A stretch of 64,000 bases of DNA from Escherichia coli. GTDB taxonomy: Bacteria; Pseudomonadota; Gammaproteobacteria; Enterobacterales; Enterobacteriaceae. The notes below the pieces were generated by a model. The model made no database searches. It was given only the letters and a program-made list of their open reading frames with translations, and was not told where the DNA came from. This document shows, piece after piece, positions 1 through 64,000 of the stretch (positions within the stretch are counted from its first letter, which is position 1; every line of letters begins with the position of its first letter). The translations under genes and the position numbers were made by a program. Where the stretch lies: the NCBI RefSeq assembly GCF_050920415.1, contig NZ_CP169309.1. One strand, written 5' to 3'.

Positions 1-477
<477 letters not shown>

Positions 478-663
478 ACAACGCCGAAGATGTTTTGGCG
501 GATTGAGAGAATTTCAGCTTGGATCCAGAGTCCGAAGGATTTTGCGCTGAGACAAGGCGGCAAATGAAGCGAAGGAAGGAGCATACTGAAGTATGTGACT
601 GATTTTCGCGAATGCAGCCAACGCAGTATCAGCACAAAAGACACAGGACAGAGCACAGGAATT

Positions 664-783
664 TGCCTGGCGGCCGTAGCGCGGTGGTCCCACCTGACCC
701 CATGCCGAACTCAGAAGTGAAACGCCGTAGCGCCGATGGTAGTGTGGGGTCTCCCCATGCGAGAGTAGGGAACTGCCAGGCAT
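664..783 (+). rRNA. rrfD: 5S rRNA (120 nt, canonical sequence)
   Basis: TGCCTGGCGGCCGTAGCGCGGTGGTCCCACCTGACCCCATGCCGAACTCAGAAGTGAAACGCCGTAGCGCCGATGGTAGTGTGGGGTCTCCCCATGCGAGAGTAGGGAACTGCCAGGCAT recognised as E. coli 5S. Confidence 0.95.
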
Positions 784-834
784 CAAATTACGAAGAATGG
801 CACTGACCTTTGAGGCAGTTCACTACTCGATAAG

Positions 835-932
835 AGAGTAGGACAAAAGCGAAAGCTTTTGAACGTTGCGAAGCAACGGCCCGAAGGGTGAATCGCGAAG
901 TGATTCATAAACTGCCAGGCATCAAATTAAGC
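835..932 (+). repeat. 5S-distal spacer repeat (copy 1): ...GAGTAGGACAAA..GAACGTTGCGAAGCAACGGCCCGAAGGGTG..ATAAACTGCCAGGCATCAAATTAAGC
   Basis: Near-duplicate of 1243..1343; both end with a copy of the 5S 3'-terminal motif AACTGCCAG(G/A)CATCAAAT. Confidence 0.7.
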
Positions 933-934
933 GT

Positions 935-1010
935 GCTGATATGGCTCAGTTGGTAGAGCGCACCCTTGGTAAGGGTGAGGTCCCCAGTTCGACTCTGGGT
1001 ATCAGCACCA
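935..1010 (+). tRNA. thrV: tRNA-Thr (anticodon GGT)
   Basis: 76-nt GCTGATATGGCTCAGTTGGTAGAGCGCACCCTTGGTAAGGGTGAGGTCCCCAGTTCGACTCTGGGTATCAGCACCA; cloverleaf with encoded CCA; sits between two 5S genes as in rrnD. Confidence 0.93.
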
Positions 1011-1047
1011 CTTTTTAGGTTAAAGTTCGGCAGATTAGAAAAGAATT

Positions 1048-1167
1048 TGTCTGGCGGCAGTAGCGCGGTGGTCCCACCTGACCCCATGCCGAACTCAGAA
1101 GTGAAACGCCGTAGCGCCGATGGTAGTGTGGGGTCTCCCCATGCGAGAGTAGGGAACTGCCAGACAT
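1048..1167 (+). rRNA. rrfF: 5S rRNA, second copy (variant with 3 substitutions vs copy 1)
   Basis: 120 nt, TGTCTGGCGGCAGTAGCGC...GGGAACTGCCAGACAT; differs from copy 1 at positions 3, 12 and 117. Confidence 0.93.
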
Positions 1168-1177
1168 CAAATAAAAC

Positions 1178-1214
1178 AAAAGGCTCAGTCGGAAGACTGA
1201 GCCTTTTGTTTTAT
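1178..1214 (+). terminator. rrn T1-like rho-independent terminator
   Basis: AAAGGCTCAGTCGGAAGACTGAGCCTTTTGTTTT: GC stem, short loop, T-run. Confidence 0.8.
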
Positions 1215-1242
1215 CTGTTGTTTGTCGGTGAACACTCTCCCG

Positions 1243-1343
1243 AGTAGGACAAATCCGCCGGGAGCGGATTTGAACGTTGCGAAGCAACGGCCCGGAGGGT
1301 GGCGGGCAGGACGCCCGCCATAAACTGCCAGACATCAAATCAA
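1243..1343 (+). repeat. 5S-distal spacer repeat (copy 2), with two small hairpins
   Basis: GAGTAGGACAAATCCGCCGGGAGCGGATTTGAACGTTGCGAAGCAACGGCCCGGAGGGTGGCGGGCAGGACGCCCGCCATAAACTGCCAGACATCAAAT; matches the well-known rrnB T1-T2 region architecture. Confidence 0.7.
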
Positions 1344-1345
1344 GC

Positions 1346-1377
1346 GAAAGGCCATCCGAAAGGATGGCCTTTTTGCG
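1346..1377. terminator. rrn T2-like hairpin terminator (possibly bidirectional with yhdZ)
   Basis: GAAAGGCCATCCGAAAGGATGGCCTTTTTGCG: perfect stem plus T-run; lies between the convergent rrn operon and yhdZ. Confidence 0.75.
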
Positions 1378-1396
1378 TTTCGAATCCATGTACAAT

Positions 1397-2155
1397 TTAA
1401 TGGATAACCTGCGATAAAAATGCCCTCGTACGCTCCGATTTAGGATGCGCAAAAAATTCATCAGGTGTAGCTTGTTCCACTATCTCCCCACGATCCATAA
1501 AAATCACCCGATCAGCGACGGTTCGCGCAAATCCCATCTCGTGCGTTACGCACAACATTGTCATACCCGACTGCGCCAGCCCAATCATCGTATCCAGCAC
1601 TTCTTTTACCATCTCCGGATCGAGCGCCGATGTGGGCTCATCAAACAACATAATTTTCGGCTTCATACACAGCGAGCGCGCAATGGCAACACGTTGCTGC
1701 TGACCACCAGAAATCTGTCCTGGAAACTTCTGGGCATGTTCGGCAATTCTCACCCGCTCAAGGTAATGCATCGCCAGAGCTTCAGCCTCTTTCTTAGGCA
1801 TCTTGCGTACCCAAATCGGTGCCAGGGTACAGTTCTGTAGAACGGTCAGATGAGGGAAGAGATTGAAATGCTGAAAGACCATTCCCACTTCCTGCCTGAC
1901 GCGCTCAATATTGCGGATATCTTCATTAAGTTCGATGCCATCCACCACGATCCGTCCCTGTTGATGTTCTTCCAGATGATTAATACAACGAATGGTTGTC
2001 GATTTACCGGAACCAGAAGGGCCACACAGAACGATCCGTTCTCCCGGTTGCACGGTTAAATTTATATTTTTCAAAACATGGAATTGTCCATACCATTTAT
2101 TGACGTTTTCCAGCGTAATCATCGCGTTAGCAGGTTGCAGTAAAATTTGGCTCAT
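1397..2155 (-). CDS. yhdZ: polar amino-acid ABC transporter ATP-binding protein
   Basis: 252-aa ORF with Walker [13 protein letters not shown] signature LSGGQQQR and Walker B; recognised as YhdZ. Confidence 0.92.
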
Positions 2156-2162
2156 AGTGTCC

Positions 2163-3269
2163 TCAATGCGGTGTACGCCCGGTGTTAAAACGTTTTTCCA
2201 GATGTTGGCTATAACGTGACATGCTGAAACAGAAGATCCAGTAAATCAGTGCGGCGAAAACATAACCTTCCGTCGACATACCCAACCAGGCGGGATCAAC
2301 GGTTGCCTGCTGAACGCTACTGAAAAGATCGAACAACCCGATGATGATCACCAGGCTGGTATCTTTGAAGAGTGCGATGATGGTATTTACCAGCCCAGGA
2401 ATCACCAGCTTCAACGCCTGTGGCAAAATAACCAGCCCCTGGGTTTTCCAGTAACCCAACGCCAGCGACTCTGCCGCTTCATATTGCCCTTTAGGCAGCG
2501 CCTGTAATCCGCCTCGCACGACTTCCGCAACATATGCTGACTGAAACAGGATCACGCCAACCAGCGCGCGGATCAATTTGTCGATACTGGTGCCTTCTGC
2601 CATAAACAACGGCAGCATGACCGAAGACATAAACAGAACGGTAATCAGCGGTACACCGCGCCAGAACTCGATAAAAATGACCGATAAGATACGCACAATC
2701 GGCATATGGGAGCGGCGACCTAACGCCAGTAAGATCCCCCACGGCAGCGCCCCCGCAATCCCAACTGATGCAATAATTAAAGTGAGCGTCAGCCCGCCCC
2801 ATTGCCGGGTTTCAACCCGCTCAAGACCAAGAAACCCGCCATACATCAGCCACCAGACAATCAGTGGGTAAATCACCGCCCATACCGCAATATAGCGACC
2901 GCGATGCGGGAGTATTTTCCAGAACATTGGTGCGATAGAAACAAGGCCAATCAGTAATGCCAGGTTAATTCGCCAGCGTTGGTCGTGTGGGTAGAGCCCA
3001 TACATAAACTGACCGAATCGTTCGTGGATGAAGACCCAACAGGCACCTGCTTTTGTGCAGTCGGCACGCGTTGAGCCAACCCAATTAGCCTGCAAAAATG
3101 CCCAGTTCAGCAACGGTGGGATCAGTTCCCACATCAACCATATGCAGCCAATAGTCAGCAGGCTATTGCTCCAGCTGGAGAACAGATTTTTTCGCACCCA
3201 CACCATCGCGCGGCTTGAGTTATGGCTCGCCGGGCGCGGGGGATGAGACAGCAATACTTTTGTCATCAT
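2163..3269 (-). CDS. yhdY: amino-acid ABC transporter permease
   Basis: 368-aa polytopic membrane ORF; operon position between yhdZ and yhdX. Confidence 0.9.
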
Positions 3270-3275
3270 GACTCC

Positions 3276-4457
3276 TTAGCGTTCAACGATCGCGATGCGG
3301 CGGTTATAGATATTCATCAGCAGCGAGATAGTCAGGCTGATAATCAGATAGACCGACATGGTCATGGCTATCGTCTCGATGGCTTGCCCCGTCTGGTTCA
3401 GCACGGTGCCAGCAAACAGCGAAACCATATCGGGATAGCCAATAGCGGCGGCAAGAGAGGAGTTTTTGACGATGTTGAGATACTGGCTGGTTAACGGTGG
3501 AATAATCACCCGCAGTGCCTGGGGAATAATGACCTGGCGTAGCGTAACCGGGTTGGGTAATCCCAGTGACCGAGCAGCTTCATGTTGACCATAAGGCACT
3601 GCCTGGATCCCAGCGCGGATAATCTCGGCGATAAATGCAGAGGTATAAACCGAAAGTGCCAGCGTTAAGGCTGCCAGTTCAGGAATTAAAACCATCCCGC
3701 CACGGAAGTTAAAGCCTCGTAGGGCTGGAACATCCCAGTGTAGTGCTGCGCCAAAAAGCCATTGCGCCAGTAAAGGCAAACCGATGATCAACACAACGGC
3801 GACCGGCCAGGTTCGGCGCAATTGTCCGGTCTTTATCTGGTACGTTTTATTAAAACGGAATATTCCAACAGAAATGGCTATAGCAATAACAACAGTCAGG
3901 ATAAACGCAATAAATCCGTCTCCCAGCTGCGGCGACGGAATATAAAGCCCACGATTGCTTAAAAAGGCCAGATCAAACGCACTCACTGCCTGGCGTGGTC
4001 CGGGCAAATTGCGCAACACGGCAAAGTACCAGAAGAAGATTTGCAGTAGCGGCGGAATATTACGGAAGATCTCAATATAAATTGTGGAAAGCTTTCGTAG
4101 CAGCCAGTTATCCGAAAGTCGTGCCAGACCGATAAAGAAGCCCAGAACAGAAGCGAATACAATACACAATGCAGAAACCAGCAGCGTATTGAGTAAGCCA
4201 ACAATGAAAACGCGTCCGTAGGTATCACCCTGCTGGTAATCGATCAAATGCTGGACAATACCGAAGCCAGCGCCGCGATCCAGAAAGGCAAAACCCGAAG
4301 TAATGCCACGATTACTGAGATTCGTCACAGTGTTGTGAAATAGCCAACCAACAATGCCGACAACAGCAACAACGGCAAGGATCTGGAATAACCAGGCGCG
4401 AACCGTAGGGTTGGCAAAGGAGAGTGAGCCTTTAACGGTTGAGCGGCGATGAGACAT
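3276..4457 (-). CDS. yhdX: amino-acid ABC transporter permease
   Basis: Membrane permease ORF; the track ORF extends to 4475, internal Met MSHRRSTVKG chosen to match the ~393-aa length I expect. Confidence 0.85.
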   Translation of the reverse strand: MSHRRSTVKGSLSFANPTVRAWLFQILAVVAVVGIVGWLFHNTVTNLSNRGITSGFAFLDRGAGFGIVQHLIDYQQGDTYGRVFIVGLLNTLLVSALCIVFASVLGFFIGLARLSDNWLLRKLSTIYIEIFRNIPPLLQIFFWYFAVLRNLPGPRQAVSAFDLAFLSNRGLYIPSPQLGDGFIAFILTVVIAIAISVGIFRFNKTYQIKTGQLRRTWPVAVVLIIGLPLLAQWLFGAALHWDVPALRGFNFRGGMVLIPELAALTLALSVYTSAFIAEIIRAGIQAVPYGQHEAARSLGLPNPVTLRQVIIPQALRVIIPPLTSQYLNIVKNSSLAAAIGYPDMVSLFAGTVLNQTGQAIETIAMTMSVYLIISLTISLLMNIYNRRIAIVER

Positions 4458-4524
4458 AGAAACCTCGGAAAGCATAACGCTGAAGAGAGCGCCGCCGTAG
4501 CGACGCTCGTTACCTCACACCGAC

Positions 4525-5550
4525 TTAACGCACGGGCGGCGCGTACTGAATACCGCCGTTATTCCAGAGATTATTTTGCCCACGTTTAATCTTCAGGGGG
4601 CTTTCTGAACCTACGTTACGCTCAAAAATTTCCGAGTAATTACCCACCTGTTTGATGATGTTGTAAGCCCATTTATTATCCAGCTTCAGATCTTTACCGT
4701 AATCGCCCTCTTTACCCAGCAGATGCGCCATATCAGGCGTTGCAGGATTAGCCGCTTTTTCATCAACGTTTTGCGAATTAACGCCCATCTCTTCAGCATT
4801 CAGCATGGCGAAAAGCGTCCAGCGCACTATAGAGAACCATTCATCATCGCCACGACGAACTACCGGCCCAAGCGGTTCTTTAGAGATAACTTCCGGTAAA
4901 ACAATCCATTCAGCTGGGTTGCTTAATTTGATGCGCAGGGCATACAGTTGTGATTGATCCGAGGCCAGCGTATCGCAGCGGCCAGATTCCAGTGCCTTCG
5001 CGGATTCGTCAGAGCGATCGAAAGTCACTGGTGTGTACTTCATATTGTTTGCCTTGAAGTAATCGGCGACGTTGAGTTCGGTATCAGTACCCGCCTGAAT
5101 ACAGACTGTTGCGCCATCCAGTTCTTTCGCGCTTTTTAATCCCGCTTTATCGTGCGTCAGGAAACCAATGCCGTCATAATAAGTGACGCCAGTAAATGCC
5201 ATTCCCATACCGGCATCGCGAGAGGAAGTCCAGGTCGTATTACGGGAGAGCAAATCCACCTCCCCTGACTGTAAAGCCGTGAAGCGTTCTTTTGCAGTGA
5301 GCGGGGTATATTTCACTTTCGTGTCGTCACCAAATACAGCTGCCGCAACACCACGACAAACATCTACATCAATACCTGAAAACTTACCGTCAGCATCGGC
5401 ATAAGAGAACCCAGGTAATCCATCACTGATCCCGCATTGCACAAAACCTTTTTTCTGAACGGCATCAAGCGTCGCGCCAGCATGCGCCTGATTTGCAACG
5501 GCAAGCAGCACGCTGGCGGCAGCCAGTGTGGCTATCATCATCTTTTTCAT
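4525..5550 (-). CDS. yhdW: periplasmic amino-acid-binding protein of ABC transporter
   Basis: 341 aa with N-terminal signal peptide MKKMMIATLAAASVLLAVANQAHA. Confidence 0.9.
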   Translation of the reverse strand: MKKMMIATLAAASVLLAVANQAHAGATLDAVQKKGFVQCGISDGLPGFSYADADGKFSGIDVDVCRGVAAAVFGDDTKVKYTPLTAKERFTALQSGEVDLLSRNTTWTSSRDAGMGMAFTGVTYYDGIGFLTHDKAGLKSAKELDGATVCIQAGTDTELNVADYFKANNMKYTPVTFDRSDESAKALESGRCDTLASDQSQLYALRIKLSNPAEWIVLPEVISKEPLGPVVRRGDDEWFSIVRWTLFAMLNAEEMGVNSQNVDEKAANPATPDMAHLLGKEGDYGKDLKLDNKWAYNIIKQVGNYSEIFERNVGSESPLKIKRGQNNLWNNGGIQYAPPVR

Positions 5551-5980
5551 AATGCTTCCTGTGAGGCGAAAATTATCGTTATAGGACGTTTGGGAAACGT
5601 CTTTTACCTGTCTGTGGCCATCCTCTTATAAGCAAAAGTAGTGCCAGCTTTTGCGCACGATTTCGCGTCGCAATAAGCTGAGTGTAGACAGGAAATAATA
5701 AAAACAGCGCCCCGCAATGGTGCGAAAATGAAACATGCGCCACATTTTGGCGCAAAATATTTACGCATTTTTTACTAAGCAGAATAATGATTGTTAGCGT
5801 GAGTATATTTCTGGTAGGAAGTGTGAAAATTAAATTGATGCGTTATTTCGAAAGCAGCGAAATAACGCGATATAACATGCTAAATCAGCAGGGAATTACC
5901 CAGCAGAATATAGCAATATTTTATCTTATGGAGAGATACTGTATCGTTAAACAGAGCGCGGTACTCCGCGCCCTGTTCAG

Positions 5981-6202
5981 TTATTTCGACAGAGCGATGA
6001 TCCCCATCGTCAGGCCAGCAACAGCTGCTGCCCCGCCAGCAATAGCCCCAGCCGTTTCCCAGTTATCCTGAGTCGTGCCTTTCATACAGGTATTGGTGTG
6101 AACCAGTCGACCCTGATCGTCATAAACCGGAACGCAGGGCGAATCGTGAGCACAGCCCGCCAGCAATGCGGTGAGCAATGCTACAGGAATTAATCTTTTC
6201 AT
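5981..6202 (-). CDS. yhdV: small lipoprotein
   Basis: 73 aa with lipobox LLAGC near the N-terminus and Gly/Ala-rich C-terminus; expected position next to acrF. Confidence 0.8.
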   Translation of the reverse strand: MKRLIPVALLTALLAGCAHDSPCVPVYDDQGRLVHTNTCMKGTTQDNWETAGAIAGGAAAVAGLTMGIIALSK

Positions 6203-6454
6203 GGTGTTACCTCAGTAATAAACGCTAACGCTTAATAAGTTAACTCTCTTATTAACGAGCTGAATGCCATTTTATCACTGGAGGTTATAAATCTTGCGGC
6301 ATGAATAATGACAAATTATGTGAATTGTAAAAATAGTGAAGGGAGCGGGAACTATAGAAAGTTTTTAAAGAGTGAGTAGAAGAATATCTTATTAATTTTT
6401 ATGGGTTTCACTGAAAATAATAAAGGCACCCGAAAGCGCCTTTATGTTTCTGAT

Positions 6455-9400
6455 TTATCCTTTAAAGCAACGGCGGATAACCACAAAGAACACCGGCACG
6501 AAGAAGATTGCCAGCAACGTTGCAGAGACCATCCCGCCCATTACCCCGATACCCACTGCGTTCTGCGCGCCACTGCCGGCACCGTTACTGATAGCTAGCG
6601 GTAATACGCCGAGAATAAAGGCGAGAGAGGTCATCAGGATAGGACGCAGACGCATACGTACTGCCACCAGTGTCGCTTCAACAACACCTTTACCCTCTTT
6701 CTCCATGAGATCTTTAGCGAACTCAACAATCAAAATAGCGTTTTTGGCCGACAAGCCAATTGTCGTTAGCAAGCCCACCATAAAGTAGACGTCATTTTTT
6801 TGATTAAAGAGTGTCGCCGCCAGTAGCACGCCGACAATCCCTAACGGCACGACTAACATAACCGAGACAGGAATTGACCAGCTTTCATAGAGTGCAGCAA
6901 GGCACAGGAAAACAACCACAAAGGAAATTGCTACCAGAGCGGGAGCTTGGTTGCCCGATAAGCGTTCCTGATATGACATACCCGTCCAGTCATAACCAAT
7001 GCCAGCTGGTAATTGTGATGCAAGGTTTTCCATCAACGCCATGGCATCGCCGGAACTGGTTCCTGGCGCGGCTTCCCCCTGAATCTCCATTGACGGCAGA
7101 CCGTTGTAGCGCTCCAGTCGCGGAGAGCCATACACCCAATGTGCAGTGGTAAAGGCAGAGAATGGCACCATTTCGCCGTTGGCGCTGCGGACATAAAGTT
7201 TATCGACATCTTCTGGCAGCATACGGAATTTGGCATCCGCCTGAACATACACCTTTTTCACGCGACCACGGTCAATGAAGTCGTTAACGTAAGTCCCACC
7301 CAACGCCGTTGAAATGGTCTGATTGATGTCAGAAAGTGAAACACCTAATGCCTGCGCCTTTTCCTGGTCAACTTCCAGTTTAAACTGCGCGGTGTCTTCC
7401 AGACCATTAGGACGCACGCTGACTAAGCTGGCAGGATGTTGCGCCGCCATGCCAAGCAACTGGTTACGGGCCTGGGTCAGGGCATCGTGACCCAGCCCAG
7501 CCTGATCAATTAACTCAAAGTCGAAACCCGTTGCCGTGCCCAGTTCAACAATGGCTGGCATATTGAATGGAATGACAAAACCGTCGCGGATCTTGCCCAA
7601 TTCCATTTTGGCACGATGGATTACCGCTTCCGCACTGTTTTCGTCACCACTACGCTCTTCCCACGGTTTCAGACTGACGAAAGCCATACCGGCGTTTTGT
7701 GCCTGGCCGCTGAAGCTAAAGCCGTTAACCGTAAAGACACTTTCTACGTTCGCTTTCTCGTTCTTCAGATAGTAATCCGTCACTTGATCCAACACTTTTT
7801 GCGTCCGCTCTTGCGTCGCGCCAGCGGGTAACTGAATCATAGTCAGAAAGACACCCTGATCCTCTTCAGGTAAGAAGGAAGACGGAAGACGTAAAAACAA
7901 CACCACCATTCCAGCAACAATTAGTGCATAGATCAGTAAATATCGTCCTGTGGAACCGAGGATTTTGCCGACGCTGTTGGTGTAGTGGTTAACGCTATGA
8001 TCGAAGGTGGTATTAAACCAGCCGAAGAAACCGCCCTTATTTTCGTGATGCTCAGCAGAGACGGGTTTGAGCAGTGTTGCACATAACGCTGGGGTAAGAA
8101 TCAATGCCACCAGAACAGAAAGCGCCATTGCCGAAACGATGGTGATAGAGAACTGGCGATAAATGGCCCCAGTAGAACCGCCGAAGAATGCCATCGGAAT
8201 AAATACCGCTGACAGCACCATCGCGATACCCACCAGTGCGCCCTGGATTTGCGACATTGATTTTTCCGTCGCTTCTTTTGGCGGGAGCTTATCCTCCATC
8301 ATCACGCGCTCGACGTTCTCCACCACCACTATCGCATCATCGACGAGCAGCCCGATGGCAAGCACCATCCCGAACATAGTTAGTGTATTGATGGAGTAAC
8401 CAAAAGCGGCGAGGATGGCAAACGTCCCTAACAACACCACGGGTACCGCAATGGTGGGGATCAGCGTTGCTCGCATATTCTGCAAGAACAGATACATCAC
8501 CAGGAACACCAGCATAATGGCTTCGAACAGCGTTTTTACCACTTCGTGAATAGAAAGCTGGACGAATGGTGTGGTGTCATAAGGGTAGAGAACCTTCATT
8601 CCCTGCGGGAAGAATGGCTGTAATTCCGCCAGTTTTGCCTTAATGGCTTTCGCGGTATCGAGAGCATTCGCGCCGGTTGCCAGCTTAATACCCAGGCCCG
8701 CCGCCGGTTTACCGTTGATGCGAGCGATAACGTTATAGTTTTCACCGCCAAGTTCAACCCGTGCGACATCTTTCAGGCGTACCACCGAGCCGTCACTGTT
8801 TACGCGCAGGGTCACTTTGCCGAATTCTTCCGGATTTTTTAACCGCGTCTGAGCAATAATCGAGGCGTTCAACTGTTGCCCTGGTAACGCTGGCGTTCCG
8901 CCCAACTGTCCGGCAGCGATCTGATCGTTCTGTACCTTCAACTGGTTAATCACATCAACCGGCGTCAGTTTATATTTGTTTAGCAGATCGGCGTCCAACC
9001 AGATACGCATCGCATACTGTGCGCCGAAAAGCTGTACATCACCGACGCCATTCAGACGGCTAAGCGTATCTTTAACGTTAGAGGCCACATAGTCCGAGAT
9101 ATCGTCCTGTGTGGTGCCTGGGTTATCAGAGACAAAGCCCGCCACCATCAAATAGCTGCTACTGGACTTTTCAACACTGATCCCCTGCTGCTGTACCTCC
9201 TGCGGCAGCAACGGCGTGGCGAGCTGGAGTTTGTTCTGCACCTGCACTTGCGCGATATCAGGATCGGTCCCGGACTGGAAGGTAAGGGTAATTGTCACGC
9301 TACCGGCGGAATCGCTGGTGGAGGACATATACATCAGGTTATCGATACCATTCATATTCTGTTCGATAACCTGCGTCACCGTATCCTGCACGGTCTGCGC

Positions 9401-9559
9401 ATCAGCGCCCGGATAGTTTGCCGAAACAGAAACCGCAGGCGGCGCAATGGTCGGGTACTGGGCGACGGGCAATTGTAGGATCGCCAGTGCGCCCGCCATC
9501 ATCAGAATAATGGCCAGCACCCATGCAAATATCGGTCGTCGAATAAAAAAGTTTGCCAT
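6455..9559 (-). CDS. acrF: RND multidrug efflux pump, inner-membrane transporter
   Basis: 1034 aa, [23 protein letters not shown]... typical AcrB/AcrF family; follows acrE. Confidence 0.95.
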
Positions 9560-9570
9560 GTCAGATTGCC

Positions 9571-10728
9571 TTACTTCGATGCAGTATCTGCGGGGGTATC
9601 GGTAGTGGCTTTAACCTGCTCTCCCGGACGCGCTTTTTGCAGGCCGCTGACAATGACTTGATCGCCAGATTTCAGCCCTTCGCTAATCAACCATTTATCG
9701 CCAATCGCCTGGCTGGCAACGACAGGGCGCGCTTCAACCTGACTTTTATCGTTAACAATCAGCACGGTAGCATCACCACGCGGTGTGCGACTAACGCCCT
9801 GTTGCGGGATAAGAATGGCGTCAGGTTGAACGCCTTCATCAATCCGTGCGCGCACAAACATACCTGGCAAAAGCGTATGTTGCGGGTTAGGGAAGACGGC
9901 ACGTAGGGTTATGGATCCGGTGCTTTCATCAACGGTCACATCGGAGAATTGCAACGTACCTTTCAGGGGATAGGTTTGACCGTTTTCCATGACCAACTCT
10001 ACGTTGCTGGTGGCGTTTTCCTTATGCAAATTTCCTTGCTCTACGGATTGCTTCAGCCTCATAAAGTCGTTGCTGGATTGGGTCACATCAACATAGATAG
10101 GATCGAGCTGCTGGACAGTCGCCAGTTCAGTCGTTTGCCCATTAGTGACAAGAGCGCCTTCGGTCACAGTAGATTTGCCGATACGTCCACTAATTGGCGC
10201 AGTCACTTTGGTATAAGCGAGATTGATGCGAGCGCTTTCGACCGTGGCTTTTGCGGCAATCACGGCGGCATCGGCCTGGCGAGCATCAGCAATGGCCTGG
10301 TCGTACTCCTGCTGACTGATGTATTTCGTACCCACGAGCGGAACGTAACGTTTTACCGTCAAATGCGCGATGGCGGCGGCGGCTTCACTTTTCGCCAGTT
10401 CGCCTTTCGCGCTGTCATAACTTGCCTGATAGGTCGCGGGATCGATCTGGTACAGAGACTGGCCTGCTTGCACATCGCTGCCTTCAGTGAAATTGCGACT
10501 CAGTACGATCCCGCTAACCTGTGGGCGAACTTCGGCTATACGGTAAGCATTGGTGCGGCCTGGTAATTCAGTCTTAACTTCTAACGGGGCCGTTTTCACA
10601 ATATGAACGGTAACCTGCGGTTCACCGACGTGAGCTTTCTCTTCTCCCTTATCGTTACAACCGGCGATTAAAGCCGCGGAGATCAGAATAAAGGAGGGCA
10701 GGAGGAAAAACCTGGCATGTTTCGTCAT
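9571..10728 (-). CDS. acrE: RND efflux periplasmic adaptor (membrane fusion protein)
   Basis: 385 aa with lipoprotein signal (LIAGC); acrE-acrF operon. Confidence 0.93.
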
Positions 10729-11126
10729 TACTATTCCTCAAAAAACCAAAAGCGCGTTATTTACCCAAAAAGGCAACGCGTTAACTCGCAGAAAGAAAAA
10801 TACAGTTCGCTATCCTACAAATTATCATTCGTCGATGTAAGGAATAGTTATGAATACTGGCGTCTCAAGGCACATAAACACAAAAAAAGATTAATATTCT
10901 ACTGTTTTATTTTGACGCGGGTTGAAAGAGGTAGAATCAAATCCTCGTAAATTGAAATATATATTGATAGAGTGAATGTATTTTAGGTAAATAATAAACG
11001 TTATTTATTTGACGATTTATAGCAACTCAATATTAGCCTCTCGTATAAATATACATTAGGTGATAGATTAACCTTCGCTATTTTCTCATCCTGTGTCGAA
11101 TATATTTATTTCCTGAATAATTAATC

Positions 11127-11789
11127 ATGGCAAAAAGAACCAAAGCTGAAGCCCTGAAGACCCGGCAAGAACTGATTGAAACTGCCATCGCCCAGTTTGC
11201 GCAGCATGGCGTAAGCAAGACGACGCTCAACGACATTGCCGACGCCGCTAACGTTACGCGTGGCGCTATCTACTGGCACTTCGAGAACAAGACCCAACTG
11301 TTTAATGAGATGTGGTTGCAACAGCCTTCATTGCGGGAGTTAATCCAGGATCACTTGACTGCTGGGTTAGAGCATGACCCGTTTCAGCAATTGCGTGAAA
11401 AATTGATTGTTGGCTTGCAATATATTGCCAAAATTCCCCGCCAGCAGGCGTTGCTGAAAATCTTATATCACAAATGTGAATTTAATGATGAGATGCTGGC
11501 AGAGGGAGTGATACGCGAAAAGATGGGCTTTAATCCGCAGACTCTCCGCGAAGTATTGCAGGCATGTCAGCAACAAGGTTGTATAGCAAATAATCTCGAT
11601 TTAGATGTTGTGATGATTATTATTGATGGTGCCTTCAGCGGAATTGTTCAAAACTGGTTAATGAATATGGCGGGTTATGATCTTTATAAACAAGCACCCG
11701 CACTGGTCGATAACGTATTAAGAATGTTCATGCCAGATGAAAACATAACGAAATTAATTCATCAAACGAATGAATTAAGTGGCATATAA
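11127..11789 (+). CDS. acrS: TetR-family repressor of acrEF
   Basis: 220 aa with N-terminal TetR HTH; divergent from acrE. Confidence 0.9.
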   Translation: MAKRTKAEALKTRQELIETAIAQFAQHGVSKTTLNDIADAANVTRGAIYWHFENKTQLFNEMWLQQPSLRELIQDHLTAGLEHDPFQQLREKLIVGLQYIAKIPRQQALLKILYHKCEFNDEMLAEGVIREKMGFNPQTLREVLQACQQQGCIANNLDLDVVMIIIDGAFSGIVQNWLMNMAGYDLYKQAPALVDNVLRMFMPDENITKLIHQTNELSGI

Positions 11790-11791
11790 AT

Positions 11792-11971
11792 TCACATTCT
11801 GTCCTGAAAATTCAGTTCGTCACAGTTAACCAGTTTTAGTGGATTAACTGAGTTCATATTGCGGCATTTGTCTGTTTCTGTTGCCAGCAGTTCAATCCAC
11901 TGCATCAGTAAAGTATCAAACAGAAAAACGAAGACAGCGAAAACGACGAGCCACCAATACTTGCGAATCAT
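11792..11971 (-). CDS. yhdU: small membrane protein
   Basis: Track ORF is 68 aa; internal start MIRKYWWLVVFAVFVFLF gives the 59-aa form I recall. Confidence 0.7.
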   Translation of the reverse strand: MIRKYWWLVVFAVFVFLFDTLLMQWIELLATETDKCRNMNSVNPLKLVNCDELNFQDRM

Positions 11972-12054
11972 TACCTGAGCCTGTGCATGTTTAACCAAGT
12001 CTGGCAGGAAATATACACGAAATGAATAATCTGAAAACCAGGCTTACACTTCCT

Positions 12055-12939
12055 TTACTTTGCAATGAGATCGGGGTCAACTTCGCTTAACCGGCTTCGT
12101 TTTGACAGGTTGCCGGTCTTTCTTTTTTTCACTTTCGCCAGTTCTTCCGCAGAGTAATGCGACGTGACATCCAGCCGTCGAAGCCCCATTTTGATGTACT
12201 CGCTGTTGATCTCAATACCAATGAATTTTCGCCCGCTGGCGGCGGCTACGGCACCGGTAGTAAAGCTACCGGCAAACGGGTCGAGAACGATATCGCCTGG
12301 GTTGGAAGAGGCGAGAATAATGCGTTTCAGTAAGGCTTCCGGTTTTTGCGTCGGGTGATTCTCATATTCATCCATCAAATAACGCACGCGCGGAAAATCC
12401 CAGACGTTACCCGGTACTTTTTGATGATTGTAAGGCTGTGGAGGATTTTTGCGATAATCGATCAACGCGCGCTGCGATCCGGTTTTGGCTTCTACCAGAA
12501 TAGCATCACCGTTGAACGTGTAGTTCTTTGCGTCTTTCACCATCATCAGGATGGGTTCGTACATGGAGCCGTAGTGTTTTTTCGCCTGCACTCCAGAACT
12601 GTCATATGACCAGACGATGCGACTTTTGATGGTAAAAAGCTTGCGGCACTGGAGATCGATAAAGGGCATGTTTTCCGTGCTGTTCATGATGTACATGCTG
12701 CCCTGCTTTTTCAGAACGCGGTGGCACTCTGCAATCACTTCAAACAGCCAGTCGATAAACAGATCTTCTTTCCAGGCTTCGATCAGACCATCAAAATTTT
12801 TACCGATGTTATACGGTGGGTCGGCAAAGATCAGATCTACACTTTCGGCGGGGATCTTTTTAAGTTCGGTTAATGCATCACCCTGGATGATGGTCTTTGC
12901 TTCATTACCAAATCGGGTCGGTTCACATCCTGTTCTCAT
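12055..12939 (-). CDS. yhdJ: DNA adenine (N6) methyltransferase
   Basis: Motif DPPYN (FADPPYNIG) typical of N6-adenine/N4-cytosine methyltransferases; length ~294 aa. Confidence 0.9.
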   Translation of the reverse strand: MRTGCEPTRFGNEAKTIIQGDALTELKKIPAESVDLIFADPPYNIGKNFDGLIEAWKEDLFIDWLFEVIAECHRVLKKQGSMYIMNSTENMPFIDLQCRKLFTIKSRIVWSYDSSGVQAKKHYGSMYEPILMMVKDAKNYTFNGDAILVEAKTGSQRALIDYRKNPPQPYNHQKVPGNVWDFPRVRYLMDEYENHPTQKPEALLKRIILASSNPGDIVLDPFAGSFTTGAVAAASGRKFIGIEINSEYIKMGLRRLDVTSHYSAEELAKVKKRKTGNLSKRSRLSEVDPDLIAK

Positions 12940-12963
12940 GGTCACTCCCTTTGTGACACCTAT

Positions 12964-13003
12964 AAAAAAGGCGCTTCCCCATGCCGAGTAGCGCCTTTTT
13001 AAT
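12964..13003 (-). terminator. rho-independent terminator downstream of fis
   Basis: On the minus strand a GGCGCT...AGCGCC hairpin is followed by a T-run. Confidence 0.65.
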
Positions 13004-13024
13004 CAAGCATTTAGCTAACCTGAA

Positions 13025-13321
13025 TTAGTTCATGCCGTATTTTTTCAATTTTTTACGCAGCGTACCACGGTTGATGCCCATCATCAGCGCAGCACGGGTC
13101 TGATTACCACGGGTGTATTGCATCACCATGTCCAACAGGGGCTGTTCTACTTCAGCCAGTACCAGCTCATAGAGGTCATTCACATCCTGACCGTTCAGTT
13201 GAGCAAAATAGTTCTTCAGTGCCTGTTTAACCGAGTCACGCAGGGGTTTTTGGGTTACCTGATCCTGAGAGTTAACGGTAGAAACGGTCAGTACGTCAGA
13301 ATTTACGCGTTGTTCGAACAT
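13025..13321 (-). CDS. fis: nucleoid-associated protein Fis
   Basis: 98 aa, [98 protein letters not shown]. Confidence 0.98.
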
Positions 13322-13346
13322 AGTTCTGTCAGCTCTTTATTTCTGT

Positions 13347-14312
13347 TTACGCAAAATTTTCGAAGTATGCCTCCAACGCCTCCAGCTGTTCGCTGGCATC
13401 CTCAATGGCGTTGAATGTGCGCCGAAACTGGTCATTTGGAGCGTGTTCCTGGAGATACCAGGAAACGTGTTTACGTGCAATTCGGTACCCTTTTGCCGGA
13501 CCATAAAAGTCATGCAGTTCCCGAACGTGCGCGCAAAGCAAGCGCTTAACCTCTGCCAAAGGCAGCGGGGGCAGCAACTCCCCAGTGTCCAGATAATGCT
13601 GGATTTCCCGAAAGATCCAGGGTCTTCCCTGAGCTGCGCGGCCTATCATCAGGGCATCCGCCCCTGTATAGTCGAGCACAGCTCTGGCTTTAAGCGGGTC
13701 AGTAATGTCGCCATTCGCGATAACCGGAATGGAAACTTTCTGCTTAACTGCCCGAATACTGTCGTACTCAGCTTCTCCATTGAACAAACAGGCGCGTGTA
13801 CGGCCATGAATGGTCAGAGCCTGAATGCCACAGTCTTCAGCCAGTTGGGCAATCTCTTCGCAGTTACGGTGTTCCGGCGCCCAGCCGGTGCGAATCTTCA
13901 GGGTAACAGGAACGTCCACTGCATTGACGACCTCGGTAAGGATCGATTTAACGACATCCGGGTACTGCAAGAGGGCTGAACCTGCGAGCTTGCGATTCAC
14001 TTTTTTAGCCGGGCAACCCATATTGATATCAATAATCTGGGCACCGCTTTCCACGTTAATACGTGCTGCATCTGCCATTTCTTTCGGATCGCTACCAGCA
14101 ATTTGCACGGTGCGAATACCGGGTTCATCAATGTGCACCATCCGTAAACGAGATTTGTCGCTTTCCCAAACCTGTGGGTTAGAAGACATCATCTCGGATA
14201 CTGTCAATCCGGCTCCCATCTCGTAGCACAACGTCCGAAAAGGTCTGTCTGTAATGCCAGCCATGGGCGCTGCGATCAGGCGATTTCTGAGCTGATATTG
14301 TCCGATGCGCAT
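13347..14312 (-). CDS. dusB: tRNA-dihydrouridine synthase B
   Basis: 321 aa, [26 protein letters not shown]... Dus family; immediately upstream of fis. Confidence 0.95.
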
Positions 14313-14640
14313 GAGTTAAGAAATGACCATACTGTGACTGCAAGGCGGCGTATATTACGCATTTTTTGCACGAGATGAAAGGCCAAACTTTGACCAATCC
14401 TCTGAGATGGATCAAAGAATTGCATTTAAAATGAGCTTGGCGCGATAATTACTCATAAAAATCATTATATTAGAAAATAGTGACTAAAATTTACACTCCA
14501 AGAAATTTGAGTAAGTTCTCAATTTTTCTTTATGAATGAAAATTTTGGCACGCAAATTTGCGTAAATAATCGGCAAATTAACGTGCCTTTTGTGACCTTG
14601 CTCGCACTTCGCCTTGCGTCACCATACGGCGATGCGAAAG
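14313..14640 (-). promoter_or_regulatory. dusB-fis promoter/leader region (AT-rich)
   Basis: AT-rich region upstream of dusB; individual -10/-35 and Fis sites were not resolved by eye. Confidence 0.4.
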
Positions 14641-15522
14641 TTAATTCTTACGACCGGTAATGCGGCACCACTCTTCTTTTTCCACGACCGGGTCCAGAGC
14701 GAAGCTGTCGGCATAAGCTTCACAAACGCTCTCTGCCTGGCTTGCCAGAATACCGGAAAGGCCCAGCAAGCCACCTGAAACCGGCAGGACGCTGATTAAC
14801 GGTGCCAGTTCACGTAATGGGCCTGCAAGGATGTTAGCGACCACCACGTCGGCTTTCATTTCTTCTGGCTGATCTTTAGGTAGGTAGAGTTCCAGACGGT
14901 CAGAAACGCCATTACGTTCGGCGTTGTCGCGGCTGGCCTGAATCGCCTGCGGATCAATATCAATACCAATGGCTTTTGCTGCACCCAGTTTCAGCGCCGC
15001 GATAGCCAGAATGCCGGAACCGCAGCCAAAGTCGATGACTGTTTTACCGGTTAAATCGAGGCTGTCGAGCCATTGCAGGCACAGAGAGGTAGTTGGATGA
15101 GTCCCTGTACCAAACGCCAGACCTGGGTCTAACATTACGTTGACGGCGTTTTCGTCCGGCACATCACGCCAGCTTGGGCAGATCCACAGTCGTTCACCAA
15201 AGCGCATCGGGTGGAAATTATCCATCCATTCGCGCTCCCAGTCTTTATCTTCCAGTTGTTCGATTTTGTGCGCGAAGCCTGCGCCGAGCAGCGGATGATT
15301 CTCCAGAATCGCCACTACTTCATTCATGTCGGTTTCAGCATCGAACAGACCAATCACATCGGTGTCGCCCCACAGGCGCGTTTCGCCCGGCAGCGGCTCA
15401 AATACAGGCGTATCGTGGGTATCCTGAAAAGTGATAGAAACGGCACCCGCTTCCATCAGCGCATCGCTAAGATCTTCCGCGTTCGCGCCGGTAGTGTTCA
15501 GTTTCAGTTGGATCCAAGGCAT
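14641..15522 (-). CDS. prmA: ribosomal protein L11 methyltransferase
   Basis: 293 aa, [27 protein letters not shown]...; SAM-binding motif [10 protein letters not shown]. Confidence 0.95.
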
Positions 15523-15533
15523 GGCAAAACTCT

Positions 15534-16985
15534 TTATTTATCAGTAGTCAAAACGGTAGCTTGCGGGACGGATGTACCGAAACGGTTTCCGACCAGGAAA
15601 GCCAGCAAACTTAGTAGTAACGAGGGCACGATAGGGTGGAAGCCCAGGTACTGAATATTCAGCGTCGCGAGTACGGCATACAGTACGCCGCCAACGATCA
15701 TCGCACTTAGCGCGCCTTTGGCGTTGGCGCGTTCCCAGTAAAGACCCAGCACCAGCGGCCACAGGAAAACGGCTTCCAGCCCACCGAAGGCCAGCAAATT
15801 CAGCCAGATGATCATTTCTGGCGGCTTCCAGGCGGCAAGCAGCAGCAACGCACCGAGAACCAACGTGATCACCGCCGACATCCGCTTCAGACGCGTCTCG
15901 TTTTGCATTTGATCCGGACGGATATTCAGATAGAGATCTTTAATGATCGTAGCGGAACTTTGCAGCAACTGGGCATTGATCGTCGACATGATCGCAGCCA
16001 TAGGTGCAGCCAGGAAGATCCCGGCAGCAAACGGTGGCAGCACTTTTACCATCAACGTCGGGATCACCAGGTCCGGTACGGTGAGATCGGGGATCACCGC
16101 CCGACCTAACGCTCCGGCCAGGTGCATACCGAACATCAGGATTGCGACCACAATCGTACCGATGATGATCCCCCGATGTACGGCTTTGCTGTCTTTATAA
16201 GAGATACAGCGCACCGCAGTATGCGGCAGGCCAATAACGCCAAAGCACACCAGCACCCAGAACGACGTCATAAAGGCAGGCGACAGAATATCGTCAGCGC
16301 CTTGTGGCGTAACCAGTTGCGGATCGATGGTTTGCAGCGTCTCTACTGCATTGCCTAAGCCGCCAGCAGCATGGACCACGCCAATAAGCAGCACAATGGT
16401 GCCAATCAGCATCACCAGCCCTTGCATGGTGTCGTTCAGCACGCTGGCGCGAAAGCCGCCAAAGGCGGTATACAACGCAATGCTGATACCGAAAATCAGC
16501 AGGCCGGTTTCATAAGGAATACCCGCCGCGGTTTCCAGCAGGCGCGCACCGCCGATAAACTGCACGGTCATCGCACCAACGAACGCAACCAGCAAACTCA
16601 AACTCGCCAGCCATACCAGAAGACGACTCTGGTAGCGGGCAAACAGCATATCGTTCAGCGTCACCGCATTGTAGCGGCGCGCGAGAATCGCGAACTTCTT
16701 GCCGAGAATACCGAGCGAAAGCCAGACCGCAGGTAGCTGAATCATCGCCAGCAATACCCAACCCAGGCCGTATTTATAAGCAGCTCCTGGCCCGCCGATA
16801 AACGAACTGGCACTGATATAGGTCGCGGTGAGCGTCATCGCCAGCACAATACCGCCCATAGAACGGCTGCCGAGGAAATACTCATTAAGGAAGGTGCCGG
16901 TGTTCCGTTTACGCATCGCATAAACTGAAATCCCGAACACCACCACCAGATAGGCGACCAGCGGTAGAATCACTTCAAGCTGCAT
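15534..16985 (-). CDS. panF: sodium/pantothenate symporter
   Basis: ~483-aa polytopic SSS-family transporter, [26 protein letters not shown]; track ORF begins 2 codons upstream. Confidence 0.93.
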
Positions 16986-17217
16986 CGTCATCCTCCAGTG
17001 GGATATCGCGATAGATAAATTTCACCATCGCCCAGCACAGTCCAATAAACAGCAGCGGCGTCAGGATGCAGGCCATCTCAAACCAGCGTGGAAAGCCGGT
17101 AAAACCGGGGGTAACGCCAGGTAAGTAAGCGGCTACTAACCATACCGCCAGATACAAAAGGGTCAGCCCCAGCGCCCAGCGCGCCTCTTTATGGGCCTGA
17201 ACAAAACGAGTGTCCAT
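16975..17217 (-). CDS. yhdT: small membrane protein (DUF997) co-transcribed with panF
   Basis: 80-aa hydrophobic ORF overlapping the panF start by 11 nt. Confidence 0.8.
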   Translation of the reverse strand: MDTRFVQAHKEARWALGLTLLYLAVWLVAAYLPGVTPGFTGFPRWFEMACILTPLLFIGLCWAMVKFIYRDIPLEDDDAA

Positions 17218-17283
17218 TTTTTGTCCCTGATGGGTGAAGAAAGCGGGGATTGTACCTTATGGGGGTTGTCGATCCCCAGTAAT

Positions 17284-17312
17284 AAAAAAGGCCGGAAAAT
17301 CCGGCCTTTTGA
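17284..17312 (-). terminator. rho-independent terminator downstream of accC
   Basis: GGCCGGAAAATCCGGCC hairpin followed by a T-run when read on the minus strand. Confidence 0.7.
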
Positions 17313-17325
17313 CGCTTTTGCAGTC

Positions 17326-18675
17326 TTATTTTTCCTGAAGACCGAGTTTTTTCTCCAGATAGTGGATGTTAGTGCCACCATGCTGGAAGTTCTCGTCATT
17401 CATGATGCGAATCTGCAGATCAACGTTGGTTTTGATACCATCGATGATCAGCTCCTGCAGCGCATTCTTCATGCGGGCAATCGCCACGTCACGGTTTTCA
17501 CCGTAGCAAATCAGCTTACCGATCATTGAGTCATAGTACGGCGGTACGGTGTAGCCCGCGTAGATATGAGACTCCCAACGCACGCCAAAACCGCCAGGTG
17601 CATGGAAACGGGTGATTTTGCCCGGACTTGGCAGGAAGGTGTTCGGATCTTCGGCGTTAATACGGCATTCCACCGCATGGCCGCGAACGTGAACTTCTTC
17701 TTGCTTGATCGACAGTGGCTGACCAGCAGCAATACGCAGTTGTTCTTTGATCAGGTCAACACCGGTGATCATTTCAGTAACCGGGTGTTCTACCTGAATA
17801 CGGGTGTTCATTTCGATGAAATAGAACTCGCCGTTTTCGAACAGAAACTCGAAAGTACCTGCACCGCGATAGCCGATATCAACACACGCTTTAGCACAAC
17901 GTTCACCGATGTAGCGACGCAGTTCCGGGGTAATGCCCGGTGCTGGCGCTTCTTCGACCACTTTCTGGTGACGACGCTGCATAGAGCAGTCACGTTCCGC
18001 CAGATAGATAGCGTTGCCCTGACCGTCCGCCAGTACTTGGATCTCGACGTGGCGAGGATTTTCCAGGTATTTCTCCATGTAAACCATGTCGTTATTGAAA
18101 GCGGCTTTCGCTTCCGCACGGGTCATGGAGATGGATTGCGCCAGTTCAGCGTCGCCGCGTACTACACGCATACCACGACCGCCGCCGCCGCCGGAGGCTT
18201 TGATAATCACCGGGTAACCAATGCGTTTTGCAATGGCGCGGTTTTTATCCATATCGTCGCCCAGCGGGCCGTCAGAACCCGGTACGCAAGGAACGCCCGC
18301 TTTTTTCATCGCGGCGATTGCGGATACTTTGTCACCCATCAGGCGAATGGTGTCTGCTTTCGGGCCGATGAAGATAAAGCCGGAGCGTTCAACCTGCTCG
18401 GCAAAATTGGCGTTCTCGGAGAGGAAGCCGTAACCCGGATGGATTGCTACTGCGCCGGTGATTTCAGCGGCGCTGATGATTGCCGGGATGTTCAGATAAC
18501 TTTTTACTGACGGAGCAGGACCGATACAGACCGTTTCGTCTGCCAGTAATACGTGTTTTAGATCGCGATCCGCACTGGAGTGCACAGCGACAGTCTTGAT
18601 GCCCAGTTCTTTACAGGCACGAAGAATACGCAATGCAATCTCGCCGCGGTTGGCAATAACAATTTTATCCAGCAT
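17326..18675 (-). CDS. accC: biotin carboxylase subunit of acetyl-CoA carboxylase
   Basis: 449 aa from [33 protein letters not shown]; track ORF is extended 13 codons upstream. Confidence 0.97.
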
Positions 18676-18685
18676 GTTCGCCTCG

Positions 18686-19156
18686 TTACTCGATGACGAC
18701 CAGCGGCTCGTCAAATTCTACCGGTTGTCCACTTTCGACCAGAATTGCTTTCACGGTACCGGATTTGTCCGCTTCGATCTGGTTCATCATTTTCATGGCT
18801 TCAACGATGCACAGGGTATCGCCCACGTTGACTTTCTGACCCACTTCGATGAACGCTTTTGCGTCCGGGCTTGGGGTGCGGTAGAAAGTACCAACCATCG
18901 GGGAACGTACGATGTGACCACTGATTTCCGCTGCTGCTGGCGCTTCCATGGAAGGAACGGTCGCCGGAGCGGCTGCGTTAGATTGAGCTGGCTGCTGCAT
19001 CATTGGTGCAGCGTAAGCTTGTTGCATCACAGGGAAACTTGCGGCAGGAGCTGCACGGCTGATGCGTACTGACTCTTCGCCTTCTGAGATTTCCAGTTCG
19101 GAGATGCCTGATTCTTCAACCAGCTCGATCAGTTTTTTAATCTTACGAATATCCAT
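18686..19156 (-). CDS. accB: biotin carboxyl carrier protein (BCCP)
   Basis: 156 aa with biotinylation motif [10 protein letters not shown] and Ala/Pro-rich linker. Confidence 0.97.
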
Positions 19157-20133
19157 GAGTGGGTTCCGTACTCTTTGTTTAGTGTGATTGTGACAGGCGT
19201 TTCACCGCCGTCTGTAAAGCGTATGCCCCGACAGCTGTATGCATAGCGATAAATTCCAGCAGGCCGGGACGCCGGTCTATTTTGCCCCAGAGTGTCAATG
19301 TTAGACTTGACGGACATTGTGCAGCGATCTGCTGCTATCCTCCGGCAAAAAACAAAATATACCTTCGTTGCGCCAATGTCACCTTTTCCGCAGCGCAAAA
19401 ACTGCGTCAGGGAGGACGAGGTCGCACATTATAACGATTTCGTAGCAATTGGCAGCTAAATACTGGTCTTATCAGGGAAGATAATCAACAGCTAACATGT
19501 AAATAACCTTCAACACCGTGTAATTTGCAACAAGCCGCACAATTCACGAAATTAGCGCTATCGTCGACGGAACTTCTTATAACGTAAGGCTAAAAGCTGT
19601 AAAGCCAGCTCTGCGAAGATGAGGGGCTGCAATGAGATGATCCTCACAGACCACAAATAATGTAGGGATGTCAGGATCGCGGCAAGATAGACGACATTAC
19701 GCAGCGGTTGCTGGTGATTACTCAATTTTCACGGCATCGTCTGGATAAACGTGAATGCTAAAGCACGCAAAATCAACAAACTGACAATGCTCAGCATCAA
19801 ATACGTTCGAGTGGTTAATTTGTAGGCAAATAAAATCAGATTATTCACCCCATGGTACCAGAAATCAGTAACAGGTTAAGCGTAGCGTCGCCCAGGCAAA
19901 GCACCATAAACCTAACAGGCGACGGAGGCGTATCAATAATGGCTGTTTAGTGGAGTAACAGTGCGCATCAATTTATGGTCAGTCGAAATCATGACTTTCC
20001 AGTTTGGATGATGTTGTACAACTTCATGACCAAGATGTTCGACGAAAGCTGTCCGGCTAACCGCTTTTCCCGTTAACCGATTGAATAATGATTTCAAAAT
20101 GAGTTCCCTCTCTTATTAATCCTTGCTAAATGG

Positions 20134-21108
20134 TTAGTTAATCTTCACCAGCGTGCGACCCTGGATCTGGTTATTAATGATGGCTTCGGCAAATTTTGGT
20201 GCTTCTGCCAGAGATATCTCTTTTGCTGCCTGGGTATAGAATGATTCCGGTAAATCGGCGACCAGTCGCTGCCAGGCTTGTGCGCGGCGTGCTGGTGGCG
20301 TCATCACTGAATCCACCCCCTGTAAACGGACATTACGCAGAATAAATGGCATGACCGTGGTTGGCAGAGTAAAACCACCCGCCAGACCACAGGCCGCCAC
20401 GCAGCCGCCGTAATTCATTTGCGCCAGCACTTTCGCCAGCACTTTGTCGCCAACGGTGTCAATTGCCCCAGCCCAGAGTTGTTTTTCCAGAGGACGGGAT
20501 TCGGCAAACTCATCGCGAGGGAGAATACGGCTGGCACCTAAACTTTTCAGATATTCATGGGTACTTTCGCGACCGGAAACGGCAACGACCTGATAACCCA
20601 ACTTATGCAGCAGCGCCACGGCGGTACTGCCGACGCCACCACTGGCACCCGTTACGACAATCTCGCCGTCCTGCGGGCGAACACCGGCATCTTCCAGCGC
20701 CATCACACACAGCATGGCGGTAAAACCGGCAGTACCGATAATCATTGCTTTACGCGCGTCCAGCCCTTGCGGCATGGCAACCAGCCAGTCACCTTTCACT
20801 CGCGCCTGCTCCGCCAGCCCACCCCAGTGGTTTTCACCAACGCCCCAGCCAGTGAGTAATACGTCCTGACCGGCATGAAAACGCGGATCTTCGCTGGTGC
20901 GTACAGTTCCGGCAAAATCGATCCCAGGAATCATCGGAAAATTACGGATGATTTTTCCCTTACCGGTAATTGCCAGCGCATCTTTGTAGTTCAGGCTCGA
21001 CCAGTGAACATCAACCGTGACATCGCCCTCCGGCAGGCGACTTTCGTCCAGAGTCTGTACCGATGCGAGAGTTTTGCCGTCCTGCTGTTCTAAAAGTAAC
21101 GCCTGCAT
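20134..21108 (-). CDS. acuI: NADPH-dependent acrylyl-CoA reductase (MDR family, YhdH)
   Basis: 324 aa zinc-independent quinone-oxidoreductase-like protein, MQALLLEQQDGKTLASVQTLDESRLPEGDVTVD... Confidence 0.9.
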   Translation of the reverse strand: MQALLLEQQDGKTLASVQTLDESRLPEGDVTVDVHWSSLNYKDALAITGKGKIIRNFPMIPGIDFAGTVRTSEDPRFHAGQDVLLTGWGVGENHWGGLAEQARVKGDWLVAMPQGLDARKAMIIGTAGFTAMLCVMALEDAGVRPQDGEIVVTGASGGVGSTAVALLHKLGYQVVAVSGRESTHEYLKSLGASRILPRDEFAESRPLEKQLWAGAIDTVGDKVLAKVLAQMNYGGCVAACGLAGGFTLPTTVMPFILRNVRLQGVDSVMTPPARRAQAWQRLVADLPESFYTQAAKEISLAEAPKFAEAIINNQIQGRTLVKIN

Positions 21109-21259
21109 AAGTGGTCCTCATGTGCATGATGGATTGGAAAATAATTTCTGAAGACTATACTCGCTAATGGAAAAGCAAAGCCGATGAAGCGCAATAAATT
21201 GCGAGATAAATCTGATTTGCTAGTATGCCCGCTTCCTCACTATCGGAGTTAACACAAGG

Positions 21260-23200
21260 ATGAGATTAACGACGAAATTTTCGGCCTTTGTTACGCTGCT
21301 CACCGGGTTAACAATTTTTGTGACTTTGTTGGGCTGTTCGCTAAGTTTCTACAACGCCATTCAGTATAAGTTTAGTCATCGCGTTCAGGCGGTGGCGACG
21401 GCGATTGATACCCACCTTGTGTCGAATGACTTCAGCGCATTAAGGCCACAAATTACCGAATTAATGATGTCAGCAGATATCGTTCGTGTAGACCTGCTGC
21501 ATGGTGATAAACAGGTTTATACCCTCGCCAGAAATGGTAGTTATCGTCCGGTTGGCACCAGCGATCTGTTTCGCGAACTGAGCGTTCCGTTGATAAAGCA
21601 TCCGGGGATGTCGCTGCGTCTGGTTTATCAGGATCCGATGGGCAACTATTTCCATTCGTTGATGACCACCGCGCCGCTCACGGGGGCGATTGGCTTTATC
21701 ATTCTTATGCTCTTCCTGGCGGTACGCTGGTTACAACGGCAACTTGCCGGGCAAGAATTGCTGGAAACCCGGGCTACTCGTATCTTAAACGGTGAGCGTG
21801 GCTCTAATGTGTTGGGAACCATCTATGAATGGCCGCCCAGAACCAGCAGTGCGCTGGATACGCTGCTTCGTGAAATTCAGAACGCACGCGAACAACACAG
21901 CCGTCTTGATACGCTGATCCGCTCTTATGCCGCCCAGGACATGAAAACCGGCCTCAATAACCGACTCTTCTTCGATAATCAGTTAGCAACGTTACTGGAA
22001 GATCAGGAGAAAGTAGGTACCCACGGGATCGTGATGATGATTCGTCTACCGGATTTCAATATGTTGAGCGATACCTGGGGGCACAGCCAGGTTGAAGAAC
22101 AGTTCTTCACTCTGACGAATCTGCTGTCGACATTTATGATGCGCTACCCTGGCGCACTGCTGGCGCGTTACCACCGCAGTGATTTTGCTGCGCTGTTGCC
22201 GCACCGGACGTTAAAAGAGGCTGAGAGCATAGCCAGTCAGTTAATCAAAGCCGTCGATACCTTGCCGAACAATAAAATGCTCGATCGCGACGATATGATC
22301 CACATTGGTATCTGTGCCTGGCGTAGTGGTCAGGATACCGAGCAGGTAATGGAACATGCAGAGTCTGCCACGCGTAATGCGGGATTGCAGGGCGGCAATA
22401 GCTGGGCTATTTACGATGACTCGTTGCCTGAAAAAGGACGCGGTAATGTTCGCTGGCGTACGCTTATCGAGCAAATGCTGAGTCGCGGCGGCCCGCGCCT
22501 TTATCAAAAACCTGCGGTTACTCGCGAAGGTCAGGTTCATCATCGCGAACTCATGTGCCGCATCTTCGATGGTAATGAAGAGGTTAGCTCGGCGGAGTAT
22601 ATGCCGATGGTCTTGCAGTTTGGCTTATCGGAAGAGTATGACCGCCTGCAAATCAGCCGTCTTATTCCACTATTGCGTTACTGGCCGGAGGAAAATCTGG
22701 CGATTCAGGTTACCGTTGAGTCGCTGATTCGCCCGCGTTTTCAGCGTTGGCTGCGCGATACGTTAATGCAATGTGAAAGATCGCAACGAAAACGCATAAT
22801 TATTGAACTTGCAGAGGCCGATGTAGGTCAACATATCAGTCGTTTACAACCTGTTATTCGTTTAGTGAATGCTTTAGGGGTGCGGGTAGCCGTCAACCAG
22901 GCTGGTTTGACGCTGGTAAGCACCAGTTGGATCAAAGAACTTAATGTTGAGTTACTCAAGCTCCATCCGGGGCTGGTCAGAAACATTGAGAAGCGAACGG
23001 AGAATCAGCTGCTGGTTCAAAGCCTGGTGGAAGCCTGCTCCGGGACCAGCACCCAGGTTTACGCCACCGGCGTGCGTTCGCGAAGCGAGTGGCAGACCCT
23101 GATTCAGCGCGGTGTTACAGGTGGGCAAGGGGATTTTTTCGCGTCCTCACAGCCACTTGATACTAACGTGAAAAAATATTCACAAAGATACTCGGTTTAA
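21260..23200 (+). CDS. csrD: CsrB/CsrC sRNA turnover factor with degenerate GGDEF-EAL domains
   Basis: 646 aa with N-terminal TM segments; upstream of mreB as in E. coli. Confidence 0.9.
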   Translation: MRLTTKFSAFVTLLTGLTIFVTLLGCSLSFYNAIQYKFSHRVQAVATAIDTHLVSNDFSALRPQITELMMSADIVRVDLLHGDKQVYTLARNGSYRPVGTSDLFRELSVPLIKHPGMSLRLVYQDPMGNYFHSLMTTAPLTGAIGFIILMLFLAVRWLQRQLAGQELLETRATRILNGERGSNVLGTIYEWPPRTSSALDTLLREIQNAREQHSRLDTLIRSYAAQDMKTGLNNRLFFDNQLATLLEDQEKVGTHGIVMMIRLPDFNMLSDTWGHSQVEEQFFTLTNLLSTFMMRYPGALLARYHRSDFAALLPHRTLKEAESIASQLIKAVDTLPNNKMLDRDDMIHIGICAWRSGQDTEQVMEHAESATRNAGLQGGNSWAIYDDSLPEKGRGNVRWRTLIEQMLSRGGPRLYQKPAVTREGQVHHRELMCRIFDGNEEVSSAEYMPMVLQFGLSEEYDRLQISRLIPLLRYWPEENLAIQVTVESLIRPRFQRWLRDTLMQCERSQRKRIIIELAEADVGQHISRLQPVIRLVNALGVRVAVNQAGLTLVSTSWIKELNVELLKLHPGLVRNIEKRTENQLLVQSLVEACSGTSTQVYATGVRSRSEWQTLIQRGVTGGQGDFFASSQPLDTNVKKYSQRYSV

Positions 23201-23378
23201 CCTGCCGTTTAATCCGTTTTCACGTAGAATAACGCGCGCTGCGTCTCATGGGAGTGTGCTTGTCTGCTCGCCAGATTGTTGCAGCACATATGCAGATGAA
23301 TGACCTTACGCGGTTGCAAACAGGCGAGGAATGCTGCTGATGCATTAAGCCTTTCTGGACTCAGGCAGAGATTTGTAA

Positions 23379-24548
<1,170 letters not shown>

Positions 24549-24613
24549 TCGGATACAGGCAGGGGAAGCGTCTGTTTACCCTGCCTGGTCTGATACGAGA
24601 ATACGCATAACTT

Positions 24614-26214
<1,601 letters not shown>

Positions 26215-26222
26215 AGGTTTCT

Positions 26223-26816
26223 ATGACTTCTCTGTATTTAGCTTCCGGTTCTCCGCGTCGTCAGGAGTTACTTGCGCAACTTGGCGTGACCTTTGAACGT
26301 ATTGTTACGGGCATTGAGGAGCAGCGTCAGCCGCAGGAGAGCGCGCAGCAATATGTTGTGCGTCTGGCGCGCGAGAAAGCACAGGCGGGTGTCACGCACA
26401 CGGCGCAGGATCTCCCGGTGCTGGGGGCGGATACTATCGTTATCCTGAATGGAGAAGTGCTGGAGAAACCGCGCGACGCAGAACATGCGGCGCAGATGTT
26501 GCGCAAATTATCGGGCCAGACCCATCAGGTGATGACGGCAGTGGCGTTGGCCGACAGTCAGCACATTCTCGATTGCCTGGTGGTCACCGATGTGACGTTC
26601 AGAACGTTAACAGACGAAGACATCGCGGGCTATGTCGCCAGCGGAGAACCGTTAGATAAAGCAGGTGCATACGGTATTCAGGGGTTGGGTGGCTGTTTTG
26701 TCAGGAAGATAAATGGCAGCTACCACGCCGTAGTCGGCTTACCGCTGGTTGAAACGTATGAATTATTAAGTAATTTTAACGCACTGCGTGAGAAAAGGGA
26801 TAAACATGACGGCTGA
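26223..26816 (+). CDS. yhdE: Maf-family nucleotide pyrophosphatase
   Basis: 197 aa, [22 protein letters not shown]... Maf signature. Confidence 0.93.
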
Positions 26817-28275
26817 ATTGTTGGTAAACGTAACGCCTTCGGAAACGCGAGTGGCGTATATTGATGGCGGTATTCTGCAGGAAATTCATATTGAACGTGA
26901 GGCGCGACGCGGAATAGTAGGCAATATCTACAAGGGTCGTGTAAGTCGTGTACTTCCGGGTATGCAGGCGGCTTTTGTAGATATTGGGCTGGATAAAGCC
27001 GCGTTTCTTCATGCATCCGACATCATGCCGCATACTGAGTGTGTGGCGGGTGAAGAGCAAAAGCAATTCACGGTGCGCGACATCTCGGAACTGGTCCGTC
27101 AGGGGCAAGATCTGATGGTGCAGGTGGTGAAAGATCCGCTTGGTACTAAAGGTGCGCGCCTGACCACCGATATCACTCTGCCATCTCGCTATCTGGTTTT
27201 TATGCCAGGTGCTTCTCATGTTGGGGTTTCCCAACGTATCGAAAGCGAATCCGAACGTGAACGCCTGAAAAAAGTGGTCGCAGAGTATTGCGACGAGCAG
27301 GGCGGGTTTATCATCCGTACAGCAGCGGAAGGGGTTGGCGAGGCTGAACTGGCTTCCGATGCCGCTTATCTGAAACGTGTCTGGACCAAAGTTATGGAGC
27401 GTAAAAAGCGCCCGCAGACCCGTTATCAGCTGTACGGCGAACTGGCGTTGGCGCAGCGTGTTCTGCGTGATTTCGCTGACGCCGAGCTGGACCGCATTCG
27501 CGTTGACTCGCGCCTGACTTACGAAGCATTGCTGGAGTTTACTTCGGAGTACATTCCCGAGATGACCAGCAAGCTGGAGCATTACACCGGACGCCAGCCG
27601 ATTTTCGATCTCTTTGATGTCGAAAACGAAATCCAGCGAGCGCTGGAACGCAAAGTAGAACTGAAATCCGGTGGTTATCTGATTATCGACCAGACCGAAG
27701 CGATGACCACCGTGGACATCAATACCGGAGCGTTTGTCGGTCATCGCAATCTGGACGACACCATTTTCAATACCAATATTGAAGCGACGCAGGCTATCGC
27801 TCGCCAGTTACGGTTGCGCAATCTGGGCGGGATTATCATTATTGATTTCATCGACATGAATAATGAAGATCACCGTCGCCGCGTGTTGCATTCGCTGGAG
27901 CAGGCGTTGAGCAAAGACCGGGTGAAAACCAGCGTTAATGGTTTTTCGGCGCTGGGGCTGGTGGAGATGACGCGTAAACGCACCCGCGAAAGCATTGAGC
28001 ACGTACTATGTAACGAATGCCCAACCTGCCACGGTCGCGGAACGGTGAAAACCGTGGAAACGGTATGCTATGAAATCATGCGCGAGATTGTTCGTGTACA
28101 CCATGCTTACGATTCCGACCGTTTCCTGGTCTATGCTTCTCCGGCAGTAGCCGAAGCCTTGAAAGGCGAAGAGTCACACTCGCTGGCGGAAGTGGAAATT
28201 TTCGTTGGCAAACAGGTTAAAGTACAAATTGAACCGCTCTATAACCAGGAGCAGTTTGACGTCGTAATGATGTAA
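26806..28275 (+). CDS. rng: ribonuclease G
   Basis: 489 aa from [32 protein letters not shown]; S1 domain and RNase E/G catalytic core; overlaps the yhdE 3' end by 11 nt. Confidence 0.95.
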
Positions 28276-28342
28276 ACAGATGCTGGGCCGCCATCCGGCA
28301 AAGGGTTTTTGAGTCACATTTTTAGCAGACAAGGAGTGACGG

Positions 28343-31300
28343 GTGAGGCGATTGCCGGGGATTTTACTGCTTACTGGAGCCGCGCTCGTTGTGATCGCTG
28401 CCCTGCTGGTTAGCGGCCTGCGTATTGCTTTACCGCATCTTGACGCCTGGCGTCCGGAAATCCTTAACAAAATAGAATCCGCGACTGGCATGCCGGTAGA
28501 AGCCAGTCAGCTCTCAGCCAGCTGGCAGAATTTTGGCCCGACGCTTGAAGCACACGACATCCGTGCAGAACTAAAAGATGGCGGCGAATTTTCGGTTAAA
28601 CGCGTTACGCTGGCGCTGGATGTCTGGCAAAGCCTGTTACATATGCGCTGGCAGTTTCGTGATCTCACTTTCTGGCAGCTGCGCTTTCGCACCAACACTC
28701 CTATCACCAGCGGTGGTGGTAATGATAGCCTGGAAGCCAGTCACATCAGCGATCTGTTTCTTCGTCAATTCGACCATTTCGATCTCCGTGACAGCGAAGT
28801 CAGTTTCCTGACGCCATCCGGTCAGCGTGCTGAGCTGGCGATTCCACAACTCACCTGGCTAAACGATCCACGTCGACACCGTGCGGAAGGCCAGGTAAGC
28901 CTCTCCAGCCTTACCGGACAGCACGGCGTGATGCAGGTGCGCATGGATCTGCGTGATGACGAAGGGCTGTTAAGCAACGGTCGTGTCTGGCTCCAGGCGG
29001 ATGACATCGACCTGAAGCCGTGGCTGGGTAAATGGATGCAGGACAATATTGCGCTGGAAACGGCACAGTTCTCCCTTGAAGGCTGGATGACGATCGATAA
29101 AGGCGATGTAACCGGCGGCGACGTCTGGCTGAAACAGGGCGGTGCCAGCTGGTTGGGTGAGAAGCAAACGCATACGCTGTCGGTGGATAATCTGACTGCG
29201 CACATTACGCGTGAAAATCCGGGCTGGCAGTTCTCTATTCCCGATACACGGATCACGATGGACGGTAAACCCTGGCCGAGTGGAGCATTGACGCTGGCCT
29301 GGATACCGGAACAGGACGTTGGCGGCAAAAACAATAAACGCAGTGACGAACTTCGGATTCGCGCCAGTAATCTGGAGTTGGCTGGACTGGAAGGCATACG
29401 CCCGCTGGCCGCGAAACTTTCACCTGCGTTGGGTGAGGTTTGGCGCGCCACACAACCGAGCGGCAAGATAAACACGCTGGCGCTGGATATCCCGCTTCAG
29501 GCAGCAGACAAGACCCGTTTTCAGGCATCGTGGAGCGATCTGGCCTGGAAGCAATGGAAATTATTGCCAGGTGCGGAACACTTCTCCGGGACGCTTTCCG
29601 GCAGCGTAGAAAATGGTTTGCTTACCGCGTCGATGAAACAGGCGAAGATGCCTTACGAAACGGTATTCCGTGCACCACTGGAAATCGCCGACGGCCAGGC
29701 AACTATAAGCTGGCTGAACAATGACAAAGGTTTCCAGCTGGATGGGAGTGATATTGACGTTAAAGCCAAAGCCGTCCATGCGCGCGGCGGTTTTCGTTAC
29801 CTGCAACCTGCTAACGATGAACCCTGGCTGGGTATTCTGGCTGGCATCAGTACCGATGATGGTTCACAAGCCTGGCGCTATTTCCCGGAAAACTTGATGG
29901 GTAAAGACCTGGTTGATTACTTAAGTGGCGCGATTCAGGGCGGTGAAGCGGATAACGCGACGCTGGTTTATGGTGGCAATCCGCAACTCTTCCCCTATAA
30001 ACACAACGAAGGTCAGTTTGAAGTGCTGGTGCCGCTGCGCAACGCGAAGTTTGCCTTCCAGCCGGACTGGCCTGCATTAACTAACCTTGATATTGAACTG
30101 GACTTTATTAACGACGGTTTATGGATGAAAACCGATGGCGTTAATCTGGGCGGCGTGCGCGCGAGTAATCTCACCGCAGTGATCCCTGACTACTCGAAAG
30201 AAAAACTGCTGATTGACGCTGAAATTAAAGGTCCGGGTAAAGCCGTTGGCCCTTACTTTGATGAGACACCGCTGAAAGATTCTCTGGGGGCGACCCTGCA
30301 AGAACTCCAGCTCGACGGCGATGTGAATGCTCGCTTACATCTTGATATCCCGCTGAACGGCGAACTGGTAACCGCGAAAGGTGATGTGACGCTGCGTAAT
30401 AACAGTCTGTTTATCAAACCACTCGACAGCACCCTGAAAAATTTGAGCGGTAAATTCAGCTTTATCAATGGCGATCTGCAAAGTGAACCACTGACAGCAA
30501 GCTGGTTTAATCAGCCGTTGAACGTGGATTTTTCCACCAAAGAAGGGGCAAAGGCCTACCAGGTCGCGGTGAATCTCAACGGTAATTGGCAACCAGCGAA
30601 AACCGGCGTTCTGCCTGCAGCGGTGAACGAAGCATTGAGTGGCAGCGTGGCGTGGGATGGTAAAGTGGGCATTGTTCTGCCTTATCATGCTGGCGCGACG
30701 TATAACGTAGAGCTAAACGGTGATCTGAAGAATGTGAGCAGTCACTTACCTTCACCGTTAGCCAAACCCGCTGGCGAATCGCTGCCGGTTAACATTAAGG
30801 TCGATGGCAACCTCAATAGCTTTGAATTAACCGGACAGGCTGGTGCGGATAACCATTTCAATAGCCGCTGGTTGCTCGGTCAAAAGCTGACGCTCGACCG
30901 TGCTATTTGGGCGGCAGACAGTAAAACGCTCCCGCCGTTGCCGGAACAAAGTGGTGTTGAACTCAATATGCCGCCGATGAATGGTGCCGAGTGGCTGGCC
31001 CTGTTCCAGAAAGGTGCGGCGGAGAGTGTCGGTGGTGCAGCGAGTTTCCCACAACACATAACGTTACGTACGCCTATGTTGTCGCTGGGAAATCAGCAAT
31101 GGAATAACCTGAGTATTGTTTCGCAACCGACGGCAAATGGCACCCAGGTTGAGGCGCAAGGGCGTGAAATCAACGCCACGCTGGCGATGCGTAATAACGC
31201 GCCGTGGCTGGCGAATATCAAATATCTTTATTACAACCCGAGCGAGGCGAAAACTCGTGGTGATTCAACGCCGTCATCACCTTTCCCGACAACGGAGCGC

Positions 31301-32143
31301 ATTAACTTCCGTGGCTGGCCGGACGCACAAATACGATGCGCAGAGTGCTGGTTCTGGGGGCAAAAATTCGGTCGTATTGACAGTGATCTCACCATTTCTG
31401 GCGATACATTAACGCTGACCAATGGACTGATTGATACCGGTTTTTCGCGGCTCACTGCCGATGGTGAATGGGTTAACAATCCGGGAAATGAACGCACCTC
31501 GCTGAAAGGAAAACTGCGCGGGCAGAAAATTGATGCCGCCGCAGAATTTTTTGGTGTCACGACGCCCATACGCCAGTCGTCATTTAATGTGGATTACGAT
31601 TTACACTGGCGCAAAGCACCCTGGCAGCCAGATGAGGCGACGTTGAATGGCATCATTCATACTCAACTGGGTAAAGGCGAAATTACCGAAATCAATACCG
31701 GACATGCCGGGCAATTGCTGCGCTTATTGAGCGTAGATGCCCTGATGCGTAAGCTGCGTTTTGATTTCAGAGACACTTTTGGCGAAGGGTTCTATTTTGA
31801 CTCTATTCGCAGCACCGCGTGGATTAAAGACGGCGTTATGCACACCGACGACACGCTGGTGGATGGCCTGGAAGCGGACATCGCTATGAAAGGGTCGGTA
31901 AATCTGGTACGTCGCGACCTGAATATGGAAGCGGTTGTCGCACCAGAGATTTCTGCGACGGTGGGTGTGGCTGCGGCCTTTGCGGTTAACCCCATTGTTG
32001 GCGCGGCAGTGTTTGCCGCCAGTAAAGTGCTGGGGCCGCTGTGGAGCAAAGTCTCCATTTTGCGCTATCACATTTCGGGTCCGCTGGACGATCCGCAAAT
32101 CAACGAAGTGTTGCGCCAACCGCGTAAAGAAAAAGCGCAATGA
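28343..32143 (+). CDS. yhdP: large AsmA-like envelope protein (phospholipid transport)
   Basis: 1266 aa with N-terminal TM anchor MRRLPGILLLTGAALVVIAALLVSGL; follows rng. Confidence 0.93.
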   Translation: MRRLPGILLLTGAALVVIAALLVSGLRIALPHLDAWRPEILNKIESATGMPVEASQLSASWQNFGPTLEAHDIRAELKDGGEFSVKRVTLALDVWQSLLHMRWQFRDLTFWQLRFRTNTPITSGGGNDSLEASHISDLFLRQFDHFDLRDSEVSFLTPSGQRAELAIPQLTWLNDPRRHRAEGQVSLSSLTGQHGVMQVRMDLRDDEGLLSNGRVWLQADDIDLKPWLGKWMQDNIALETAQFSLEGWMTIDKGDVTGGDVWLKQGGASWLGEKQTHTLSVDNLTAHITRENPGWQFSIPDTRITMDGKPWPSGALTLAWIPEQDVGGKNNKRSDELRIRASNLELAGLEGIRPLAAKLSPALGEVWRATQPSGKINTLALDIPLQAADKTRFQASWSDLAWKQWKLLPGAEHFSGTLSGSVENGLLTASMKQAKMPYETVFRAPLEIADGQATISWLNNDKGFQLDGSDIDVKAKAVHARGGFRYLQPANDEPWLGILAGISTDDGSQAWRYFPENLMGKDLVDYLSGAIQGGEADNATLVYGGNPQLFPYKHNEGQFEVLVPLRNAKFAFQPDWPALTNLDIELDFINDGLWMKTDGVNLGGVRASNLTAVIPDYSKEKLLIDAEIKGPGKAVGPYFDETPLKDSLGATLQELQLDGDVNARLHLDIPLNGELVTAKGDVTLRNNSLFIKPLDSTLKNLSGKFSFINGDLQSEPLTASWFNQPLNVDFSTKEGAKAYQVAVNLNGNWQPAKTGVLPAAVNEALSGSVAWDGKVGIVLPYHAGATYNVELNGDLKNVSSHLPSPLAKPAGESLPVNIKVDGNLNSFELTGQAGADNHFNSRWLLGQKLTLDRAIWAADSKTLPPLPEQSGVELNMPPMNGAEWLALFQKGAAESVGGAASFPQHITLRTPMLSLGNQQWNNLSIVSQPTANGTQVEAQGREINATLAMRNNAPWLANIKYLYYNPSEAKTRGDSTPSSPFPTTERINFRGWPDAQIRCAECWFWGQKFGRIDSDLTISGDTLTLTNGLIDTGFSRLTADGEWVNNPGNERTSLKGKLRGQKIDAAAEFFGVTTPIRQSSFNVDYDLHWRKAPWQPDEATLNGIIHTQLGKGEITEINTGHAGQLLRLLSVDALMRKLRFDFRDTFGEGFYFDSIRSTAWIKDGVMHTDDTLVDGLEADIAMKGSVNLVRRDLNMEAVVAPEISATVGVAAAFAVNPIVGAAVFAASKVLGPLWSKVSILRYHISGPLDDPQINEVLRQPRKEKAQ

Positions 32144-32199
32144 TTTGACGAGGGCGCGTAATTGCCCCAATCTCATATGATAATCGTTGCCAAAGGCCA

Positions 32200-32255
32200 A
32201 CGAGCCGGAACATAACCGTAGGCCGGATAGGGCGTTCACGCCGCATCCGGCAGCC
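32200..32255. repeat. REP (repetitive extragenic palindromic) element
   Basis: GCCGGATAGGGCGTTCACGCCGCATCCGGC, a typical REP consensus, between yhdP and tldD. Confidence 0.75.
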
Positions 32256-32283
32256 GTAAAAAATCCTCTACTGCAGTAACTAA

Positions 32284-33744
<1,461 letters not shown>

Positions 33745-33754
33745 TCTATCCAGG

Positions 33755-33822
33755 CAGGTAAGCGCCGCATCAGGCATTGGTTGCCGGATGCGGCATAAAC
33801 GCCTTATCCGGCCTCCGCACAT
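33755..33822. repeat. REP element between convergent tldD and aaeR
   Basis: GCCGCATCAGGCATTGGTTGCCGGATGCGGCATAAACGCCTTATCCGGCC. Confidence 0.75.
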
Positions 33823-33825
33823 GAA

Positions 33826-34755
33826 CTACTTCTCTTTCCCGCGCCCGTGCATCTCCTGAAACAATTTACCGACCTCAACAAAATAATCCGTTAGCGAGTT
33901 GATCACGACTTGTACCTTCAGCGGCAGCTTATCTTTTTCGGTATATAACGCATAAACCGGGCGTGGATCTGACTGGTAACGTGGTAGCAGGATCTCGAGT
34001 TCCCCGCGATTGATCTCGTTGATCACCCACATCAGCGGCACGTAGGCGATCCCAGCGCCTGCAGTCAGCCAGCGCACCAGCGTCATCGGATCATTAGTCA
34101 CAAATCTCCCTTGCGGGATCAGGCGAGTCGAGATCCCTTCCGGTGCGATCAGTTCAAATTCATTGTCGGGTCGCACGCTGTATTCAAGCCATGAGTGACT
34201 ACTTAAATCGGCGGGTTTTTCCGGTATGCCGTATTGTGTGAGATAACTTTTTGCGGCGCACACCACCATTGGCATCGCGCCCAGACGGCGGGAAAACAGG
34301 CTGGAATCTTGCAACGCGCCGACGCGGATCACCACATCCAGACCGTCGGCAATCAGGTCGGGGGCAGGAATTCCGGTAACCAGATTAACGCTCAAACCTG
34401 GGTATTCTTTCAGCATCTTGGCTGTTAGCCCGGCGAGAACATTTTGTGCCATAGTTGAAGAACAGCCAATGCGCAGCGTCCCGATGGGGGTGTTATTGAA
34501 GGCATACAGTTGCTCATGAACATCCTGCACTTCATGAAGCATCCGACGGCAGCCCTGGTAGTAAATTCTACCGGCTTCGGTCAGGCCAATGCTGCGTGTG
34601 CTACGGTTTAACAGCTTTACCTGCAACTCATCTTCCAGTTTTGACACCGTCTGACTGATGGACGAAACGCTCATCTGTAGCTGTCTGGCGGCGGCGGTAA
34701 AAGAGCCAAATTCAACTACTTTGGCAAACACCGACATGCGTTTTAGTCGTTCCAT
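33826..34755 (-). CDS. aaeR: LysR-family transcriptional activator of aaeXAB
   Basis: 309 aa with N-terminal LysR HTH (MERLKRMSVFAKVVEFGSFTAAARQLQMSVSSISQTVSKLEDELQVKLL); divergent from aaeX. Confidence 0.92.
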   Translation of the reverse strand: MERLKRMSVFAKVVEFGSFTAAARQLQMSVSSISQTVSKLEDELQVKLLNRSTRSIGLTEAGRIYYQGCRRMLHEVQDVHEQLYAFNNTPIGTLRIGCSSTMAQNVLAGLTAKMLKEYPGLSVNLVTGIPAPDLIADGLDVVIRVGALQDSSLFSRRLGAMPMVVCAAKSYLTQYGIPEKPADLSSHSWLEYSVRPDNEFELIAPEGISTRLIPQGRFVTNDPMTLVRWLTAGAGIAYVPLMWVINEINRGELEILLPRYQSDPRPVYALYTEKDKLPLKVQVVINSLTDYFVEVGKLFQEMHGRGKEK

Positions 34756-34937
34756 TATTCACTCTGACTTAAAAGTGATTTAGATCACATAATATAGATA
34801 ACAGCATAACAGTTACGTTAATATATTAAATATCAATCTACAGCAATGTTGCTCTCGCCCGGCTTTCCATGCCCTTCTCTGCGGCGACAGATGCTGAAAA
34901 TAATAACGCCTGCTCTCTCTATACAACCAAGGTCAAC

Positions 34938-35141
34938 ATGAGTCTGTTTCCCGTTATCGTGGTGTTTGGGCTGTCCTTCCCACCGATATTTTTCGAATTG
35001 CTTTTATCACTGGCGATTTTCTGGCTGGTGCGCCGGGTACTTGTGCCAACAGGTATCTACGACTTTGTCTGGCATCCGGCGTTGTTCAACACCGCGCTCT
35101 ATTGCTGCTTGTTTTATTTGATATCGCGACTGTTCGTTTGA
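34938..35141 (+). CDS. aaeX: small membrane protein AaeX
   Basis: 67 aa, [67 protein letters not shown]; track ORF is extended upstream. Confidence 0.9.
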
Positions 35142-35148
35142 GGTTGAA

Positions 35149-36081
35149 GTGAAAACACTAATAAGAAAATTCTCCCGTACGGCCATCACGGTCGTATTAG
35201 TCATTCTGGCCTTCATCGCAATTTTTAATGCCTGGGTCTATTACACCGAATCCCCGTGGACGCGTGACGCGCGCTTTAGCGCTGACGTCGTTGCGATCGC
35301 GCCGGACGTTTCTGGACTCATTACCCAGGTGAATGTTCATGATAACCAGCTGGTGAAAAAAGGACAGGTACTGTTCACCATCGACCAGCTGCGTTATCAA
35401 AAGGCGCTTGAGGAAGCGCAAGCCGATGTTGCTTATTATCAGGTACTGGCACAGGAGAAACGCCAGGAGGCCGGACGTCGTAACCGTCTCGGTGTGCAGG
35501 CGATGTCTCGCGAAGAGATCGATCAGGCCAACAACGTACTACAAACGGTTCTGCATCAGTTAGCGAAAGCGCAGGCGACCCGCGATCTGGCAAAACTGGA
35601 TCTTGAACGCACGGTGATCCGCGCGCCAGCAGATGGCTGGGTGACCAACCTCAACGTCTATACCGGTGAGTTTATTACCCGTGGATCAACGGCGGTTGCG
35701 CTGGTGAAACAGAACTCCTTCTATGTACTGGCCTATATGGAAGAAACTAAGCTGGAAGGGGTGCGCCCTGGGTATCGTGCAGAGATCACGCCGCTTGGCA
35801 GTAACAAAGTGCTGAAAGGGACTGTTGATAGTGTTGCTGCTGGGGTCACCAACGCCAGCAGCACGCGTGACGACAAAGGGATGGCGACCATCGACTCTAA
35901 CCTTGAATGGGTGCGTTTGGCGCAACGTGTTCCGGTTCGTATTCGTCTCGACAACCAGCAAGAGAACATCTGGCCTGCGGGCACCACTGCTACAGTGGTG
36001 GTCACTGGCAAACAAGATCGCGACGAAAGCCAGGATTCGTTCTTCCGTAAAATGGCCCATCGCCTGCGTGAGTTTGGTTAA
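35149..36081 (+). CDS. aaeA: p-hydroxybenzoic acid efflux pump, membrane fusion subunit
   Basis: 310 aa, HlyD-like, with N-terminal TM segment. Confidence 0.93.
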
Positions 36082-36086
36082 TCACG

Positions 36087-38043
36087 ATGGGTATTTTCTC
36101 CATTGCTAACCAACATATTCGCTTTGCGGTAAAACTGGCGACCGCCATTGTACTGGCGCTGTTTGTTGGCTTTCACTTCCAGCTGGAAACGCCACGCTGG
36201 GCGGTACTGACAGCGGCGATTGTTGCCGCCGGTCCGGCCTTTGCTGCGGGAGGTGAACCGTATTCTGGCGCTATTCGCTATCGTGGCTTTTTGCGCATCA
36301 TCGGCACATTTATTGGCTGTATTGCCGATCATTGCGATGATCCGCGCACCATTATTGATGATTCTGGTGTGCTGTATTTGGGCCGGTTTTTGTACCTGGA
36401 TTTCCTCGCTGGTACGAATAGAAAACTCCTATGCGTGGGGGTTGGCTGGTTATACCGCGCTGATCATTGTGATTACCATTCAGCCGGAACCGCTTCTTAC
36501 GCCGCAGTTTGCCGTCGAACGTTGTAGCGAGATCGTTATCGGTATTGCGTGTGCAATTATGGCGGATTTGCTCTTTTCTCCGCGATCGATCAAACAAGAA
36601 GTGGATCGAGAGCTGGAAAGTTTGCTGGTCGCGCAATATCAATTAATGCAACTCTGTATCAAGCATGGCGATGGTGAAGTTGTCGATAAAGCCTGGGGCG
36701 ATCTTGTGCGACGCACCACGGCGTTACAAGGTATGCGCAGCAACCTGAATATGGAATCTTCCCGCTGGGCGCGGGCCAATCGACGTTTAAAAGCGATCAA
36801 TACGCTATCGCTGACGCTGATTACCCAATCCTGCGAAACTTATCTTATTCAGAATACGCGCCCGGAATTGATCACTGATACTTTCCGCGAATTTTTTGAC
36901 ACGCCGGTAGAAACCGCGCAGGACGTCCACAAGCAGCTCAAACGCCTGCGGAGAGTTATCGCCTGGACCGGGGAACGGGAAACGCCTGTCACCATTTATA
37001 GCTGGGTCGCGGCGGCAACGCGTTATCAGCTTCTCAAGCGCGGCGTTATCAGTAACACAAAAATCAACGCTACTGAAGAAGAGATCCTGCAAGGCGAACC
37101 GGAAGTCAAAGTAGAGTCAGCCGAACGTCATCATGCGATGGTTAACTTCTGGCGAACCACACTTTCCTGCATTCTGGGGACGCTTTTCTGGCTGTGGACG
37201 GGCTGGACTTCCGGCAGTGGTGCAATGGTGATGATTGCGGTAGTGACGTCACTGGCAATGCGTTTGCCGAATCCACGCATGGTGGCGATCGACTTTATTT
37301 ATGGGACGCTGGCGGCGCTGCCGTTAGGGCTACTCTACTTTTTGGTGATTATCCCTAATACCCAACAAAGCATGTTATTGCTGTGTATTAGCCTGGCAGT
37401 GCTGGGATTCTTCCTTGGCATTGAAGTACAGAAACGGCGATTGGGCTCGATGGGGGCGCTGGCCAGCACCATAAACATTATCGTGCTGGATAACCCGATG
37501 ACTTTCCATTTCAGTCAGTTTCTCGACAGCGCATTAGGGCAAATCGTCGGCTGTGTGCTCGCGTTCACCGTTATTTTGCTGGTGCGGGATAAATCGCGCG
37601 ACAGGACTGGACGTGTACTGCTTAATCAGTTTGTTTCTGCCGCTGTTTCCGCGATGACTACCAATGTGGCACGTCGTAAAGAGAATCACCTCCCGGCACT
37701 TTATCAGCAGCTGTTTTTGCTGATGAATAAGTTCCCAGGGGATTTGCCGAAATTTCGCCTGGCACTGACGATGATTATCGCGCACCAGCGCCTGCGTGAT
37801 GCGCCGATCCCGGTTAACGAGGATTTATCGGCGTTTCACCGGCAAATGCGCCGCACAGCAGACCATGTGATATCTGCCCGTAGCGATGATAAACGTCGTC
37901 GGTACTTTGGCCAGTTGCTGGAAGAACTGGAAATCTACCAGGAAAAGCTACGCATCTGGCAAGCGCCACCGCAGGTGACGGAACCAGTACATCGGCTTAC
38001 GGGTATGCTCCATAAGTATCAACATGCGTTGACCGATAGTTAA
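36087..38043 (+). pseudogene. aaeB: p-hydroxybenzoic acid efflux pump subunit AaeB, apparently frameshifted near 36327
   Basis: Recognisable AaeB sequence is split between a 146-aa frame-1 ORF (36087..36527) and a 607-aa frame-2 ORF (36220..38043). The span is 1957 nt, not a multiple of 3, versus ~1968 nt expected for the 655-aa protein I recall, so an ~11-bp deletion after ...TFIGCIA is likely. Confidence 0.75.
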
Positions 38044-38046
38044 GTC

Positions 38047-38076
38047 AAAACCGACGCCAAAAGCGTCGGTTTTTTC
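38047..38076 (+). terminator. rho-independent terminator after aaeB
   Basis: AAAACCGACGCCAAAAGCGTCGGTTTTTTC: hairpin plus T-run. Confidence 0.8.
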
Positions 38077-38134
38077 ATGGCTATACTTAGCAATGAACGG
38101 CAGAACTCGCCGCGAAACGTGACGGTGGCAACAG

Positions 38135-38407
38135 ATGAATATTTATACCTTTGATTTTGATGAGATTGAGAGTCAGGAGGATTTTTATCGCGACTTTAGC
38201 CAAACCTTTGGTCTGGCAAAAGATAAAGTACGCGATCTCGACTCTCTATGGGATGTGTTAATGAACGATGTCCTGCCGCTACCACTTGAGATTGAATTTG
38301 TTCATCTGGGAGAGAAAACGCGTCGCCGTTTTGGCGCGTTAATATTGCTGTTTGATGAGGCAGAGGAAGAGCTGGAAGGGCATTTGCGTTTTAATGTTCG
38401 TCATTAG
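38135..38407 (+). CDS. yhcO: barstar-like ribonuclease inhibitor family protein
   Basis: 90 aa, [90 protein letters not shown]; barstar-like by recall. Confidence 0.85.
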
Positions 38408-38410
38408 CGC

Positions 38411-38435
38411 AAAAAAAAGCCCCCGAACCGGGGGC
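38411..38435. terminator. bidirectional hairpin terminator between yhcO and yhcN
   Basis: AAAAAAAAGCCCCCGAACCGGGGGC. Confidence 0.7.
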
Positions 38436-38462
38436 AATATCGTCGGACAAGACGATGAGGGT

Positions 38463-38726
38463 TTATTTGTACAGTTCAGCCGTAGCGTGCCAGGTGTCAC
38501 CGCTACGAGCTTCAGTAATCTGGTAGGCCGTTGCGCCTTTCTCTTCCGCTTTTTTGTTCAGCATTTCACGCATATCCATTGGCGAAGACGCCACACCACT
38601 TACGGATACGGTCCCGATTGCTTCACGATTTTGTGCTTGTGCAGCATCAATGGAGTCGGCAGCGAATGCACCGAAAGAGAGAACAGAAAGTACGCTTAAT
38701 GCAGCAACAGTGGTTTTGATTTTCAT
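38463..38726 (-). CDS. yhcN: small periplasmic stress-induced protein (DUF1471/YhcN family)
   Basis: 87 aa from MKIKTTVAALSVLSVLSFGAFA (signal peptide); track ORF is extended upstream. Confidence 0.85.
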   Translation of the reverse strand: MKIKTTVAALSVLSVLSFGAFAADSIDAAQAQNREAIGTVSVSGVASSPMDMREMLNKKAEEKGATAYQITEARSGDTWHATAELYK

Positions 38727-39090
38727 GATTTTTACCTCGACATAATCTTTTAGCTGGGCCTTTGTTTCGTGACCCATATCACAAAATCAAGTATACACTA
38801 ATTATTGAACTAATTAATACCACGCTAACTGTTTCAGTTGATACTAAGTGTTAAAAGTGTGAGTTTTAATAACAAAAAAGAATTAAAAACACGGTTATTT
38901 ATTATTAATTCTATTATTTTCAATTAGATAATGAATTTTGCATAATGTGCTTTTTTTAACTCATGTATTCATTATGTGAATGATATGTCGCGTTAAAACG
39001 CACTATTCGTTAAATTAATCGTAGGAGAAAGCAGGGGGATGAGAGGGAAAAGCAACATTTTCCCCGCCGCCAGAAGCGACGGGGCAGAGA

Positions 39091-39564
<474 letters not shown>

Positions 39565-39591
39565 TCACCCGATATGGTGGTTGATACAACA

Positions 39592-39630
39592 TTATTGTGC
39601 ATACAGATGAATTTTTATGCAAACAGTCAG
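39592..39630 (-). promoter_or_regulatory. putative ARG boxes (ArgR autoregulation) in the argR promoter
   Basis: On the argR strand: TTTGCATAAAAATTCATCTGTATGCACAATAAT, resembling the TGAAT-w4-ATTCA ARG-box consensus; assignment by eye. Confidence 0.4.
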
Positions 39631-39920
39631 CCCTGAAGAAGGCTGAAATAATGTTATGAAAGAGCGGGATTTTATCAAATTTCGTTATTGAGAAACATGC
39701 CTGCGTCACGGCATGCAAATTCTGCTTAAAAGTAAATTAATTGTTATCAAATTGATGTTGTTTTGGCTGAACGGTAGGGTATATTGTCACCACCTGTTGG
39801 AATGTTGCGCTAATGCATAAGCGACTGTTAATTACGTAAGTTAGGTTCCTGATTACGGCAATTAAATGCATAAACGCTAAACTTGCGTGACTACACATTC
39901 TTGAGATGTGGTCATTGTAA

Positions 39921-40934
<1,014 letters not shown>

Positions 40935-40950
40935 TTGATTAGCGGATAAT

Positions 40951-40985
40951 AAAAAACCGGAGCACAGACTCCGGTTTTTTGTTTT
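40951..40985. terminator. bidirectional rho-independent terminator between mdh and degS
   Basis: AAAAAACCGGAGCACAGACTCCGGTTTTTTGTTTT: A-run, stem, T-run. Confidence 0.85.
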
Positions 40986-40996
40986 GAGCGCACGAC

Positions 40997-42064
40997 TTAA
41001 TTGGTTGCCGGATATTCCTGAATGGTGACCTGCAGCGTTAACTGCTTATCATCACGCATCACTACAACCGGGATCACCGAGCCAGGGCGAATTTCCGCCA
41101 CCTGATCCATCGTCTCCAGAGCAGAGATGGCCGGTTTGTTATCCACCGAAATAATCAAATCATTGACCTGAATACCCGCATTCGCCGCCGGGCCGTCAGG
41201 TGACACTTCATTAACCACGATCCCTTGCAGTTGATCTATACCACCGCCCTGCGCGTGCAGTGGTGCGATCTCACGTCCGCCGATACCAATGTAGCCGCGG
41301 ATCACGCGACCATCGCGGATCAGCTTATCCATAATTTTGGTTGCTAACTGGAAAGGAATCGCAAAGCCGATGCCTTCCGGCGTTTCGCCATCGTTACTCT
41401 TATCAAACGACAGCGTGTTAATGCCCATCAGTTCGCCCAGCGAGTTCACCAGTGCGCCGCCAGAGTTACCGTGGTTAATGGAAGCATCGGTTTGCAGGAA
41501 GTTTTGCCGCCCGGTCGGGTTCAGACCAATTCGACCCGTGGCACTAATAATCCCCTGGGTAATGGTCTGCCCGAGGTTGTACGGGTTACCGATCGCCAGG
41601 ACCACGTCACCAATGTGCGGTACGCGACGTGCATTGATTGGAATGGTAGGTAAACCGCCAGTGGCATTAATTTTAAGTACCGCCAGATCGGTTAGAGAGT
41701 CAGATCCCACCAGCAATGCTTCAAATACACGTCCATCTTGTAAGGCGACGATGATCTGATCGGCGTCGTTGATGACGTGTTTATTGGTGATGATATAACC
41801 GCGTTGATCCATGATTACACCGGATCCCAGGGTGCGGATCTCAAGCTGGTTGTGAGAGTTGGTGTTCAAACCACGGTTGTAAACGTTAACCACCGCTGGC
41901 GCGGCGCGGCGAACCGCCAGATTATAGCTGGCAGGCGTCTCATCGGTACTGTCAAATTGCGGAGTGGAAAGCGGGTTAAGGCTGCGCAGCGAAGGCATGG
42001 CAACCAGCAGAATAGCGCCGACAATTAATCCAATCGCAACGGAACGTAAGAGCTTCACAAACAT
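40997..42064 (-). CDS. degS: periplasmic serine endoprotease DegS (sigma-E pathway sensor)
   Basis: 355 aa with N-terminal anchor, trypsin-like domain (GNSGGAL) and a single PDZ domain. Confidence 0.95.
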   Translation of the reverse strand: MFVKLLRSVAIGLIVGAILLVAMPSLRSLNPLSTPQFDSTDETPASYNLAVRRAAPAVVNVYNRGLNTNSHNQLEIRTLGSGVIMDQRGYIITNKHVINDADQIIVALQDGRVFEALLVGSDSLTDLAVLKINATGGLPTIPINARRVPHIGDVVLAIGNPYNLGQTITQGIISATGRIGLNPTGRQNFLQTDASINHGNSGGALVNSLGELMGINTLSFDKSNDGETPEGIGFAIPFQLATKIMDKLIRDGRVIRGYIGIGGREIAPLHAQGGGIDQLQGIVVNEVSPDGPAANAGIQVNDLIISVDNKPAISALETMDQVAEIRPGSVIPVVVMRDDKQLTLQVTIQEYPATN

Positions 42065-42153
42065 GATGGAGGCGTCATTAAAAAAGGGAACGGCAGCAGC
42101 ATACCACGAGTTAACCGGACATCACACGTCAGCCTGATGCCCGGTTTACGACA

Positions 42154-43521
42154 TTAACGCATCAGCAAATAGATGCTTTCATTGCCGCGTACAATTTGCA
42201 GGGCGATGATGGCCGGTTTTGCCGCCAGCACTTTACGCATTTCAGCAATCGAGTTCACCCGATCGCGGTTGACACCAATGATCACATCGTCTTTTTGCAA
42301 GCCTGCCTGAGCAGCTGGGCTTCCTTTGACAACCTCATCGATCTTAATACCTTTGCCGCCATCTTTTAGCTGACCATCGCTCAACGTTGCACCTTCCAGC
42401 GCTGGCGTGATCATTTCAGCACTGGCTGACGAAGAGGTACTGGTATCGAGCGTCACTTCTACTTCCAGTGGTTTGCCATTACGCAGCAGGCCGAGCTTTA
42501 CTTTCGTGCCCGGCTCGGTGGTTGCGATACGAGAGCGCAACTCAGCAAAGCTATTCAGTGGTTTGCCGTTGAGGCTGGTAATAATATCGCCCGCTTTGAC
42601 GCCCGCTTTTGCCGAGCCAGAACCTGGCAGCACTTCGCTGACAAACGCGCCACGCTGTACGTCAAGGTTGAAGGCTTTGGCGATATCGGCACTCATCTCG
42701 GTGCCTTTGATGCCTAACAGACCGCGTTTGATTTCACCAAAGTCGATAAGCTGCTGCGCCAGTGTTCGCGCCATATTACTGGGGATGGCAAATCCAATCC
42801 CGACGCTCCCACCGCCAGGCGCAAGGATTGCAGTGTTGATGCCAATTAACTCACCGTTAAGGTTTAACAGTGCACCGCCGGAGTTACCGCGGTTAATGGA
42901 AGCATCTGTCTGGATAAAGTTTTCAAGACCTTCAAGATTCAACCCGCTGCGGCCTAATGCGGAAACAATGCCAGAGGTGGCGGTTTGCCCAAGGCCAAAT
43001 GGGTTACCGACCGCCACGGCAAAATCACCGACGCGCAATTTATCGGAGTCGGCAATAGCGATTTGCGTTAATTTGCTCGGGTTTTGAATTTGCAACAGGG
43101 CGATATCGCTCTGGTCATCGCTACCAATCAGTTTTGCATCAAACTCGCGCCCATCATTGAGCTGAATACTGATTTTCTGTGCCTGATTAATCACATGGTT
43201 GTTAGTCAGCACATAGCCTTTACTGGCGTTGATGATGACACCGGAGCCTAAACCTTCGAAAGGTTGTGCAGGTTGATCCGGTAAATCATCACCAAAAAAC
43301 TTTTTGAATTCTTCCGGGATTTTCTGTCCCTGACTGGCCGTTCCTTCCACTCGTACGCTCACCACTGCCGGAAGCACTTTTTCTAGCATTGGAGCCAAAC
43401 TGGGGAGGGGGGCCTGATCGGCAACCTGGCCTGGAATCGACGCAACGGCCTGAAATGACGCCGAGAGAGTTAACCCGACACTTAACGCTAATGCACTCAA
43501 CAGCTGGGTTTGTTTTTTCAT
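42154..43521 (-). CDS. degQ: periplasmic serine endoprotease DegQ
   Basis: 455 aa from MKKQTQLLSALALSVGLTLSASFQAVA; protease domain (GNSGGAL) and two PDZ domains; track ORF is extended upstream. Confidence 0.95.
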   Translation of the reverse strand: MKKQTQLLSALALSVGLTLSASFQAVASIPGQVADQAPLPSLAPMLEKVLPAVVSVRVEGTASQGQKIPEEFKKFFGDDLPDQPAQPFEGLGSGVIINASKGYVLTNNHVINQAQKISIQLNDGREFDAKLIGSDDQSDIALLQIQNPSKLTQIAIADSDKLRVGDFAVAVGNPFGLGQTATSGIVSALGRSGLNLEGLENFIQTDASINRGNSGGALLNLNGELIGINTAILAPGGGSVGIGFAIPSNMARTLAQQLIDFGEIKRGLLGIKGTEMSADIAKAFNLDVQRGAFVSEVLPGSGSAKAGVKAGDIITSLNGKPLNSFAELRSRIATTEPGTKVKLGLLRNGKPLEVEVTLDTSTSSSASAEMITPALEGATLSDGQLKDGGKGIKIDEVVKGSPAAQAGLQKDDVIIGVNRDRVNSIAEMRKVLAAKPAIIALQIVRGNESIYLLMR

Positions 43522-43675
43522 TATTCCTGCTCTCGTACCTGAATGATAAGAAAAGAGATTCAAAACAGTTTGATGTTATTGAATTTTCAGACGGCTAACA
43601 ATGAGACACCAGATTAAATGATAGTCGGGGGAGGGAAAGAAGAGGAGGGCGCAATGGCTGCGCCCGAAAAATAAA

Positions 43676-44074
43676 TTAGTCGCGCTTCGCGCCAGTACGC
43701 AGCAGGCCTGACGCGCCTTCAGAATAGTCGCGTGGCATTTGCACCGGTGCCTGATCGTTGCTGGCTTCAGACTCTGCCAGACGATTACGGAACGGGTTTG
43801 CTTCAGCAGACAGTTCCGGCAGCAGGCTGCTGGAGCTTTTCGCCATGTGTTGATACAGCTGGCGATAGTCGTGCGCCATGGTATCCAGTAATTCCGCGCT
43901 GCGGGCAAAGTGGCTAACCAGCTCTTCGCGATACTCGTCCAGTTCAGCTTTATTCTTTTCCAGTTCGTACTGCAACGCCTGTTGCTGGCGTAGTTTACGA
44001 TTACCAAAACGCATGGCCACAGCACCAATAATGATGCCGACGACTAACCCAATTAGCGCATATTCCCAGGTCAT
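43676..44074 (-). CDS. zapG: Z-ring-associated inner-membrane protein
   Basis: 132 aa from MTWEYALIGLVVGIIIGAVAMRFGNRKL... (YhcB). Confidence 0.88.
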   Translation of the reverse strand: MTWEYALIGLVVGIIIGAVAMRFGNRKLRQQQALQYELEKNKAELDEYREELVSHFARSAELLDTMAHDYRQLYQHMAKSSSSLLPELSAEANPFRNRLAESEASNDQAPVQMPRDYSEGASGLLRTGAKRD

Positions 44075-44267
44075 GAACATCTCCCGTTGTCTTTTGTTTC
44101 CGTAGGGTGTTGGCTTCAGGCTCCATGCCTGCGGCTGATTATGCCACTATAACCGTTAATTCCACAGAAGTGGAATCCCGACTGCATATCGCGTAGTGTA
44201 GAACGGCCTTTTTTTCGTCAACCGTGAACAACGGCGCACCGATTATTCAAGGAATAACAATAAGATC

Positions 44268-45395
44268 ATGCAAAGCGTTACCCCAACATCGCAATACCTG
44301 AAGGCGCTCAATGAAGGCAGCCATCAACCCGACGACGTTCAAAAAGAGGCCGTCAGCCGCCTGGAAATTATTTATCAGGAACTCATCAATAGCACGCCTC
44401 CAGCCCCCAGGACGAGTGGGCTAATGGCGCGGGTCGGTAAACTGTGGGGTAAACGCGAAGACACAAAGCATACGCCAGTGCGTGGCTTATATATGTGGGG
44501 CGGGGTAGGACGCGGGAAAACCTGGCTGATGGACCTTTTCTATCAAAGCCTGCCGGGAGAGCGGAAACAGCGTCTGCACTTTCACCGTTTTATGCTGCGG
44601 GTACATGAAGAGCTAACTGCTTTGCAGGGGCAGACCGATCCGCTGGAAATTATTGCCGATCGCTTTAAAGCAGAAACTGACGTGCTCTGTTTTGACGAAT
44701 TTTTTGTTTCTGATATTACCGATGCCATGCTACTTGGCGGCCTGATGAAAGCCCTGTTCGCCCGCGGTATTACCCTGGTAGCGACGTCAAATATTCCGCC
44801 GGACGAACTTTATCGAAATGGCCTGCAACGTGCGCGTTTTTTGCCTGCAATCGATGCCATTAAACAGCATTGTGATGTAATGAACGTGGACGCCGGTGTT
44901 GATTATCGACTGCGTACGCTCACTCAGGCGCACCTGTGGCTTTCGCCACTCAACGATGAAACCCGGACGCAAATGGACAAACTGTGGTTGGCGCTGGCGG
45001 GGGCGAAACGAGAAAATTCACCGACGTTAGAAATCAACCATCGGCCATTGGCGACAATGGGCGTCGAGAACCAGACGCTGGCGGTCTCTTTTACTACGCT
45101 GTGCGTCGACGCCCGTAGTCAGCATGACTATATTGCGCTCTCACGCCTCTTTCACACGGTCATGTTGTTTGATGTACCAGTTATGACGCGGTTGATGGAG
45201 AGCGAAGCGCGGCGCTTTATTGCGCTGGTGGATGAGTTTTACGAGCGCCATGTCAAATTAGTGGTGAGTGCAGAAGTGCCGCTGTATGAAATTTATCAGG
45301 GCGATCGGCTGAAGTTTGAGTTCCAGCGTTGCCTGTCACGTCTGCAAGAGATGCAAAGCGAAGAGTATCTGAAGCGCGAGCATTTGGCGGGTTAA
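44268..45395 (+). CDS. zapE: AFG1-like ATPase ZapE
   Basis: 375 aa with Walker A GGVGRGKT. Confidence 0.92.
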   Translation: MQSVTPTSQYLKALNEGSHQPDDVQKEAVSRLEIIYQELINSTPPAPRTSGLMARVGKLWGKREDTKHTPVRGLYMWGGVGRGKTWLMDLFYQSLPGERKQRLHFHRFMLRVHEELTALQGQTDPLEIIADRFKAETDVLCFDEFFVSDITDAMLLGGLMKALFARGITLVATSNIPPDELYRNGLQRARFLPAIDAIKQHCDVMNVDAGVDYRLRTLTQAHLWLSPLNDETRTQMDKLWLALAGAKRENSPTLEINHRPLATMGVENQTLAVSFTTLCVDARSQHDYIALSRLFHTVMLFDVPVMTRLMESEARRFIALVDEFYERHVKLVVSAEVPLYEIYQGDRLKFEFQRCLSRLQEMQSEEYLKREHLAG

Positions 45396-45526
45396 AACCT
45401 GCCACAAATCACAAAAAGGGGTCGATCTTTGACCCCGACTTCTCTATAATCCTGCGACCCCACGTTACAAGAAAGTTTTTTTCCCAAAACTTTTTGTGTG
45501 CTGGCATAGGCTATTCGAAGGGGTAG

Positions 45527-46042
<516 letters not shown>

Positions 46043-46054
46043 TCGGGATTATAG

Positions 46055-46450
<396 letters not shown>

Positions 46451-46482
46451 TTGGCTTCTGCTCCGGCAGAAAACAATTTGCG

Positions 46483-46510
46483 AAAAAAACCCGCTTCGGC
46501 GGGTTTTTTT
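46483..46510 (+). terminator. rho-independent terminator of rplM-rpsI
   Basis: AAAAAAACCCGCTTCGGCGGGTTTTTTT. Confidence 0.88.
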
Positions 46511-46843
46511 ATGGCTAAAATCTGAATCAGCGTAAAAAAAGGAATGTTGATTTTTGCTGTCGCCTGACAGACAGAAAACAAAAACCACATCGCCGATAAG
46601 GGACTAAGTCAACCATTTCAGACTAAAGCGCATCTCTTTTTCCCCATTTCCGGCATCGACTCACCACAAAGGTCACAAAATCTGGTAAACTATCATCCAA
46701 TTTTCTGCCCAAATGTCGGGTATTGCTCATTTTTTGTTTGATTTTCGAACAAAGAGAGTCGTTCCTTACTGGGTAACACAACTTCTGACTGGCCACCTGG
46801 TGGCTGGTAGCAGTAAAAATTCTGACTATACCTGGAGGTTTTC

Positions 46844-47482
46844 ATGGCTGTCGCTGCCAACAAACGTTCGGTAATGACGCTGTTTTCCGGTCCTACTGAC
46901 ATCTATAGCCATCAGGTCCGCATTGTGCTGGCTGAGAAAGGTGTAAGTTTCGAGATCGAACACGTGGAAAAGGACAATCCGCCTCAGGATCTGATTGACC
47001 TCAACCCGAATCAGAGCGTTCCGACCCTGGTGGATCGTGAGCTGACCCTGTGGGAATCTCGCATCATTATGGAATATCTGGATGAGCGTTTCCCGCATCC
47101 GCCACTGATGCCTGTTTACCCGGTAGCTCGCGGTGAAAGCCGTCTGTACATGCATCGCATCGAAAAAGACTGGTACACGCTGATGAACACCATCATCAAC
47201 GGTTCAGCTTCTGAAGCAGATGCCGCACGTAAGCAACTGCGCGAAGAACTGCTGGCGATTGCGCCGGTCTTCGGTCAGAAGCCGTACTTCCTGAGCGATG
47301 AGTTCAGCCTGGTCGATTGCTACCTTGCTCCGCTGCTGTGGCGTCTGCCGCAACTGGGCATCGAGTTCAGCGGTCCGGGTGCGAAAGAGCTGAAAGGCTA
47401 TATGACCCGCGTCTTTGAACGTGACTCTTTCCTTGCTTCTTTAACTGAAGCAGAACGTGAAATGCGTCTGGGCCGGAGTTAA
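46844..47482 (+). CDS. sspA: stringent starvation protein A (GST-like)
   Basis: 212 aa, MAVAANKRSVMTLFSGPTDIYSHQVRIVLAEKGVSFEIEHVEKDNPPQDLIDLNPNQSVPTLVDRELTLWESRIIMEYLDERFPHPPLMP. Confidence 0.98.
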   Translation: MAVAANKRSVMTLFSGPTDIYSHQVRIVLAEKGVSFEIEHVEKDNPPQDLIDLNPNQSVPTLVDRELTLWESRIIMEYLDERFPHPPLMPVYPVARGESRLYMHRIEKDWYTLMNTIINGSASEADAARKQLREELLAIAPVFGQKPYFLSDEFSLVDCYLAPLLWRLPQLGIEFSGPGAKELKGYMTRVFERDSFLASLTEAEREMRLGRS

Positions 47483-47487
47483 TCTGT

Positions 47488-47985
47488 ATGGATTTGTCAC
47501 AGCTAACACCACGTCGTCCCTATCTGCTGCGTGCATTCTATGAGTGGTTGCTGGATAACCAGCTCACGCCGCACCTGGTGGTGGATGTGACGCTCCCTGG
47601 CGTGCAGGTTCCTATGGAATATGCGCGTGACGGGCAAATCGTACTCAACATTGCGCCGCGTGCTGTCGGCAATCTGGAACTGGCGAATGATGAGGTGCGC
47701 TTTAACGCGCGCTTTGGTGGCATTCCGCGTCAGGTTTCTGTGCCGCTGGCTGCCGTGCTGGCTATCTACGCCCGTGAAAATGGCGCAGGCACGATGTTTG
47801 AACCTGAAGCTGCCTACGATGAAGATGCCAGCATCATGAATGATGAAGAGGCATCGGCAGACAACGAAACCGTTATGTCGGTTATTGATGGCGACAAGCC
47901 AGATCACGATGATGACACTCATCCTGACGATGAACCACCGCAGCCACCACGCGGTGGTCGACCGGCATTACGCGTTGTGAAGTAA
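47488..47985 (+). CDS. sspB: ClpXP adaptor SspB
   Basis: 165 aa, MDLSQLTPRRPYLLRAFYEWLLDNQLTPHLVVDVTLPGVQVPMEYARDGQIVLNIAPRAVGNLEL...; C-terminal RGGRPALRVVK. Confidence 0.97.
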   Translation: MDLSQLTPRRPYLLRAFYEWLLDNQLTPHLVVDVTLPGVQVPMEYARDGQIVLNIAPRAVGNLELANDEVRFNARFGGIPRQVSVPLAAVLAIYARENGAGTMFEPEAAYDEDASIMNDEEASADNETVMSVIDGDKPDHDDDTHPDDEPPQPPRGGRPALRVVK

Positions 47986-47989
47986 AATG

Positions 47990-48022
47990 AAAACAGGCCC
48001 TGGCGGCCTGTTTTGTCTTTTT
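47990..48022. terminator. bidirectional terminator between sspB and dcuD
   Basis: AAACAGGCCCTGGCGGCCTGTTTTGTCTTTTT. Confidence 0.8.
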
Positions 48023-48028
48023 AATCGC

Positions 48029-49396
48029 TTAATAAAATAGCGTGATAGTGGCAATCATATTCACCACGAAACCGACTGACATGGGGATCGCTGTCCGCTT
48101 CACTACCGCAAAAGGCGAAACGCCTGCAATTCCTGACGTAACGACCACCACCGCAGTAATCGGCGAAACAGCGCGCGCTAGCGTCGTGGCAAAATGCATC
48201 GGCATAATCATTACAACCGCTGGTACATGTAGTCCGGCTGCGATATTCGGAATAAGACTGGCAAATGACATAAATGGCGCATTGCCTGAGCCCATCACAA
48301 TGGCACAAATGGCAATGACCAGCGCCATAATAATCATCACGCCAATACCGCCCAGACCAGAATGCTCCGCCCCCCTGATAACCGCATCGACAGTGCCAAT
48401 CGTCGTTAAGCCTTTCGCAAATATTTCACCCGCGACCACCAGCGTTACCACGTTGGCAAACTGCGTACCCATGCCGTCAAAAAACGCCTGCACATTGTCC
48501 ATTGTTTCGCGCAAATTATGCTTGCGGAAAAACTCAACAAACATCGTCACCGTCAAACTCAGTAACATCACCACCACCAGATGCAGTTCTGACTGCATCA
48601 GTCCAGCGTGGGCGAGGAACAGCGAGCCGAGCATCAGGATTAACGGCATCACCGGTAAAATGGCGTAATAGAGCGGCGGGACATTATCGAGAGCTTTTTG
48701 CTCCGCCTGCTCGTGATTGATATTTTTATCTTTTTTGTCAAAAGCGCGTTGCACGAAAAAGTGAGAGATCGCTACCGAGATAATGACGCAAGAGGCGACC
48801 GGAAGCTGGTAGTGGAAGAAGTAAGTGGCAATTTTCATTCCTGCCACCTGGGCCGCAAAAATAGAGTTCGTTTCCAGAATCCCCCACTCAATGGACATCG
48901 TGGTTGCGATAACTGCCACCGCAGAGAGTCGACTTACTCCCAGACTCACTAGTGTTGGAAATAAGGTGACCATCAGCAACATACCCAGACCGGAGGCGCT
49001 GGTAATAAACTGCGCCATGATTTGGCCGATAACGTAAGTTGCCGACAGAATAAGATACGGCGAGCGAATGAGTTTTAACGGGCGGCTTAACAAGCTCACC
49101 ATCGCCCGACTGGCTCCTATGCGCTCCATGTAGCGGGCATACCCGCCCACAGCCATAATCGACAACCCTAACCCGGCAATGCGGTTGGACAGCATGCGCA
49201 GGATTTCATTATAAATATCGACGATCAAGTAGCCGCTGCTTTTGGCGGGATCGAGTACTCCACCGAACCCTAACCAGACACCGCACATCATCAGGAAGAT
49301 ACCTGCGGCAGCCAGCACCACTTGAGGTTTGTAGTTTTTCAGGATCAAATAGCCCATCGTCATTAATACGATGACAGATATAATTATGCCGAACAT
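48029..49396 (-). CDS. dcuD: DcuC-family C4-dicarboxylate transporter
   Basis: ~455-aa polytopic membrane protein from [28 protein letters not shown]; track ORF is extended 6 codons upstream. Confidence 0.9.
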
Positions 49397-49775
49397 TGTT
49401 GAACTCCGTGTCAAAAGAAAACGGTCAATCCCATAAACGGCAGATTGAAAACAGTGATGTTATATTTTTTGCAAGGCTATTTATGGTGTTGGTGTCGTAT
49501 TTTTTAATTCTGGATGAGGCGATTTTTCATTATAAAATATGCATTTATGATTATTTTGTAAGAACATATTCGTAATATTCATAATGCTTGTGAATAGTCT
49601 TATGAATAATTCATTCAGGATGTTTTTATCGGCGTTACACTAATTTTCGCAATAGTTAATTATTACGTTAATTATGATAATAATGAGACACAAAGAGAAA
49701 AAACCGCCATTTCCCCCTACTTTCAATCCTGTGATAGGATGTCACTGATGATGTTAATCACACTGACCTTACAGA

Positions 49776-50567
49776 ATGGGCCTTATGAACGCATTTGATT
49801 CGCAAACCGAAGATTCTTCACCTGCAATTGGTCGCAACTTGCGCAGCCGCCCGCTGGCGCGTAAAAAACTCTCCGAAATGGTGGAAGAAGAGCTGGAACA
49901 GATGATCCGCCGTCGTGAATTTGGCGAAGGTGAACAATTACCGTCTGAACGCGAACTGATGGCGTTCTTTAACGTCGGGCGTCCTTCGGTGCGTGAAGCG
50001 CTGGCAGCGTTAAAACGTAAAGGTCTGGTGCAAATAAACAACGGCGAACGCGCTCGCGTCTCACGTCCTTCTGCGGACACCATCATCGGCGAGCTTTCCG
50101 GCATGGCGAAAGATTTCCTTTCTCATCCTGGCGGGATTGCCCATTTCGAACAATTACGTCTGTTCTTTGAATCCAGCCTGGTGCGCTATGCGGCTGAACA
50201 TGCCACCGATGAGCAAATCGATTTGCTGGCAAAAGCACTGGAAATCAACAGTCAGTCGCTTGATAACAACGCGGCATTCATTCGTTCAGACGTTGATTTC
50301 CACCGCGTGCTGGCGGAGATCCCCGGTAACCCAATCTTTATGGCGATCCACGTTGCCCTGCTCGACTGGCTGATCGCCGCACGTCCAACCGTGGCTGATC
50401 AGGCTCTGCACGAGCATAACAACGTTAGCTATCAACAGCATATTGCGATCGTTGATGCGATCCGCCGCCACGATCCCGATGAAGCCGATCGCGCGTTGCA
50501 ATCGCATCTCAACAGCGTCTCTGCTACCTGGCACGCCTTCGGTCAGACCACCAACAAAAAGAAATAA
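49776..50567 (+). CDS. nanR: GntR/FadR-family repressor of sialic-acid catabolism
   Basis: 263 aa with N-terminal GntR HTH ([36 protein letters not shown]). Confidence 0.95.
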
Positions 50568-50630
50568 TGCCACTTTAGTGAAGCAGATCGCATTATAAGC
50601 TTTCTGTATGGGGTGTTGCTTAATTGATCT

Positions 50631-50653
50631 GGTATAACAGGTATAAAGGTATA
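50631..50653 (+). promoter_or_regulatory. NanR operator: three direct GGTATA repeats
   Basis: GGTATAACAGGTATAAAGGTATA immediately upstream of nanA; matches the known NanR site architecture. Confidence 0.85.
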
Positions 50654-50688
50654 TCGTTTATCAGACAAGCATCACTTCAGAGGTATTT

Positions 50689-51582
50689 ATGGCAACGAAT
50701 TTACGTGGCGTAATGGCCGCACTCCTGACTCCTTTTGATCAACAACAAGCACTGGATAAAGCGAGTCTGCGTCGCCTGGTTCAGTTCAATATTCAGCAGG
50801 GCATCGACGGTTTATACGTGGGTGGTTCTACCGGCGAAGCCTTTGTACAAAGCCTTTCCGAGCGTGAACAGGTACTGGAAATCGTCGCCGAAGAGGCGAA
50901 AGGCAAGATTAAACTCATCGCTCATGTAGGTTGCGTCAGCACTGCTGAAAGCCAACAGCTTGCGTCTTCAGCCAAACGTTATGGCTTCGATGCCGTCTCC
51001 GCCGTCACGCCGTTCTACTACCCTTTCAGCTTTGAAGAACACTGCGATCACTATCGGGCAATTATTGATTCGGCGGATGGGTTGCCGATGGTGGTGTACA
51101 ACATTCCGGCGTTAAGCGGCGTTAAACTGACCCTGGATCAGATTAACACTCTGGTTACGTTGCCTGGTGTCGGCGCGCTGAAACAGACCTCTGGCGATCT
51201 CTATCAGATGGAGCAGATCCGTCGTGAACATCCGGATCTGGTGCTCTATAACGGTTACGACGAAATCTTTGCTTCTGGTTTGTTGGCGGGCGCTGATGGT
51301 GGTATCGGCAGTACTTACAACATTATGGGCTGGCGTTATCAGGGTATCGTGAAGGCGCTGAAAGAAGGCGATATCCAGACCGCGCAGAAGCTGCAAACCG
51401 AATGTAATAAAGTCATTGATTTACTGATCAAAACGGGCGTATTCCGCGGCCTGAAAACGGTCCTGCACTATATGGATGTCGTTTCTGTGCCGCTGTGCCG
51501 CAAACCGTTTGGTCCGGTCGATGAAAAATATCTGCCAGAACTGAAGGCGCTAGCCCAGCAGTTGATGCAAGAGCGCGGGTGA
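50689..51582 (+). CDS. nanA: N-acetylneuraminate lyase
   Basis: 297 aa, [52 protein letters not shown]... Confidence 0.98.
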
Positions 51583-51690
51583 GTTGTTTCCCCTCGCTCG
51601 CCCCTACCGGGTGAGGGGAAATAAACGCATCTGTACCCTACAATTTTTATACCAAAGCGTGTGGGCATCGCCCACCGCGGGAGACTCACA

Positions 51691-53181
51691 ATGAGTACTA
51701 CAACCCAGAATATCCCGTGGTATCGCCATCTCAACCGCGCACAATGGCGCGCATTTTCCGCTGCCTGGTTGGGATATCTGCTTGACGGTTTTGATTTCGT
51801 TTTAATCGCCCTGGTACTCACCGAAGTACAAGGTGAATTCGGGCTGACGACGGTACAGGCGGCAAGTCTGATCTCCGCAGCCTTTATCTCTCGCTGGTTC
51901 GGCGGCCTGATGCTTGGCGCTATGGGCGACCGCTACGGGCGTCGTCTGGCAATGGTTACCAGTATCGTTCTCTTCTCGGCCGGGACGCTGGCCTGCGGCT
52001 TTGCGCCAGGCTACATCACCATGTTTATTGCTCGTCTGGTCATCGGCATGGGGATGGCGGGTGAATACGGTTCCAGCGCCACCTATGTCATTGAAAGCTG
52101 GCCAAAACATCTGCGTAACAAAGCCAGTGGTTTTCTGATTTCAGGCTTCTCGGTGGGTGCCGTCGTTGCCGCTCAGGTCTACAGCCTGGTGGTTCCGGTC
52201 TGGGGCTGGCGTGCATTGTTTTTTATCGGCATCTTACCAATCATCTTTGCTCTCTGGCTGCGTAAAAACATCCCGGAAGCGGAAGACTGGAAAGAGAAAC
52301 ACGCAGGTAAAGCACCAGTACGCACAATGGTGGATATTCTCTACCGTGGTGAACATCGTATCGCCAATATCGTGATGACACTGGCGGCGGCCACTGCGCT
52401 GTGGTTCTGCTTCGCCGGTAACCTGCAAAATGCCGCAATCGTCGCTGTACTCGGGCTGTTATGCGCCGCAATCTTTATCAGCTTTATGGTACAGAGTACG
52501 GGCAAACGCTGGCCAACGGGCGTAATGCTGATGGTGGTCGTGTTGTTTGCTTTCCTCTACTCATGGCCGATTCAGGCGCTGCTGCCAACGTATCTTAAAA
52601 CTGAACTTGCTTATAACCCGCATACTGTCGCCAATGTGCTGTTCTTTAGTGGCTTTGGTGCGGCGGTGGGGTGCTGCGTCGGTGGCTTCCTCGGTGACTG
52701 GCTGGGAACCCGCAAAGCGTACGTTTGCAGTCTGCTGGCCTCACAGCTGCTGATTATTCCGGTATTTGCGATTGGTGGCGCAAACGTCTGGGTGCTCGGT
52801 TTGTTACTGTTCTTCCAGCAAATGCTTGGACAAGGGATCGCCGGGATCTTACCGAAACTGATTGGCGGTTATTTCGATACCGACCAGCGTGCAGCGGGGC
52901 TGGGCTTTACCTACAACGTTGGCGCATTGGGCGGCGCACTGGCCCCAATCATCGGCGCGTTGATCGCTCAACGTCTGGATCTGGGTACTGCGCTGGCATC
53001 GCTTTCGTTTAGCCTGACGTTCGTGGTGATCCTGCTGATTGGGCTGGATATGCCTTCTCGCGTTCAGCGTTGGTTGCGCCCGGAAGCGTTGCGTACTCAT
53101 GACGCTATCGACGGCAAACCATTTAGCGGTGCCGTACCGTTTGGCAGCGCTAAAAACGATTTAGTCAAAACCAAAAGTTAA
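51691..53181 (+). CDS. nanT: sialic acid MFS transporter
   Basis: 496 aa from [47 protein letters not shown]; track ORF is extended upstream. Confidence 0.97.
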
Positions 53182-53227
53182 TCCTGTTGCCCGGTCCTGG
53201 ACCGGGCCTTTTGCTAAGGGAAGATGT

Positions 53228-53913
53228 ATGTCGTTACTTGCACAACTGGATCAAAAAATCGCTGCTAACGGTGGCCTGATTGTCTCCTGCCAGCCGGTTC
53301 CGGACAGCCCGCTCGATAAACCGGAAATCGTCGCTGCTATGGCATTAGCGGCAGAGCAGGCGGGCGCGGTTGCCATTCGCATTGAAGGTGTGGCAAATCT
53401 ACAAGCCACGCGTGCGGTGGTGAGCGTGCCGATTATCGGGATTGTGAAGCGCGATCTGGAGGATTCTCCGGTACGCATCACGGCCTATATTGAAGATGTT
53501 GATGCACTGGCGCAGGCGGGTGCGGATATCATCGCTATTGATGGCACCGATCGCCCGCGCCCGGTTCCAGTTGAAACACTGCTGGCGCGTATTCACCATC
53601 ACGGTTTACTGGCGATGACCGACTGTTCAACGCCGGAAGACGGCCTGGCTTGCCAAAAGCTGGGAGCCGAAATTATTGGTACTACGCTTTCTGGCTATAC
53701 CACGCCTGAAACGCCAGAAGAGCCAGACCTGGCACTGGTGAAAACATTAAGCGACGCCGGATGTCGGGTGATTGCCGAAGGGCGTTACAACTCGCCTGCT
53801 CAGGCGGCGGATGCGATGCGACACGGTGCATGGGCGGTAACGGTCGGTTCTGCTATCACGCGTCTTGAACACATTTGTCAGTGGTACAACACAGCGATGA
53901 AAAAGGCGGTGCT

Positions 53914-53917
<4 letters not shown>
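53228..53917 (+). CDS. nanE: N-acetylmannosamine-6-phosphate 2-epimerase
   Basis: 229 aa, [54 protein letters not shown]... Confidence 0.97.
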
Positions 53918-55250
<1,333 letters not shown>

Positions 55251-55267
55251 AACTTAGTTCGTTTTAA

Positions 55268-55296
55268 AGATTCTGCAGACACTGTCTGCAGAATTC
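55268..55296. repeat. perfect 11-bp-arm palindrome ATTCTGCAGAC-ACT-GTCTGCAGAAT between convergent nanQ and yhcG
   Basis: Read directly; same family as the three palindromes inside yhcG (core CAGAC-N3-GTCTG). Confidence 0.8.
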
Positions 55297-55309
55297 GAAA
55301 CCGCTGAAA

Positions 55310-56437
55310 TTAACGGCGTCTATAGCCTTCCTCTAGCACCGCTTGTGTTCGAACGAGTTCATCCGCGAGTCGTTTTTCATCAGGTAGTTGCATCTTATAT
55401 TCGCTTGCCAGAACGGTGTTAGGCAAACCAGCCAGTGCATAATGTGCTTCTCCGACTCCTTTTTCTGCACAGAGAACCAGACCGATGGGCGGATTTTCAT
55501 CCGGTAGCGTCCAGTGCTCTTTGGCGTAGTTGAGATACATATTCATCTGTCCGGCATCGCTATAGCTGAATTTGCCCACTTTTAGATCGACGATTAGCAG
55601 GCAGCGTAAACGGCGGTGGAAAAACAGCAGATCGACACGAAACCAGTTGTCATCAATGCGTAACCTTCGCTGTCGACCAACAAAGGCAAAATCATCCCCA
55701 AGTTCCAGCATGAAATCCATCAGGTGGTTGATCAGCGCCTCCTCAAAATCGGATTCTGAGTATTCATCTTTCAATTCCAAAAATTCGAGCACAAAGGGAT
55801 CGCGTATCGCCTGTTGCGGAAGAATATGCGTCTCGGCAGGGGCGTGTTGTTGCAGCATGGCTGATTTGTCATATGACAGTAGTGTCCGCTCATAAAATTG
55901 GGTCGCAATTTGCCGCTCTAGCTGGCGGACAGACCAACCACAGCGGAGCGCCTCTTTTTCATAAAAGCTGCGGGCGTCAGCGTTTTTAACGGAAAGTAGA
56001 CGGACGTAGGTGGACCAGGGCAGTGGGAAGGATTTGGCAGACAGCGTCTGCCAAATCTTTGCCGATGGGAATTCTGCAGACGGTGTCTGCGGAATTCCCA
56101 ATGGTGTTAATTCGCCAGACACTGTCTGGCGAATTTCAACATGTTGAAAAAAGAGGTAAAAAAGCCTCATTTGGCGTAAGTTTTTTGCAGAGAACCCACG
56201 CTTATACCTTAGACTTAAATCCTTTGAGAGCCGTTTGATAAGCTGTGCACCATAAGCCGCTCTGGCCTCGCCGCCTTGTTCAAATTCGACAATCCGTCGA
56301 CCAATTTCCCAGTATGTCGCGGTCATTAACGCGTTAACGCTACGTACCGTTTCCGTGCGGGCGCTATCGACCAGGTGAATAATACCGTCGTGGATTTGCT
56401 GGTAGCCTGCTGTGGTTCCTTCTGAGAGCGATTCCAT
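55310..56437 (-). CDS. yhcG: DUF1016-family protein with predicted PD-(D/E)xK nuclease fold
   Basis: 375-aa ORF; the motif LIVDLK resembles a PD-(D/E)xK core; contains three tandem 13-aa repeats encoded by DNA palindromes. Confidence 0.85.
   Translation of the reverse strand: MESLSEGTTAGYQQIHDGIIHLVDSARTETVRSVNALMTATYWEIGRRIVEFEQGGEARAAYGAQLIKRLSKDLSLRYKRGFSAKNLRQMRLFYLFFQHVEIRQTVSGELTPLGIPQTPSAEFPSAKIWQTLSAKSFPLPWSTYVRLLSVKNADARSFYEKEALRCGWSVRQLERQIATQFYERTLLSYDKSAMLQQHAPAETHILPQQAIRDPFVLEFLELKDEYSESDFEEALINHLMDFMLELGDDFAFVGRQRRLRIDDNWFRVDLLFFHRRLRCLLIVDLKVGKFSYSDAGQMNMYLNYAKEHWTLPDENPPIGLVLCAEKGVGEAHYALAGLPNTVLASEYKMQLPDEKRLADELVRTQAVLEEGYRRR
56026..56131. repeat. three tandem ~28-33 bp palindromes at ~39-bp period inside the yhcG coding region
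   Basis: GATTTGGCAGAC-AGC-GTCTGCCAAATC (56026..56053), GGGAATTCTGCAGAC-GGT-GTCTGCGGAATTCCC (56063..56095), AATTCGCCAGAC-ACT-GTCTGGCGAATT (56105..56131). Confidence 0.8.
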
Positions 56438-56596
56438 TATCTGTCCCTTTATATGGCGCTGCGTTGAATAATGGGATCAGCTATACGCCGGGCATCTGCC
56501 GGTAACAATCCAGGTGGGCTTGTTACATGGGTTTTCTTCACGTTATGCGAGGCGCTTTCCAGCAATTGTGCTGTAACGTTGTGCTGAAGATGAAGC

Positions 56597-56630
56597 AAAT
56601 AAAAAGGCCGGAGCGGGCGCATCCGACCAG
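56597..56630 (-). terminator. putative rho-independent terminator downstream of the vWA gene (end of five-gene operon)
   Basis: Minus-strand reading GGTCGGA-TGCGCCCGC-TCCGGCC followed by TTTTTATTTG; stem includes one G-U pair. Confidence 0.55.
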
Positions 56631-56635
56631 AATTT

Positions 56636-57805
56636 TCAGGAAGTTTCTCTTGCTGTCACTACGCCATTTTGCGCAGCCCACAGATTCACATCTTCCTTAC
56701 GAATGGCGGCGGCCATCATGCCGGGGAATAAATCAGGGGTACAGGCAAAGGAGGGAATACCCATGGCGGCGAGTTTTCCTGCCAGTGACCGGTCGTAAAA
56801 CGGTGCGCCTTCGTCGCTTAAGGCCAGCAGGGTAACCACCTGTACGCCGGACTGAATCAACTCACTGGCGCGTTGCAACAGATTGCGTTCCACACCACCT
56901 TCGTAGAGGTCGGAAATCAGCACCAGAATGGTATTACGCGGATCGCGAATCAAAGACTGGCAGTAACCTACCGCGCGGTTGATGTCGGTGCCGCCGCCCA
57001 GCTGCACGCCAAACAGCAGCTCTACCGGATCGTCGAGCTTCTCTGTCATATCAACCACTGCGGTGTCGAAAACCACCAGATGCGTTTTTACCGCCGGGAG
57101 CGATGCCATTACTGCGCCAAAAATACTGGAATAGACCACCGAGGAGGCCATCGACCCACTCTGGTCGATACATAAAATGATCTCCTTTTGCGTGCGTTGA
57201 GACTTGCGCCCGTAGCCGATTAACGTTTCAGGAACAATACTTTTGTACTCTTCCTGCCAGTGGCGCAGGTTGGCGCGAATGGTGCGCTGCCAGTCAATTT
57301 CCGCGTGGCGCGGGCGACGATTACGTACCGCACGATTAAGAGCGCCGCTTACCGCGCTACGCATTGGCTCTTCAAGCTGTTTCATCAATTGCTCGACAAC
57401 TTTACGCACCACAATCCTGGCGGTTTCTTTGGTTTTGGCCGGAATTACGCCATTCAGCGACATCAGCGTGGAGACCAGATGAACATCAGGCTGGACGTTT
57501 GCCAGCATCTCTGGCTCCAGCAACATACTGTGCAAATTAAGACGTTCAAAGGCGTCTTTTTGCATCACCTGAACCACAGAAGAGGGGAAATACTGGCGAA
57601 TATCACCCAGCCAGCGAGCGACTTTGGGTGACGATCCACCCGTGCCGCCGCGTAATCCATGTTTACCGTCTGGCTGATAGAGCGCCGCCAGCGCGGCATC
57701 AATCGCGGACTCTCTGGCATCCAGCGCCACGTTACAGGCATTGTCGGCATCTTCTCCAAGGATCAGACGCCAGCGGCGCAGCCGTTCCATCTCGTTACTC
57801 GACAT
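56636..57805 (-). CDS. von Willebrand factor type A (vWA) domain protein; last gene of five-gene operon
   Basis: 389-aa ORF with MIDAS-like motif D-x-S-x-S (ILCIDQSGSM) and downstream vWA-like hydrophobic strands; overlaps the upstream gene by 11 nt. Confidence 0.8.
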   Translation of the reverse strand: MSSNEMERLRRWRLILGEDADNACNVALDARESAIDAALAALYQPDGKHGLRGGTGGSSPKVARWLGDIRQYFPSSVVQVMQKDAFERLNLHSMLLEPEMLANVQPDVHLVSTLMSLNGVIPAKTKETARIVVRKVVEQLMKQLEEPMRSAVSGALNRAVRNRRPRHAEIDWQRTIRANLRHWQEEYKSIVPETLIGYGRKSQRTQKEIILCIDQSGSMASSVVYSSIFGAVMASLPAVKTHLVVFDTAVVDMTEKLDDPVELLFGVQLGGGTDINRAVGYCQSLIRDPRNTILVLISDLYEGGVERNLLQRASELIQSGVQVVTLLALSDEGAPFYDRSLAGKLAAMGIPSFACTPDLFPGMMAAAIRKEDVNLWAAQNGVVTARETS

Positions 57806-60044
57806 GATTTTCCCTTTCGTGTGGTGGCAAAGCCAGAATGCGGCGCAGTAGCGGCAGCATTAACGCGGCACGCTGTTCATCCCATATACCGCTGGTCTCT
57901 TCTTGCTGCGCGACACGCTCGCCCTGCGCGGCGCGTTCGCCTAACTGGCGGCGTTCCGGGCTGGAAAAACGGCCGAATGTCCGCCGCAGCATCGGCAGGA
58001 TCCGGGTGAAGTGATTGTCGTTCAGGCCGCTTAGCCAGGCATCGATCAACTGCCATAATTCGCTATTGTGCAGTAGCACCATCGCGCTGTCGTTGAGGAA
58101 ACCTTCCGCCCATGCGGCACTTTCCGCCGGGGGATTGGCTGGCGATAGCGCCAGGTTCATCAGCGTGGTGATCCGTTCTGTCGTTAACGTTTGCAGATCA
58201 AACAACAGGCGCGTCGCCGTTCCGCGAAGCAGCGCGTGTGCGGTACTGCCCTCTGCCAGCACCATCAACGCCTGCAACCAGCCCGCCAACAGATCTTCGT
58301 TATCCAGCAACCGCAGCGCGGCGTGAGCGTCGATAACTTTTTCTCTCATACTGGCGGCGCTGTCGTCGTTGAGCGCCGAACAGGCACCGGGTAGGGCGAT
58401 GGCGGCGCGCGGGGCGAGGCTCATCAGTACCTGCATTACCATACCAGAGTCGGTCTGGCGCACGTTGCCGTAGCGGACAATCGCCACCAGCGGTGCCAGG
58501 GCTTCCAGCAACTGTTCGATATTGCCCTGAGTGGCAGCCAGTGATTCCAGTGTATTGGCGATGGGGGCAATCGCGGCCTGTAAATCGGCCAGTAGCACTT
58601 GTTGGATAAGCTTTGCCAGTTCCGGCAGCGTGCTGGCGTATTGCGCCCTCACAATGGCATAGCGGGAGCTGGCCTGCTCAATGCTGTTACCCCAACGGCT
58701 GGCGGTAATGATGTTCATTGCCAGTGCCGGTTCCCAGCGCAGCGACCAGACTTCGTGGAACGTCCCTTTGCTGTTATTTCCTTGTCCAGCCAGACGGCCC
58801 CAGGAAATGTCGAGTAAGGTCAGGCGATGCAGTAAATGGCTACGCGCCAGATCGCCGGGTTTGCGCAGATCAAGATCCAGCACTTTTTCGCTGGCTTCTG
58901 CCTTCAGGCGCAGCGTTTTTTGCTGTTGCGTAATGTCGCGTTGGAGCGGCACGACGGGCGTATCATCCGGTACGCTTCCCAGCGCGTCGCCGACAATTAA
59001 CTTCTGGCGAATCATCTGCATTGGCGCGCTTTCGCCCATACACACTACGGTTTGCAGCGCTTCGCAAAGTTCGTCAAGCCCCGGCTGCGGGTGATGGCGC
59101 ATAATCGCCAGCGTCTGCGCCAGCCGCGCCGCTTCGATAATGTGGGCGCTGGAACAGTCGAGATCGGCTTCGCGAAACAGCCTTGCCGCGCGTGACAGCC
59201 AGCCGATATCGCGGTGAGAAGCGCCCTGATAACGCCACAGATGATCGTACCATTCCGGTGACACCACCCCTGCGCCATAACCGCTGGCGCGGCTTAACGC
59301 CTCGTAGCTCCAGGGCGTCCAGGCTGCCGCGACCTTGCACTTCGGCAAATTTTTCAGCAGTTCGTTATCATTCTTTGCGGGCGGCAGGTTTTCCAGCGCC
59401 GGAACGTGCCACGCACCGCAGACTACCGCGATGCGCGAGAAGCCCTCTTTTTTCGCCTGACGTAGCGTCTTGCGCATATACGCTTCACGCAGTTGATCTC
59501 TGGCTGAGTTTCGGGCTTCGGGAGTTGCCTGGCGTAGGGCAATCATCGCCTCGCGAATCGCCTCGAACAGAGACAAATCATCTTCGCGTTCCTCTACTCT
59601 GTGGCTCCACCAGCTTTCCCCATCGGTGTAACCGGCGGCGCGGCCCAGCCAGTCCAGCGGATCGCCGTCGGGACTGGCTTCAACGGCATCATCGTCATCG
59701 CTCTCTTTTTCGTCATCAAGCGCGAACTGATGACTGATGGGCAAGTCCATAAAGCGCACGGCGATATTTTGCTCAAAACCATAGCGCAGCGCCTGCCATT
59801 CCGGGGAGAACGCCGCAAAGGGGTAAAACGCGGCGTGATGTGAGTCGTCCGGGGCATAAATCAGTAGCGCGACCGGCGGTTGCATCTGTTCATGCTGCAT
59901 GAAAGGCAGGATGGATTCGCCGTCGGGCGGCCCTTCCACCAGCAGGCAGTCGGGCTGTAGCGTCTCCAGCGCCTTTCGCAGGCTGCGCGCGCAGCCAGGG
60001 CCATGGTGACGGATGCCAAACAAATGAACGGTTTGTTCAGTCAT
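57795..60044 (-). CDS. large uncharacterized protein (749 aa), Leu/Ala-rich helical; fourth gene of operon
   Basis: Long uninterrupted ORF with acidic stretch DDEKESDDDDAVEASPDGDP; no motif I can assign by eye. Possibly the DUF5682 family (from memory, unverified). Confidence 0.7.
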   Translation of the reverse strand: MTEQTVHLFGIRHHGPGCARSLRKALETLQPDCLLVEGPPDGESILPFMQHEQMQPPVALLIYAPDDSHHAAFYPFAAFSPEWQALRYGFEQNIAVRFMDLPISHQFALDDEKESDDDDAVEASPDGDPLDWLGRAAGYTDGESWWSHRVEEREDDLSLFEAIREAMIALRQATPEARNSARDQLREAYMRKTLRQAKKEGFSRIAVVCGAWHVPALENLPPAKNDNELLKNLPKCKVAAAWTPWSYEALSRASGYGAGVVSPEWYDHLWRYQGASHRDIGWLSRAARLFREADLDCSSAHIIEAARLAQTLAIMRHHPQPGLDELCEALQTVVCMGESAPMQMIRQKLIVGDALGSVPDDTPVVPLQRDITQQQKTLRLKAEASEKVLDLDLRKPGDLARSHLLHRLTLLDISWGRLAGQGNNSKGTFHEVWSLRWEPALAMNIITASRWGNSIEQASSRYAIVRAQYASTLPELAKLIQQVLLADLQAAIAPIANTLESLAATQGNIEQLLEALAPLVAIVRYGNVRQTDSGMVMQVLMSLAPRAAIALPGACSALNDDSAASMREKVIDAHAALRLLDNEDLLAGWLQALMVLAEGSTAHALLRGTATRLLFDLQTLTTERITTLMNLALSPANPPAESAAWAEGFLNDSAMVLLHNSELWQLIDAWLSGLNDNHFTRILPMLRRTFGRFSSPERRQLGERAAQGERVAQQEETSGIWDEQRAALMLPLLRRILALPPHERENHVE

Positions 60045-60061
60045 AGTGGTTGCCTTGCTGA

Positions 60062-61156
60062 TTACACAATTTCGCGGCAGGCGCGATAGAGATCGTTCCA
60101 GTCGCTGCGCTCTTTGACGATAGTTTCCAGATATTCACGCCATACCACGTCGTCCTGCACGGGATCTTTTACCACCGCGCCGATAAGGCTTGCGGCGATA
60201 TCCCGCGGATGCAGCACGCCGTCGCCAAAATGGCCCGCCAGCGCCATACCGTTGTTGATAACGGAGATCGCCTCCGCGGTGCTGAGAGTACTGGTTGGCG
60301 ACTTAATTTTCGTTTTGCCGTCAACCGTCAGGCCGTTTCGCAGTTCGCGGAAGATTTGCACGACTCGCTGGATCTCTTTAAGCGCTGGCGGTTTGGCAGG
60401 AAGTGCCAGCGCCTGACCCAGTTCGGCGACGCGGCGAGTGACAATGTTAATCTCTTCTTCTTCGCTGGCGGGTACGGGCAAAATGACCGTGTTGAAACGA
60501 CGTTTAAGCGCGGAAGAAAGCTCGTTAACGCCTTTATCCCGGTTGTTGGCGGTGGCGATAACGTTAAAGCCGCGCGTCGCCTGGACCTCTTCATTCAGTT
60601 CGGGGATAGGCAGCGTTTTTTCCGACAGGATCGTGATCAGCGTGTCCTGAACATCAGCAGGAATACGCGTCAGCTCTTCTACGCGTGCAATCTGCCCGCG
60701 CGCCATCGCCCGCATCAACGGACTTTCTACCAGCGCCAAACGTGACGGACCTTTAGAGAGCAACTCCGCGTAGTTCCAGCCATAACGCATTTGTTCTTCA
60801 CCGGTGCCTGCGGTGCCCTGAATAATTAACGTTGAGTCGCCGCTGATGGCAGCCGCCAGATGTTCAGATACCCAGGATTTCGCAGTGCCGGGTACGCCAT
60901 ACAACAGCAGTGCGCGATCGGTTGGCAGCGTGGCAACGGCGGTTTCGATAATCCGCCGGTTGCCGATATATTTCGGCGTGACCTCAAAGCCATTTTCCAG
61001 CTGCCCGCCCAACAGATAGGTGGCGACGGACCATGGAGAAATGGCCCAGTTTTCCGGGCGCGGATGAGTATCGTTTTTTTGCAGCTCATCCAGTTCTTCA
61101 GCAAATTGTTGTTCGGCATGTCGGCGTAAAACGGCGGCAGTAGCGGTAGCATTCAT
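60062..61156 (-). CDS. MoxR-like AAA+ ATPase (AAA_5-type); third gene of operon
   Basis: 364 aa; Walker A LLLYGVPGTAKSW; Walker-B-like IARVEEL followed by IPADVQDTLITILSE (compare MoxR/CbbQ hhhhDE..RAxPxVQxALLExMxE); ATGA overlap with upstream gene. Confidence 0.85.
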   Translation of the reverse strand: MNATATAAVLRRHAEQQFAEELDELQKNDTHPRPENWAISPWSVATYLLGGQLENGFEVTPKYIGNRRIIETAVATLPTDRALLLYGVPGTAKSWVSEHLAAAISGDSTLIIQGTAGTGEEQMRYGWNYAELLSKGPSRLALVESPLMRAMARGQIARVEELTRIPADVQDTLITILSEKTLPIPELNEEVQATRGFNVIATANNRDKGVNELSSALKRRFNTVILPVPASEEEEINIVTRRVAELGQALALPAKPPALKEIQRVVQIFRELRNGLTVDGKTKIKSPTSTLSTAEAISVINNGMALAGHFGDGVLHPRDIAASLIGAVVKDPVQDDVVWREYLETIVKERSDWNDLYRACREIV

Positions 61157-62757
61157 AAAGTGGTTTCTCCGACAAAAAGCGAATTAAGTTGAATTCGGTT
61201 CGCCAGCGCGGCGCTCAGGGCAGTAAAGGCTGCCTCGCAATAAGGCGTTTGTTGTGCGTCGTGCGGCCACTTGTCAATGACATCATTGAGGACTTCGGGG
61301 GCCAGCAGGCAGGCGAAATCACTCATCACATGGCGCAGGGCGTAGTCAAAGCGCGCGGAATCATATTTCACCCAACGGTGTAGCTCCGTGACCATTTGCT
61401 GGCTCAGGCGCAGGCTAAAGAGCGACGCATCCAGCGGTAACAGGCTGATGTAGCGATGTAAATGTTCGCCGCCCACCACTGAGAACAATGACCGTAACAT
61501 CGGCTCGTGTTCTTCTACAGGCAGACATTGCAAAAGCTCAAAGGCGTTAATCTTCACGCCTGCAGGATGATGAATGCTCATTCCGACGGGCAGCATGGCG
61601 AGAAACGCCTGCGCCCACTGCGGATTTTTTTCGCGCAGTACGGCGTGATACCAGGCGCGCAGTAGCGCCTTCTGCCAGTCGGTTTTCCCGGCCCAGCGCA
61701 GCAGTTCAACGGGGGTAGCCTGCAGTTGCGTTTGCCACCAGTCGAGCGGAACCGCTGCAACTATCTGATACAGCCACCATGCGCGCTGGCCCAACTTTTC
61801 GCCTTTGGGCTTAGTTTCTTCCAGCGCATCGGCCTTCCACTCTGGTAAGAACGCCTCCGGGGCATCAAGGGCGACGTGCAGCATTTTTTCTTTGCCGGAT
61901 AAGCCTTTTAGCCTTTCAAGTAAGGTCTCAGGAGCGGGGGATGAACTGAGCAACGGCGCTAACCGAGACTTCATGCGCGAGATCCAGGCGCTTTCCGGCA
62001 GACAACACAGTAACCGTGCCGCAGTTTGCCGCACCTCTTTGCTGCGATCGGATAATGTCTGTTCCAGAAAGGCTTCGTCGTGTTGGGAGATCTCCACTTC
62101 CAGCACAGCCAGCAGCTGTGCGCGTTCGCGGGCATCCAGCGAACTCATCTCCTGCGCCAGCCGATCGCGACCCTGTTCCGGGGCGCGAATGCGCATTTGC
62201 GTCAGATATTGCAGACGCTGTTCGGACGTGCCGTGCAGCCACATTTCTTCATCCAGCGGAGCGTCAACGGAGGCAAGAAAATAGCGCCAGTCGGCGTTAA
62301 TTTGCGCCAGCCAGCGCCCGCGAGCGCCGAGGACATTGGGCAGAATGCCGCGTATTGATGGATTTTGTACGCCGTAATTCAGCAGTGCCGGTAACAGCAG
62401 GGGCGGAGAAAGAAGCTGACGCTGGACCAGGTGATCAAGCGCTGACCACAGTAAACGCGGCGGCCCTTCTGCCAGCAACAGATGCAGCAGTCCCGCAAAA
62501 GCCGGGTTGTTTATTGGCTCGGCATTTTCTTTATCGATTTCCGGCAGCGGTGCGGGGTCAATCGCCTGCGGCACCCAGCCAGCCAGATGGCAGAGCGCCA
62601 GAACGCCCGCCGAGCGCAGTAGCTGTTGCTCTGCGGATGTGTTATTCGCCAGTTCAGACAGTAACAGCCCAATCTCACTTTGCGACGCCGACGGTGTGAA
62701 CGCTTTTTTGTCTGTGCCGAGTAGCGCTGTGCGGGTTAAATTTTGCCATTCGTTCAT
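61153..62757 (-). CDS. uncharacterized protein (~534 aa), Leu/Ala/Trp-rich helical; second gene of operon
   Basis: ORF 61153..62778 in the track; start chosen at the Met whose ATG forms an ATGA overlap with the SWIM gene stop (62754..62757). Possibly the DUF5691 family (from memory, unverified). Confidence 0.7.
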   Translation of the reverse strand: MNEWQNLTRTALLGTDKKAFTPSASQSEIGLLLSELANNTSAEQQLLRSAGVLALCHLAGWVPQAIDPAPLPEIDKENAEPINNPAFAGLLHLLLAEGPPRLLWSALDHLVQRQLLSPPLLLPALLNYGVQNPSIRGILPNVLGARGRWLAQINADWRYFLASVDAPLDEEMWLHGTSEQRLQYLTQMRIRAPEQGRDRLAQEMSSLDARERAQLLAVLEVEISQHDEAFLEQTLSDRSKEVRQTAARLLCCLPESAWISRMKSRLAPLLSSSPAPETLLERLKGLSGKEKMLHVALDAPEAFLPEWKADALEETKPKGEKLGQRAWWLYQIVAAVPLDWWQTQLQATPVELLRWAGKTDWQKALLRAWYHAVLREKNPQWAQAFLAMLPVGMSIHHPAGVKINAFELLQCLPVEEHEPMLRSLFSVVGGEHLHRYISLLPLDASLFSLRLSQQMVTELHRWVKYDSARFDYALRHVMSDFACLLAPEVLNDVIDKWPHDAQQTPYCEAAFTALSAALANRIQLNSLFVGETTL

Positions 62758-64000
62758 TGTGCGCCTCCGGTTGCCCAAATCACGCTACCGGCAAGCCAGG
62801 CGCTACAGGGCGTCAGCTGCTGACCATCCCATTCCCCCATTAGCATAAACGGCGCGCCGCCGCTGGCCGCCAGTAACCGCCAACCCTCGTCCGACGACAG
62901 GTGCGTCGGTAAGTGCTGGCCCTGTGTCGAGACGAATCGCCAGCCGCTCTCGTGCGGGTAAATCAATATTTCGCTTACTCGCAGCGGCAGAGGCCATTGC
63001 CAGGGATTCGCGCTAAGCCGCTGCGCCATGTCATGCAGCGCGTCCGGGAGGGGTAATTCTGCAAGCGGGAATCTTTCACCGCGGGTAAACGGCTCCACAA
63101 TCCGCGCCCGTAGCGGTGATGCGCCAGGGAAAAAGGCAAGCGCGCCCTGGCAGACTTGCCCGGTGATAAAGTGCTGGGGAAAGTTTTTACCACCGTGTGA
63201 ATAGTCCAGCAGTAGCGCGGTGCGGTGGCTCTTTTCTCCGTACAGCCAGACCCGGCGTCGCCACAGATTATTCTCTTCTTGCGCGCTTTGGCCTAAGACC
63301 TGCCAGTTATCAAGGCAGGTTAGTCCGTCAGCGATGTCATGTTTATCCGGGGTTATTCCCAATGCTGCATGGAGATCGCTAAGTTGTGCCGGGGATAACA
63401 TTTGTTGCTGGCGCCAGGCGTCAATAATCAGCTGTAGCTGCCCCAGTTCTTTGCACAGGCTCGATGGCCATACCTCGGCGGTAGTAAAAAGAGTGGTCAG
63501 ATTGTTCAGGCGAGCGGCAATTCCCGGTAGTTGAGCGTCGACCATGCGGGCGGCGATCCCGGCAAAAGGCAACTGTTGTGCAGAGATCTGCGCCAGACCG
63601 TGGCGGATCAGGTCGTGCATCCACTGTTCGAGGAAATCCAGCCCCGCCGTCATTTTTTGGTTGCGTGCCGCTTCCCGTTTGGCGGCAGCCTGCGGGTCGG
63701 CAGCTTTTGCCTCAGCCTGCTCTTTCTTTTCTTCTTTGCGAACCGCTCGCTGCTGGCGCGAGGTTAGCCACTCGCTTACCCATTCCGGCGGCTCGCCAGC
63801 GGTGAAACTTGCGGTGTGTTGCACCTGGAGCAAAAGCAACGCAAGGCTATGTTTACAGGGGAATTTACGGCTGGGGCAGGAACATTTACAGGCCAGATCC
63901 TGCCTGTCGACCCGTACCTGATAAGGGCGGGAGCCGCTGCCTTTACATTCTCCCCAGAACGCGGTCTCGCTATATCCCAGCGTCGGCCATTTTGCGGGGG
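62754..64000 (-). CDS. SWIM zinc-finger domain protein, 5'-truncated by the window edge; first visible gene of operon
   Basis: Hand translation upstream of the track ORF gives ...GECKGSGSRPYQVRVDRQDLACKCSCPSRKFPCKHSLALLLLQVQ..., a CxC-x(n)-CxH SWIM signature; no stop codon before position 64000, and the track ORF start is a TTG. Confidence 0.8.
   Translation of the reverse strand, partial: PAKWPTLGYSETAFWGECKGSGSRPYQVRVDRQDLACKCSCPSRKFPCKHSLALLLLQVQHTASFTAGEPPEWVSEWLTSRQQRAVRKEEKKEQAEAKAADPQAAAKREAARNQKMTAGLDFLEQWMHDLIRHGLAQISAQQLPFAGIAARMVDAQLPGIAARLNNLTTLFTTAEVWPSSLCKELGQLQLIIDAWRQQQMLSPAQLSDLHAALGITPDKHDIADGLTCLDNWQVLGQSAQEENNLWRRRVWLYGEKSHRTALLLDYSHGGKNFPQHFITGQVCQGALAFFPGASPLRARIVEPFTRGERFPLAELPLPDALHDMAQRLSANPWQWPLPLRVSEILIYPHESGWRFVSTQGQHLPTHLSSDEGWRLLAASGGAPFMLMGEWDGQQLTPCSAWLAGSVIWATGGAQ

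Follow-up and report, generated by a model that had tools for sequence, protein, structure and literature searches.

What is the second of the two 5S rRNA genes that lie at the start of this 64,000-nt stretch of Escherichia coli DNA (hereafter, the window), and how has it come to differ from the first in both partners of a stem pair? The initial annotation, made from the sequence alone, described three differences between the two copies, assigned two of them to paired positions in the terminal helix (helix I) of 5S rRNA, and took the matched change as evidence of a functional gene as opposed to a decaying duplicate.

Only four RNA genes are detectable by an Rfam scan in the whole window, all at its start, and Rfam, ARAGORN and a terminator scan place them in the order 23S, 5S, tRNA-Thr, 5S, with the terminators T1 and T2 afterwards. 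On the plus strand, the 3' end of the 23S rRNA gene rrlD, truncated by the window start, occupies positions 1-477 (Rfam RF02541, 520 bits, model positions 2454-2925; 23S annotation in the 100% identical record NZ_CP169399.1) and is followed by a long-form 23S-5S spacer of 186 nt at 478-663 (about 94 nt in K-12; alignment to K-12 and MLI106K2). The first 5S copy, rrfD (664-783), is the canonical E. coli 5S with C3, C12 and G117 and is identical to rrfD of K-12 DH10B. A 151-nt spacer at 784-934 (14 nt in K-12; alignment) separates it from thrV, the gene for tRNA-Thr with anticodon GGU, at 935-1010 (ARAGORN; Rfam tRNA model, 70.7 bits for 935-1007; annotation). After the thrV-rrfF spacer (1011-1047) comes the second 5S copy at 1048-1167, in which U3 corresponds to position 1050, A12 to 1059 and A117 to 1164. 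Downstream on the same strand are the T1 hairpin with its T-run (1171-1214; terminator scan and K-12 alignment) and the remainder of the inter-terminator module, the RrF sRNA of rrnD (1215-1346; identical to the K-12 rrnD trailer; sRNA in PMC8144298). The T2 hairpin (1347-1374, listed without a strand) is common to the convergent yhdZ; the terminator scan called it on the minus strand, and the plus strand continues with TTTTTGCGTTT. On the minus strand at 1397-2155 lies yhdZ, encoding the ATP-binding protein of an amino-acid ABC transporter (annotated so in a 100% identical record; the same neighbor in K-12).

Because the chromosomal neighbor is yhdZ, the operon is rrnD, and window positions 1048-1167 are rrfF, the second 5S rRNA gene of this E. 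coli operon. The gene stands right after thrV (GGU) with yhdZ next on the opposite strand, as expected of an rrfF orthologue, and gene order and neighbors are the same in K-12 DH10B. Copy 2 matches DH10B rrfF at 120 of 120 nt, including U3, A12 and A117, and K-12 (rrlD-rrfD-thrV-rrfF) also has the same thrV, the same spacer upstream of rrfF, the same T1/T2 trailer and the same yhdZ. The window differs from K-12 rrnD in its 186-nt 23S-5S spacer, its 151-nt rrfD-thrV spacer and a single A for G in the T1 stem. A megablast search with window positions 480-1400 against 5,426 complete E. coli genomes returned one 100% match, strain MFDS1022581, for which the RefSeq annotation gives 23S, 5S, tRNA-Thr and 5S, then yhdZ and yhdY on the opposite strand. 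Both rrfF and its variant positions are already catalogued; the initial observation is correct yet known. The 5S genes of MG1655 are reported to vary at four positions (Kurylo et al. 2018, PMC6312700), and, judging from the sequences compared here, these are probably 3, 12, 13 and 117, in which case the three differences of copy 2 are among those counted there. The functional study in that work concerns variants of the 16S gene rrsH, and the passages of it that we covered contain nothing on the function of 5S variants. For this genome the matter is of little import, and the annotation of 1048-1167 should read simply 5S rRNA.

Direct comparison of copy 2 with copy 1 yielded exactly three changes, C3T, C12A and G117A, as first described. 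The pairing of positions 3 and 117 in helix I was borne out by three lines of evidence, namely the Rfam covariance-model alignment, the minimum free energy (MFE) fold and pair counts. In the Rfam alignment, the outermost modeled pair is a C-G at 666-780 for copy 1 and a U-A at 1050-1164 for copy 2, with no non-canonical flag on either, and pairs 3-117 to 10-110 of copy 2 are aligned free of such flags. The MFE fold of each copy contains a ten-pair stem, 1-10/110-119; whole-molecule MFE folding misses the native three-way junction of 5S rRNA and was used for helix I only, with the Rfam alignment used elsewhere. For the counts, the Rfam structure was transferred to E. coli numbering and applied to 53 distinct 5S sequences from many enterobacterial genera. 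Pair 3-117 was C-G in 39 of these, U-A in 12 and U-G in 2, and was unpaired in none; five of the six pairs changed on both sides in this set belong to helix I. The observed covariation score was matched by 0 of 500 shuffles, and sliding the partner abolished the signal. The replacement of C3-G117 in copy 1 by U3-A117 in copy 2, both Watson-Crick pairs, is a true compensatory change, a clean textbook case for an RNA stem. Position 12 lies in the unpaired loop A, and A12 is found also in the proximal copy of strain MLI106K2; C12A is an ordinary loop A polymorphism, independent of the changes at 3 and 117.

The gene is intact in other respects as well. Copy 2 is free of indels and is a full-length match to the 5S family RF00001 (1050-1165, model positions 1-120), with all model helices aligned and the helix I pair kept as U-A; at 90.2 bits, it scores 2.6 bits under copy 1 (92.8 bits, 666-781) and far above the gathering score of 38. 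The gene edges, GAATT|TG and CAT|CAAAT, are shared with copy 1, so that GAATT stands right before the mature 5' end in both, and the flanks are unrelated further out in the two-copy alignment. The 151-nt spacer was considered as a block to transcription of rrfF and was dismissed, as the terminator scan found no terminator-like site between the two 5S copies. From these sequence features we infer that rrfF is a working 5S gene, the product of which would be processed and used in ribosomes.

Within E. coli, this form of the gene predominates. About 80% of 5,425 complete genomes have the same 198-nt stretch, the query running from the 3' end of thrV through the spacer and rrfF into 5 nt of trailer: of 60 records sampled at regular intervals along the ranked list of 5,463, 48 were 100% identical and 9 more had one mismatch, and band counts for three synthetic variants of the query were consistent with about 80% exact matches. 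A 65-nt query covering the thrV-rrfF spacer and the first 28 nt of rrfF was matched exactly in 4,936 of the 5,366 E. coli genomes that have it. Records of J53 and of the MG1655 type matched both queries at 100%. A 69-nt query over the rrfF 3' end and T1 was abandoned for counting A117 in favor of the 198-nt thrV-anchored queries, given trailer polymorphism and better matches in rrnB, rrnE and rrnG; since the T1/RrF module is absent in many strains, only 2,501 records have an exact match to the 3' end of rrfF together with T1.

The remaining strains depart from this form in several ways. Some of those sampled keep U3-A117 and have other changes, C88U in M1/5 and C97U in strain A4; in CU42ET-1, loop A has been converted to C12/U13, with U3 and A117 kept. 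The rrfF of O157:H7 (Z1834, L010 774-893) has an extra U87A in the loop closing helix IV, and several O157:H7 records fall into the one-mismatch class of the 198-nt query. The combination C3/C12/A117, which leaves a C·A mismatch in helix I, occurs in strain 3045 (L015 774-893), in a set of chicken isolates and in TUM3755, with L137 and L139 (574-693) among the loci that have it, and apparently stems from a conversion covering the 5' end only. At least 14 E. coli genomes are one mismatch away from the canonical query. The wobble form U3/A12/G117 is present in E. coli C and some other strains, with L138 among the loci that have it and at most 69 genomes in that neighborhood. A fully canonical C3/C12/G117 gene after the thrV-rrfF spacer was found in 0 of 5,425 E. 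coli genomes. In Jnd12 (L140), rrfF is deleted: GAATTTGTCT runs into CAAATCAAGC and T2, and only the first five bases of the gene are left; strain CT265 gave a split match resembling that of Jnd12.

These data bear on two deflationary readings of the three differences. One holds that they are sequencing or assembly errors in a repeat region. Ribosomal RNA repeats are indeed error-prone in assemblies, and G117 appears in some laboratory-strain assemblies where close relatives have A117, so that some G117 calls (in BL21 and Origami derivatives) could be polishing artefacts. The same three differences, however, recur in thousands of independent complete genomes, K-12 derivatives among them, and in other genera; with the identical sequence in K-12 DH10B and in about 80% of 5,425 genomes, we rejected this reading as scarcely credible. 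The other reading is that copy 2 is a decaying duplicate in which two independent neutral changes in the stem happen to pair. It can appeal to the redundancy of rrfF, which is one of eight 5S genes and is dispensable, being missing in at least one natural strain (Jnd12), and to the E. coli strains that have C·A at 3-117 with no obvious consequence. Taken by itself, the paired change is a weak argument against decay, although few random events would produce it: when three random substitutions were simulated, both partners of one pair changed and remained Watson-Crick in about 0.4-0.55% of trials. The argument becomes strong in combination with the lack of indels and the full Rfam score, the conservation of the rrfF stretch across E. 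coli, the absence of an unpaired state at 3-117 among the 53 distinct sequences, the same U-A pair in Salmonella, Citrobacter and Enterobacter, and an interior that tracks the proximal copy of each genome (see below). Decay is accordingly very improbable, and a pseudogene status of rrfF was rejected on conservation; the original deduction that the variant is functional was reasonable.

The energies of the alternative pairs suggest how the swap arose. The helix I duplex has a calculated energy of -20.3 kcal/mol with C-G at 3-117, -18.2 with U-A, -17.6 with U·G and -13.1 with C·A; relative to U-A, U·G costs 0.6 kcal/mol and C·A about 5. The most likely route leads from C-G through a U·G wobble to U-A. 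States with U·G exist in nature, in Citrobacter sp. FP75, Pseudocitrobacter and E. coli C, and the wobble intermediate is thus visible in natural strains.

To place the swap beyond E. coli, we used at least 120 stretches from species-representative genomes, collected with the 3' half of thrV as the query, and located the 5S genes flanking the tRNA by blastn and global alignment. This sample is neither exhaustive nor random, many of the assemblies are drafts in which rRNA repeats may be collapsed, and some organism names may be imprecise. Among the matches listed, pair 3-117 was U-A in 28, C-G in 38 and U-G in 1 of 67 distal copies, compared with C-G in 32, U-G in 1 and U-A in none of 33 proximal copies. 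Distal copies with U-A were found, among these matches, in Escherichia coli, E. albertii, Salmonella enterica arizonae, Citrobacter, Enterobacter, Lelliottia, Pluralibacter, Superficieibacter, Silvania, Pseudocitrobacter, Pseudenterobacter, one Hafnia and one Dickeya. Apart from the Hafnia and the Dickeya, the U-A distal copies among the matches listed come mostly from the core Enterobacteriaceae, a distribution that a single origin could explain. The swap to U3-A117 is old; it is restricted to the distal copy and is not special to this genome. In eight other species, the distal and proximal 5S all scored above the Rfam gathering score, the distal within 0.5 bit of the proximal.

Other pairs of helix I have been swapped in the same position of the operon. 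The distal copy, among the matches listed, has U-A at 4-116 in three Serratia (L027, L105, L119); A-U at 2-118 in Yersinia (L072, L092) and in Pectobacterium and Brenneria (L058, L062, L122); A-U at 7-113 in Aeromonas (L033, L043, L050), an Enterobacter and a metagenome-assembled genome; and A-U at 10-110 in another Enterobacter. None of these four swaps was present in any proximal copy among the matches listed. With Aeromonas left aside, a helix I swap was found, among the matches listed, in 38 of 64 distal copies vs 0 of 32 proximal copies (Fisher P = 9e-10, for counts that are not phylogenetically independent). Loci L083, L125 and L131 also belong to those with matched swaps at other helix I pairs. 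In Erwinia rhapontici (L113), three 5S genes surround the tRNA-Thr gene, a single one upstream and a pair at 33 and 308 nt downstream, and all have the same helix I. Our literature search found nothing on the 3-117 swap, its age, its restriction to the distal copy or the recurrence of other helix I swaps there. We consider that the age, the restriction and the recurrent swaps add modestly to what is understood of concerted evolution and do not constitute a new kind of system.

The swap is set into an otherwise homogenized gene. We compared the 32 genomes in which, among the matches listed, both 5S copies are complete. In the interior (positions 11-109), the proximal and distal copies of one genome differ on average at 0.84 positions, compared with 2.98 between proximal copies and 2.35 between distal copies of different species. 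For the 20 nt of helix I, the respective values are 1.06 within a genome, 0.33 between proximal copies and 1.71 between distal copies. This mosaic indicates that the interior of the distal 5S evolves in concert with the proximal copy of the same genome and that helix I does the reverse. Loop A positions 12-14 vary among genera (CGT, TGT, TTT, AGT, GAG, AAG), and in 10 of the 14 genomes that have both copies and a U-A distal gene, among the matches listed, positions 3 and 117 are the sole differences between the two. Conversions among E. coli rrn operons have been reported to be frequent and to homogenize the copies (bioRxiv 10.1101/2020.08.03.235192). The homogenization of the rrfF interior across genera resembles that finding; the earlier analysis scored no conversions inside 5S genes, whereas we observed persistent differences at the ends of the distal 5S. 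A homogenized interior combined with lasting differences at the stem ends could be useful in research on the concerted evolution of rRNA.

Why would the ends escape? The account that we hold to be very probable is that rrfF is an intact gene of rrnD, co-transcribed with 23S, rrfD and thrV, and that its ends are seldom reached by gene conversion. Gene conversion would hold the rrfF interior to the sequence of the seven other 5S genes. Neither position 3 nor position 117 is more than 4 nt from an end of the 120-bp block of homology: similarity beyond the rrfF 5' end, in the spacer after thrV, extends for only 5-8 nt, with that to other 5S loci stopping 5-7 nt ahead of the gene, and the sequence that copy 1 shares past the 3' end is equally short. 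A conversion tract that replaces the interior would seldom span position 3, and a tract extending over both ends would be rarer still. Changes at the ends could then escape homogenization, and since the stem must stay paired, only matched changes would persist. Proximal copies, with long flanking homology to the six other operons, would be held to the common sequence. We infer this edge-of-homology mechanism from the pattern of differences. E. coli fits it, in that conversions of one end were seen (L015, L137 and L139; L138) and conversions of both ends in 0 of 5,425 genomes. The distal 5S may serve as a natural marker of conversion-tract ends in a very short (120 bp) homology block.

Some of the data run contrary to the mechanism. 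Position 12 lies only 9 nt from position 3 and is homogenized with the proximal copy in most genera, so that tracts would need to end within a very narrow interval. The 7-113 and 10-110 swaps sit further from the ends. In the long form of the 3' flank, the T1/RrF trailer closely resembles those of other rrn operons, so that position 117 would have less shielding than position 3 and is nonetheless retained. Selection to keep U-A would yield the same pattern.

Selection could act on the helix I swap by making the stems of the tandem 5S genes less prone to cross-pair within their shared precursor or by marking a 5S species with a distinct role. The 5S gene after tRNA-Thr would, under such a reading, carry a selection-maintained helix I 'barcode' (at 2-118, 3-117, 4-116, 7-113 or 10-110) that never appears in the proximal copy, across Enterobacterales and Aeromonas, the remainder of the gene staying identical to that copy. 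The excess of swaps in distal over proximal copies, spread over five pairs in different lineages including Aeromonas, speaks for it, as do the survival of U-A beside a homogenized position 12 and the lack of a fully canonical rrfF in any of the 5,425 E. coli genomes. The 5' strand of copy 1 would also pair with the 3' strand of copy 2 by 7 kcal/mol more weakly than in the native stem. However, a single swapped pair discriminates weakly, with the reverse cross-pairing losing only 0.6-2.7 kcal/mol, and co-transcriptional folding would be expected to favor local stems already. Moreover, 26 of the 64 distal copies among the matches listed have no swap, strains with U·G, with C·A or with no rrfF exist, and no phenotype is reported in the parts of the literature that we covered. 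We consider maintenance of the swap by selection unlikely, and the same doubt attaches to the barcode as a general feature of these operons; if it were true, the pattern would be new. The preferred account remains an intact rrfF with ends at the edge of homology. In practice, U3/A117 offers an allele-specific handle by which expression of the distal rrnD segment can be measured.

The spacers of this operon are unusual for E. coli, and most of window positions 480-1400 is covered in only 16 of 5,426 E. coli genomes. The best matches to the insert in the 23S-5S spacer came from Salmonella arizonae (82%) and Enterobacter sp. Bisph1 (87%), not from the sampled E. coli loci. The rrfD-thrV spacer (784-934) holds a diverged copy of the inter-terminator (T1-T2) sRNA module, with 81% identity over 78 nt to window positions 1268-1346, and the same spacer is found at 93-95% identity in Pseudocitrobacter faecalis, E. 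albertii and Superficieibacter. The module in the spacer is laid out as GAGTAGGACAAA, a hairpin, TTTGAACGTTGCGAAGCAACGGCCCG, a second hairpin and then a repeat of the 5S tail; in both hairpins, different sequences have been substituted with the pairing intact.

The trailer varies as well. RrF sRNA begins 3 nt past the 5S 3' end and includes T1. The T1 stem is perfect here, with A at 1200 (GGCTCAGTC / GACTGAGCC); a G·U pair takes its place in K-12 and most sampled strains, where the base is G. In many E. coli, T1 and the RrF module are absent, and rrfF is followed directly by CAAATCAAGC and T2 (L011-L015, strains M1/5, A4, MRY15-131, CU42ET-1 and 3045; about 120 nt after locus position 774). 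The difference has the appearance of a deletion between two AACTGCCAGACATCAAAT repeats or, alternatively, of an insertion there in the K-12 form.

An 18-nt repeat of the 5S 3' end plus trailer follows each of the two copies, 139 or 168 nt later (910-927 and 1323-1340). The 5S-tail repeat has been proposed to direct RNase E cleavage of RrB sRNA (PMC8144298). The repeat base equivalent to position 117 matches that of its own gene: the repeat downstream of rrfD has G, and the one downstream of rrfF has A. In E. coli C, A is retained in the 18-nt repeat even though the gene itself carries G117.

Follow-up and report, generated by a model that had tools for sequence, protein, structure and literature searches.

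Gene remnants around the accBC promoter and leader in the interval between accB and acuI of Escherichia coli

Introduction

Other Enterobacterales have an aroQ-accB-accC operon, an arrangement that is known in other Gammaproteobacteria as well; E. coli uses the unrelated type I enzyme AroD. The accBC operon of E. coli reportedly has an 'unusually long leader' containing an open reading frame, as Li and Cronan are said to have described in J Bacteriol in 1993. Upstream of this operon, other Enterobacterales carry the msrPQ (yedYZ) operon for a methionine-sulfoxide reductase. In E. coli K-12 the DNA between yhdH/acuI and accB holds yrdF (b4697, 143 nt) and yrdE (b4646, 394 nt), which the curated MG1655 record NC_000913.3 lists as pseudogenes and which are also given as pseudogenes in a 2020 paper (PMC7648144). 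AccB is reported in PMC11602165, citing James and Cronan 2004, to autoregulate accBC transcription without a DNA-binding motif, and direct regulation of the acc genes by FadR has been proposed (PMC11602165, PMC7041290).

The locus described here is the interval between accB and acuI in a 64-kb stretch of E. coli DNA, the whole of which is referred to as the window. Compared with the aroQ-accB-accC operon of other Enterobacterales it has the same promoter block, 5' UTR, start-codon position, last 47 nt of aroQ and 22-nt spacer, but a net 314 nt of the aroQ interior is gone, the Shine-Dalgarno sequence GGAG is mutated and no Pfam match is left. The leader of Li and Cronan corresponds here to 263 nt with a 62-codon open reading frame starting at 19317, and is traced below to a degraded aroQ. 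Compared with the msrPQ operon, the remnant yrdE' is homologous to msrQ codons 68–199 and lies at the msrPQ site of other Enterobacterales, but msrP is missing and the remnant is without its first 67 codons and without three of the four invariant histidines. The K-12 pseudogenes yrdF and yrdE occupy the same place with the same boundaries and show no essential difference from their counterparts in the window. The observation of a long gap is real and its explanation ordinary: a working accBC promoter and leader are surrounded by what is left of yrdF, msrQ and aroQ, msrP having been erased.

Results and discussion

Position, size and occurrence of the interval

The first-pass annotation of the window reported an ORF-poor gap of about 1 kb between accB and acuI, and its coordinates proved exact. 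The gap covers 19157–20133 (977 bp) and is flanked by the ATG of accB at 19156 and the stop codon of acuI at 20134, both genes being on the minus strand. The order of features on this strand is csrD, acuI (21108–20134), the interval, accB (19156–18686), accC, yhdT and panF. Among the gaps between long ORFs of the window, for which the median is 67 bp, this is the largest. The comparison of its length with that in reference E. coli gave an identical value of 977 bp for K-12 MG1655 (positions 3,404,459–3,405,435), and the interval was found in 5425 of 5426 complete E. coli genomes at identities of 95–100%, reaching 100% in strain MFDS1022581.

The same annotation held that the gap is free of ORFs of 60 or more amino acids in the orientation of the genes on either side. 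This was not correct, as a minus-strand ORF at 19129..19398 encodes 89 amino acids from a TTG, or 62 from the ATG at 19317, and enters accB by 28 nt. It is the ORF of the accBC leader.

Three decayed genes, the promoter of accBC and its long leader make up the interval, a composition that is ordinary and for the most part already annotated. The full explanation, in which gene remnants lie beside a working promoter, is held with high confidence, and its consequences for annotation are small since the gap resolves into two curated pseudogenes and a mapped promoter. Only the remnant in the leader appears to be unrecorded.

The accBC promoter

A very highly conserved block of 70 nt (19421..19490, minus strand) was identified as the promoter block of the (aroQ-)accBC operon from conservation, a promoter scan and the transcription start site of K-12. 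The scan gave a sigma-70 site at 19455–19428 with 10 of 12 matches, consisting of a −35 hexamer CTGCCA (19455–19450) and a −10 hexamer TATAAT (19433–19428) separated by a 16-nt spacer. The start site of accB in K-12 was mapped at −263 with 7 reads and was assigned to exactly this pair, CTGCCA/TATAAT (Mendoza-Vargas et al., PLoS One 2009; PMC2760140, supplementary file 3), which places the start site of the window near 19419. The sigma-70 promoter accBp is therefore defined by both hexamers and by an experimentally mapped start site in K-12, and the earlier statement that part of the gap holds the accBC promoter and a long leader was borne out.

Over this block none of the 74 loci compared falls below 81% identity, and the median is 96%. 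The window and K-12 are 100% identical over it, and this identity spans 19490–19330. On the plus strand at 19462–19468, just upstream of the −35 hexamer, the sequence ACTGGTC forms a putative FadR-like half-site. Between the ancestral msrQ stop codon and the promoter block lies a spacer (19491..19551, minus strand) which is moderately conserved in the alignment.

Origin of the accBC leader

The distance from the promoter block to accB is about 647 nt in most genera, but 321–353 nt in Escherichia, Citrobacter, Salmonella, the Klebsiella oxytoca group and Superficieibacter. The extra DNA of the long-spaced genera is an ORF of 150 codons encoding a class II dehydroquinase (Pfam PF01220, DHquinase_II; E=8e-61 for the Yokenella ORF), and a full-length, intact aroQ precedes accB in 55 loci. 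Raoultella has aroQ, which the Klebsiella oxytoca group lacks. When the window was aligned with Yokenella using blastn, two colinear pieces were obtained. The first runs from 19492 to 19297 (81% identity, E=1e-51) and stops 21 nt into aroQ, and the second runs from 19225 to 19157 (98.6%, E=1e-31) and consists of the last 47 nt of aroQ and the following spacer. The two are separated by 71 nt in the window and by 385 nt in Yokenella, a net loss of 314 nt. By tblastn the window matched residues 136–150 of AroQ at 93% identity (E=0.006), while translations of the window gave no match to Pfam PF01220. The leader thus retains colinear homology to the beginning and the end of aroQ at an unchanged distance from accB, and the two-piece alignment identifies the ATG at 19317, which opens the 62-codon leader ORF, as the old aroQ start codon.

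On this basis the minus-strand leader was divided into three parts. The first (19318..19419) is the former 5' UTR of aroQ and contains the elements GTGACA-N17-TATTTT and a T-run (about 19392–19340) as well as the mutated aroQ Shine-Dalgarno sequence. At the position of the latter, GGAG is present in 54 of the 55 loci that carry aroQ and in none of the 20 loci that do not. The second part (19179..19317) is the aroQ remnant itself, 139 nt long compared with 453 nt for the intact gene, and is composed of the start codon with about seven codons, 71 nt that cannot be aligned and the last 47 nt of the gene, including its TAA at 19179–19181. The third is the 22-nt aroQ-accB spacer (19157..19178), which carries the ribosome-binding region of accB and is nearly invariant in the aligned loci of seven genera.

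The surviving 3' end of aroQ is unusual in its conservation. In intact aroQ genes the third-codon conservation of the last 10 codons is 0.90, compared with 0.58–0.83 in the other 10-codon bins, which suggests that the retained end may overlap a signal for accB expression. Within Escherichia, 3–4 of 86 positions differ in the middle of the remnant against 8–22% at the four-fold sites of accB and accC, and between genera the same stretch is as diverged as neutral sites. The low value within Escherichia hints that the remnant might not be entirely neutral. It is possible, although we consider it somewhat doubtful, that the long leader represents an aroQ remnant put to new use, whose surviving pieces may carry cis signals for accB and whose 3'-end element could be the target of autoregulation by AccB. 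Whatever its role, the aroQ origin indicates to studies of accBC regulation which segments of the leader are conserved and which are debris. A link between aroQ and the accBC leader of E. coli was absent from the annotations examined and from the searchable literature, in a search that was incomplete; provisionally, the origin of the long leader is regarded as unrecorded and as a modest new detail.

RNA elements in the leader

The first-pass annotation had suggested that the remainder of the gap could encode an sRNA or small proteins. Neither suggestion was upheld, since K-12 carries two annotated pseudogenes in this DNA (yrdF and yrdE) and no Rfam family reached its gathering threshold in the interval. 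Matches to STnc410, ssnA and FuFi-1 were weak (E>2) and were discarded.

A further match was obtained with Rfam RF02764, Ysr190 (Yersinia sRNA 190), which aligned over its full length at 19354–19453 with 25.3 bits against a threshold of 66. In Yersinia this family occupies the homologous promoter and 5' UTR upstream of aroQ-accBC, and in Yersinia similis it scores 127.8 bits directly upstream of aroQ. The leader could on these grounds give rise to a regulatory RNA or attenuated transcript of about 70–100 nt resembling Ysr190, extending from the accBC start to the T-run at about 19354–19340 and controlling accBC transcription. The strong conservation of the T-rich block and the reported autoregulation by AccB despite its missing DNA-binding motif would agree with such a transcript. 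Its existence is nevertheless judged unlikely. The score in the window is far below threshold, and the aligned stretch opens before the start site mapped in E. coli, taking in the −10 hexamer; the best-aligned part of Ysr190 is promoter DNA upstream of the start site, so that the match may reflect conservation of the promoter and not of an RNA. No consensus structure was found by RNAalifold in 72 leaders, a terminator scan at the leader T-run found nothing, and the conserved GTGACA-N17-TATTTT with its T-run can be read as a second promoter as well as an attenuator U-tract. The reading preferred here remains that of a promoter followed by a leader derived from aroQ. Visual inspection suggests a small hairpin at about +15 to +35 (19398–19380), with a T-rich loop, a sequence that varies and a register that shifts between genera.

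yrdE' is a remnant of msrQ

The segment 19552..19954 on the minus strand, here yrdE', was assigned to msrQ codons 68–199 using the NCBIfam MsrQ profile, K-12 yrdE and a comparison, codon by codon, with the intact msrQ from L011, a species representative labelled E. coli. Its conceptual translation matches positions 69–195 of the 212 in NCBIfam NF003831 with E=5.6e-25 and 88.1 bits, below the cut-off of 130, and scores 15.9 bits against Pfam PF01794, under the cut-off of 28. A protein search with yrdE' returned MsrQ proteins at 61–70% identity, the exception being a 124-aa E. coli fragment of the same remnant (79%).

An intact MsrQ of about 199–211 amino acids is not encoded, as codons 1–67 are gone and the remaining frame contains three in-frame stops and one frameshift. 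In the order of transcription, the alignment to L011 places these lesions at a TGA (19865–19867), a +1 frameshift near 19857, a TGA in place of Arg141 (19729–19731) and a TAG (19558–19560) two codons ahead of the ancestral TAA at 19552–19554. The damage extends to the residues most strongly conserved in the family. Of 65 positions that are near-invariant (at least 97%) in 77 intact orthologues, 18 are changed in yrdE', and among the four histidines invariant in these orthologues (45, 91, 151 and 164) the first is deleted, H91R and H151R have been substituted and only H164 is kept. No trace of msrP was detected in the window by tblastn with MsrP.

The remnant is recognised in existing annotation. 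In several strains PGAP annotates a YedZ or cytochrome b pseudogene here, frameshifted and truncated at the N-terminus, and K-12 yrdE, equivalent to 19954–19561, is 92.6% identical to the sequence of the window. The two show point differences, for example the TAG of the window at 19558–19560, in place of which K-12 has a TGA one codon earlier.

yrdF' is the beginning of a DUF1444-like gene

Adjacent to yrdE' on the acuI side, the minus-strand segment 19955..20097 (yrdF') corresponds to the first 143 nt, or about 48 codons, of a DUF1444-like gene and is 95.8% identical to the 143 nt of K-12 yrdF, equivalent to 20097–19955. Its reading frame continues out of frame into the msrQ remnant, giving an ORF of 54 amino acids at 19933–20097. 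Most of yrdF is retained in 667 of 5426 complete E. coli genomes (12%), and the other genomes have only its first 140–143 nt; positions 1–179 of the interval align with the start of this long allele at 97.8% identity. In E. albertii the ORF that begins at the same TTG has 271 codons, and in E. coli ECN24 and RM8352 PGAP annotates a protein of 276 amino acids, which it calls a DUF1444 domain protein in the first or second of these strains and hypothetical in the remaining one. The identity of the 54-aa ORF is thereby settled as the beginning of the DUF1444-like gene. Two other origins had been considered for it, a remnant of the msrP N-terminus and a relative of the C-terminal tail of E. coli MsrQ (with which it shares 'SLFNRL'), and were rejected because local DNA alignments to msrP and msrQ regions scored no higher than shuffled controls.

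The family assignment of the full-length relative is itself weak. Its match to Pfam DUF1444 (PF07285) spans the whole model at 18.0 bits, for a cut-off of 23.8, and its match to NCBIfam PRK13668 reaches 20.5 bits against 221. PADLOC gave no defence-system match for the DUF1444-like protein.

A spacer of 36 nt (20098..20133, minus strand) separates the acuI stop codon from the start of yrdF. Within it, an SD-like GAGGG precedes the TTG (K-12 position 3,404,495) by 7 nt. The same 36-nt spacer stands in front of the gene in strains with the intact 276-aa version. No intrinsic terminator was predicted after acuI.

Small open reading frames

Two ORFs of 22 codons had been put forward as possible small-protein genes. 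Both exist, although the positions given for them were off by about 10 nt, and the remark that neither has a Shine-Dalgarno sequence was correct. The first, the hydrophobic MLSIVSLLILRALAFTFIQTMP, lies inside yrdE' on the minus strand (19797 to 19729) and aligns with MsrQ residues 119–140. It opens at an ATG inside msrQ (K-12 position 3,404,795), ends at the nonsense codon of position 141 and represents part of a membrane helix of the dead gene. The check for its conservation was negative, as 4–6 of its 22 residues differ from those in each of three other E. coli strains; it reads MLSIVNRLILRALAFTSIQTMQ in K-12 and MRNIVSRLILRALAFTSFRTMQ in L002. The second, MMLYNFMTKMFDESCPANRFSR, lies on the plus strand at 20008..20076, antisense to yrdF', and is part of a 33-aa ORF at 19975..20076. 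In E. albertii the corresponding antisense frame reaches 57 amino acids inside the intact gene.

The interval could in principle encode one or more functional small proteins, namely the 54-aa N-terminal product of yrdF', the hydrophobic 22-aa peptide or the 22-aa peptide of the plus strand. The 54-aa ORF retains the native SD-like GAGGG and the TTG start, lies 36 nt past acuI with no predicted terminator between, is uninterrupted in each of the four short-allele strains examined and is named a hypothetical protein by PGAP in one strain. Its tail is variable, however, amino-acid changes occur in its body also, and profile searches of NCBIfam and Pfam found no family match. The hydrophobic peptide resembles many small membrane proteins in its hydrophobicity, but is explained as a piece of MsrQ ended by a nonsense mutation, varies between strains and has no Shine-Dalgarno sequence, which is also lacking from the plus-strand ORF, itself antisense to a pseudogene. 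Both loci are regarded as pseudogenes by the K-12 curators. A functional product from any of the three is accordingly considered extremely improbable, and promotion of the candidate ORFs to genes is not warranted; the 54-aa ORF of yrdF' may be translated at a low level.

Divergence of the remnants

To gauge the divergence of the region, the window was compared with three further E. coli strains. Differences were 7–9% in yrdE', 2–4% in yrdF', 2.5–3% in acuI, 0.6–1.3% in accB and 0–0.6% in the 400 nt upstream of accB. Divergence was therefore fastest in yrdE', although the contrast is confounded, as acuI too is more divergent than accB and a recombination boundary may lie between them and inflate it. 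Judged from their decay, yrdF' and yrdE' are probably without function. In a study of K-12 that used DNA just downstream of yrdE as a neutral site for a marker, a kanamycin cassette placed between the equivalents of 19520 and 19521 left growth rate and cell dimensions like those of the wild type (bioRxiv 10.1101/359208).

The persistence of the remnant in 5425 of 5426 genomes and the lack of a predicted intrinsic terminator on the 3' side of acuI might be explained if the pseudogene DNA had been co-opted as regulatory DNA, acting as an upstream element of accBC or as a termination zone for acuI. This is thought very unlikely given that the remnant diverges faster than anything else in the region, that two distinct deletion alleles coexist in E. 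coli, that an insertion between the remnant and the promoter is neutral and that the promoter block is the same in genera with intact msrPQ. The explanation favoured here is that the remnants are decaying beside a working promoter.

Two alleles and a proposed order of losses

AcuI was used to retrieve loci from 80 genomes across the Enterobacterales. Intact msrP and msrQ adjoin acuI in 77 of the 80, in genera as far apart as Citrobacter, Salmonella, Yersinia, Erwinia and Pantoea, including one locus, that of Citrobacter amalonaticus, in which msrP was matched in pieces only, and two (L010 and L011) whose genomes represent species but bear the label E. coli. Of these 77 loci, 55 also have an intact aroQ ahead of accB. 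Wherever the contig extends to accB, the msrP/msrQ pair lies between acuI and accB, as in Citrobacter enshiensis, where the order is csrD - acuI - msrP - msrQ - accB - accC.

Within Escherichia two alleles of the decayed locus were distinguished. In the short allele, found in the window and in K-12, yrdF codons 1–48 are fused to msrQ from codon 68. The long allele, found in 12% of E. coli and in E. albertii, contains the full yrdF, a trace of msrP (codons 8–27, 78% over 60 nt, E=4e-8) and msrQ from about codon 102. The short allele has kept msrQ codons 68–101, which the long allele is missing, and the long allele has kept yrdF and msrP sequence that the short allele is missing; as each holds a piece that the other has lost, neither derives from the other. 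Both would accordingly have arisen by independent deletions from an ancestor with the order acuI - yrdF - msrP - msrQ - accB. The TGA at codon 141, in place of Arg141, is common to both E. coli alleles and E. albertii, and it follows that msrQ was already dead before the deletions. This two-allele history is a small addition to existing knowledge.

A sequence of events can be proposed from these comparisons. The ancestral layout, judged from other genera, would have been acuI - msrP - msrQ - promoter - aroQ - accB - accC. A net 314 nt would have been lost from the interior of aroQ, leaving its promoter, 5' UTR, start codon and last 47 nt as the 263-nt leader of accBC. The DUF1444-like yrdF would have become placed downstream of acuI, and msrQ would have gained the nonsense mutation at codon 141, either of these coming first. 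A single deletion, starting at yrdF codon 48 and reaching msrQ codon 67, would then have taken out the whole of msrP as well. The promoter and leader (about 19157–19490) still drive the essential accBC operon, and the segment 19552–20097, comprising yrdF' and yrdE', is probably decaying neutrally, its small ORFs being accidents of that decay.

The functional msrPQ of E. coli is found elsewhere, between a gene of the transthyretin family and zinT. The products of this zinT-linked pair are 93–95% (MsrP) and 91–94% (MsrQ) identical to those of the acuI-accB copies in L010 and L011, compared with at most 92% and at most 88%, respectively, to those of Citrobacter. These identities fit a duplication or relocation of msrPQ within Escherichia, followed by decay of the original copy. 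The locus would then record the relocation stepwise, the original between acuI and accB having decayed through two deletion alleles and the copy beside zinT having taken over.

Location of msrP-msrQ in Escherichia

The functional msrPQ genes of E. coli adjoin zinT and a transthyretin-family gene, and were located at 2996-4636 of the compared genome locus L009. The MsrQ encoded there has a C-terminal tail that is 12 residues longer than that of the 199-residue orthologues. Two further loci labelled 'Escherichia coli', both from GTDB species representatives (strains SCPM-O-B-8794 and E69), contain intact msrP and msrQ genes downstream of acuI (L010, 6001-8371; L011, 6001-9543), and the DUF1444-like gene is absent from both. 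The contig of L011 reaches accB, which places its msrP-msrQ pair between acuI and accB. The 4-fold-site distance from the window, as measured for L011, is similar to that of E. albertii, so that both loci probably belong to Escherichia species other than E. coli. The copies at the acuI-accB locus of L010 and L011 were also the closest to the msrPQ found beside zinT in E. coli (93-95% for MsrP), and this similarity in sequence suggests a relocation of msrPQ within the genus Escherichia rather than a distant transfer.

The best protein match to the msrQ remnant of the window, a 124-residue 'YedZ' (P0001), originates from assembly GCA_900450075.1 (L006). Nearly all genes of this region are fragmented in that assembly, including mreB, csrD, accB, accC, panF and prmA, and the short protein is therefore probably an artefact of low assembly quality.

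Retention of the DUF1444-like gene

The DUF1444-like gene encodes 271-276 residues, as in L090 and L091 (2066-2896 in each) and L012 (7012-7827). It is intact in E. albertii and at or near full length in approximately 12% of complete E. coli genomes, with only 143 nt left in the remaining E. coli genomes. A PADLOC search using the DUF1444-like protein gave no match.

Loss of aroQ and features of the accBC leader

The aroQ gene is missing upstream of accB in Klebsiella spallanzanii, K. michiganensis, K. grimontii and K. indica (L021, L024, L025, L074), whereas it is present at this position in Raoultella (L023, L026, L028). The first 9-15 aroQ codons are nearly intact in the Klebsiella remnants, and together these observations indicate that aroQ may have been lost more than once. 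Among 52 loci with intact aroQ, the conservation of third codon positions is also raised in another segment of the gene, codons 61-80 (approximately 9068-9127 in L029), at 0.81-0.83, which may reflect an internal signal such as an accBC promoter.

The Rfam family Ysr190 ('Yersinia sRNA 190') matched L080 at 8989-9090, coinciding with the aroQ-accBC promoter and 5' UTR, and the model starts upstream of the conserved -10 element of this operon. Ysr190 may be a fragment of the leader and not an independent sRNA gene. A small putative hairpin (CGCAG/CTGCG) with a T-rich loop lies early in the leader, at 19398-19380 of the window. It was not recovered by an alignment-based test over the leaders because its register shifts between genera; an early-leader hairpin is seen again in many genera, with differing stem sequences.

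Elsewhere in the window, the interval at 5551-6454 (904 bp) is the second largest of the gaps that separate long ORFs.

Follow-up and report, generated by a model that had tools for sequence, protein, structure and literature searches.

The AaeAB system of Escherichia coli is presented, in those parts of PMC11481567 and PMC8277102 that cite Van Dyk et al. 2004, as an AaeR-induced efflux system for p-hydroxybenzoate and aromatic carboxylates that is proposed to act as a metabolic relief valve. An MG1655 delta-aaeB mutant is viable with altered handling of 4-hydroxybenzoate (PMC11481567), and, as its cells retain 4-HB, the MIC of the 4-HB analogue DHB is higher for this mutant (PMC11481567). Viability together with the higher DHB MIC indicates that in some settings loss of aaeB can be neutral, or even an advantage.

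We analyzed the aae locus in a stretch of 64,000 nt from contig NZ_CP169309.1 of the E. coli assembly GCF_050920415.1, hereafter the window, whose numbering is used for all positions. The aaeB gene of the window resembles that of K-12 (yhcP) in its locus and synteny (tldD-aaeR / aaeXAB-yhcO), in its FUSC and NF007916 family membership and in its DNA, which outside a single gap is about 98% identical to K-12 and 100% identical to lineage relatives; unlike K-12 aaeB, it lacks 11 bp at codons 81-84 and its frame is broken. The nearest laboratory counterpart is the delta-aaeB mutant (Keio collection, MG1655; PMC11481567), which the window strain would by analogy resemble in making no AaeB, in being viable and in retaining 4-hydroxybenzoate, but which is a deliberate whole-gene replacement, whereas in the window 11 bp are lost without a scar from a background that is wild type and STEC-like. 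The nearest natural counterpart is a Logan contig (ERR13989417) in which aaeB (2518-4485 of that contig) has a C430T change converting Gln144 to TAG. Like the window, it displays a sporadic inactivation of aaeB that falls in the N-terminal membrane domain and leaves the other operon genes intact; it differs in being a nonsense substitution at another position, on DNA about 2% divergent, and is thus an independent event. We posit that a genuine, recent and strain-private 11-bp deletion has very probably made aaeB of the window strain a pseudogene. The features concerned are the following:

33826..34755, minus strand: aaeR, LysR-type activator, intact at 309 aa (DNA identical to MFDS1022581 aaeR, WP_000440317.1)
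34938..35141, plus strand: aaeX, small membrane protein, intact at 67 aa (MFDS1022581 annotation, identical DNA)
35149..36081, plus strand: aaeA, periplasmic adaptor, intact 310-aa frame with Leu81 (open reading frame; NF007850)
36087..38043, plus strand: aaeB remnant (probable pseudogene), 1957 nt bounded by the native start and stop codons (gap relative to 1968-nt relatives)
36087..36527, plus strand: predicted truncated product of 80 native and 66 out-of-frame residues, with TAG at 36525-36527 (open-reading-frame listing, residue comparison)
36327..36328, plus strand: deletion junction (alignment, base-by-base difference list, residue bookkeeping)
36328..38043, plus strand: C-terminal coding portion left out of frame, holding native residues 85-655 in the +1 frame (from residue 85 on, the same as AaeB of MFDS1022581)

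The deletion in aaeB, its lineage and its rarity

Alignment with the aaeB genes of K-12 MG1655 and MFDS1022581 places a single 11-bp gap, GACTGGTGATC, between 36327 and 36328; a sequence-only reading of the same DNA had proposed a deletion of about 11 bp near 36327, within 36300-36345, and was exact in both respects. The bases missing at the junction are bases 2-3 of codon 81 and the whole of codons 82-84 (Gly-Leu-Val-Ile). The junction reads ATT GCC GAT CAT TGC GAT GAT, with the breakpoint at GCCG/ATCATT, and the 25-mer that crosses it is TGTATTGCCGATCATTGCGATGATC, against GCCGGACTGGTGATCATCATT in the intact allele, where the 11 bp are present. Moving the gap by one base in either direction fails to reproduce the window; thus, the placement is unique and the breakpoint has no flanking microhomology. 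The removed bases constitute neither a homopolymer nor a tandem repeat. Two mechanistic routes to the deletion were considered and rejected, namely a repeat-mediated event, for which neither microhomology nor a repeat flanks the breakpoint, and a hairpin-mediated event through GATCATC/GATGATC, which folds no better than shuffled sequence (z = -1.08 before and -0.64 after the deletion).

The distance from native start to native stop, 1957 nt, is not divisible by 3, as the same reading had calculated, and its expectation of about 1968 nt agrees with the 1968 nt of aaeB in relatives, to which the remnant is 99.4% identical. Against MFDS1022581, the 11-bp gap is the only difference across the gene, and no compensating second indel was found in aaeB in that alignment. 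The frame is therefore disrupted relative to its orthologues, and since these are intact in close relatives (5,425 complete genomes and two draft assemblies of the same lineage, introduced below), the disrupted state is the derived one.

MFDS1022581 (NZ_CP169399.1), a Korean food isolate with a complete genome, aligns with the window from end to end, and the two differ in 13 columns, which comprise the 11-bp gap and two SNPs. The first SNP (30289, G/T) is synonymous in yhdP (Gly649, GGG in the window versus GGT). The yhdP allele of the window is the common one, matching 809 complete genomes exactly, so the change probably occurred on the MFDS1022581 side. The second (35390) gives AaeA codon 81 as CTG (Leu) in the window and CCG (Pro) in MFDS1022581. 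Closer still around the operon are two draft assemblies (GCA_015518365.1 and GCA_000194575.2), which are identical to window positions 31149..40070, a stretch of about 8.9 kb, save for the 11 bp, and whose aaeB encodes 655 aa. The second of these drafts (accession AEXD) is STEC strain 7V, an O2:H25, stx2g isolate from healthy cattle (PMC3491183). The exact match outside the 11 bp places the window strain in the STEC 7V (O2:H25) lineage and, as the deletion is the only difference in this stretch, indicates that the event is very recent on the lineage time scale.

An 80-nt probe centered on the junction matched 5,425 of 5,426 complete RefSeq E. coli genomes, all at 80-90% identity, the band expected of the 11-bp gap; hence, none of the 5,425 carries the deletion. 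The one remaining genome has no match to the probe at all, and a single plasmid record among 20,395 E. coli records holds a copy of the aaeB region. The 25-nt junction pattern was matched exactly neither in the GTDB set, which has one genome for each species, nor in metagenome contigs from JGI. At the protein level, none of the eight junction-bearing products (the 146-aa protein and seven start variants of the downstream frame that spans the junction) occurs in a collection of about 15 billion proteins, and an exact look-up of the 568-aa product returned no match; the only matches to the 494-aa C-terminal product are one nonsense allele and three fragments at contig ends, all on unrelated backgrounds. 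Outside the window the deletion allele is unrecorded, and the lesion is thus known from one sequence, without an independent replicate.

Several other features of the window may be recorded here. Its first 1165 nt hold the end of an rRNA operon, with the 3' end of the 23S gene (1-477), a 5S gene (666-781), a tRNA (935-1007, annotated as tRNA-Thr in MFDS1022581) and a second 5S gene (1050-1165), the two 5S copies being 97.7% identical. A partial msrQ/yedZ-like pseudogene fragment lies on the minus strand at 19558-19948, between accB and acuI (MFDS1022581 annotation). A five-gene cluster occupies 56636-64000 on the minus strand, between yhcG and gltD, and encodes, by the names in the MFDS1022581 annotation, a VWA-domain protein, a DUF5682 protein, an ATP-binding protein, a DUF5691 protein and a SWIM zinc-finger protein that is cut by the window end; its four complete proteins gave no match to the PADLOC defense models.

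Predicted consequences for the AaeB protein and the aaeXAB operon

In the intact protein, whose length of 655 aa in the relatives agrees with that given by the sequence-only reading, the FUSC domain (PF04632, Pfam) extends from residue 11 to residue 651, and an intact relative matches the NCBIfam AaeB equivalog NF007916 over residues 7-653 with 1219 bits, against a cut-off of 870 bits. These spans, together with the 655-aa frame of the relatives, rule out that native AaeB begins at the second reading frame, an outcome that would have overturned the initial interpretation, as would an intact single frame in the reference alignment, which the window does not have. In the window, the frame from 36087 to 36527 encodes 146 aa (found in a listing of open reading frames in 33000..40000) that begin as MGIFSIANQ...GTFIGCIA and continue into an unrelated tail, in agreement with the roughly 145 residues foreseen from the sequence. 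A second frame, 36220..38043, encodes 607 aa from a mechanically assigned TTG start and runs to the native C-terminus. The protein of MFDS1022581 is reproduced without change at residues 1-80 and again at 85-655, with nt 36328 corresponding to residue 85, so the division into 80 N-terminal residues in one frame and the remainder in another was correctly perceived, both parts matching intact AaeB exactly; the remaining 571 codons lie in a different frame from the first 80.

The family profile is divided in the same manner. The 146-aa frame covers profile positions 2-75 of the 648 in NF007916, with 140 bits, and the C-terminal frame covers positions 75-648 with 1051 bits. The gene therefore retains an AaeB/FUSC family match above the curated cut-off and the family operon context (aaeR / aaeX-aaeA-aaeB), but has no single continuous frame for the whole AaeB domain, the profile being split at position 75. 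By hydropathy scan, residues 81-84 fall where the protein is most hydrophobic, in a membrane-spanning block of residues 66-115, and the product of the native ATG comprises two and a half transmembrane segments followed by 66 missense residues. A sequence search of the PDB returned no structural relatives of AaeB.

The sequence shows that ribosomes initiating at ATG 36087 translate 80 native residues and pass into the +1 frame at 36327/36328, where 66 unrelated residues follow before the TAG at 36525-36527. Candidate internal starts for the downstream frame (ATG 36337, equivalent to Met88, ATG 36358 and several GTG/TTG codons) sit where the other frame is still being translated, the 20 nt upstream of them showed no suitably spaced Shine-Dalgarno-like sequence, and any restart product lacks at least the first 87 residues of the FUSC domain. 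The C-terminal part has no credible start or ribosome-binding site.

The remainder of the operon is open and full length, and the initial view of aaeX, aaeA and aaeR as intact holds, with the qualification that aaeA has Leu for Pro at codon 81. The aaeX gene is contained within a longer mechanically called frame (34869..35141), and AaeA scores 605 bits against the NCBIfam equivalog NF007850 (cut-off 400). With aaeB standing last in aaeXAB and yhcO following after a gap of 91 nt, other genes would not be expected to suffer polar effects. The strain would then make AaeR, AaeX and AaeA with no working AaeB, and p-hydroxybenzoate and related aromatic acids would consequently not be exported through AaeAB.

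Codon 81 of aaeA (35389-35391) reads CTG in the window, and Pro (CCG) in both K-12 and MFDS1022581. In alignments to EmrA and AcrA, residue 81 adjoins a conserved Asp-Pro at the lipoyl/hairpin junction of adaptor proteins, where the lipoyl domain ends, and an effect of Pro81Leu on AaeA is conceivable from this position. The exact AaeA protein of the window recurs in at least 24 other contigs (draft or Logan), all with aaeB intact, and the Leu81 protein is found on at least three DNA backgrounds, including the STEC 7V lineage mates; among complete RefSeq E. coli genomes, CTG at this codon was found with neither flanking haplotype. The deletion would thus have arisen inside the STEC 7V (O2:H25) lineage, with the Leu81 allele of AaeA already present. 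We also considered whether AaeA Pro81Leu is private to this strain as well, which would have placed both derived changes of the 64 kb within the 2.9 kb of aaeAB (chance about 0.045), and rejected this, given that the exact Leu81 protein occurs in at least 24 contigs, among them lineage mates with intact aaeB.

Alternative explanations for the lesion

An artefact of sequencing or assembly, by which the strain has an intact aaeB and the 11 bp were lost in consensus building, is unlikely, although it would account for the lesion being unique to the window sequence among all the collections searched. The lesion also abuts a short inverted repeat (GATCATC..GATGATC, 7 bp) and a GATC site. Consensus errors are usually indels of 1-2 bp at homopolymers or methylated motifs, and a clean loss of 11 bp in non-repetitive sequence is atypical of them. 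The window offers 74 homopolymer runs of at least 6 bases and 294 GATC sites at which such errors could show, yet it has no other indel relative to MFDS1022581, and this agreement with a near-identical finished genome points to a consensus of high quality. The hairpin itself is weak, being no more stable than shuffled sequence, and the Gln144 nonsense allele demonstrates that natural aaeB null alleles exist.

A more elaborate scenario takes the deletion to be genuine and regards it as the second step of a selected, stepwise shutdown of AaeAB in a cattle- and food-associated STEC lineage, with AaeA Pro81Leu, which the lineage shares, as the first. We consider this a slim prospect. Were it true, retained 4-hydroxybenzoate could help the strain, for instance against 4-HB antimetabolites such as 3,6-dihydroxy-1,2-benzisoxazole, whose MIC is higher for a delta-aaeB mutant (PMC11481567).

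That the lesion is engineered or artificial, either as a scarless laboratory knock-out or as a change put into the sequence record, is highly improbable. Inspection of the alignment does show that Cas9 could in theory cut at the left breakpoint, where the intact sequence has a TGG 3 nt to the 3' side, and an 11-bp frameshift is plausible as a design; however, we estimate that roughly one breakpoint in eight would meet such a PAM by coincidence. The window has no scar or cassette, no FRT/lox site and no silent marker change, the rest of the 64 kb is wild type for the lineage, and the relatives are wild food and cattle isolates.

Equally remote is the proposal that aaeB still functions through programmed +1 frameshifting, through re-initiation at an internal start or as two polypeptides that complement each other. 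As the frames share about 300 nt (36220..36527), a change of frame is geometrically possible, and the C-terminal frame alone passes the AaeB equivalog cut-off (1051 versus 870 bits). The split arrangement is nevertheless conserved nowhere, a single frame being present at this site in 5,425 of 5,425 genomes, and inspection of the junction revealed no in-frame stop, shifty motif or upstream SD-like stimulator; neither of the hallmarks of programmed frameshifting, a conserved arrangement and a slippery or stall site with a stimulator, is thus to be seen. The zero-frame stop lies 200 nt 3' of the junction, and even a perfect shift would leave the transmembrane segment short by Gly-Leu-Val-Ile. Re-initiation fares no better, given internal starts devoid of a Shine-Dalgarno sequence inside the translated upstream frame and products that have lost 87 or more residues of FUSC. 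On these features we reject programmed frameshifting, a native start at the second frame and a split gene that still functions.

Implications for the strain and its annotation

If the assembly is correct, the locus represents an ordinary strain-specific frameshift pseudogene of a well-characterized, non-essential efflux gene. It offers nothing new on how the pump works and matters little beyond annotation, for which we suggest that it be recorded as one aaeB pseudogene and not as two genes.

As regards physiology, the established work on the pump leads one to expect p-hydroxybenzoate hypersensitivity on loss of AaeB. For this strain we predict hypersensitivity to p-hydroxybenzoate and related aromatic acids, and it may conversely be less sensitive to antibiotics that compete with 4-HB. 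The allele also constitutes a unique isolate marker within the STEC 7V-like (O2:H25) lineage and could aid strain tracking.

Follow-up and report, generated by a model that had tools for sequence, protein, structure and literature searches.

Among the described systems closest to the E. coli gene yhcO is the barstar of Bacillus amyloliquefaciens (1BRS, 1AY7, 1BTA; PF01337), which like YhcO is an acidic protein of 89-90 aa with an alpha/beta fold (TM ~0.8), and which has in common with it the helix-2 motif L-D-x-L-W-D and acidic residues in helix 4 (E76/E80). The two proteins share just 25-27% identity, barstar residues Y29, Y30, G31, N33, T42, G43 and W44 are substituted in YhcO, and, unlike barstar, YhcO has no barnase gene in its genome and is only predicted to bind an RNase. 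In barstar, D39 and D35 are said, in work by Buckle, Schreiber and Fersht from 1994 and by Schreiber and Fersht from 1995, to be the dominant hot-spots that plug the barnase active site. Nearer relatives are the barstars encoded at the tldD/aaeB locus of Yersiniaceae, Morganellaceae and Hafniaceae (e.g., Yersinia pestis), which have the same flanking genes as yhcO, yhdP-tldD-aaeR-aaeXAB-(aldh), are 46-54% identical to YhcO overall and 53-67% in the C-terminal half, and end in a common tail that includes RRFGA(L/I)(I/V)LLF(E/D) and the 12 residues following it. These paired barstars lie a few bases (usually 4-5) behind an RNase gene and so are presumably co-transcribed with it, whereas yhcO stands alone behind a terminator with a candidate sigma-S-type -10 element of its own. 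Also comparable are the orphan immunity genes of T6SS, CDI and Rhs systems, which like yhcO belong to immunity families and have no toxin in the genome. Typical orphan immunity genes sit in variable arrays near toxin loci or on mobile islands and differ from strain to strain, whereas yhcO is a single-copy, vertically inherited core gene in housekeeping surroundings that is fixed family-wide, lying between aaeB and yhcN in 5425/5426 genomes rather than in a toxin/immunity array, an island or a mobile element. The Imm-Barstar family, with 'DxxxD' as its signature, is specific for barnase-type toxin domains (Zhang et al., PMC3482391).

Within the window, by which we mean the whole stretch of 64,000 nucleotides of E. 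coli DNA analysed here, yhcO occupies positions 38135-38407 on the + strand and encodes a barstar-family protein in 90 codons, with an ATG start and a TAG stop. All but one of 5426 complete E. coli genomes (5425) have the 3.7-kb region around it, so yhcO is a genuine core gene rather than an ORF that arose by chance. Its product has 21 D+E against 10 K+R residues and a pI of 4.48, has the same sequence (100% identity) as the E. coli protein crystallised for PDB 2CX6 ('hypothetical protein YhcO'), and is 77% identical to its Salmonella orthologue (5F4C). RefSeq gives the gene as 'yhcO: barstar family protein' and the K. aerogenes orthologue as 'probable ribonuclease inhibitor YPO3690', and one study lists the product as a 'predicted barnase inhibitor' among genes of unknown function (PMC10272880). 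Because RefSeq already names yhcO a barstar family protein, we class the finding as already known: the gene, its barstar fold (two crystal structures), its family name and its missing partner are on record. Scans of YhcO against NCBIfam, PADLOC and PHROGs returned, respectively, no named equivalog, no match to a known defence system and no phage family match.

An earlier note on this DNA had described an acidic 90-aa protein at these coordinates, flanked by aaeB and yhcN and with no RNase gene adjacent, and each of these points held: the ORF boundaries are exact, aaeB lies upstream on the same strand, yhcN lies downstream and converges on yhcO, and the 64-kb window contains neither an RNase gene nor a remnant of one. 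For this last point, we compared the window in six frames (tblastn) with Bacillus barnase and six enterobacterial barnase homologues, revealing only noise (best E 0.085), and a search for RNase remnants in the interval from tldD to yhcO likewise gave noise (best E 0.06). The annotated 20 kb on either side of yhcO in a 99.7%-identical E. coli genome holds no barnase-type RNase, and its genes are housekeeping in character (panF ... mreBCD, rng, yhdP, tldD, aaeR, aaeXAB, yhcO, yhcN, argR, mdh, degS, degQ ... nan genes). The only nucleases in that interval are those of rng, which encodes RNase G and lies 10 kb upstream, and of yhcG, which encodes a PDDEXK protein, and we rejected both as partners: they belong to unrelated families and separate operons, and they are equally present in genomes with paired barstars.

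We evaluated family membership by profile, fold and interface residues. The Pfam Barstar profile (PF01337) matched YhcO residues 1-81 with 37.6 bits (E 2.1e-9), above its curated gathering cut-off of 23.4 bits, which bears out the barstar-like family that the earlier note had assigned. The AlphaFold (AF2) model of YhcO (pLDDT 94.4; TM 0.98 to 2CX6) superposed on barstar chains from complexes with barnase (TM 0.77-0.81; rmsd ~2.1 A), all structure matches at E <= 0.001 besides 2CX6 and 5F4C were barstar, and a family profile built from 16 diverse relatives matched PDB barstar chains at E 1.7e-14 to 2e-12. By its identity to 2CX6, YhcO has the barstar alpha/beta fold, a three-stranded parallel sheet packed on helices. 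To map residues between the proteins we used a barstar reference sequence confirmed to be identical to 1AY7_B/1BTA, and the mapping is sound on that account: YhcO D36, W39, D40, E75 and E79 correspond to barstar D35, W38, D39, E76 and E80. The helix-2 signature, DxxxD with its Trp, is present in YhcO as D36-S-L-W-D40; its D, W and D are invariant in 16/16 aligned members of the diverse family set and are invariant or D/E across 11 Enterobacteriaceae genera, and the acidic helix-4 residues of barstar are kept as E75 and E79. The other barnase contacts of barstar (Y29-Y30-G31-x-N33 and T42-G43-W44) are absent from YhcO, which has D30-K31-V32-R33-D34, where paired barstars have a Y/x-F-G-x-N loop, and M43-N44-D45. 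YhcO is thus a PF01337 member by profile, fold and signature in which part of the canonical interface is missing.

Reading the sequence on either side of yhcO, we found elements that would set it apart as a transcription unit. The upstream gene aaeB (36087-38043, + strand; FUSC family, p-hydroxybenzoate efflux pump subunit) is broken in the window by an 11-bp deletion (GACTGGTGATC missing) between 36327 and 36328 that leaves two ORFs, at 36087-36527 and at 36220-38043; every complete E. coli genome with a match to the region (5425) carries the undeleted form, and the window copy is either a strain-specific pseudogene or a sequencing error. Behind aaeB lies an intrinsic terminator (38051-38075, + strand) with a CCGACGC/GCGTCGG stem at 38051-38069 followed by U6 at 38070-38075, folding at dG -16.9 kcal/mol (z -5.55; 0/200 shuffles as stable); it was read from the sequence, and the terminator scan did not list it. 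This terminator separates yhcO from the aaeXAB transcript. Directly after it is a candidate sigma-S-type -10 element, C-TATACT (CTATACT; 38081-38087, + strand), ~48 bp upstream of the ATG and with a C at -13 before the TATACT (context GCTATACTTA at 38080-38089), and CTATACTTA also follows the aaeB terminator in Salmonella (GACTATACTTA). Scanning for sigma-70 promoters gave no site ahead of yhcO. From its sequence, 38081-38087 is probably the sigma-S promoter element of yhcO, and such an element would explain the 214-fold RpoS dependence of yhcO in published arrays (PMC2907692). LldR binds and activates yhcO (PMC10272880), and the gene is induced after acid shift (PMC2270276). A probable ribosome-binding site, GGTGG (38124-38128, + strand), was picked out by eye 6 nt before the ATG, and GGTGGC also occurs upstream of yhcO in Salmonella, C. 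koseri and Lelliottia.

Downstream, a G+C-rich hairpin (GCCCCCG-AAC-CGGGGGC, 38419-38435) lies between the convergent yhcO and yhcN; since the U8 tract follows it on the - strand only, we read it as terminating yhcN strongly and yhcO less so. The gene yhcN itself (38463-38726, - strand; NCBIfam equivalog NF033776) encodes a DUF1471 periplasmic peroxide/acid stress protein and no RNase. As a side observation, E. coli and C. koseri have a single yhcN-like gene downstream of yhcO, and two tandem yhcN-like genes (DUF1471, YdgH/BhsA) follow it in Salmonella (locus L087, 4333-4966), in Lelliottia (L089, 4342-4978) and in contig L005 (6330-6975).

A HMMER search with the YhcO profile against 1.84 billion representative proteins returned only 132 clusters at E <= 0.001, one of which is a Xenorhabdus barstar encoded 4 bp downstream of a 156-aa PF00545 ribonuclease gene. 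The Xenorhabdus RNase carries a signal peptide; over 100 residues it shares 61% identity with Bacillus amyloliquefaciens barnase, and barnase K27, R59, E73, R83, R87 and H102 are all conserved in the alignment. Identity of 61% is unusually high for Proteobacteria against Firmicutes (the RNase gene lies at L002 5526-5996), and it suggests that the RNase-barstar cassette may have moved between Firmicutes and Proteobacteria by horizontal transfer. Homologues of the RNase are common in Xenorhabdus, Photorhabdus, Morganella, Yersinia, Serratia, Hafnia, Erwinia and Pantoea.

We then scanned 100,044 species genomes with the barstar alignment and classified the 80 loci closest to the Xenorhabdus query by local tblastn. 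At 76 of these 80 loci, which belong to Yersiniaceae, Morganellaceae, Hafniaceae and Erwiniaceae, the barstar gene is preceded, at a distance of a few bases (usually 4-5), by an intact PF00545 gene for a secreted RNase of the barnase type, an adjacency that yhcO lacks and that its positional orthologues in other families possess. Gene order in Morganellaceae is rng-yhdP-tldD-RNase-barstar, and in Yersiniaceae (Yersinia, Serratia, Rahnella, Ewingella, Rouxiella, Chimaeribacter) it is yhdP-tldD-aaeR-aaeXAB-(aldh)-RNase-barstar, which matches the place of yhcO in E. coli except for two additional genes. The RNase is absent from the order aaeB-aldh-barstar-yhcN-argR-mdh found in Citrobacter koseri, Lelliottia, contig L005 and Erwinia mallotivora, its absence having been verified in about seven Enterobacteriaceae or allied taxa, and the synteny of the yhcO locus is kept in Salmonella, Citrobacter and Lelliottia. 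Salmonella has the order aaeB-yhcO, with the aldh gene gone, and in the E. coli window only 91 bp are left between aaeB and yhcO, where Yersiniaceae hold the aldh (aldehyde dehydrogenase) and RNase genes. In Salmonella enterica, the aaeB-yhcO spacer (L087 ~3830-4000) retains a relic of the aldh 3' end (TTTCTGGAAGTGAAACCTCTGCAT vs TTTCTGGAAGTGAAGACCCTGCAC), a footprint of a second deletion at the yhcO locus.

One locus, L065 (titled Hafnia psychrotolerans), carries an internally deleted RNase pseudogene (9837-9992) in a 400-bp gap between aaeB and an intact barstar gene, with the N-terminal 22 and C-terminal 30 residues still matching (E 3e-4 and 1e-6); here RNase loss with the barstar kept is visible in progress. 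The L065 barstar is of the paired type and nearly identical to Ewingella-type sequences, so that the species label may need checking. YhcO is more similar to barstars of the aaeB/tldD locus (46-54% identity) than to barstars at a second type of locus, seen in Erwiniaceae (38%), or to Bacillus barstar (25%). That second type has the order AI-2E transporter-RNase-barstar-Virul_Fac/SrfB (Erwinia tasmaniensis L090 8001-8748; L086 3145-3874), and its barstar is the more divergent one. We set aside a 'Klebsiella pneumoniae' RNase (P0299, locus L086) as an Enterobacteriaceae RNase, given its 5.3-kb contig with Erwinia-type context, which may be a contaminant or an accessory island.

Because the cognate RNase occupies the same position in sister families and is absent in E. 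coli, the orphan state of yhcO is derived; we consider it very probable that a true barnase-partner barstar is the positional orthologue of yhcO, and that yhcO became an orphan by deletion of the RNase. Our literature search found no paper on the syntenic RNase in sister families or on the change of loop motif described below; these two observations are new here, though they are incremental comparative genomics.

To describe how the protein changed after the loss, we compared RNase-adjacent barstars with long-standing orphans (E. coli, Salmonella, Citrobacter, Lelliottia, L005, E. mallotivora and other Enterobacteriaceae sequences). The RNase-adjacent barstars carry F-G-x-N-L-D-A-L-W-D in 76/76 cases, all long-standing orphans carry (K/Q)-V-x-D-L-D-(S/T)-L-W-D, and the apparently recent losses L065 and L074 still have the paired-type motif. 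Across 11 Enterobacteriaceae genera, V32 of YhcO is invariant, as is the C-terminal half, and mean column identity is 85%; between YhcO and paired barstars, identity is 35-43% in the N-terminal half and 53-67% in the C-terminal half.

Selection was assessed with Nei-Gojobori estimates, which are approximate since dS is saturated for most pairs. In orphan pairs with estimable dS, dN/dS ran from 0.05 to 0.13 (E. coli-Salmonella 0.049; E. coli-C. koseri 0.068; Salmonella-C. koseri 0.086; C. koseri-Lelliottia 0.096; Lelliottia-contig L005 0.134), and in paired barstars from 0.07 to 0.34. Closer orphan pairs had pN 0.08-0.15 against pS 0.56-0.82, and all orphan pairs together had a mean pN of 0.215 and a mean pS of 0.778. 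By these substitution patterns, yhcO is clearly under purifying selection. In the binding segment (codons 27-46), non-synonymous divergence relative to the rest of the gene was 1.36x in orphans and 0.73x in paired barstars, a comparison of 20 codons without a formal test, and the faster change in orphans would fit a lost original contact surface. These observations are suggestive of a constraint on that surface that has been partly relaxed or redirected, with the acidic 'plug' residues retained.

Origin and continued selection are shown by the comparisons above, and from them and the likeness to barstar we infer how YhcO may act. An ancestor of these Enterobacterales very probably carried a two-gene cassette downstream of tldD/aaeXAB(-aldh), comprising a Sec-exported barnase-type RNase and then a barstar shielding the producer's own RNA. 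Clean deletion then removed the RNase gene in the lineage to Enterobacteriaceae and in Erwinia mallotivora, the aldh gene went later in E. coli and Salmonella, and yhcO was kept, transcribed alone from a putative sigma-S-type promoter in stationary phase and under stress. The cytoplasmic YhcO would then block barnase/N1/T1-type RNases, presumably as a competitive plug in the manner of barstar, by placing the acidic surface of helix 2 (D36, W39 and D40, with E75 and E79 behind them) in their basic active site. Such a plug would give the cell standing ('orphan') immunity to RNases of this kind that enter its cytoplasm from outside; the change from F-G-x-N to (K/Q)-V-x-D would alter peripheral specificity. 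YhcO is most likely still an RNase inhibitor giving standing immunity, possibly retargeted, and the whole package of a partner-less barstar whose RNase was deleted in the lineage and which still serves in this way has, in our judgement, slightly better than even chances of being right.

Evidence bearing on this RNase-inhibitor reading points both ways. An immunity role is plausible because T6SS, T7SS, Tc, MuF and PVC systems deliver toxin domains of the barnase type, in every case paired with Imm-Barstar (PMC3482391), and the suggestion of the earlier note that yhcO may shield against a foreign effector is possible. Against it, F-G-x-N, invariant in 76 paired barstars, is replaced in every long-standing orphan. 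Looking for a toxin source aimed at E. coli, we found no barnase-type gene in 50,697 phage genomes and none, in the plasmid collection, on plasmids from Escherichia, Salmonella, Klebsiella or other Enterobacteriaceae; genuine plasmid matches to barnase-type RNase were nearly all from Bacillus or Clostridium. The secreted RNases of neighbouring genera have a signal peptide only, and to our knowledge they are not known to enter other bacteria. In the literature mentioning yhcO we found no report of YhcO inhibiting an RNase, and no paper turned up that linked barstar to orphan immunity.

The reading that survives best beside standing immunity, though we think it unlikely, is that YhcO is an inhibitor retargeted after the RNase loss to a new stationary-phase partner, with the (K/Q)-V-x-D loop as the adapted interface and with another endogenous nuclease, an RNA-binding enzyme or a non-nuclease protein as candidate partner kinds. 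Persisting purifying selection in a genome that holds no barnase homologue would fit such a switch, as would a replaced loop common to all long-standing orphans with V32 invariant in 11 genera, the concentration of divergence from paired barstars in the N-terminal half (35-43% vs 53-67%), and control by LldR and by a candidate sigma-S-type promoter of its own. However, D36/W39/D40 and E75/E79 are invariant or nearly so, which is unexpected if RNase binding was given up, and residues 27-46 are the most variable segment in the orphan clade, not the most conserved. Genomic context offers no partner either: aaeB and yhcN have unrelated functions and separate transcripts. A more far-reaching proposal, which we find more doubtful again, is that YhcO is a domesticated ex-immunity protein whose scaffold was rewired, through the K-V-x-D loop and a new sigma-S promoter, to make it a regulator or inhibitor of an unrelated endogenous target in stationary phase.

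That yhcO is an evolutionary relic, functionless and with its decay yet to come, is very unlikely. The cognate RNase is gone, the interface loop is changed with the binding segment relatively relaxed, and the literature gives no yhcO phenotype and lists its function as unknown (PMC10272880), all of which a relic would share. Against decay, dN/dS is only ~0.05-0.13 between genera near synonymous saturation, 11 genera retain 85% mean column identity with an invariant C-terminal half, 5425/5426 E. coli genomes keep the locus, and yhcO is strongly expressed and regulated. Moreover, both neighbours, aldh and the RNase gene, were completely deleted in the same period, so unneeded DNA at the yhcO locus does get removed.

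Beyond the window, we searched for the RNase in whole chromosomes and across the species, with a scope limited to barnase homologues detectable by BLAST. At the protein level (tblastn), four chromosomes that YhcO matched, three of E. coli and one of K. pneumoniae, gave no match to barnase or to the Xenorhabdus RNase, and the same searches detected the pair in two Proteus mirabilis chromosomes (RNase 501893-502192, barstar 502201-502467) as a positive control. At the DNA level (blastn), a Serratia RNase-barstar query matched 4984 of 5426 E. coli genomes at yhcO, through the 3' part of the barstar gene only; its RNase part, for which that barstar match is an internal positive control, had no match in any of the 5426. 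Xenorhabdus and 'Klebsiella'-assembly RNase-barstar queries also had no match in the 5426 genomes, and these two are uninformative because they missed even yhcO. Among the best 120 of 1549 RNase homologues, there was no entry from Escherichia, Salmonella or Citrobacter. Searching the plasmid collection also revealed that the PLSDB 'plasmids' NZ_OL790696.1, NZ_CP134663.1, NZ_CP141089.1, CP125156.1, NZ_OL790811.1 and NZ_OL790812.1 are mislabelled chromosomes (4.1-5.4 Mb) of E. coli, K. pneumoniae and Proteus mirabilis, which served as accidental protein-level controls and are a caveat for plasmid-based inference; YhcO matches in this collection were only to mislabelled chromosomes or very large replicons. 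In principle a barstar gene can lie apart from its barnase gene, and Erwiniaceae have a second RNase-barstar locus type, but with whole E. coli chromosomes, three RNase DNA queries against 5426 genomes and the best RNase homologues all empty for this genus, the first option of the earlier note, a cognate barnase-type RNase elsewhere in the same genome, is unsupported and extremely improbable.

For the biology of E. coli and its family, these results give yhcO a concrete and testable history, in which sister families still hold the barnase-barstar cassette at the same locus. They also make yhcO a clean natural case of what becomes of an immunity or inhibitor protein once its toxin is lost; were domestication true, it would be a documented instance of a toxin-immunity protein recruited into core stress physiology. 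The gene bears as well on whether core 'orphan' inhibitors act as standing enterobacterial protection against the RNase toxins of competitors, and the RNases and barstars of Serratia and Yersinia are the obvious reagents for assigning a function to one of the remaining E. coli y-genes.

Follow-up and report, generated by a model that had tools for sequence, protein, structure and literature searches.

The 64-kb stretch of Escherichia coli DNA that was analysed (the window) carries a nan locus, in which the repressor gene nanR is followed by nanA, nanT, nanE, nanK and nanQ on the same strand. The features considered below were as follows:

49776-50567, plus strand: nanR, GntR/FadR-family repressor of 263 aa (NCBIfam NF003011, 408.9 bits against a cut-off of 260)
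50577-50592, plus strand: CRP-like site AGTGA-N6-TCGCA, a putative activator site read from the sequence, 86% conserved in ten genera
50628-50651, plus strand: conserved block TCTGGTATAACAGGTATAAAGGTA, with 99% mean column conservation in ten genera (E. coli included)
50631-50653, plus strand: NanR operator, GGTATAACAGGTATAAAGGTATA, made of three direct GGTATA hexamers (50631-50636, 50640-50645 and 50648-50653) with the spacers ACA and AA
50633-50638, plus strand: candidate -10 hexamer TATAAC within the first repeat, proposed from the CRP geometry
50680-50683, plus strand: Shine-Dalgarno sequence GAGG of nanA, 5 nt before the ATG, with three of the four bases invariant and one 90% conserved in ten genera
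50689-51582, plus strand: nanA, N-acetylneuraminate lyase of 297 aa (TIGR00683, 570.5 bits against a cut-off of 382; 1 aa difference from K-12)
51691-53181, plus strand: nanT, sialate:H+ symporter of 496 aa (NF003024, 948 bits; K-12 length, 2 aa differences)
53228-53917, plus strand: nanE, ManNAc-6-P 2-epimerase of 229 aa (NF002231, 340 bits; 1 aa difference from K-12)
53914-54789, plus strand: nanK, N-acetylmannosamine kinase of 291 aa (NF047821, 509 bits; 12 aa differences from K-12, no stops)
54786-55250, plus strand: nanQ (yhcH), N-acetylneuraminate anomerase of 154 aa (NF040884, 236.6 bits; 3 aa differences from K-12)

All the nan genes presented the length of their K-12 counterparts, a proper start and stop codon and no internal stop, with 1 to 12 amino acid substitutions, and their products passed the NCBIfam cut-offs. 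This bears out the claim of an earlier note on this DNA that nanR and nanATEK-yhcH are intact, yhcH being the gene named nanQ in the NC_000913.3 annotation. The locus is bordered by dcuD, placed upstream on the minus strand, and by yhcG downstream, and the gene order is that of K-12 MG1655. Considering the intact operator, repressor and operon, it is reasonable to suppose that this nan locus would be functional and repressible.

NanR aligned over residues 1-263 to 6ON4 and was identical at 262 of 263 positions to the protein of the PDB entries 6ON4, 6WFQ and 6WG7. The substitution T207A was the sole difference, also relative to K-12, and residues 1-32, which make up the N-terminal extension, were identical. 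There is no mention of residue 207 in the structural paper on NanR (PMC8012715), and the T207A protein would be expected to behave like the K-12 repressor.

Two other spacers of the locus contained inverted sequences. The nanA-nanT spacer (window 51583-51690), identical to K-12 at 107 of 108 nt, presented a GC-rich hairpin, CCCCTCGCTCGCCCCTACCGGGTGAGGGG, and the nanQ-yhcG spacer, identical at 59 of 59 nt, a perfect palindrome, TTCTGCAGACA-C-TGTCTGCAGAA, at 55271-55293. The former is probably an internal attenuator or a REP-like element, and the latter probably a bidirectional terminator.

In the nanR-nanA spacer, the GGTATA hexamers started at 50631, 50640 and 50648, with start-to-start distances of 9 and then 8 nt. 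The nanA ATG was found at 50689, leaving exactly 35 nt (50654-50688) after the last repeat base, and the triple repeat at 50631-50653, first described as lying about 35 bp upstream of nanA, had thus been placed exactly. Single GGTATA hexamers were not enriched in the window, where 22 were counted; the expectation was 14.2 +/- 4.4, and a count of 22 was reached by 7 of 100 shuffles. The chance expectation for the three-repeat arrangement was derived from dinucleotide-preserving shuffles, and GGTATAN3GGTATAN2GGTATA, of which 0.01 occurrences were expected, had its sole match in the 64 kb at this site, even when up to three mismatches were allowed. The triple repeat is therefore real and well above chance. 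An Rfam scan of 50300-51000 matched no family, providing no evidence for an RNA element in this segment.

An E. coli-type NanR operator is defined as at least two, and canonically three, direct GGTATA hexamers spaced by 2-3 nt (PMC3658417, PMC8012715), and it was K-12 that served to define the (GGTATA)3 operator and to characterise its structure (PMC8012715, PMC3658417). It was observed that the whole nanR-nanA intergenic region, of 121 bp, was identical to that of K-12 MG1655 at 121 of 121 positions, so that the match to the known three-repeat operator, already proposed for this sequence, extends to the entire spacer. Repeats, location, K-12 identity, a cognate NanR and conservation, which are the properties of such an operator that sequence can reveal, were all found at this site.

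The identity of this spacer was accompanied by a considerable divergence of the sequences around it. Relative to K-12, nanR differed at 26 of 792 nt (3.3%; 9.5% at third-codon positions), nanA at 51 of 894 nt (5.7%; 15.8% at third-codon positions), and the nan coding genes altogether (window 49776-55250) diverged by 3.3-6.5% in nucleotides, with nanK differing at 57 of 876 nt and 12 amino acids. The dcuD-nanR spacer, taken as a control, showed 30 mismatches (7.9%) and 2 gap columns in 379 nt. At this rate, the 121-nt nanR-nanA spacer would be predicted to hold about 9.6 changes, and the occurrence of none indicates a strong constraint. Among complete E. coli genomes, a 501-bp probe across the site (50400-50900) matched 5409 of 5426, every time at nanR/nanA, with an identity of at least 99% over the 501 bp in only 478 of the 5409. 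Of the 5402 genomes matched by a 44-mer centred on the operator, 5194 carried it with 100% identity. As judged from these comparisons, the strain harbors a minority nan allele, yet its regulatory spacer is identical to that of K-12.

Two rare E. coli variants of the site were inspected. One of them had an additional T downstream of the operator, and in the other, strain PSJ-07 (NZ_AP027619.1; L003 141-172), a 9-bp unit, GGTATAACA, was duplicated, generating four GGTATA hexamers, together with a G-to-A change upstream (window 50610). In a megablast search with the PSJ-07 sequence, genomes with three repeats give two overlapping pieces that are joined, and the results are uninformative on the frequency of the four-repeat allele.

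Conservation was also evaluated beyond the species. Homologues of NanR obtained by protein search provided loci from Salmonella enterica, Citrobacter amalonaticus, Klebsiella oxytoca, Edwardsiella tarda, Cronobacter turicensis, Serratia rubidaea, Hafnia alvei and Atlantibacter hermannii, and an Enterobacter MAG was reached by the pattern scan. In every one of these nine other genera, nanR was followed by nanA and nanT. In the ten-genus alignment of the nanR-nanA spacer, hexamers 1 and 2 and the spacer ACA were invariant, the spacer AA was 95% conserved, and the TCT preceding the hexamers was invariant or nearly so, while conservation was 68% in the stretch from the CRP-like site to the operator and 52% in the 5' leader (50654-50679). 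In five of the nine other genera (loci L125-L131), the third hexamer (window 50648-50653) was degenerate, and it read GGTAGG in Salmonella and Serratia, GGTATG in Citrobacter, GGTACA in Klebsiella and GGCATG in Edwardsiella. By this alignment, the conserved unit is wider than the hexamers and effectively comprises about 2.5 repeats, and the operator with its spacers is among the most conserved non-coding bases of the nan locus. Such invariance or constraint within and between genera points to strong purifying selection on the operator. The third hexamer is dispensable in several genera, and its degeneracy there fits the published high-affinity binding of NanR to two repeats. The earlier note held that nothing in the sequence could refute the operator; that view was too narrow, since comparative sequence could do so by a loss of conservation or by the absence of nanR, and both comparisons, once run, supported the operator.

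A difference in gene neighbourhood was noticed in the same loci. In Salmonella, Citrobacter, Klebsiella, Cronobacter and Serratia (L125, L126, L127, L129 and L131), sspA-sspB lay directly upstream of nanR, whereas in E. coli this place is taken by dcuD and an AT-rich spacer of 379 bp (window 48029-49775), which suggests an insertion or rearrangement at the dcuD-nanR junction.

The way in which NanR reads this operator has been described in K-12. Three NanR dimers bind (GGTATA)3 cooperatively, with Neu5Ac as the inducer (Horne 2021, PMC8012715). A lone repeat is poorly bound, two repeats are bound with similar affinity in only two complexes, and binding weakens when the spacers are made six nucleotides longer (PMC8012715). 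Each dimer is bound asymmetrically, and the cooperativity is given by an extension of 32 residues at the N terminus (PMC8012715). Moreover, genomic SELEX placed NanR among the single-target regulators, with nanATEK/nanR as its target (PMC8249747). Since the site, the spacer and all but one NanR residue are those of K-12, these published results transfer directly to the present strain. It is nearly certain that the repeat found at 50631-50653 serves as operator for the nanATEK-yhcH (nanQ) operon, bound by NanR and inducible by Neu5Ac. Following the stoichiometry and cooperativity reported in the literature, NanR dimers would load cooperatively on the three hexamers in the absence of sialic acid, one dimer per hexamer. 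The bound repressor would then occlude a core promoter that, as we infer from the sequence, overlaps the operator at -10/+1 and would otherwise be activated by cAMP-CRP from the site about 50 bp upstream. N-acetylneuraminate, as in the published induction, would bind NanR and weaken its contact with DNA, derepressing the operon.

The participation of CRP is consistent with a published account of the nan operon, in which CRP is the activator and NanR the repressor (PMC12562284). Over the ten genera, the half-site bases TGA and GATC.CA of the CRP-like site were invariant, and its distance to the operator was fixed at 52-53 nt. With the centre of this site at 50584.5 and the class I spacing of about -61.5, the start of transcription would fall close to 50645-50646, with TATAAC as the -10 hexamer. 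By the same geometry, NanR would span about -18 to +8, excluding RNA polymerase. This arrangement is in line with the NanR footprint of about 30 bp, over the promoter region, that the abstract of Kalivoda 2003 is said to report. A scan of 50450-50800 for sigma-70 and terminator consensus sequences gave no site, the lack of a sigma-70 match being as expected for an activator-dependent promoter, and a literature search for a mapped nanA start site returned no usable coordinate.

From this context, it could be argued that the block is conserved mainly as a core promoter, comprising -10-like TATAAC/TATAAA sequences and the start region, for the benefit of RNA polymerase rather than NanR. Each GGTATAA(C/A) unit matches TATAAT at 5 of 6 positions, the spacers show the same invariance as the hexamers, and the CRP-like site lies at a fixed distance. 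The invariant spacer bases could stem from a role in the promoter just as well as from contacts with NanR. However, a promoter needs one -10 hexamer and not three phased copies, and all three promoters under NanR control carry the three-repeat module. In addition, EMSA, ultracentrifugation and cryo-EM demonstrated that NanR is specific for the repeats and that the number of complexes tracks the number of repeats (PMC8012715). Conservation for RNA polymerase in place of NanR is therefore very improbable; a promoter role fails as the sole explanation. As an overlapping function it is likely, is compatible with the NanR operator and may account for the invariance of the spacers. A more speculative extension, possible though rather doubtful, is that the working unit, instead of three equivalent hexamers, is the composite TCTGGTATAACAGGTATAAAGGTA, of about 24 bp, whose spacers would be under the same constraint as the hexamers because it doubles as the -10/+1 core promoter, and that the number of good hexamers acts as a lineage-specific dial for NanR cooperativity and repression tightness. 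In this regard, E. coli has three hexamers and PSJ-07 four, and two hexamers with a degenerate third were found in Salmonella, Citrobacter, Klebsiella, Edwardsiella and Serratia.

Sequences resembling the operator were also found away from nan genes. A scan of contigs for GGTATAN{2,3}GGTATAN{2,3}GGTATA returned, among the matches listed, mostly microsatellites of 8-9 nt (Bacteroidota MAGs, Pseudoalteromonas and Shewanella) and one true operator orthologue (L015). Tandem arrays such as (GGTATAACT)10 and (GGTATAGAA)n fit the operator pattern but correspond to microsatellites, and look-alike arrays were placed at L005 9135-9215 (Pseudoalteromonas sp. TB64), at L014 431-490 (Shewanella sp.) and at many Bacteroidota MAG loci. 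The Pseudoalteromonas (GGTATAACT)10 array, which encodes (GIT)n, was considered as an expanded operator and rejected, as it is found in a transposase-remnant frame (…WTFNNERPNIGITGIT…) away from nan genes. Owing to these look-alike microsatellites, searches for NanR operators beyond Enterobacterales that rely on the pattern alone are confounded.

These arrays raise the question of whether the E. coli repeat itself might have arisen by chance or slippage, as a short tandem repeat devoid of any regulatory role. Tandem Repeats Finder indeed reported the operator as a period-8 array of 2.7 copies, longer GGTATANN(N) arrays exist without nan context in Pseudoalteromonas (L005, inside the transposase remnant) and Shewanella (L014), and one E. 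coli strain displays the duplication of a 9-bp unit. Nevertheless, only 0.01 such arrangements would be expected by chance, the repeat is invariant over ten genera while its flanks diverge, no change relative to K-12 was seen in 121 nt despite the 8% divergence of the adjoining spacer, and direct binding data have been published (PMC8012715), which leaves a microsatellite origin with hardly any probability. It is just as hard to sustain that the site serves another regulator, such as NagC or a NarL-type heptamer reader, since the likeness of the GGTATA motif to the NarL consensus TACYYMT noted in a phylogenetic-footprinting paper (PMC13058942) and the action of NagC in the related nanC-fimB region (PMC3173223) are opposed by the company of nanR and nan genes that the site keeps throughout the ten genera examined, by the SELEX listing of NanR as single-target for nanATEK/nanR (PMC8249747) and by structures of NanR on operator DNA (PMC8012715).

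The operator of NanR described here is that of K-12 nanA in another E. coli strain and is, as such, already known. The analysis confirms in this strain a standard, apparently functional, sialic-acid-inducible nan locus, which matters for gut colonisation and for Neu5Ac biosensors built on NanR. The analysis brings no new mechanism, and its modest gain is comparative, with three small additions: spacers conserved like the hexamers, a third hexamer that, E. coli and a few other genera apart, is degenerate, and a natural four-repeat allele.

Regarding known systems, the closest is the K-12 nanA (nanATEK-yhcH) operator, with which the 23-mer, the 121-bp spacer and the flanking gene order are all identical. 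The site itself presents no difference, and the strain departs from K-12 in its coding genes, diverged by 3.3-6.5%, and in NanR T207A. In K-12, nanX (yjhB) is preceded by an identical 23-mer, and nanC by a near copy, GGTATAACAGGTATAAAGGTGCA, with two mismatches and GGTGCA as the third hexamer (L004 6625-6647 and 42921-42943, respectively; neither lies within the window). The nanA, nanX-nanY (yjhBC) and nanCMS promoters share a module composed of a CRP-like TGTGA motif, TTGATCT and then GGTATAACAGGTATAAAGGT, and the TGTGA-N6 motif lies at an equivalent distance from the operator in nanX and nanC. The nanX and nanC operators lie farther from their start codons than that of nanA, about 412 and 419 nt upstream instead of 35 nt. 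The presence of this module at three promoters agrees with the published sialoregulon, in which NanR controls three operons (PMC3658417, PMC8012715). In addition, only some 110 nt separate the K-12 nanX operator from the end of an IS4 element (at L004 6516).

The nanR-nanA operators of other Enterobacterales have the first two hexamers and the spacers in common with this site and are placed alike with respect to the CRP-like site and nanA. The E. coli third hexamer is perfect, unlike that of five of the nine other genera. Regulators also called NanR but of the C. perfringens type are not GntR proteins; they belong to the RpiR family and have unrelated binding sites. The Clostridium perfringens protein has the same name and the same role in the control of sialic acid catabolism (PMC4509764). 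FadR and typical GntR/FadR regulators are, like NanR, winged helix-turn-helix dimers of the same superfamily (PMC8012715), but the systems compared with NanR in that paper employ two sites or DNA looping, whereas NanR employs three close direct hexamers (PMC8012715).

Follow-up and report, generated by a model that had tools for sequence, protein, structure and literature searches.

Two-fold symmetric DNA sites inside coding sequences are known from the lac and gal systems, where lac O2 lies in lacZ and gal OI lies in galE, and each is able to act together with a copy at the promoter. In the REP/BIME and RAYT systems, short hairpin-forming palindromes co-vary with an adjoining nuclease-type gene. 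The C-boxes of restriction-modification controllers and the operators of toxin-antitoxin systems are palindromic operators by which a potentially toxic nuclease or toxin module limits its own expression. We know of no described precedent for a nuclease gene that carries its own substrate. The palindromic elements of Rickettsia and the coding palindromes of Nematomorpha mitochondria are translated in frame and occupy insertion-tolerant regions (PMC6649704). Here we describe a palindrome that lies inside the genes of the DUF1016/YhcG family and resembles each of these systems in part.

DUF1016/YhcG genes are common in type I restriction-modification loci and are also present in mobile elements (PMC9881135, PMC4316617). 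Deletion of yhcG shows synthetic lethality with hypomorphic dnaB, dnaN and parE alleles, and the YhcG protein is found in association with HsdMRS and McrABC (PMC2672614). The family comprises 24,608 representative clusters at E ≤ 0.001. The window analyzed here is a stretch of 64 kb of E. coli DNA, and the gene of interest carries the name yhcG as annotated in RefSeq E. coli genomes. Homologs of its product at 90-98% identity contain both PF17761 and PF06250, and PADLOC model PDC-S02 matches residues 9-370 of YhcG with E = 2.5e-135. By these matches, YhcG is assigned to the YhcG/DUF1016 nuclease family. Its nuclease domain is closest to the NucS/EndoMS folds, and in the AlphaFold model residues 105-127 have pLDDT values below 50 and zero secondary structure. 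Searches of solved structures and NCBIfam returned nothing for YhcG. On one of two Paraburkholderia plasmids, a gene for HU lies directly upstream of DUF1016 with an overlap of 4 nt, and on the second plasmid the HU gene is 11 nt upstream.

Four near-perfect palindromes lie in and next to yhcG (Table 1), and all are present where a sequence-only reading of the window had placed them. The three copies within the gene are in frame, and their centers at 56044, 56083 and 56122 are spaced by exactly 39 bp, a period that had been put at about that length. They are translated from the minus strand as three peptide units of the YhcG ORF. On the coding strand each reads CAG ACN NNG TCT G, with the center on the first base of a codon. 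The fourth copy, P0, is indeed a perfect one; it lies in the 59 bp that separate the nanQ stop at 55250 from the yhcG stop codon at 55310-55312, 15 nt past the yhcG stop. The core CAGACNNNGTCTG (CAGAC-N3-GTCTG) occurs four times in 64 kb, always at yhcG, against an expectation of 0.02 from 100 dinucleotide shuffles of the window, none of which reached four. This excess of about 200-fold rules out a chance origin, the finding that would have undone the earlier reading.

Table 1. Features of the yhcG locus, in window coordinates
Feature	Position	Strand	Description
nanQ (yhcH)	54786..55250	+	convergent neighbor bounding the gap with P0
P0	55270..55294	.	ATTCTGCAGACA-C-TGTCTGCAGAAT; orphan in the nanQ/yhcG gap, perfect 12-bp arms
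yhcG	55310..56437	-	375-aa ORF; DUF1016_N + YhcG_C PD-(D/E)XK nuclease domain; PADLOC candidate defense gene PDC-S02
Array of three 39-bp units	56020..56140	-	encodes the YhcG linker, about residues 100-139
P2	56031..56057	-	GATTTGGCAGAC-AGC-GTCTGCCAAATC; in yhcG, perfect 12-bp arms; encodes third unit IWQTLSAKSFPLP
P3	56067..56099	-	GGGAATTCTGCAGAC-GGT-GTCTGCGGAATTCCC; in yhcG, 15-bp arms with one mismatch; second unit IPQTPSAEFPSAK
P4	56109..56135	-	AATTCGCCAGACA-C-TGTCTGGCGAATT; in yhcG, perfect 13-bp arms; first unit IRQTVSGELTPLG

The middle triplets of the three E. coli units differ (TGG, CTG and CGC), and each is internally complementary, which points to intrastrand pairing or templated correction. 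A dimer that reads its half-sites independently would not require complementary triplets; hence they count against recognition by such a dimer. As DNA, P0 folds into a hairpin (z = -3.9). Read in the yhcG frame it gives RRR*FQRFRILQTVSAES, and by a hand count 9 of the 15 nt on its N-terminal side are identical to the flank of an in-gene unit. These features are suggestive of P0 being a relic of a yhcG linker, and the case is weak, as the peptide FQRFRILQTVSAES follows for the most part from the palindrome. A terminator scan scored none of the four sites. A Rho-independent terminator is rejected, as the flanks are AATT or AAAATT with no T-run, and an A-run lies downstream of the stem. The sole Rfam match, to mir-3913, is at chance level (22.7 bits, gathering score 100, E = 0.49), so that membership of a known RNA family is also rejected. 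The units do not form a CRISPR array: all three are inside an ORF, and the 9- to 12-nt spacers supply some of the codons for the peptide repeat.

All four palindromes of the window represent a single nucleic-acid element of the whole YhcG/DUF1016 family. Loci were scanned with a 13-sequence alignment, and in the pooled set a near-perfect linker palindrome with arms of 7-14 bp and a center of 1-3 nt was present in 83 of 109 distinct DUF1016/YhcG genes from many phyla. The consensus, A-W-W-n3-CAGAC-n3-GTCTG-n3-W-W-T, spans about 25-31 bp, with symmetry that reaches almost to the center. It lies in frame within the linker that joins the N-terminal helical domain to the LSWSHY/PD-(D/E)XK part. Among the 109 genes, 92 of 97 palindrome centers are in codon phase 0, and 35 of 97 lie exactly at -18 nt from the Trp codon of LSWSHY, the usual distance; P2-P4 likewise have their centers in phase 0 and lie before LSWSHY. 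Across 70 loci, perfect palindromes with arms of 8 or more and a loop of 3 or fewer reach a density of 3.54 per kb over the 200 nt that precede the W of LSWSHY and of 0.154 per kb in the rest, where they are 23-fold rarer (Poisson P about 3e-50). Such a palindrome is found in this interval in 44 of the 70 loci. The A at -12 and the T at +12 are near-invariant while the encoded amino acids vary. The core goes with the subfamily, being ..GC-N3-GC.. in 16 of 21 WTH members and ..AC-N3-GT.. in 60 of 69 WSH members (P = 1.5e-12, kinship ignored), and this link could result from shared ancestry alone. The element occurs in bacteria and archaea and is normally single-copy per gene.

The palindrome, not the peptide, is what is conserved. 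In QT.S motifs, which were defined by peptide, Ser is encoded by TCT in 55 of 55 cases compared with 18% elsewhere in the same genes (P = 2e-40), Thr by ACA in 49 of 55 (89% against a background of 33%), and Gln by CAG in 44 of 55 (80% against 47%). In a set of 88 palindromes preselected for palindromy, 12 of 13 arm pairs changed on both sides, and the covariation score was 0.604, compared with 0.18 in shuffles and at most 0.13 when the partner was slid. Alternative cores encode GTLS, DALR, QKPS, QAVP or QSVT, yet remain palindromic. Two Salmonella alleles differ by a compensated change of C:G to A:T that turns the peptide P..A into Q..G. The codon test and the cores that encode unrelated peptides reject a peptide-driven repeat. 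Selection at the DNA or RNA level, which the sequence-only reading had deduced from arms better kept than the peptides, is thus supported by the covariation and the forced codons. Orthologs with the peptide repeats but without the palindromes would have refuted it; instead, both the Salmonella orthologs and homologs from distant phyla retain the palindrome even where the peptide differs.

Two properties of the arms bear on the choice between DNA and RNA. The mismatches comprise 4 G:T, 14 A:C and 17 transversions. This tally includes two duplicate pairs, and in its codons the synonymous changes tend to give A:C; the asymmetry is therefore read solely as a lack of excess of sense-strand G:U wobble pairs. 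In most palindromes the pair flanking the single central base is complementary, and a hairpin loop needs no such pairing. Together, these properties favor DNA rather than sense RNA.

Copies outside the linker are found in several arrangements. A promoter-side copy lies 52 nt upstream of the ATG in locus L114, with 13-nt arms identical to those of the in-gene copy, and arm identity also holds for the promoter-side copies of L038 and L128. L077 has an upstream copy only, and in L112 a copy is located upstream of a socA-mazF-DUF1016 operon. Since extra-genic partners are present in only about 5% of loci, they are rejected as a general feature of the family. In viral contigs, 15 of 26 sites are in DUF1016 ORFs; of the remaining 11, eight overlap no ORF of at least 60 aa and three (L099, L106 and L110) overlap uncharacterized ORFs. 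In these contigs, orphan copies adjoin RhuM, AbiEii and SocA/MazF-like cassettes and a serine integrase. Found beside unrelated cassettes, they show that the element does not need a neighboring DUF1016 gene, a point against the DNA-site reading preferred below. It also counts against that reading that an operator is seldom placed 300-400 bp into a coding sequence while about 95% of loci have no copy at the promoter.

Within E. coli, the unit has been amplified in tandem. Alleles of yhcG contain 1, 2 or 3 units in steps of 39 bp (13 codons), so the copy number does vary across alleles, a comparison that had been proposed from the window. With the 41-nt intergenic copy as the BLAST query, 1-6 places were found per E. 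coli genome, with a median of 3. In the part of the matches inspected, these counts fit copies confined to the yhcG locus rather than a dispersed repeat, and the earlier option of a dispersed miniature element is left unsupported.

Our preferred reading, which we hold tentatively and with less than even confidence, is that the palindrome is a cis-acting, two-fold symmetric DNA site recognized by a dimeric protein, most economically YhcG. The palindrome would be able to extrude as a hairpin or cruciform in DNA. YhcG would suit the part of dimeric recognizer in that its nuclease domain is similar to NucS/EndoMS, which is dimeric. Recognition of the subfamily-specific core would depend on its sequence, and the fast-changing middle triplets would need merely to remain complementary. 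Once bound, the nuclease would be linked to its own gene, through autoregulation or cis-loading, and second copies in the promoter or 3' flank may be auxiliary sites like lac O2 and gal OI. We infer YhcG as the binding partner. The arm identity of the promoter-side copies and the association of core with subfamily lend indirect support to a putative operator for the gene's own product. A broader proposal, which we regard as doubtful, is a new gene-embedded control element. Here, a defense-type nuclease would recognize a DNA site capable of forming a hairpin or cruciform that its own gene carries within the coding sequence. Expression or activation of the enzyme would in this way be coupled to DNA topology or replication state, and portable orphan copies would serve neighboring defense or toxin cassettes likewise.

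The same palindromes could instead act in mRNA, as hairpins that gate or slow translation between the two domains or steer mRNA decay or processing, with P0 as a 3' stabilizer of the convergent transcripts. The array folds strongly as RNA into three hairpins (-64.4 kcal/mol, z = -10.9), its place right between the two domains fits a pause in translation, and P0 is just past two stop codons, with orphan copies in L090 and L098 also just after stops. However, this explanation appears unlikely, given that sense-strand G:U pairs are not in excess, that complementarity reaches a central base where a loop does not need it, and that copies upstream of promoters would be outside the mRNA or at its extreme 5' end. 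The sites also have no U-tract and are not terminator-like, and Rfam has no such family. A neutral origin requires neither DNA nor RNA function: template-switch correction of quasi-palindromes would copy arm onto arm in an unconstrained linker, and the palindrome would perpetuate itself while drifting. Such correction far outpaces point mutation at quasi-palindromes of this kind in E. coli. The linker has no confident predicted structure, so its peptide may be nearly free to change, and the mismatches are rare and without an RNA signature. The arms also evolve in concert, as in a strain without yhcG (L005), where a P0 variant with doubly compensated arms (GCCAGAC..GTCTGGC) has four fully compensated changes relative to the window P0 and arms equal to those of P4. 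We nevertheless consider neutrality quite unlikely to account for the element, since it leaves unexplained the palindrome at the same codon in 76% of very divergent genes, the subfamily-specific cores, the near-invariant A and T, the identical promoter-region copies, the surviving intergenic orphans and the rarity of such palindromes elsewhere in the same loci.

The remaining explanations involve rearrangement. As a hotspot, recognition site or footprint of recombination, the palindrome could serve the swapping of gene halves or of neighboring defense cassettes, much as cassette boundaries or in-frame palindromic elements do. Several junctions are consistent with this: two palindrome pairs in L113 bracket a SocA/MazF-like cassette beside an ORF judged integrase-like by its N-terminal sequence, an orphan pair in L099 abuts the start of a serine integrase, and E. 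coli strain tcmA_3 has foreign DNA in place of the C-terminal two thirds of its yhcG, joined at the edge of P2. The two E. coli allele lineages diverge mainly within about 250 nt around the palindromes, P0 is at the boundary of the variable nanQ-gltD island, and one-unit alleles have several independent origins with differing crossover points. However, most loci have a single in-gene copy with no recombinase nearby, the element is not dispersed in E. coli genomes, and the fixed position and codon phase imply inheritance with the gene rather than repeated insertion, all of which makes a recombination or mobility role very unlikely. Two further truncated yhcG alleles go back to ordinary insertion events of IS1 and IS3; of their breakpoints one is inside P2 and the other is elsewhere, so they are uninformative about targeting of the palindrome by IS elements. 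Recombination between P0 and an in-gene copy could also flip or delete the nuclease segment, or the number of units could toggle the gene ON and OFF. Palindromes are direct and inverted repeats at once, P0 and P2-P4 bracket the nuclease-coding part of yhcG, unit number differs between strains, and DUF1016 genes are enriched beside targets of programmed inversion (PMC9881135). That enrichment reflects DUF1016 genes in loci where hsdS or other specificity genes are inverted (PMC9881135). Junctions of P0 with P2 or with P4 were found in 0 of 5,426 complete E. coli genomes, in contrast to what a shufflon-type programmed-inversion site would leave, and unit changes in multiples of 39 bp keep the frame. 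Most family members, moreover, have one copy and no partner site. The ON/OFF phase switch offered as an option from the window is therefore unsupported; for fixed states, an invertible or phase-variable switch is largely refuted and is highly improbable.

Our literature search found no description of the YhcG palindrome, and the element is apparently undescribed. It gives DUF1016/YhcG, a very large nuclease family without a characterized function, a concrete and testable handle, as it is a likely ligand with which DNA binding and cleavage by the family can be assayed. It also offers a clean genetic test because it can be destroyed by synonymous changes alone. As an unusually clear bacterial case, it shows selection at the nucleotide level overriding both codon choice and peptide sequence. 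The 'I.QT.S' protein repeats are a by-product of DNA symmetry, which is relevant to annotators and repeat modelers.

In contrast to lac O2 and gal OI, the YhcG palindrome is as a rule found inside the gene and only exceptionally at the promoter. Its palindrome is near-perfect, with complementarity even at positions that are not read, it is family-wide across many phyla, and its binder is a candidate. REPs are intergenic, imperfect and GC-rich and exist as hundreds of dispersed copies, whereas the YhcG element is coding and confined to its own locus. The REP/BIME enzyme is of the HUH/Y1 type and YhcG of the PD-(D/E)XK type, and the few places per E. coli genome, together with four copies in 64 kb that are all at yhcG, set the element apart from REP/BIME. 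The Rickettsia and Nematomorpha palindromes are 100-280 bp long and are inserted in many unrelated genes of one genome (PMC6649704). In contrast, the YhcG palindrome has 25-31 bp and is found at one homologous codon of one gene family in bacteria and archaea; with the E. coli copies confined to the yhcG locus, it does not behave as an RPE-like selfish element. The orphan copies of YhcG type upstream of a SocA/MazF-like operon recall C-boxes and toxin-antitoxin operators, although those are in promoters with arms that do not covary family-wide, and the YhcG palindrome is in a coding linker. With its NucS/Hjc-like PD-(D/E)XK domain, YhcG resembles nucleases that act on junction substrates, with extrusion and cleavage being putative for YhcG. 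The arms of 12-14 bp and the AT-rich outer ends of its palindrome are in the range that extrudes under supercoiling, as in the ColE1 cruciform repeat with its 13-bp arms.

The window contains the four CAGAC-N3-GTCTG palindromes that the sequence-only reading had described at yhcG. Dinucleotide-preserving shuffles of the window give a mean expectation of 0.02 cores, and none of 100 shuffles reached the observed four. The 59 bp that separate the convergent genes nanQ and yhcG contain P0. P2, P3 and P4 lie inside the 375-aa yhcG ORF at a spacing of exactly 39 bp and encode three 13-residue peptide units of YhcG. The middle triplets of the palindrome change fast and nevertheless remain complementary, as they do from unit to unit within this single E. 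coli gene (TGG/CCA; CTG/CGG, with one mismatch; CGC/GCG). RefSeq annotation of E. coli genomes has the same genes, and across the yhcG region the window strain shares about 96% identity with K-12. A 71-aa antisense ORF (RIWQTASAKSLPMGILQTVSAEFPMVLIRQTLSGEF) mirrors the YhcG repeats because the palindrome gives nearly the same peptide from both strands; most probably this ORF is a by-product rather than a gene.

Coordinates of the palindromes and associated features in the window and in comparison loci (L-numbers)
Locus	Coordinates	Strand	Feature
Window	55270-55294		P0, perfect 12-bp arms; core at 55276
Window	56031-56057		P2, perfect 12-bp arms; core at 56038
Window	56067-56099		P3, 15-bp arms, one mismatch; core at 56077
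Window	56109-56135		P4, perfect 13-bp arms; core at 56116
Window	55310-56437	minus	yhcG ORF
Window	55251-55312		P0 in the yhcG reading frame
Window	56023-56238	plus	71-aa antisense ORF
Window	55970-56200		Sharp divergence from L002
Window	56636-57805	minus	389-aa ORF
L004	~1560-2026		Foreign DNA
L014	2983-3987; 5129-6142	same strand	DUF1016 paralogues
L113	4711-4765; 6033-6087		Two palindrome pairs
L100	8860-8915		Palindrome pair
L112	10566-10621		Palindrome pair
L099	9937-9990		Palindrome pair
L091	5812-5838		Single orphan, ~90 nt upstream of RhuM gene
L098	6505-6531		Single orphan at AbiEii toxin gene stop codon
L090	3423-3449		Single orphan, ~30 nt past the stop of a small ORF
L118	5426-6858		HU-family gene and DUF1016 gene
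L119	5209-6641		HU-family gene and DUF1016 gene

The palindrome is a property of the whole YhcG/DUF1016 family and not of E. coli alone, and it is fixed in position and in frame. A search of 1.84 billion representative proteins identified 24,608 relatives. Many have, in the same linker, one to five units resembling x-Q-T-x-S-[GA] or odd variants such as ATVSRK, RDALRLE and HNSVVEI. We sampled 80 diverse loci from species genomes, including Bacteroidota, Nitrospira, cyanobacteria, candidate-phyla bacteria, DPANN archaea, Proteobacteria and Planctomycetota, and 48 loci from viral contigs. Counting only perfect palindromes with arms of 8 or more and a loop no longer than 3, the density in the 200 nt before the LSWSHY Trp codon was 3.54 per kb versus 0.154 per kb elsewhere in the loci (P about 3e-50), and 44 of 70 loci had at least one in that interval. 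In the pooled set, 83 of 109 distinct genes had at least one palindrome. The centre falls on a first codon base in 92 of 97 cases, most commonly exactly 18 nt before the Trp codon (35 of 97). Salmonella orthologues retain the palindrome as ATTCCGCAGACA-C-TGTCTGCGGAAT. A Woesearchaeota genome bin (L014) has two DUF1016 paralogues about 1.1 kb apart, and the linker of each contains a palindrome of its own (AATTTGGCAGACA.. and TTCCAGACA..).

The palindrome is upheld at the nucleotide level, by selection or at least by constraint. CAGAC-N3-GTCTG is the most frequent core; GGGAC/GTCCC, GACGC/GCGTC, CAGAA-GCC-TTCTG, CAGGC/GCCTG, CAGTC/GACTG, CACGC/GCGTG and others also occur. The alternative cores encode quite different peptides, and self-complementarity is kept in all of them. 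Between two Salmonella alleles, a compensated replacement of C:G by A:T changes the peptide from P..A to Q..G. Among 88 centre-aligned palindromes, 12 of 13 pairs have changes on both sides and the covariation score is 0.604, against 0.18 after shuffling and no more than 0.13 with slid partners, a descriptive count only, as these sequences were picked for palindromy. The codon test is unbiased, with motifs picked by the peptide QT.S alone (n=55). Ser is encoded by TCT in 55 of 55 motifs, compared with 18% elsewhere in the same genes, Thr by ACA in 89% (33% elsewhere) and Gln by CAG in 80% (47% elsewhere); each is precisely the synonym that the palindrome requires. This test, together with the retention of symmetry over different peptides, bears out the earlier claim that the DNA arms are better conserved than the encoded peptides. 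The A at -12 and the T at +12 are near-invariant, and the codons begun there vary (I/K/N and L/F/S, respectively). Core type also tracks protein subfamily (Fisher P = 1.5e-12, with kinship of genes ignored): a ..GC-N3-GC.. core is found in 16 of 21 LSWTHY genes and a ..AC-N3-GT.. core in 60 of 69 LSWSHY genes.

E. coli has amplified the palindrome in 39-bp steps. Variation in copy number among strains, proposed earlier as a check, is present as alleles with one, two or three units, encoding proteins of 349, 362 and 375 aa; proteins of a second lineage have 358-391 aa. Counted in member sequences, the three-unit form is the commonest by a wide margin. One-unit alleles combine the first unit with the last at several different crossover points, indicating that contraction occurred repeatedly. 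Most differences between the two allele lineages fall within about 250 nt surrounding the palindromes, which looks like a patch of local recombination or hypervariability. The second lineage, represented by E. coli WP2-W18-ESBL-10 (L002), is nearly identical to the window outside the divergent region and carries two units whose arms are different, CTCCAGAC and GTGCAGAC. Other yhcG truncations are ordinary IS events. In E. coli tcmA_3 (L004), about 470 bp of foreign DNA, with a 101-aa gene annotated as 'transposase', replaces P0 and the C-terminal two thirds of yhcG, and its right junction is at the outer edge of P2. The nanQ-gltD interval is a variable island with P0 at its nanQ-side edge. On the 5' side yhcG is adjoined by a 389-aa ORF; the corresponding gene of strain MEW carries a VWA-domain protein annotation and is followed by DUF5682; the same place is occupied by yhcF in K-12 and by gltD in other strains.

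Copies also occur outside the linker. A few loci have a second, promoter-side copy with the arms of the in-gene copy. On an Arthrobacter plasmid the upstream copy has identical 13-nt arms and is centred 52 nt before the ATG; L038 and L128 also share arms between the two copies, and L077 has the upstream copy only. A reverse search of viral contigs with AATT-N3-CAGAC-N3-GTCTG-N3-AATT found 26 sites, of which 15 are inside DUF1016 ORFs, one is upstream of a socA-mazF-DUF1016 operon, and 10 are orphans. The free N3 positions are almost always complementary. Orphans neighbour RhuM, AbiEii, SocA/MazF-like modules or a serine integrase, often as adjacent pairs, and RhuM and AbiEii are accessory genes of the same defence islands as DUF1016. 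The members of such a pair in viral contigs are separated by 23-35 nt. L113 has a SocA/MazF-like toxin-antitoxin cassette with one pair on either side, the flank repeated with the pairs exceeding 100 nt; beside this cassette is an ORF that appears integrase-like from its N-terminal sequence. The pair in L099 directly adjoins the beginning of a serine integrase gene. The small ORF in L090 follows a 365-aa ORF that reads as ATPase-like by sequence. P0 is an orphan-type copy. A strain without yhcG still has an orphan between nanQ and gltD, with four compensated arm changes that give the arms of P4. P0 shares the yhcG reading frame, which after the TAA stop reads FQRFRILQTVSAES and is similar to the linker encoded by the second E. 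coli lineage (FQRIEILQTVSGEF); P0 may possibly be a relic of an older linker, of an earlier gene end or of a duplicated linker.

YhcG homologues bear Pfam DUF1016_N (PF17761) and YhcG_C (PF06250), and PADLOC classes YhcG as PDC-S02, a candidate anti-phage gene. Searches by sequence in NCBIfam and PDB gave no match for YhcG. The AlphaFold model (mean pLDDT 79) predicts a helical N-domain at residues 9-96, then a low-confidence stretch that lacks secondary structure (pLDDT <50 at residues 105-127) apart from a short helix before residue 141, and then the remaining protein. The repeat units thus specify a linker for which no confident structure is predicted. The nearest folds to the nuclease part are NucS/EndoMS, consistent with Kosinski et al. 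2005 (PMC1189080). In E. coli K-12, the stationary-phase ncRNA G0-10703 is reported to be divergent from yhcG and to have a predicted 128-bp overlap with its 5' UTR (PMC7967276); the palindromes are outside it. On Paraburkholderia plasmids, an HU-family gene is directly upstream of DUF1016, with a 4-nt overlap in L118 and an 11-nt gap in L119. Because HU binds bent and cruciform DNA preferentially, its presence may be relevant to the use of the palindrome.

We are highly confident in the description of a palindrome that is family-wide, fixed in position, in frame, maintained at the nucleotide level and, in E. coli, amplified in 39-bp steps. Its mechanism is more tentative. The palindrome could be a cis-acting, two-fold symmetric DNA site, capable of forming a hairpin or cruciform and recognized by a dimeric protein, most simply YhcG itself, for autoregulation or cis-loading. 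We consider this combination possible rather than probable. It is suggested by symmetry that extends as far as the centre, the absence of a wobble signature, subfamily-specific cores and promoter-side twins, as well as by the NucS-like nuclease domain, the adjacent upstream HU gene and the genetic links that have been reported between yhcG and genes of replication and topology (PMC2672614).

The leading alternative is an mRNA hairpin, and the strong fold of the three-unit array as RNA (z = -10.9) is in its favour. However, a G:T mismatch would be a wobble pair in the sense RNA, and such pairs are not preferentially tolerated: the 35 mismatches in 1,087 pairs comprise 4 G:T, 14 A:C (an apparent excess due partly to duplicates and codon effects) and 17 transversions. 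Most palindromes are complementary up to a single central base, which a hairpin loop would not need. A terminator scan found the sites not to be terminator-like, and Rfam has no matching RNA family. A neutral palindrome maintained by template-switch correction ranks next, followed by a recombination or cassette-boundary site. Last is an inversion switch; it is largely excluded, as P0xP2 and P0xP4 junctions occur in none of 5,426 complete E. coli genomes.

Full-text literature searches on yhcG, DUF1016, COG4804, PF06250 and PDC-S02, alone or with 'palindrom', returned no description of the element. The nearest known systems are intragenic auxiliary operators, REP/RAYT pairs, the in-frame palindromic elements of Rickettsia and of Nematomorpha mitochondria (PMC6649704), and the cruciform substrates of junction nucleases, but the element differs from each of these in their defining features.

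Follow-up and report, generated by a model that had tools for sequence, protein, structure and literature searches.

What occupies the interval between gltD and yhcG in this Escherichia coli strain, how long has it been there, and what might it do? The window analyzed here comprises 64,000 nucleotides of contig NZ_CP169309.1, and its positions 55300-64000 are 100% identical to the genome of E. coli MFDS1022581 (NZ_CP169399.1). A preliminary description of the window had given the gene order beyond yhcG in K-12 and reported all of those genes to be missing from this strain. Both points were confirmed: K-12 MG1655 (NC_000913.3) has the order gltD-gltF-yhcA-yhcD-yhcE::IS5-yhcF-yhcG, and alignment to K-12 revealed no gltF, yhcA, yhcD, yhcE, or yhcF in the strain studied, which has a five-gene operon instead. 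Elsewhere, the window is collinear with K-12, with an identity of about 96-99%, also as described, and the K-12 alignment reaches only position 56492. We regard it as on balance probable, though by no means assured, that the locus as a whole is best explained as a rare five-gene operon, an old resident of this position, encoding an ATPase remodelling machine.

The five genes are co-oriented on the minus strand. The first encodes a SWIM zinc-finger protein of 440 aa (62754..64000, with the start codon at window-equivalent 64076). It is followed by genes for a DUF5691 protein of 534 aa (61153..62757; Pfam DUF5691, 4.7e-121), a MoxR-type AAA+ ATPase of 364 aa (60062..61156; Pfam AAA_5, 2e-38), a DUF5682 protein of 749 aa, in which an N-terminal alpha/beta domain precedes an all-helical repeat region (57795..60044), and, last, a CoxE-type VWA protein of 389 aa (56636..57805; Pfam VWA_CoxE, 3.6e-52). 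Adjacent genes overlap by a few bases, except for a gap of 17 nt between those of the MoxR and DUF5682 proteins. Right after the VWA stop codon, a terminator-like hairpin (56606-56628) is followed by a U-run (both within 56597..56628, minus strand). Folding the minus strand of 56566-56640 gives this hairpin and then UUUUUAUUU, with -16.6 kcal/mol for the entire 75 nt and a z-score of -1.1 relative to shuffled sequences, such that the energy alone is unremarkable. The operon abuts yhcG across a spacer of 198 bp (56438-56635), in agreement with the 200 bp or so first given. The yhcG gene itself (55310..56437, minus strand, 375 aa) is annotated as a PD-(D/E)xK / DUF1016 protein, and its earlier assignment to the PD-(D/E)xK proteins is backed by a match to the PADLOC candidate-defence family PDC-S02 (E 2.5e-135).

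The 128 bp upstream of yhcG (56438..56565) are common to strains where the site is empty, whose alignments stop at 56562-56565. The strain-specific segment of 7,743 bp starts there, with its left edge at 56565/56566, and continues from 56566 to 64000 and on to window-equivalent 64308, where its other end falls precisely on the gltD stop codon. Strains with an empty site have 55 bp of spacer in its stead. The preliminary description had proposed to look for marks of a mobile element at the far junction. None turned up: gltD is directly next to the SWIM gene, past the end of the window, we found no terminal direct or inverted repeats and no target duplication at the edges of the segment, and there is neither an integrase nor a tRNA at the operon locus.

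We then took a census of the site, which covered 5,426 complete genomes. In most of them (3,141) the site is empty, with gltD next to yhcG. Matches to the K-12-type insert with an identity of 99% or more were seen in 1,293 genomes, of which 1,120 matched at least 80% of its length, while the five-gene operon is carried by only 33 (0.6%); K-12 lacks it at this site. The interval from gltD to yhcG/nanQ has at least five states. B2-type strains also lack yhcG (e.g., ATCC 25922), and the gene is replaced or truncated in SMS-3-5, 504239, and 18KM2445. In other words, yhcG is an accessory gene in its own right. The K-12 gltF-yhcADEF cluster lies in the same spacer as the operon and, like it, runs precisely to the gltD stop codon, but its content is unrelated (fimbrial chaperone and usher with DUF1120 proteins) and its GC content is 43%, against 57.3% for the operon segment. 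The K-12 arrangement is not the reference state, and its gltF-yhc cluster is an insert into a usually empty site. The suggestion of a strain-variable insertion or replacement site was thus right about the variability, but K-12 as the reference state and a recent island insertion were not supported.

The impression that the operon is GC-rich was confirmed by computation. The unique segment has 57.3% GC, whereas positions 1-56565 of the window have 51.0% and no further 7.7-kb stretch in the window rises above 53.6%; yet the neighboring gltBD genes are also GC-rich (56-57%). GC3 of the five genes is raised as well (0.60-0.67 versus a local core mean of 0.54), but their codon-usage distance falls inside the core range. 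In 7 of the 8 other hosts checked, the GC content of the cassette is above that of its flanks, so some of the excess comes from the proteins themselves.

Relatives of the operon bear on its history. A cryptic-clade Escherichia carries the cassette at the same site, with flanks 90-94% and cassette 88-96% identical, and so does Klebsiella huaxiensis, with flanks 67-85% and cassette 66-84% identical. The synonymous divergence (dS) of the cassette rises in step with the dS of its flanks. All five genes are intact and under purifying selection (dN/dS 0.03-0.27). Within E. coli, the alleles differ by 0.4-4.6% per gene, and cassette dS (0.01-0.11) is lower than flank dS (0.14-0.27), which fits spread between lineages and plain vertical descent equally. 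Among Klebsiella, only K. huaxiensis and one other isolate of the genus fall into the exact-sequence cluster of its DUF5682 protein, such that a vertical history would need many independent losses.

Could the operon nevertheless be a recent genomic island that entered the lineage of this strain horizontally and replaced K-12-type genes? Its GC content, its presence in so few genomes, and the distance to Superficieibacter (beyond the Escherichia and Klebsiella alleles the closest relative at the level of species, yet only 65-66% identical in DUF5682) would all be expected of one. So would the patchy distribution of the cassette over phyla, its copies on some large plasmids, and the common 12.4-kb block, 99.7% identical, of the Bacteroidales Alistipes and Bacteroides. 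Together, a GC content 6 points above that of the remainder of the window, the patchiness, and the Bacteroidales block indicate that the cassette moves horizontally on some timescale. Still, we consider a recent island rather improbable here. The locus lacks integrase, tRNA, target duplication, and terminal repeats, the insertion point is shared with a cryptic-clade Escherichia and K. huaxiensis at a divergence like that of the flanks, and E. coli alleles differ from one another to the extent given above. Codon usage is within the core range, GC is a poor indicator given the other hosts, and the K-12 genes supposedly replaced are themselves an insert. The shared insertion point with its flank-like divergence, the lack of mobility marks, the status of the K-12 cluster as an insert, and purifying selection argue for an old resident without recent insertion: rather than being a self-mobile island, the operon would have long occupied this chromosomal position in Escherichia and relatives, and either most E. 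coli lineages would have lost it or homologous recombination across the conserved flanks would have exchanged it.

What the operon encodes is best approached from its ATPase and its VWA protein. The MoxR ATPase has the motifs GVPGTAKS (Walker A), IARVEE (Walker-B-like), ATAN, and RRF, and 35% of its positions are invariant among 28 homologues from many phyla. Its nearest solved structures are midasin (1e-16) and NorQ (2e-5), and it matches the Pfam model bpMoxR only marginally (E 1.1e-3). The VWA protein has an intact MIDAS-like motif (D213-x-S-G-S, GGGTD, SDL) whose residues are invariant in 27 homologues. The SWIM and DUF5691 proteins evolve several-fold faster than these two. DUF5691 is the fastest (26-42% identity across taxa, dN/dS 0.24-0.27), and we suspect a helical-repeat fold; its HEAT match is very weak (E 0.57). 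For the SWIM subunit, the structural model suggests a ZSWIM8-like SWIM module with OB-like barrels. That of DUF5682 matches a TraB-family protein and ChaN, suggesting a TIKI/TraB/ChaN-like, hydrolase-like fold for the N-terminal alpha/beta domain (about residues 1-260), although a profile comparison with YbaP, the TraB protein of E. coli, fell short of significance (E 0.53). The invariant His, Glu, and Arg of its motifs (GxxHH, E, RExxMR, GAWH) resemble the 2His/2Glu plus Arg catalytic set of the TIKI family (PMC6254334). The likeness is to the TIKI/TraB/PrgY/erythromycin-esterase/ChaN superfamily, from which DUF5682 differs in that its N-terminal domain is fused to helical repeats (about 480 residues) and has its place within an AAA+/VWA operon.

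Sequence comparison shows the operon to be a distant paralogue, in effect a second copy, of yehLMPQ, a near-universal system that is close to core (at least 5,209 of the 5,426 genomes, against 33). The classification of Snider and Houry reportedly includes a YehL subfamily of MoxR AAA+ ATPases. The two systems share four kinds of protein. Identity is 41% between the MoxR ATPase and YehL, 27% between the DUF5682 protein and YehM (itself annotated as DUF5682 in RefSeq), and 37% between the VWA protein and YehP. The fourth is a SWIM-finger protein, and the similarity of the SWIM subunit to YehQ and YehI is confined to the SWIM finger. The gene orders differ (MoxR-DUF5682-VWA-SWIM versus SWIM-DUF5691-MoxR-DUF5682-VWA), and no counterpart of DUF5691 was detected in yehLMPQ. 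Midasin/Rea1, NorQ/NorD, and RavA/ViaA likewise pair an ATPase of the AAA_5 type with a VWA module that contains a MIDAS and attaches to a target. In the operon, however, ATPase and VWA are separate proteins accompanied by three more subunits, and nothing indicates a ribosome assembly factor, NO reductase, or Complex I client. By analogy with these systems, and from motifs and models, we tentatively propose that the MoxR ring would drive ATP-dependent remodelling, with the VWA protein as a possible adaptor through its MIDAS site. DUF5682 may provide a TIKI/TraB-type hydrolase center on a helical scaffold, DUF5691 a second scaffold subunit, and the SWIM subunit the recognition of a protein or nucleic acid target.

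Two other functions have to be weighed against this proposal. The operon might be an anti-phage or conflict system, in which an NTP-dependent MoxR-VWA machine releases the DUF5682 hydrolase as effector once SWIM and DUF5691 sense an invader. MoxR-vWA ternary systems (vWA-MoxR-VMAP, beta-propeller, and iSTAND types) are predicted to counter invaders with peptidase effectors (PMC12839542; PMC10910872), and the operon shares with them the pairing of MoxR AAA+ ATPase and vWA protein, extra faster-evolving subunits, and a putative peptidase-type effector; its patchy distribution and its position beside yhcG (PDC-S02 being a PADLOC candidate family) in a small hypervariable interval point the same way. 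Unlike in those systems, the VWA protein has no fused effector, and beta-propeller, VMAP, and iSTAND components were not found in the operon. The five proteins gave no significant match to 5,027 PADLOC models, the only hits being two to IetA, with E values of 0.0017 and 0.0034, which did not reach beyond the Walker A stretch in the ATPase. Moreover, the paralogue is close to core, the cassette is essentially absent from phage genomes, its neighbors in other taxa are housekeeping genes (e.g., recC, gyrB, ribosomal protein, and hydrogenase genes), and, with dN/dS of at most 0.27, the genes taken as wholes show no trace of diversifying selection. We think this function unlikely. Doubtful, too, is a maturation or metal-insertion chaperone (like CoxD/CoxE, NorQ/NorD, CbbQ/CbbO, or an AAA+/VWA chelatase) whose client is encoded elsewhere and whose ChaN-like DUF5682 domain binds metal or tetrapyrrole. 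The CoxE family of the VWA protein, NorQ among the nearest solved ATPases, the fold match to the haem-binding ChaN, the match of the ATPase to a PHROG family annotated 'porphyrin biosynthesis', and the chaperone-like maturation roles suggested by precedents in the MoxR family (PMC3893208) are in its favor. But there is no CobN/BchH-like large subunit, no client gene is conserved beside the cassette in 34 loci and further contexts, and the invariant His/Glu/Arg set of DUF5682 looks like that of active TIKI-type hydrolases, whereas PMT, a TIKI-fold protein without endopeptidase activity, has no such motif.

The remodelling machine that we favor appears to be self-contained. Among 34 species from many phyla, the five-gene order is kept in all complete loci, and no neighboring gene, hence no sixth member, is conserved in these 34 loci and the further contexts examined. 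Our literature search found no paper on the cassette. The Escherichia alleles have a LexA-like candidate motif, CTGT-N8-ACAG with a GC-rich center, which precedes the SWIM start codon by 65-80 bp and is missing from the alleles of K. huaxiensis and Superficieibacter. Finally, Deinococcus deserti has a homologous cassette, and a SWIM-first five-gene operon, probably the same one, was reported to be radiation-induced (PMC4007540). This makes a role in stress or DNA damage the leading lead for what the operon may do.

We surveyed the gltD-yhcG site in 5,426 complete E. coli genomes and found several alleles, so the site is variable, as the preliminary description had proposed. An empty site, where gltD lies next to yhcG with a separation of only 183 bp, was found in 3,141 of these genomes, in which a probe for the uninterrupted yhcG-gltD junction was covered in one piece. 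The K-12 gltF-yhc segment, which has a GC content of 43%, was matched in 1,293 genomes, nearly all with at least 99% identity, and with a coverage of at least 80% in 1,120 of them. The five-gene cassette SWIM-DUF5691-MoxR-DUF5682-VWA carried by strain MFDS1022581 was present in 33 genomes, always on the chromosome (33/33) and always at the gltD-yhcG site (33/33). Finally, nanQ directly adjoins gltD in ATCC 25922 and in B2-type strains of this kind, which lack yhcG. Since it is missing from ATCC 25922, yhcG is an accessory gene too. This strain is also devoid of dcuC/dcuD between sspB and nanR. The sequence directly after the stop codon of gltD differs from allele to allele, and the locus is an ordinary case of accessory-gene polymorphism in E. 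coli.

Carriers of the cassette are themselves of different types. The left junction of the window was found in 4 of the 33, including 18KM2445, where yhcG is truncated and frameshifted and is accompanied by a small transposase-like ORF that retrieved nothing from the annotation libraries. The arrangement of SMS-3-5 is common to 29 of the 33 carriers: two small unannotated ORFs (190 and 48 aa) and a 123-bp remnant of yhcG take the place of this gene (positions 7114-8017 of the SMS-3-5 locus, L005). The two ORFs had no match in PADLOC, NCBIfam, or PHROG.

The chromosome of MFDS1022581 (NZ_CP169399.1) is 100% identical to the window between 55300 and 64000. yhcG and the five genes of the cassette are on the minus strand. 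A spacer of 198 bp, described earlier as an intergenic region of about 200 bp, separates yhcG (55310-56437) from the VWA gene (56636-57805), which is followed by the genes encoding the DUF5682 protein (57795-60044), the AAA+ ATPase of the MoxR type (60062-61156), the DUF5691 protein (61153-62757), and the SWIM protein (62754-64076). The start codon of the latter lies 76 bp past the end of the window, and the full record places this gene 232 bp from gltD. The genes overlap by 11 nt (VWA/DUF5682) or 4 nt (DUF5691/MoxR and SWIM/DUF5691), and 17 nt separate the MoxR gene from the DUF5682 gene, an arrangement typical of operons. Directly 3' of the VWA stop codon lies a terminator-like hairpin with a U-run after it, and a promoter scan revealed no convincing sigma-70 promoter 5' of the SWIM gene.

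The gene order given for K-12 was right: MG1655 has gltD-gltF-yhcA-yhcD-yhcE::IS5-yhcF-yhcG, and in the alignment K-12 matches the remainder of the window collinearly. Another record labelled K-12 MG1655 (NZ_CP010444.1) shows the IS5 of yhcE directly followed by a truncated mtgA, which implies an IS5-bounded deletion of yhcD, yhcA, gltF, gltD, gltB, yhcC, arcB, and elbB. In our strain, homology to K-12 ends 55 bp 5' of the start codon of yhcG and restarts exactly at the gltD stop codon. The strain-specific segment spans 7,743 bp, from 56566 to 64308 when the numbering of the window is continued past its end, and substitutes for 55 bp of the empty site. Flanking stretches of 8 kb towards nan and 4 kb towards glt have 95-96% identity to K-12, compared with 97-98.5% in most of the remaining window. 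This peak of divergence covers dcuC, the nan genes, gltD, and gltB on both sides of the variable site (48000-56500, and the equivalent of 64300-68000, i.e., 29000-32700 of the full record, L001), a pattern of sequence divergence that fits a recombination-prone variable locus.

The impression that the operon is GC-rich was borne out by the measurements, as the unique segment has 57.3% GC versus 51.0% elsewhere in the window, where no other 7.7-kb stretch exceeds 53.6%. The codon usage of the five genes is inside the local core range, and we therefore dropped it as a criterion for foreign ancestry. The adjoining gltBD genes have a GC content of 56-57%, and GC1 and GC2 are elevated alongside GC3 in the genes of the cassette. 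Moreover, in 7 of the 8 other hosts checked the GC content of the cassette exceeds that of its flanks, e.g., 56% vs 44-46% in Alistipes and 67% vs 62% in Deinococcus, and the excess thus seems partly intrinsic to the encoded proteins. Taken together, the composition of gltBD, the core-range codon usage, the raised GC1 and GC2, and the other hosts make GC a weak indication of foreign origin.

The search for a second junction, repeats, an integrase, or a tRNA located the right end at the gltD stop codon and gave no sign of mobility. The 20 kb to each side of the cassette contain no annotated integrase, recombinase, or transposase gene, the Pfam domains of its five proteins are unrelated to mobility, and ARAGORN found no tRNA or tmRNA between positions 10000 and 40000 of the full record. 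The two junction sequences have nothing in common. A search for direct and inverted repeats across the entire unique segment and both junctions gave pairs at chance level only, none of them at the junctions. Only one pair, I8 (24 nt, 71% complementary), has its arms close to both ends; they are in the stop-codon regions of VWA and gltD, around 65 bp inside the left junction. On these sequence features, the cassette does not appear to be a self-mobile island.

To what extent is the cassette a recent arrival? A scan of one genome per species revealed no close relative, the nearest being in Superficieibacter electus (65-66% identity in DUF5682), with further matches in Chromatiaceae, Pseudomonas, Verrucomicrobia, Mailhella, Bacteroidales, Chloroflexi, and others. 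Searching with the proteins uncovered two intermediate alleles, both at the gltD-adjacent site. One is in an unclassified cryptic-clade Escherichia, with the order arcB-yhcC-gltB-gltD-cassette-yhcG remnant-nanQ, and is 88-96% identical to that of our strain in the cassette and 90-94% in the flanks. The other is in Klebsiella huaxiensis, with the order gltD-cassette-nanQ-nanK-nanE-nanT-nanA, and has identities of 66-84% in the cassette and 67-85% in the flanks. Between its gltD and SWIM genes, the K. huaxiensis locus also has 216 nt that are 71% identical to yhcG (L047, 9391-9606). They lie on the side of the cassette opposite to that of yhcG in E. coli and could be a relic or match by chance. 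The dS of the cassette increases in step with that of the flanks in the three comparisons with our strain: 0.01-0.11 (flanks 0.14-0.27) for SMS-3-5, 0.17-0.32 (0.31-0.38) for the cryptic clade, and about 1.0-1.3 (0.8-2.7) for K. huaxiensis. The dN/dS of 0.03-0.27 across all five genes shows purifying selection. The simplest reading is that the cassette is a long-standing resident of the gltD site that was lost from most E. coli. Some exchange between lineages via the conserved flanks is likely, because within E. coli the dS of the cassette is lower than that of the flanks. Hence, the proposed accessory insertion relative to K-12 is only partly right: the cassette is rare and strain-variable, but K-12 is not the reference state and the cassette is probably an old resident. 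In other words, K-12 is not ancestral at this site, and a rare high-GC cluster can be an old resident instead of a new arrival.

The order SWIM-DUF5691-MoxR-DUF5682-VWA was found in every complete locus, across 34 species of many phyla. The clustering of 312 flanking ORFs from 34 loci revealed no sixth gene that recurs beyond close relatives, and the neighbours are varied housekeeping genes. For example, in Deinococcus deserti the cassette lies between adk and infA, inside the ribosomal-protein/secY/rpoA gene cluster (L055, 9001-16272). In gut Bacteroidales, Alistipes putredinis, Bacteroides sp. 43_108, and Bacteroides gallinarum have in common a 12.4-kb block with the cassette (L021-L023, 2785-15144) at 99.7% identity, a degree of sequence similarity that indicates recent transfer between genera, so the cassette does move horizontally in other taxa. 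Plasmid matches are mostly to megaplasmids or chromids, and the only phage match is one dubious metagenomic "phage" contig. In a Competibacter-like metagenome contig (L051, 8001-14007), transposase genes break the cassette after the MoxR gene; this locus, without DUF5682 and VWA, exemplifies cassette decay. Conservation is strongly uneven among the subunits, with identities across species of 62-88% for MoxR, 51-86% for VWA, 37-66% for DUF5682, 28-54% for SWIM, and 26-42% for DUF5691. DUF5682, the signature protein of the cassette, is found in 4,445 representative clusters (50% identity; E ≤0.001).

The cassette resembles yehLMPQ, a paralogous system of K-12 encoding MoxR (YehL), DUF5682 (YehM), VWA (YehP), and SWIM (YehQ) proteins. 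One of the seven MoxR subfamilies has YehL as its defining member (PMC3893208). The identities of the cassette proteins to their K-12 counterparts are 41% for the ATPase (YehL), 27% for DUF5682 (YehM), and 37% for VWA (YehP), and the operon includes YehM-like DUF5682 and SWIM partners. For the ATPase, the identity to YehL extends over 350 residues and matches to NorQ are weak. The resemblance does not include YehQ, to which the SWIM protein has no significant similarity beyond the finger, and hhalign comparisons of the SWIM and DUF5691 alignments with YehQ, YehI, YehK, and YehF were not significant. Since at least 5,209 of the 5,426 genomes have yehLMPQ, the 33 carriers very probably each hold both systems. 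Judging from sequence, the cassette is best described as a second YehL-type MoxR-VWA-SWIM machine that is rare, old, and putatively functional. The paper collection searched had nothing on DUF5682 or DUF5691 and nothing functional on yehL/M/P/Q.

All five proteins have Pfam assignments: VWA_CoxE (E 3.6e-52), DUF5682 over the full length (E 6.7e-268), AAA_5 for the ATPase (E 2e-38), DUF5691 (E 4.7e-121), and SWIM (E 1.2e-6). The ATPase has the Walker A, sensor-1, and arginine-finger features of AAA_5/MoxR proteins, and its motifs GVPGTAKS (Walker A), ATAN, and RRF do not vary among 28 homologues. Its Walker B position (residues 156-161) reads IARVEE, with EE where DE is usual; this motif is also invariant, the EE pair and Arg158 being found in the 28 homologues from many phyla. 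The nearest solved relatives of the ATPase are midasin AAA domains and NorQ, and no solved structure was matched by sequence for the four other proteins. The invariant motifs DxSGS, GGGTD, and DL of the VWA protein, whose gene adjoins that of DUF5682 with the overlap of 11 nt, read as a putative MIDAS site. The AlphaFold model of DUF5682 is of high confidence (pLDDT 93, pTM 0.88) and has an N-terminal alpha/beta domain, with the TIKI alpha/beta fold in the predicted structure, followed by helical repeats. All of 97 representatives share the residues R12, H13, H14, E37, E82, R186, E187, R191, and H213, which resemble the catalytic set of the family, whose active hydrolases have a 2His/2Glu set plus basic residues (PMC6254334). 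A profile comparison with E. coli YbaP (hhalign) was not significant. We therefore assign a putative hydrolase activity to DUF5682 only tentatively. For the SWIM subunit, the predicted structure gives a lead towards a ZSWIM8-like module with OB-like barrels.

What could such a machine do? An anti-phage or conflict function might be suspected from the hypervariable interval, the match of the neighbouring yhcG to PADLOC PDC-S02, and the precedent of MoxR-vWA conflict systems. We consider it unlikely, given the housekeeping contexts in other taxa, a paralogue that is close to core, and the lack of a significant PADLOC match for any of the five proteins. PADLOC-DB v2 gave only two matches, to IetA for the ATPase (E 0.0017 and 0.0034), restricted to the Walker A region (residues 77-104). 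NCBIfam provided nothing usable for the five proteins, and in PHROGs VWA and DUF5682 matched families of unknown function and the ATPase generic ATPase families. The cassette also differs from the MoxR-vWA ternary conflict systems in that its VWA protein has VWA domains only, without a fused effector, and its partners are DUF5682, DUF5691, and SWIM, without beta-propeller, VMAP, or iSTAND; the match of the ATPase to the bpMoxR model was marginal. The VWA_CoxE assignment and the ChaN-like fold would instead suit a CoxDE- or chelatase-like maturation factor. Yet the cassette has no conserved client gene as a neighbour, and we regard this function as about as doubtful as defence. Class I chelatases (BchIDH, CobNST) differ further, as none of the five proteins has a CobN/BchH-type large subunit domain in Pfam.

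Other leads point to DNA damage. Just past the end of the window, 65-80 bp 5' of the start codon of the SWIM gene (28844-28859 of the full record, equivalent to 64143-64158), is a CTGT-N8-ACAG palindrome that reads CGCTGTTACGGAAAACAGTC on the coding strand. We take this motif to be the core of the gammaproteobacterial LexA box. It is kept in the E. coli and cryptic-clade Escherichia alleles, is missing from those of K. huaxiensis and Superficieibacter, and has only one copy elsewhere in the 64-kb window. This candidate LexA box is a lead and not a finding. The SWIM protein of D. deserti, 41% identical to that of E. coli over its full length, is encoded at the head of the same five genes, and RNA-seq in this species placed a five-gene operon, which we matched to the cassette by its description, among the radiation-induced genes (PMC4007540). 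One might thus speculate that the cassette, and by extension yehLMPQ, is an unrecognised stress machine induced by DNA damage, in which the SWIM/OB subunit would recognise targets on nucleic acid and a TIKI-type hydrolase would be brought to them by an AAA+/MIDAS motor. We hold this reading in full to be very improbable. If true, it could involve, for example, the proteolytic removal of DNA-trapped or crosslinked proteins, as a bacterial counterpart of the repair pathways that combine a protease with an AAA+ protein.

The cassette is more interesting as a gene set, with its strict five-gene order over many phyla and a paralogue in nearly every E. coli. The structural leads and the radiation induction in Deinococcus suggest cheap and concrete experiments on genes that have stayed unannotated in K-12 for decades.
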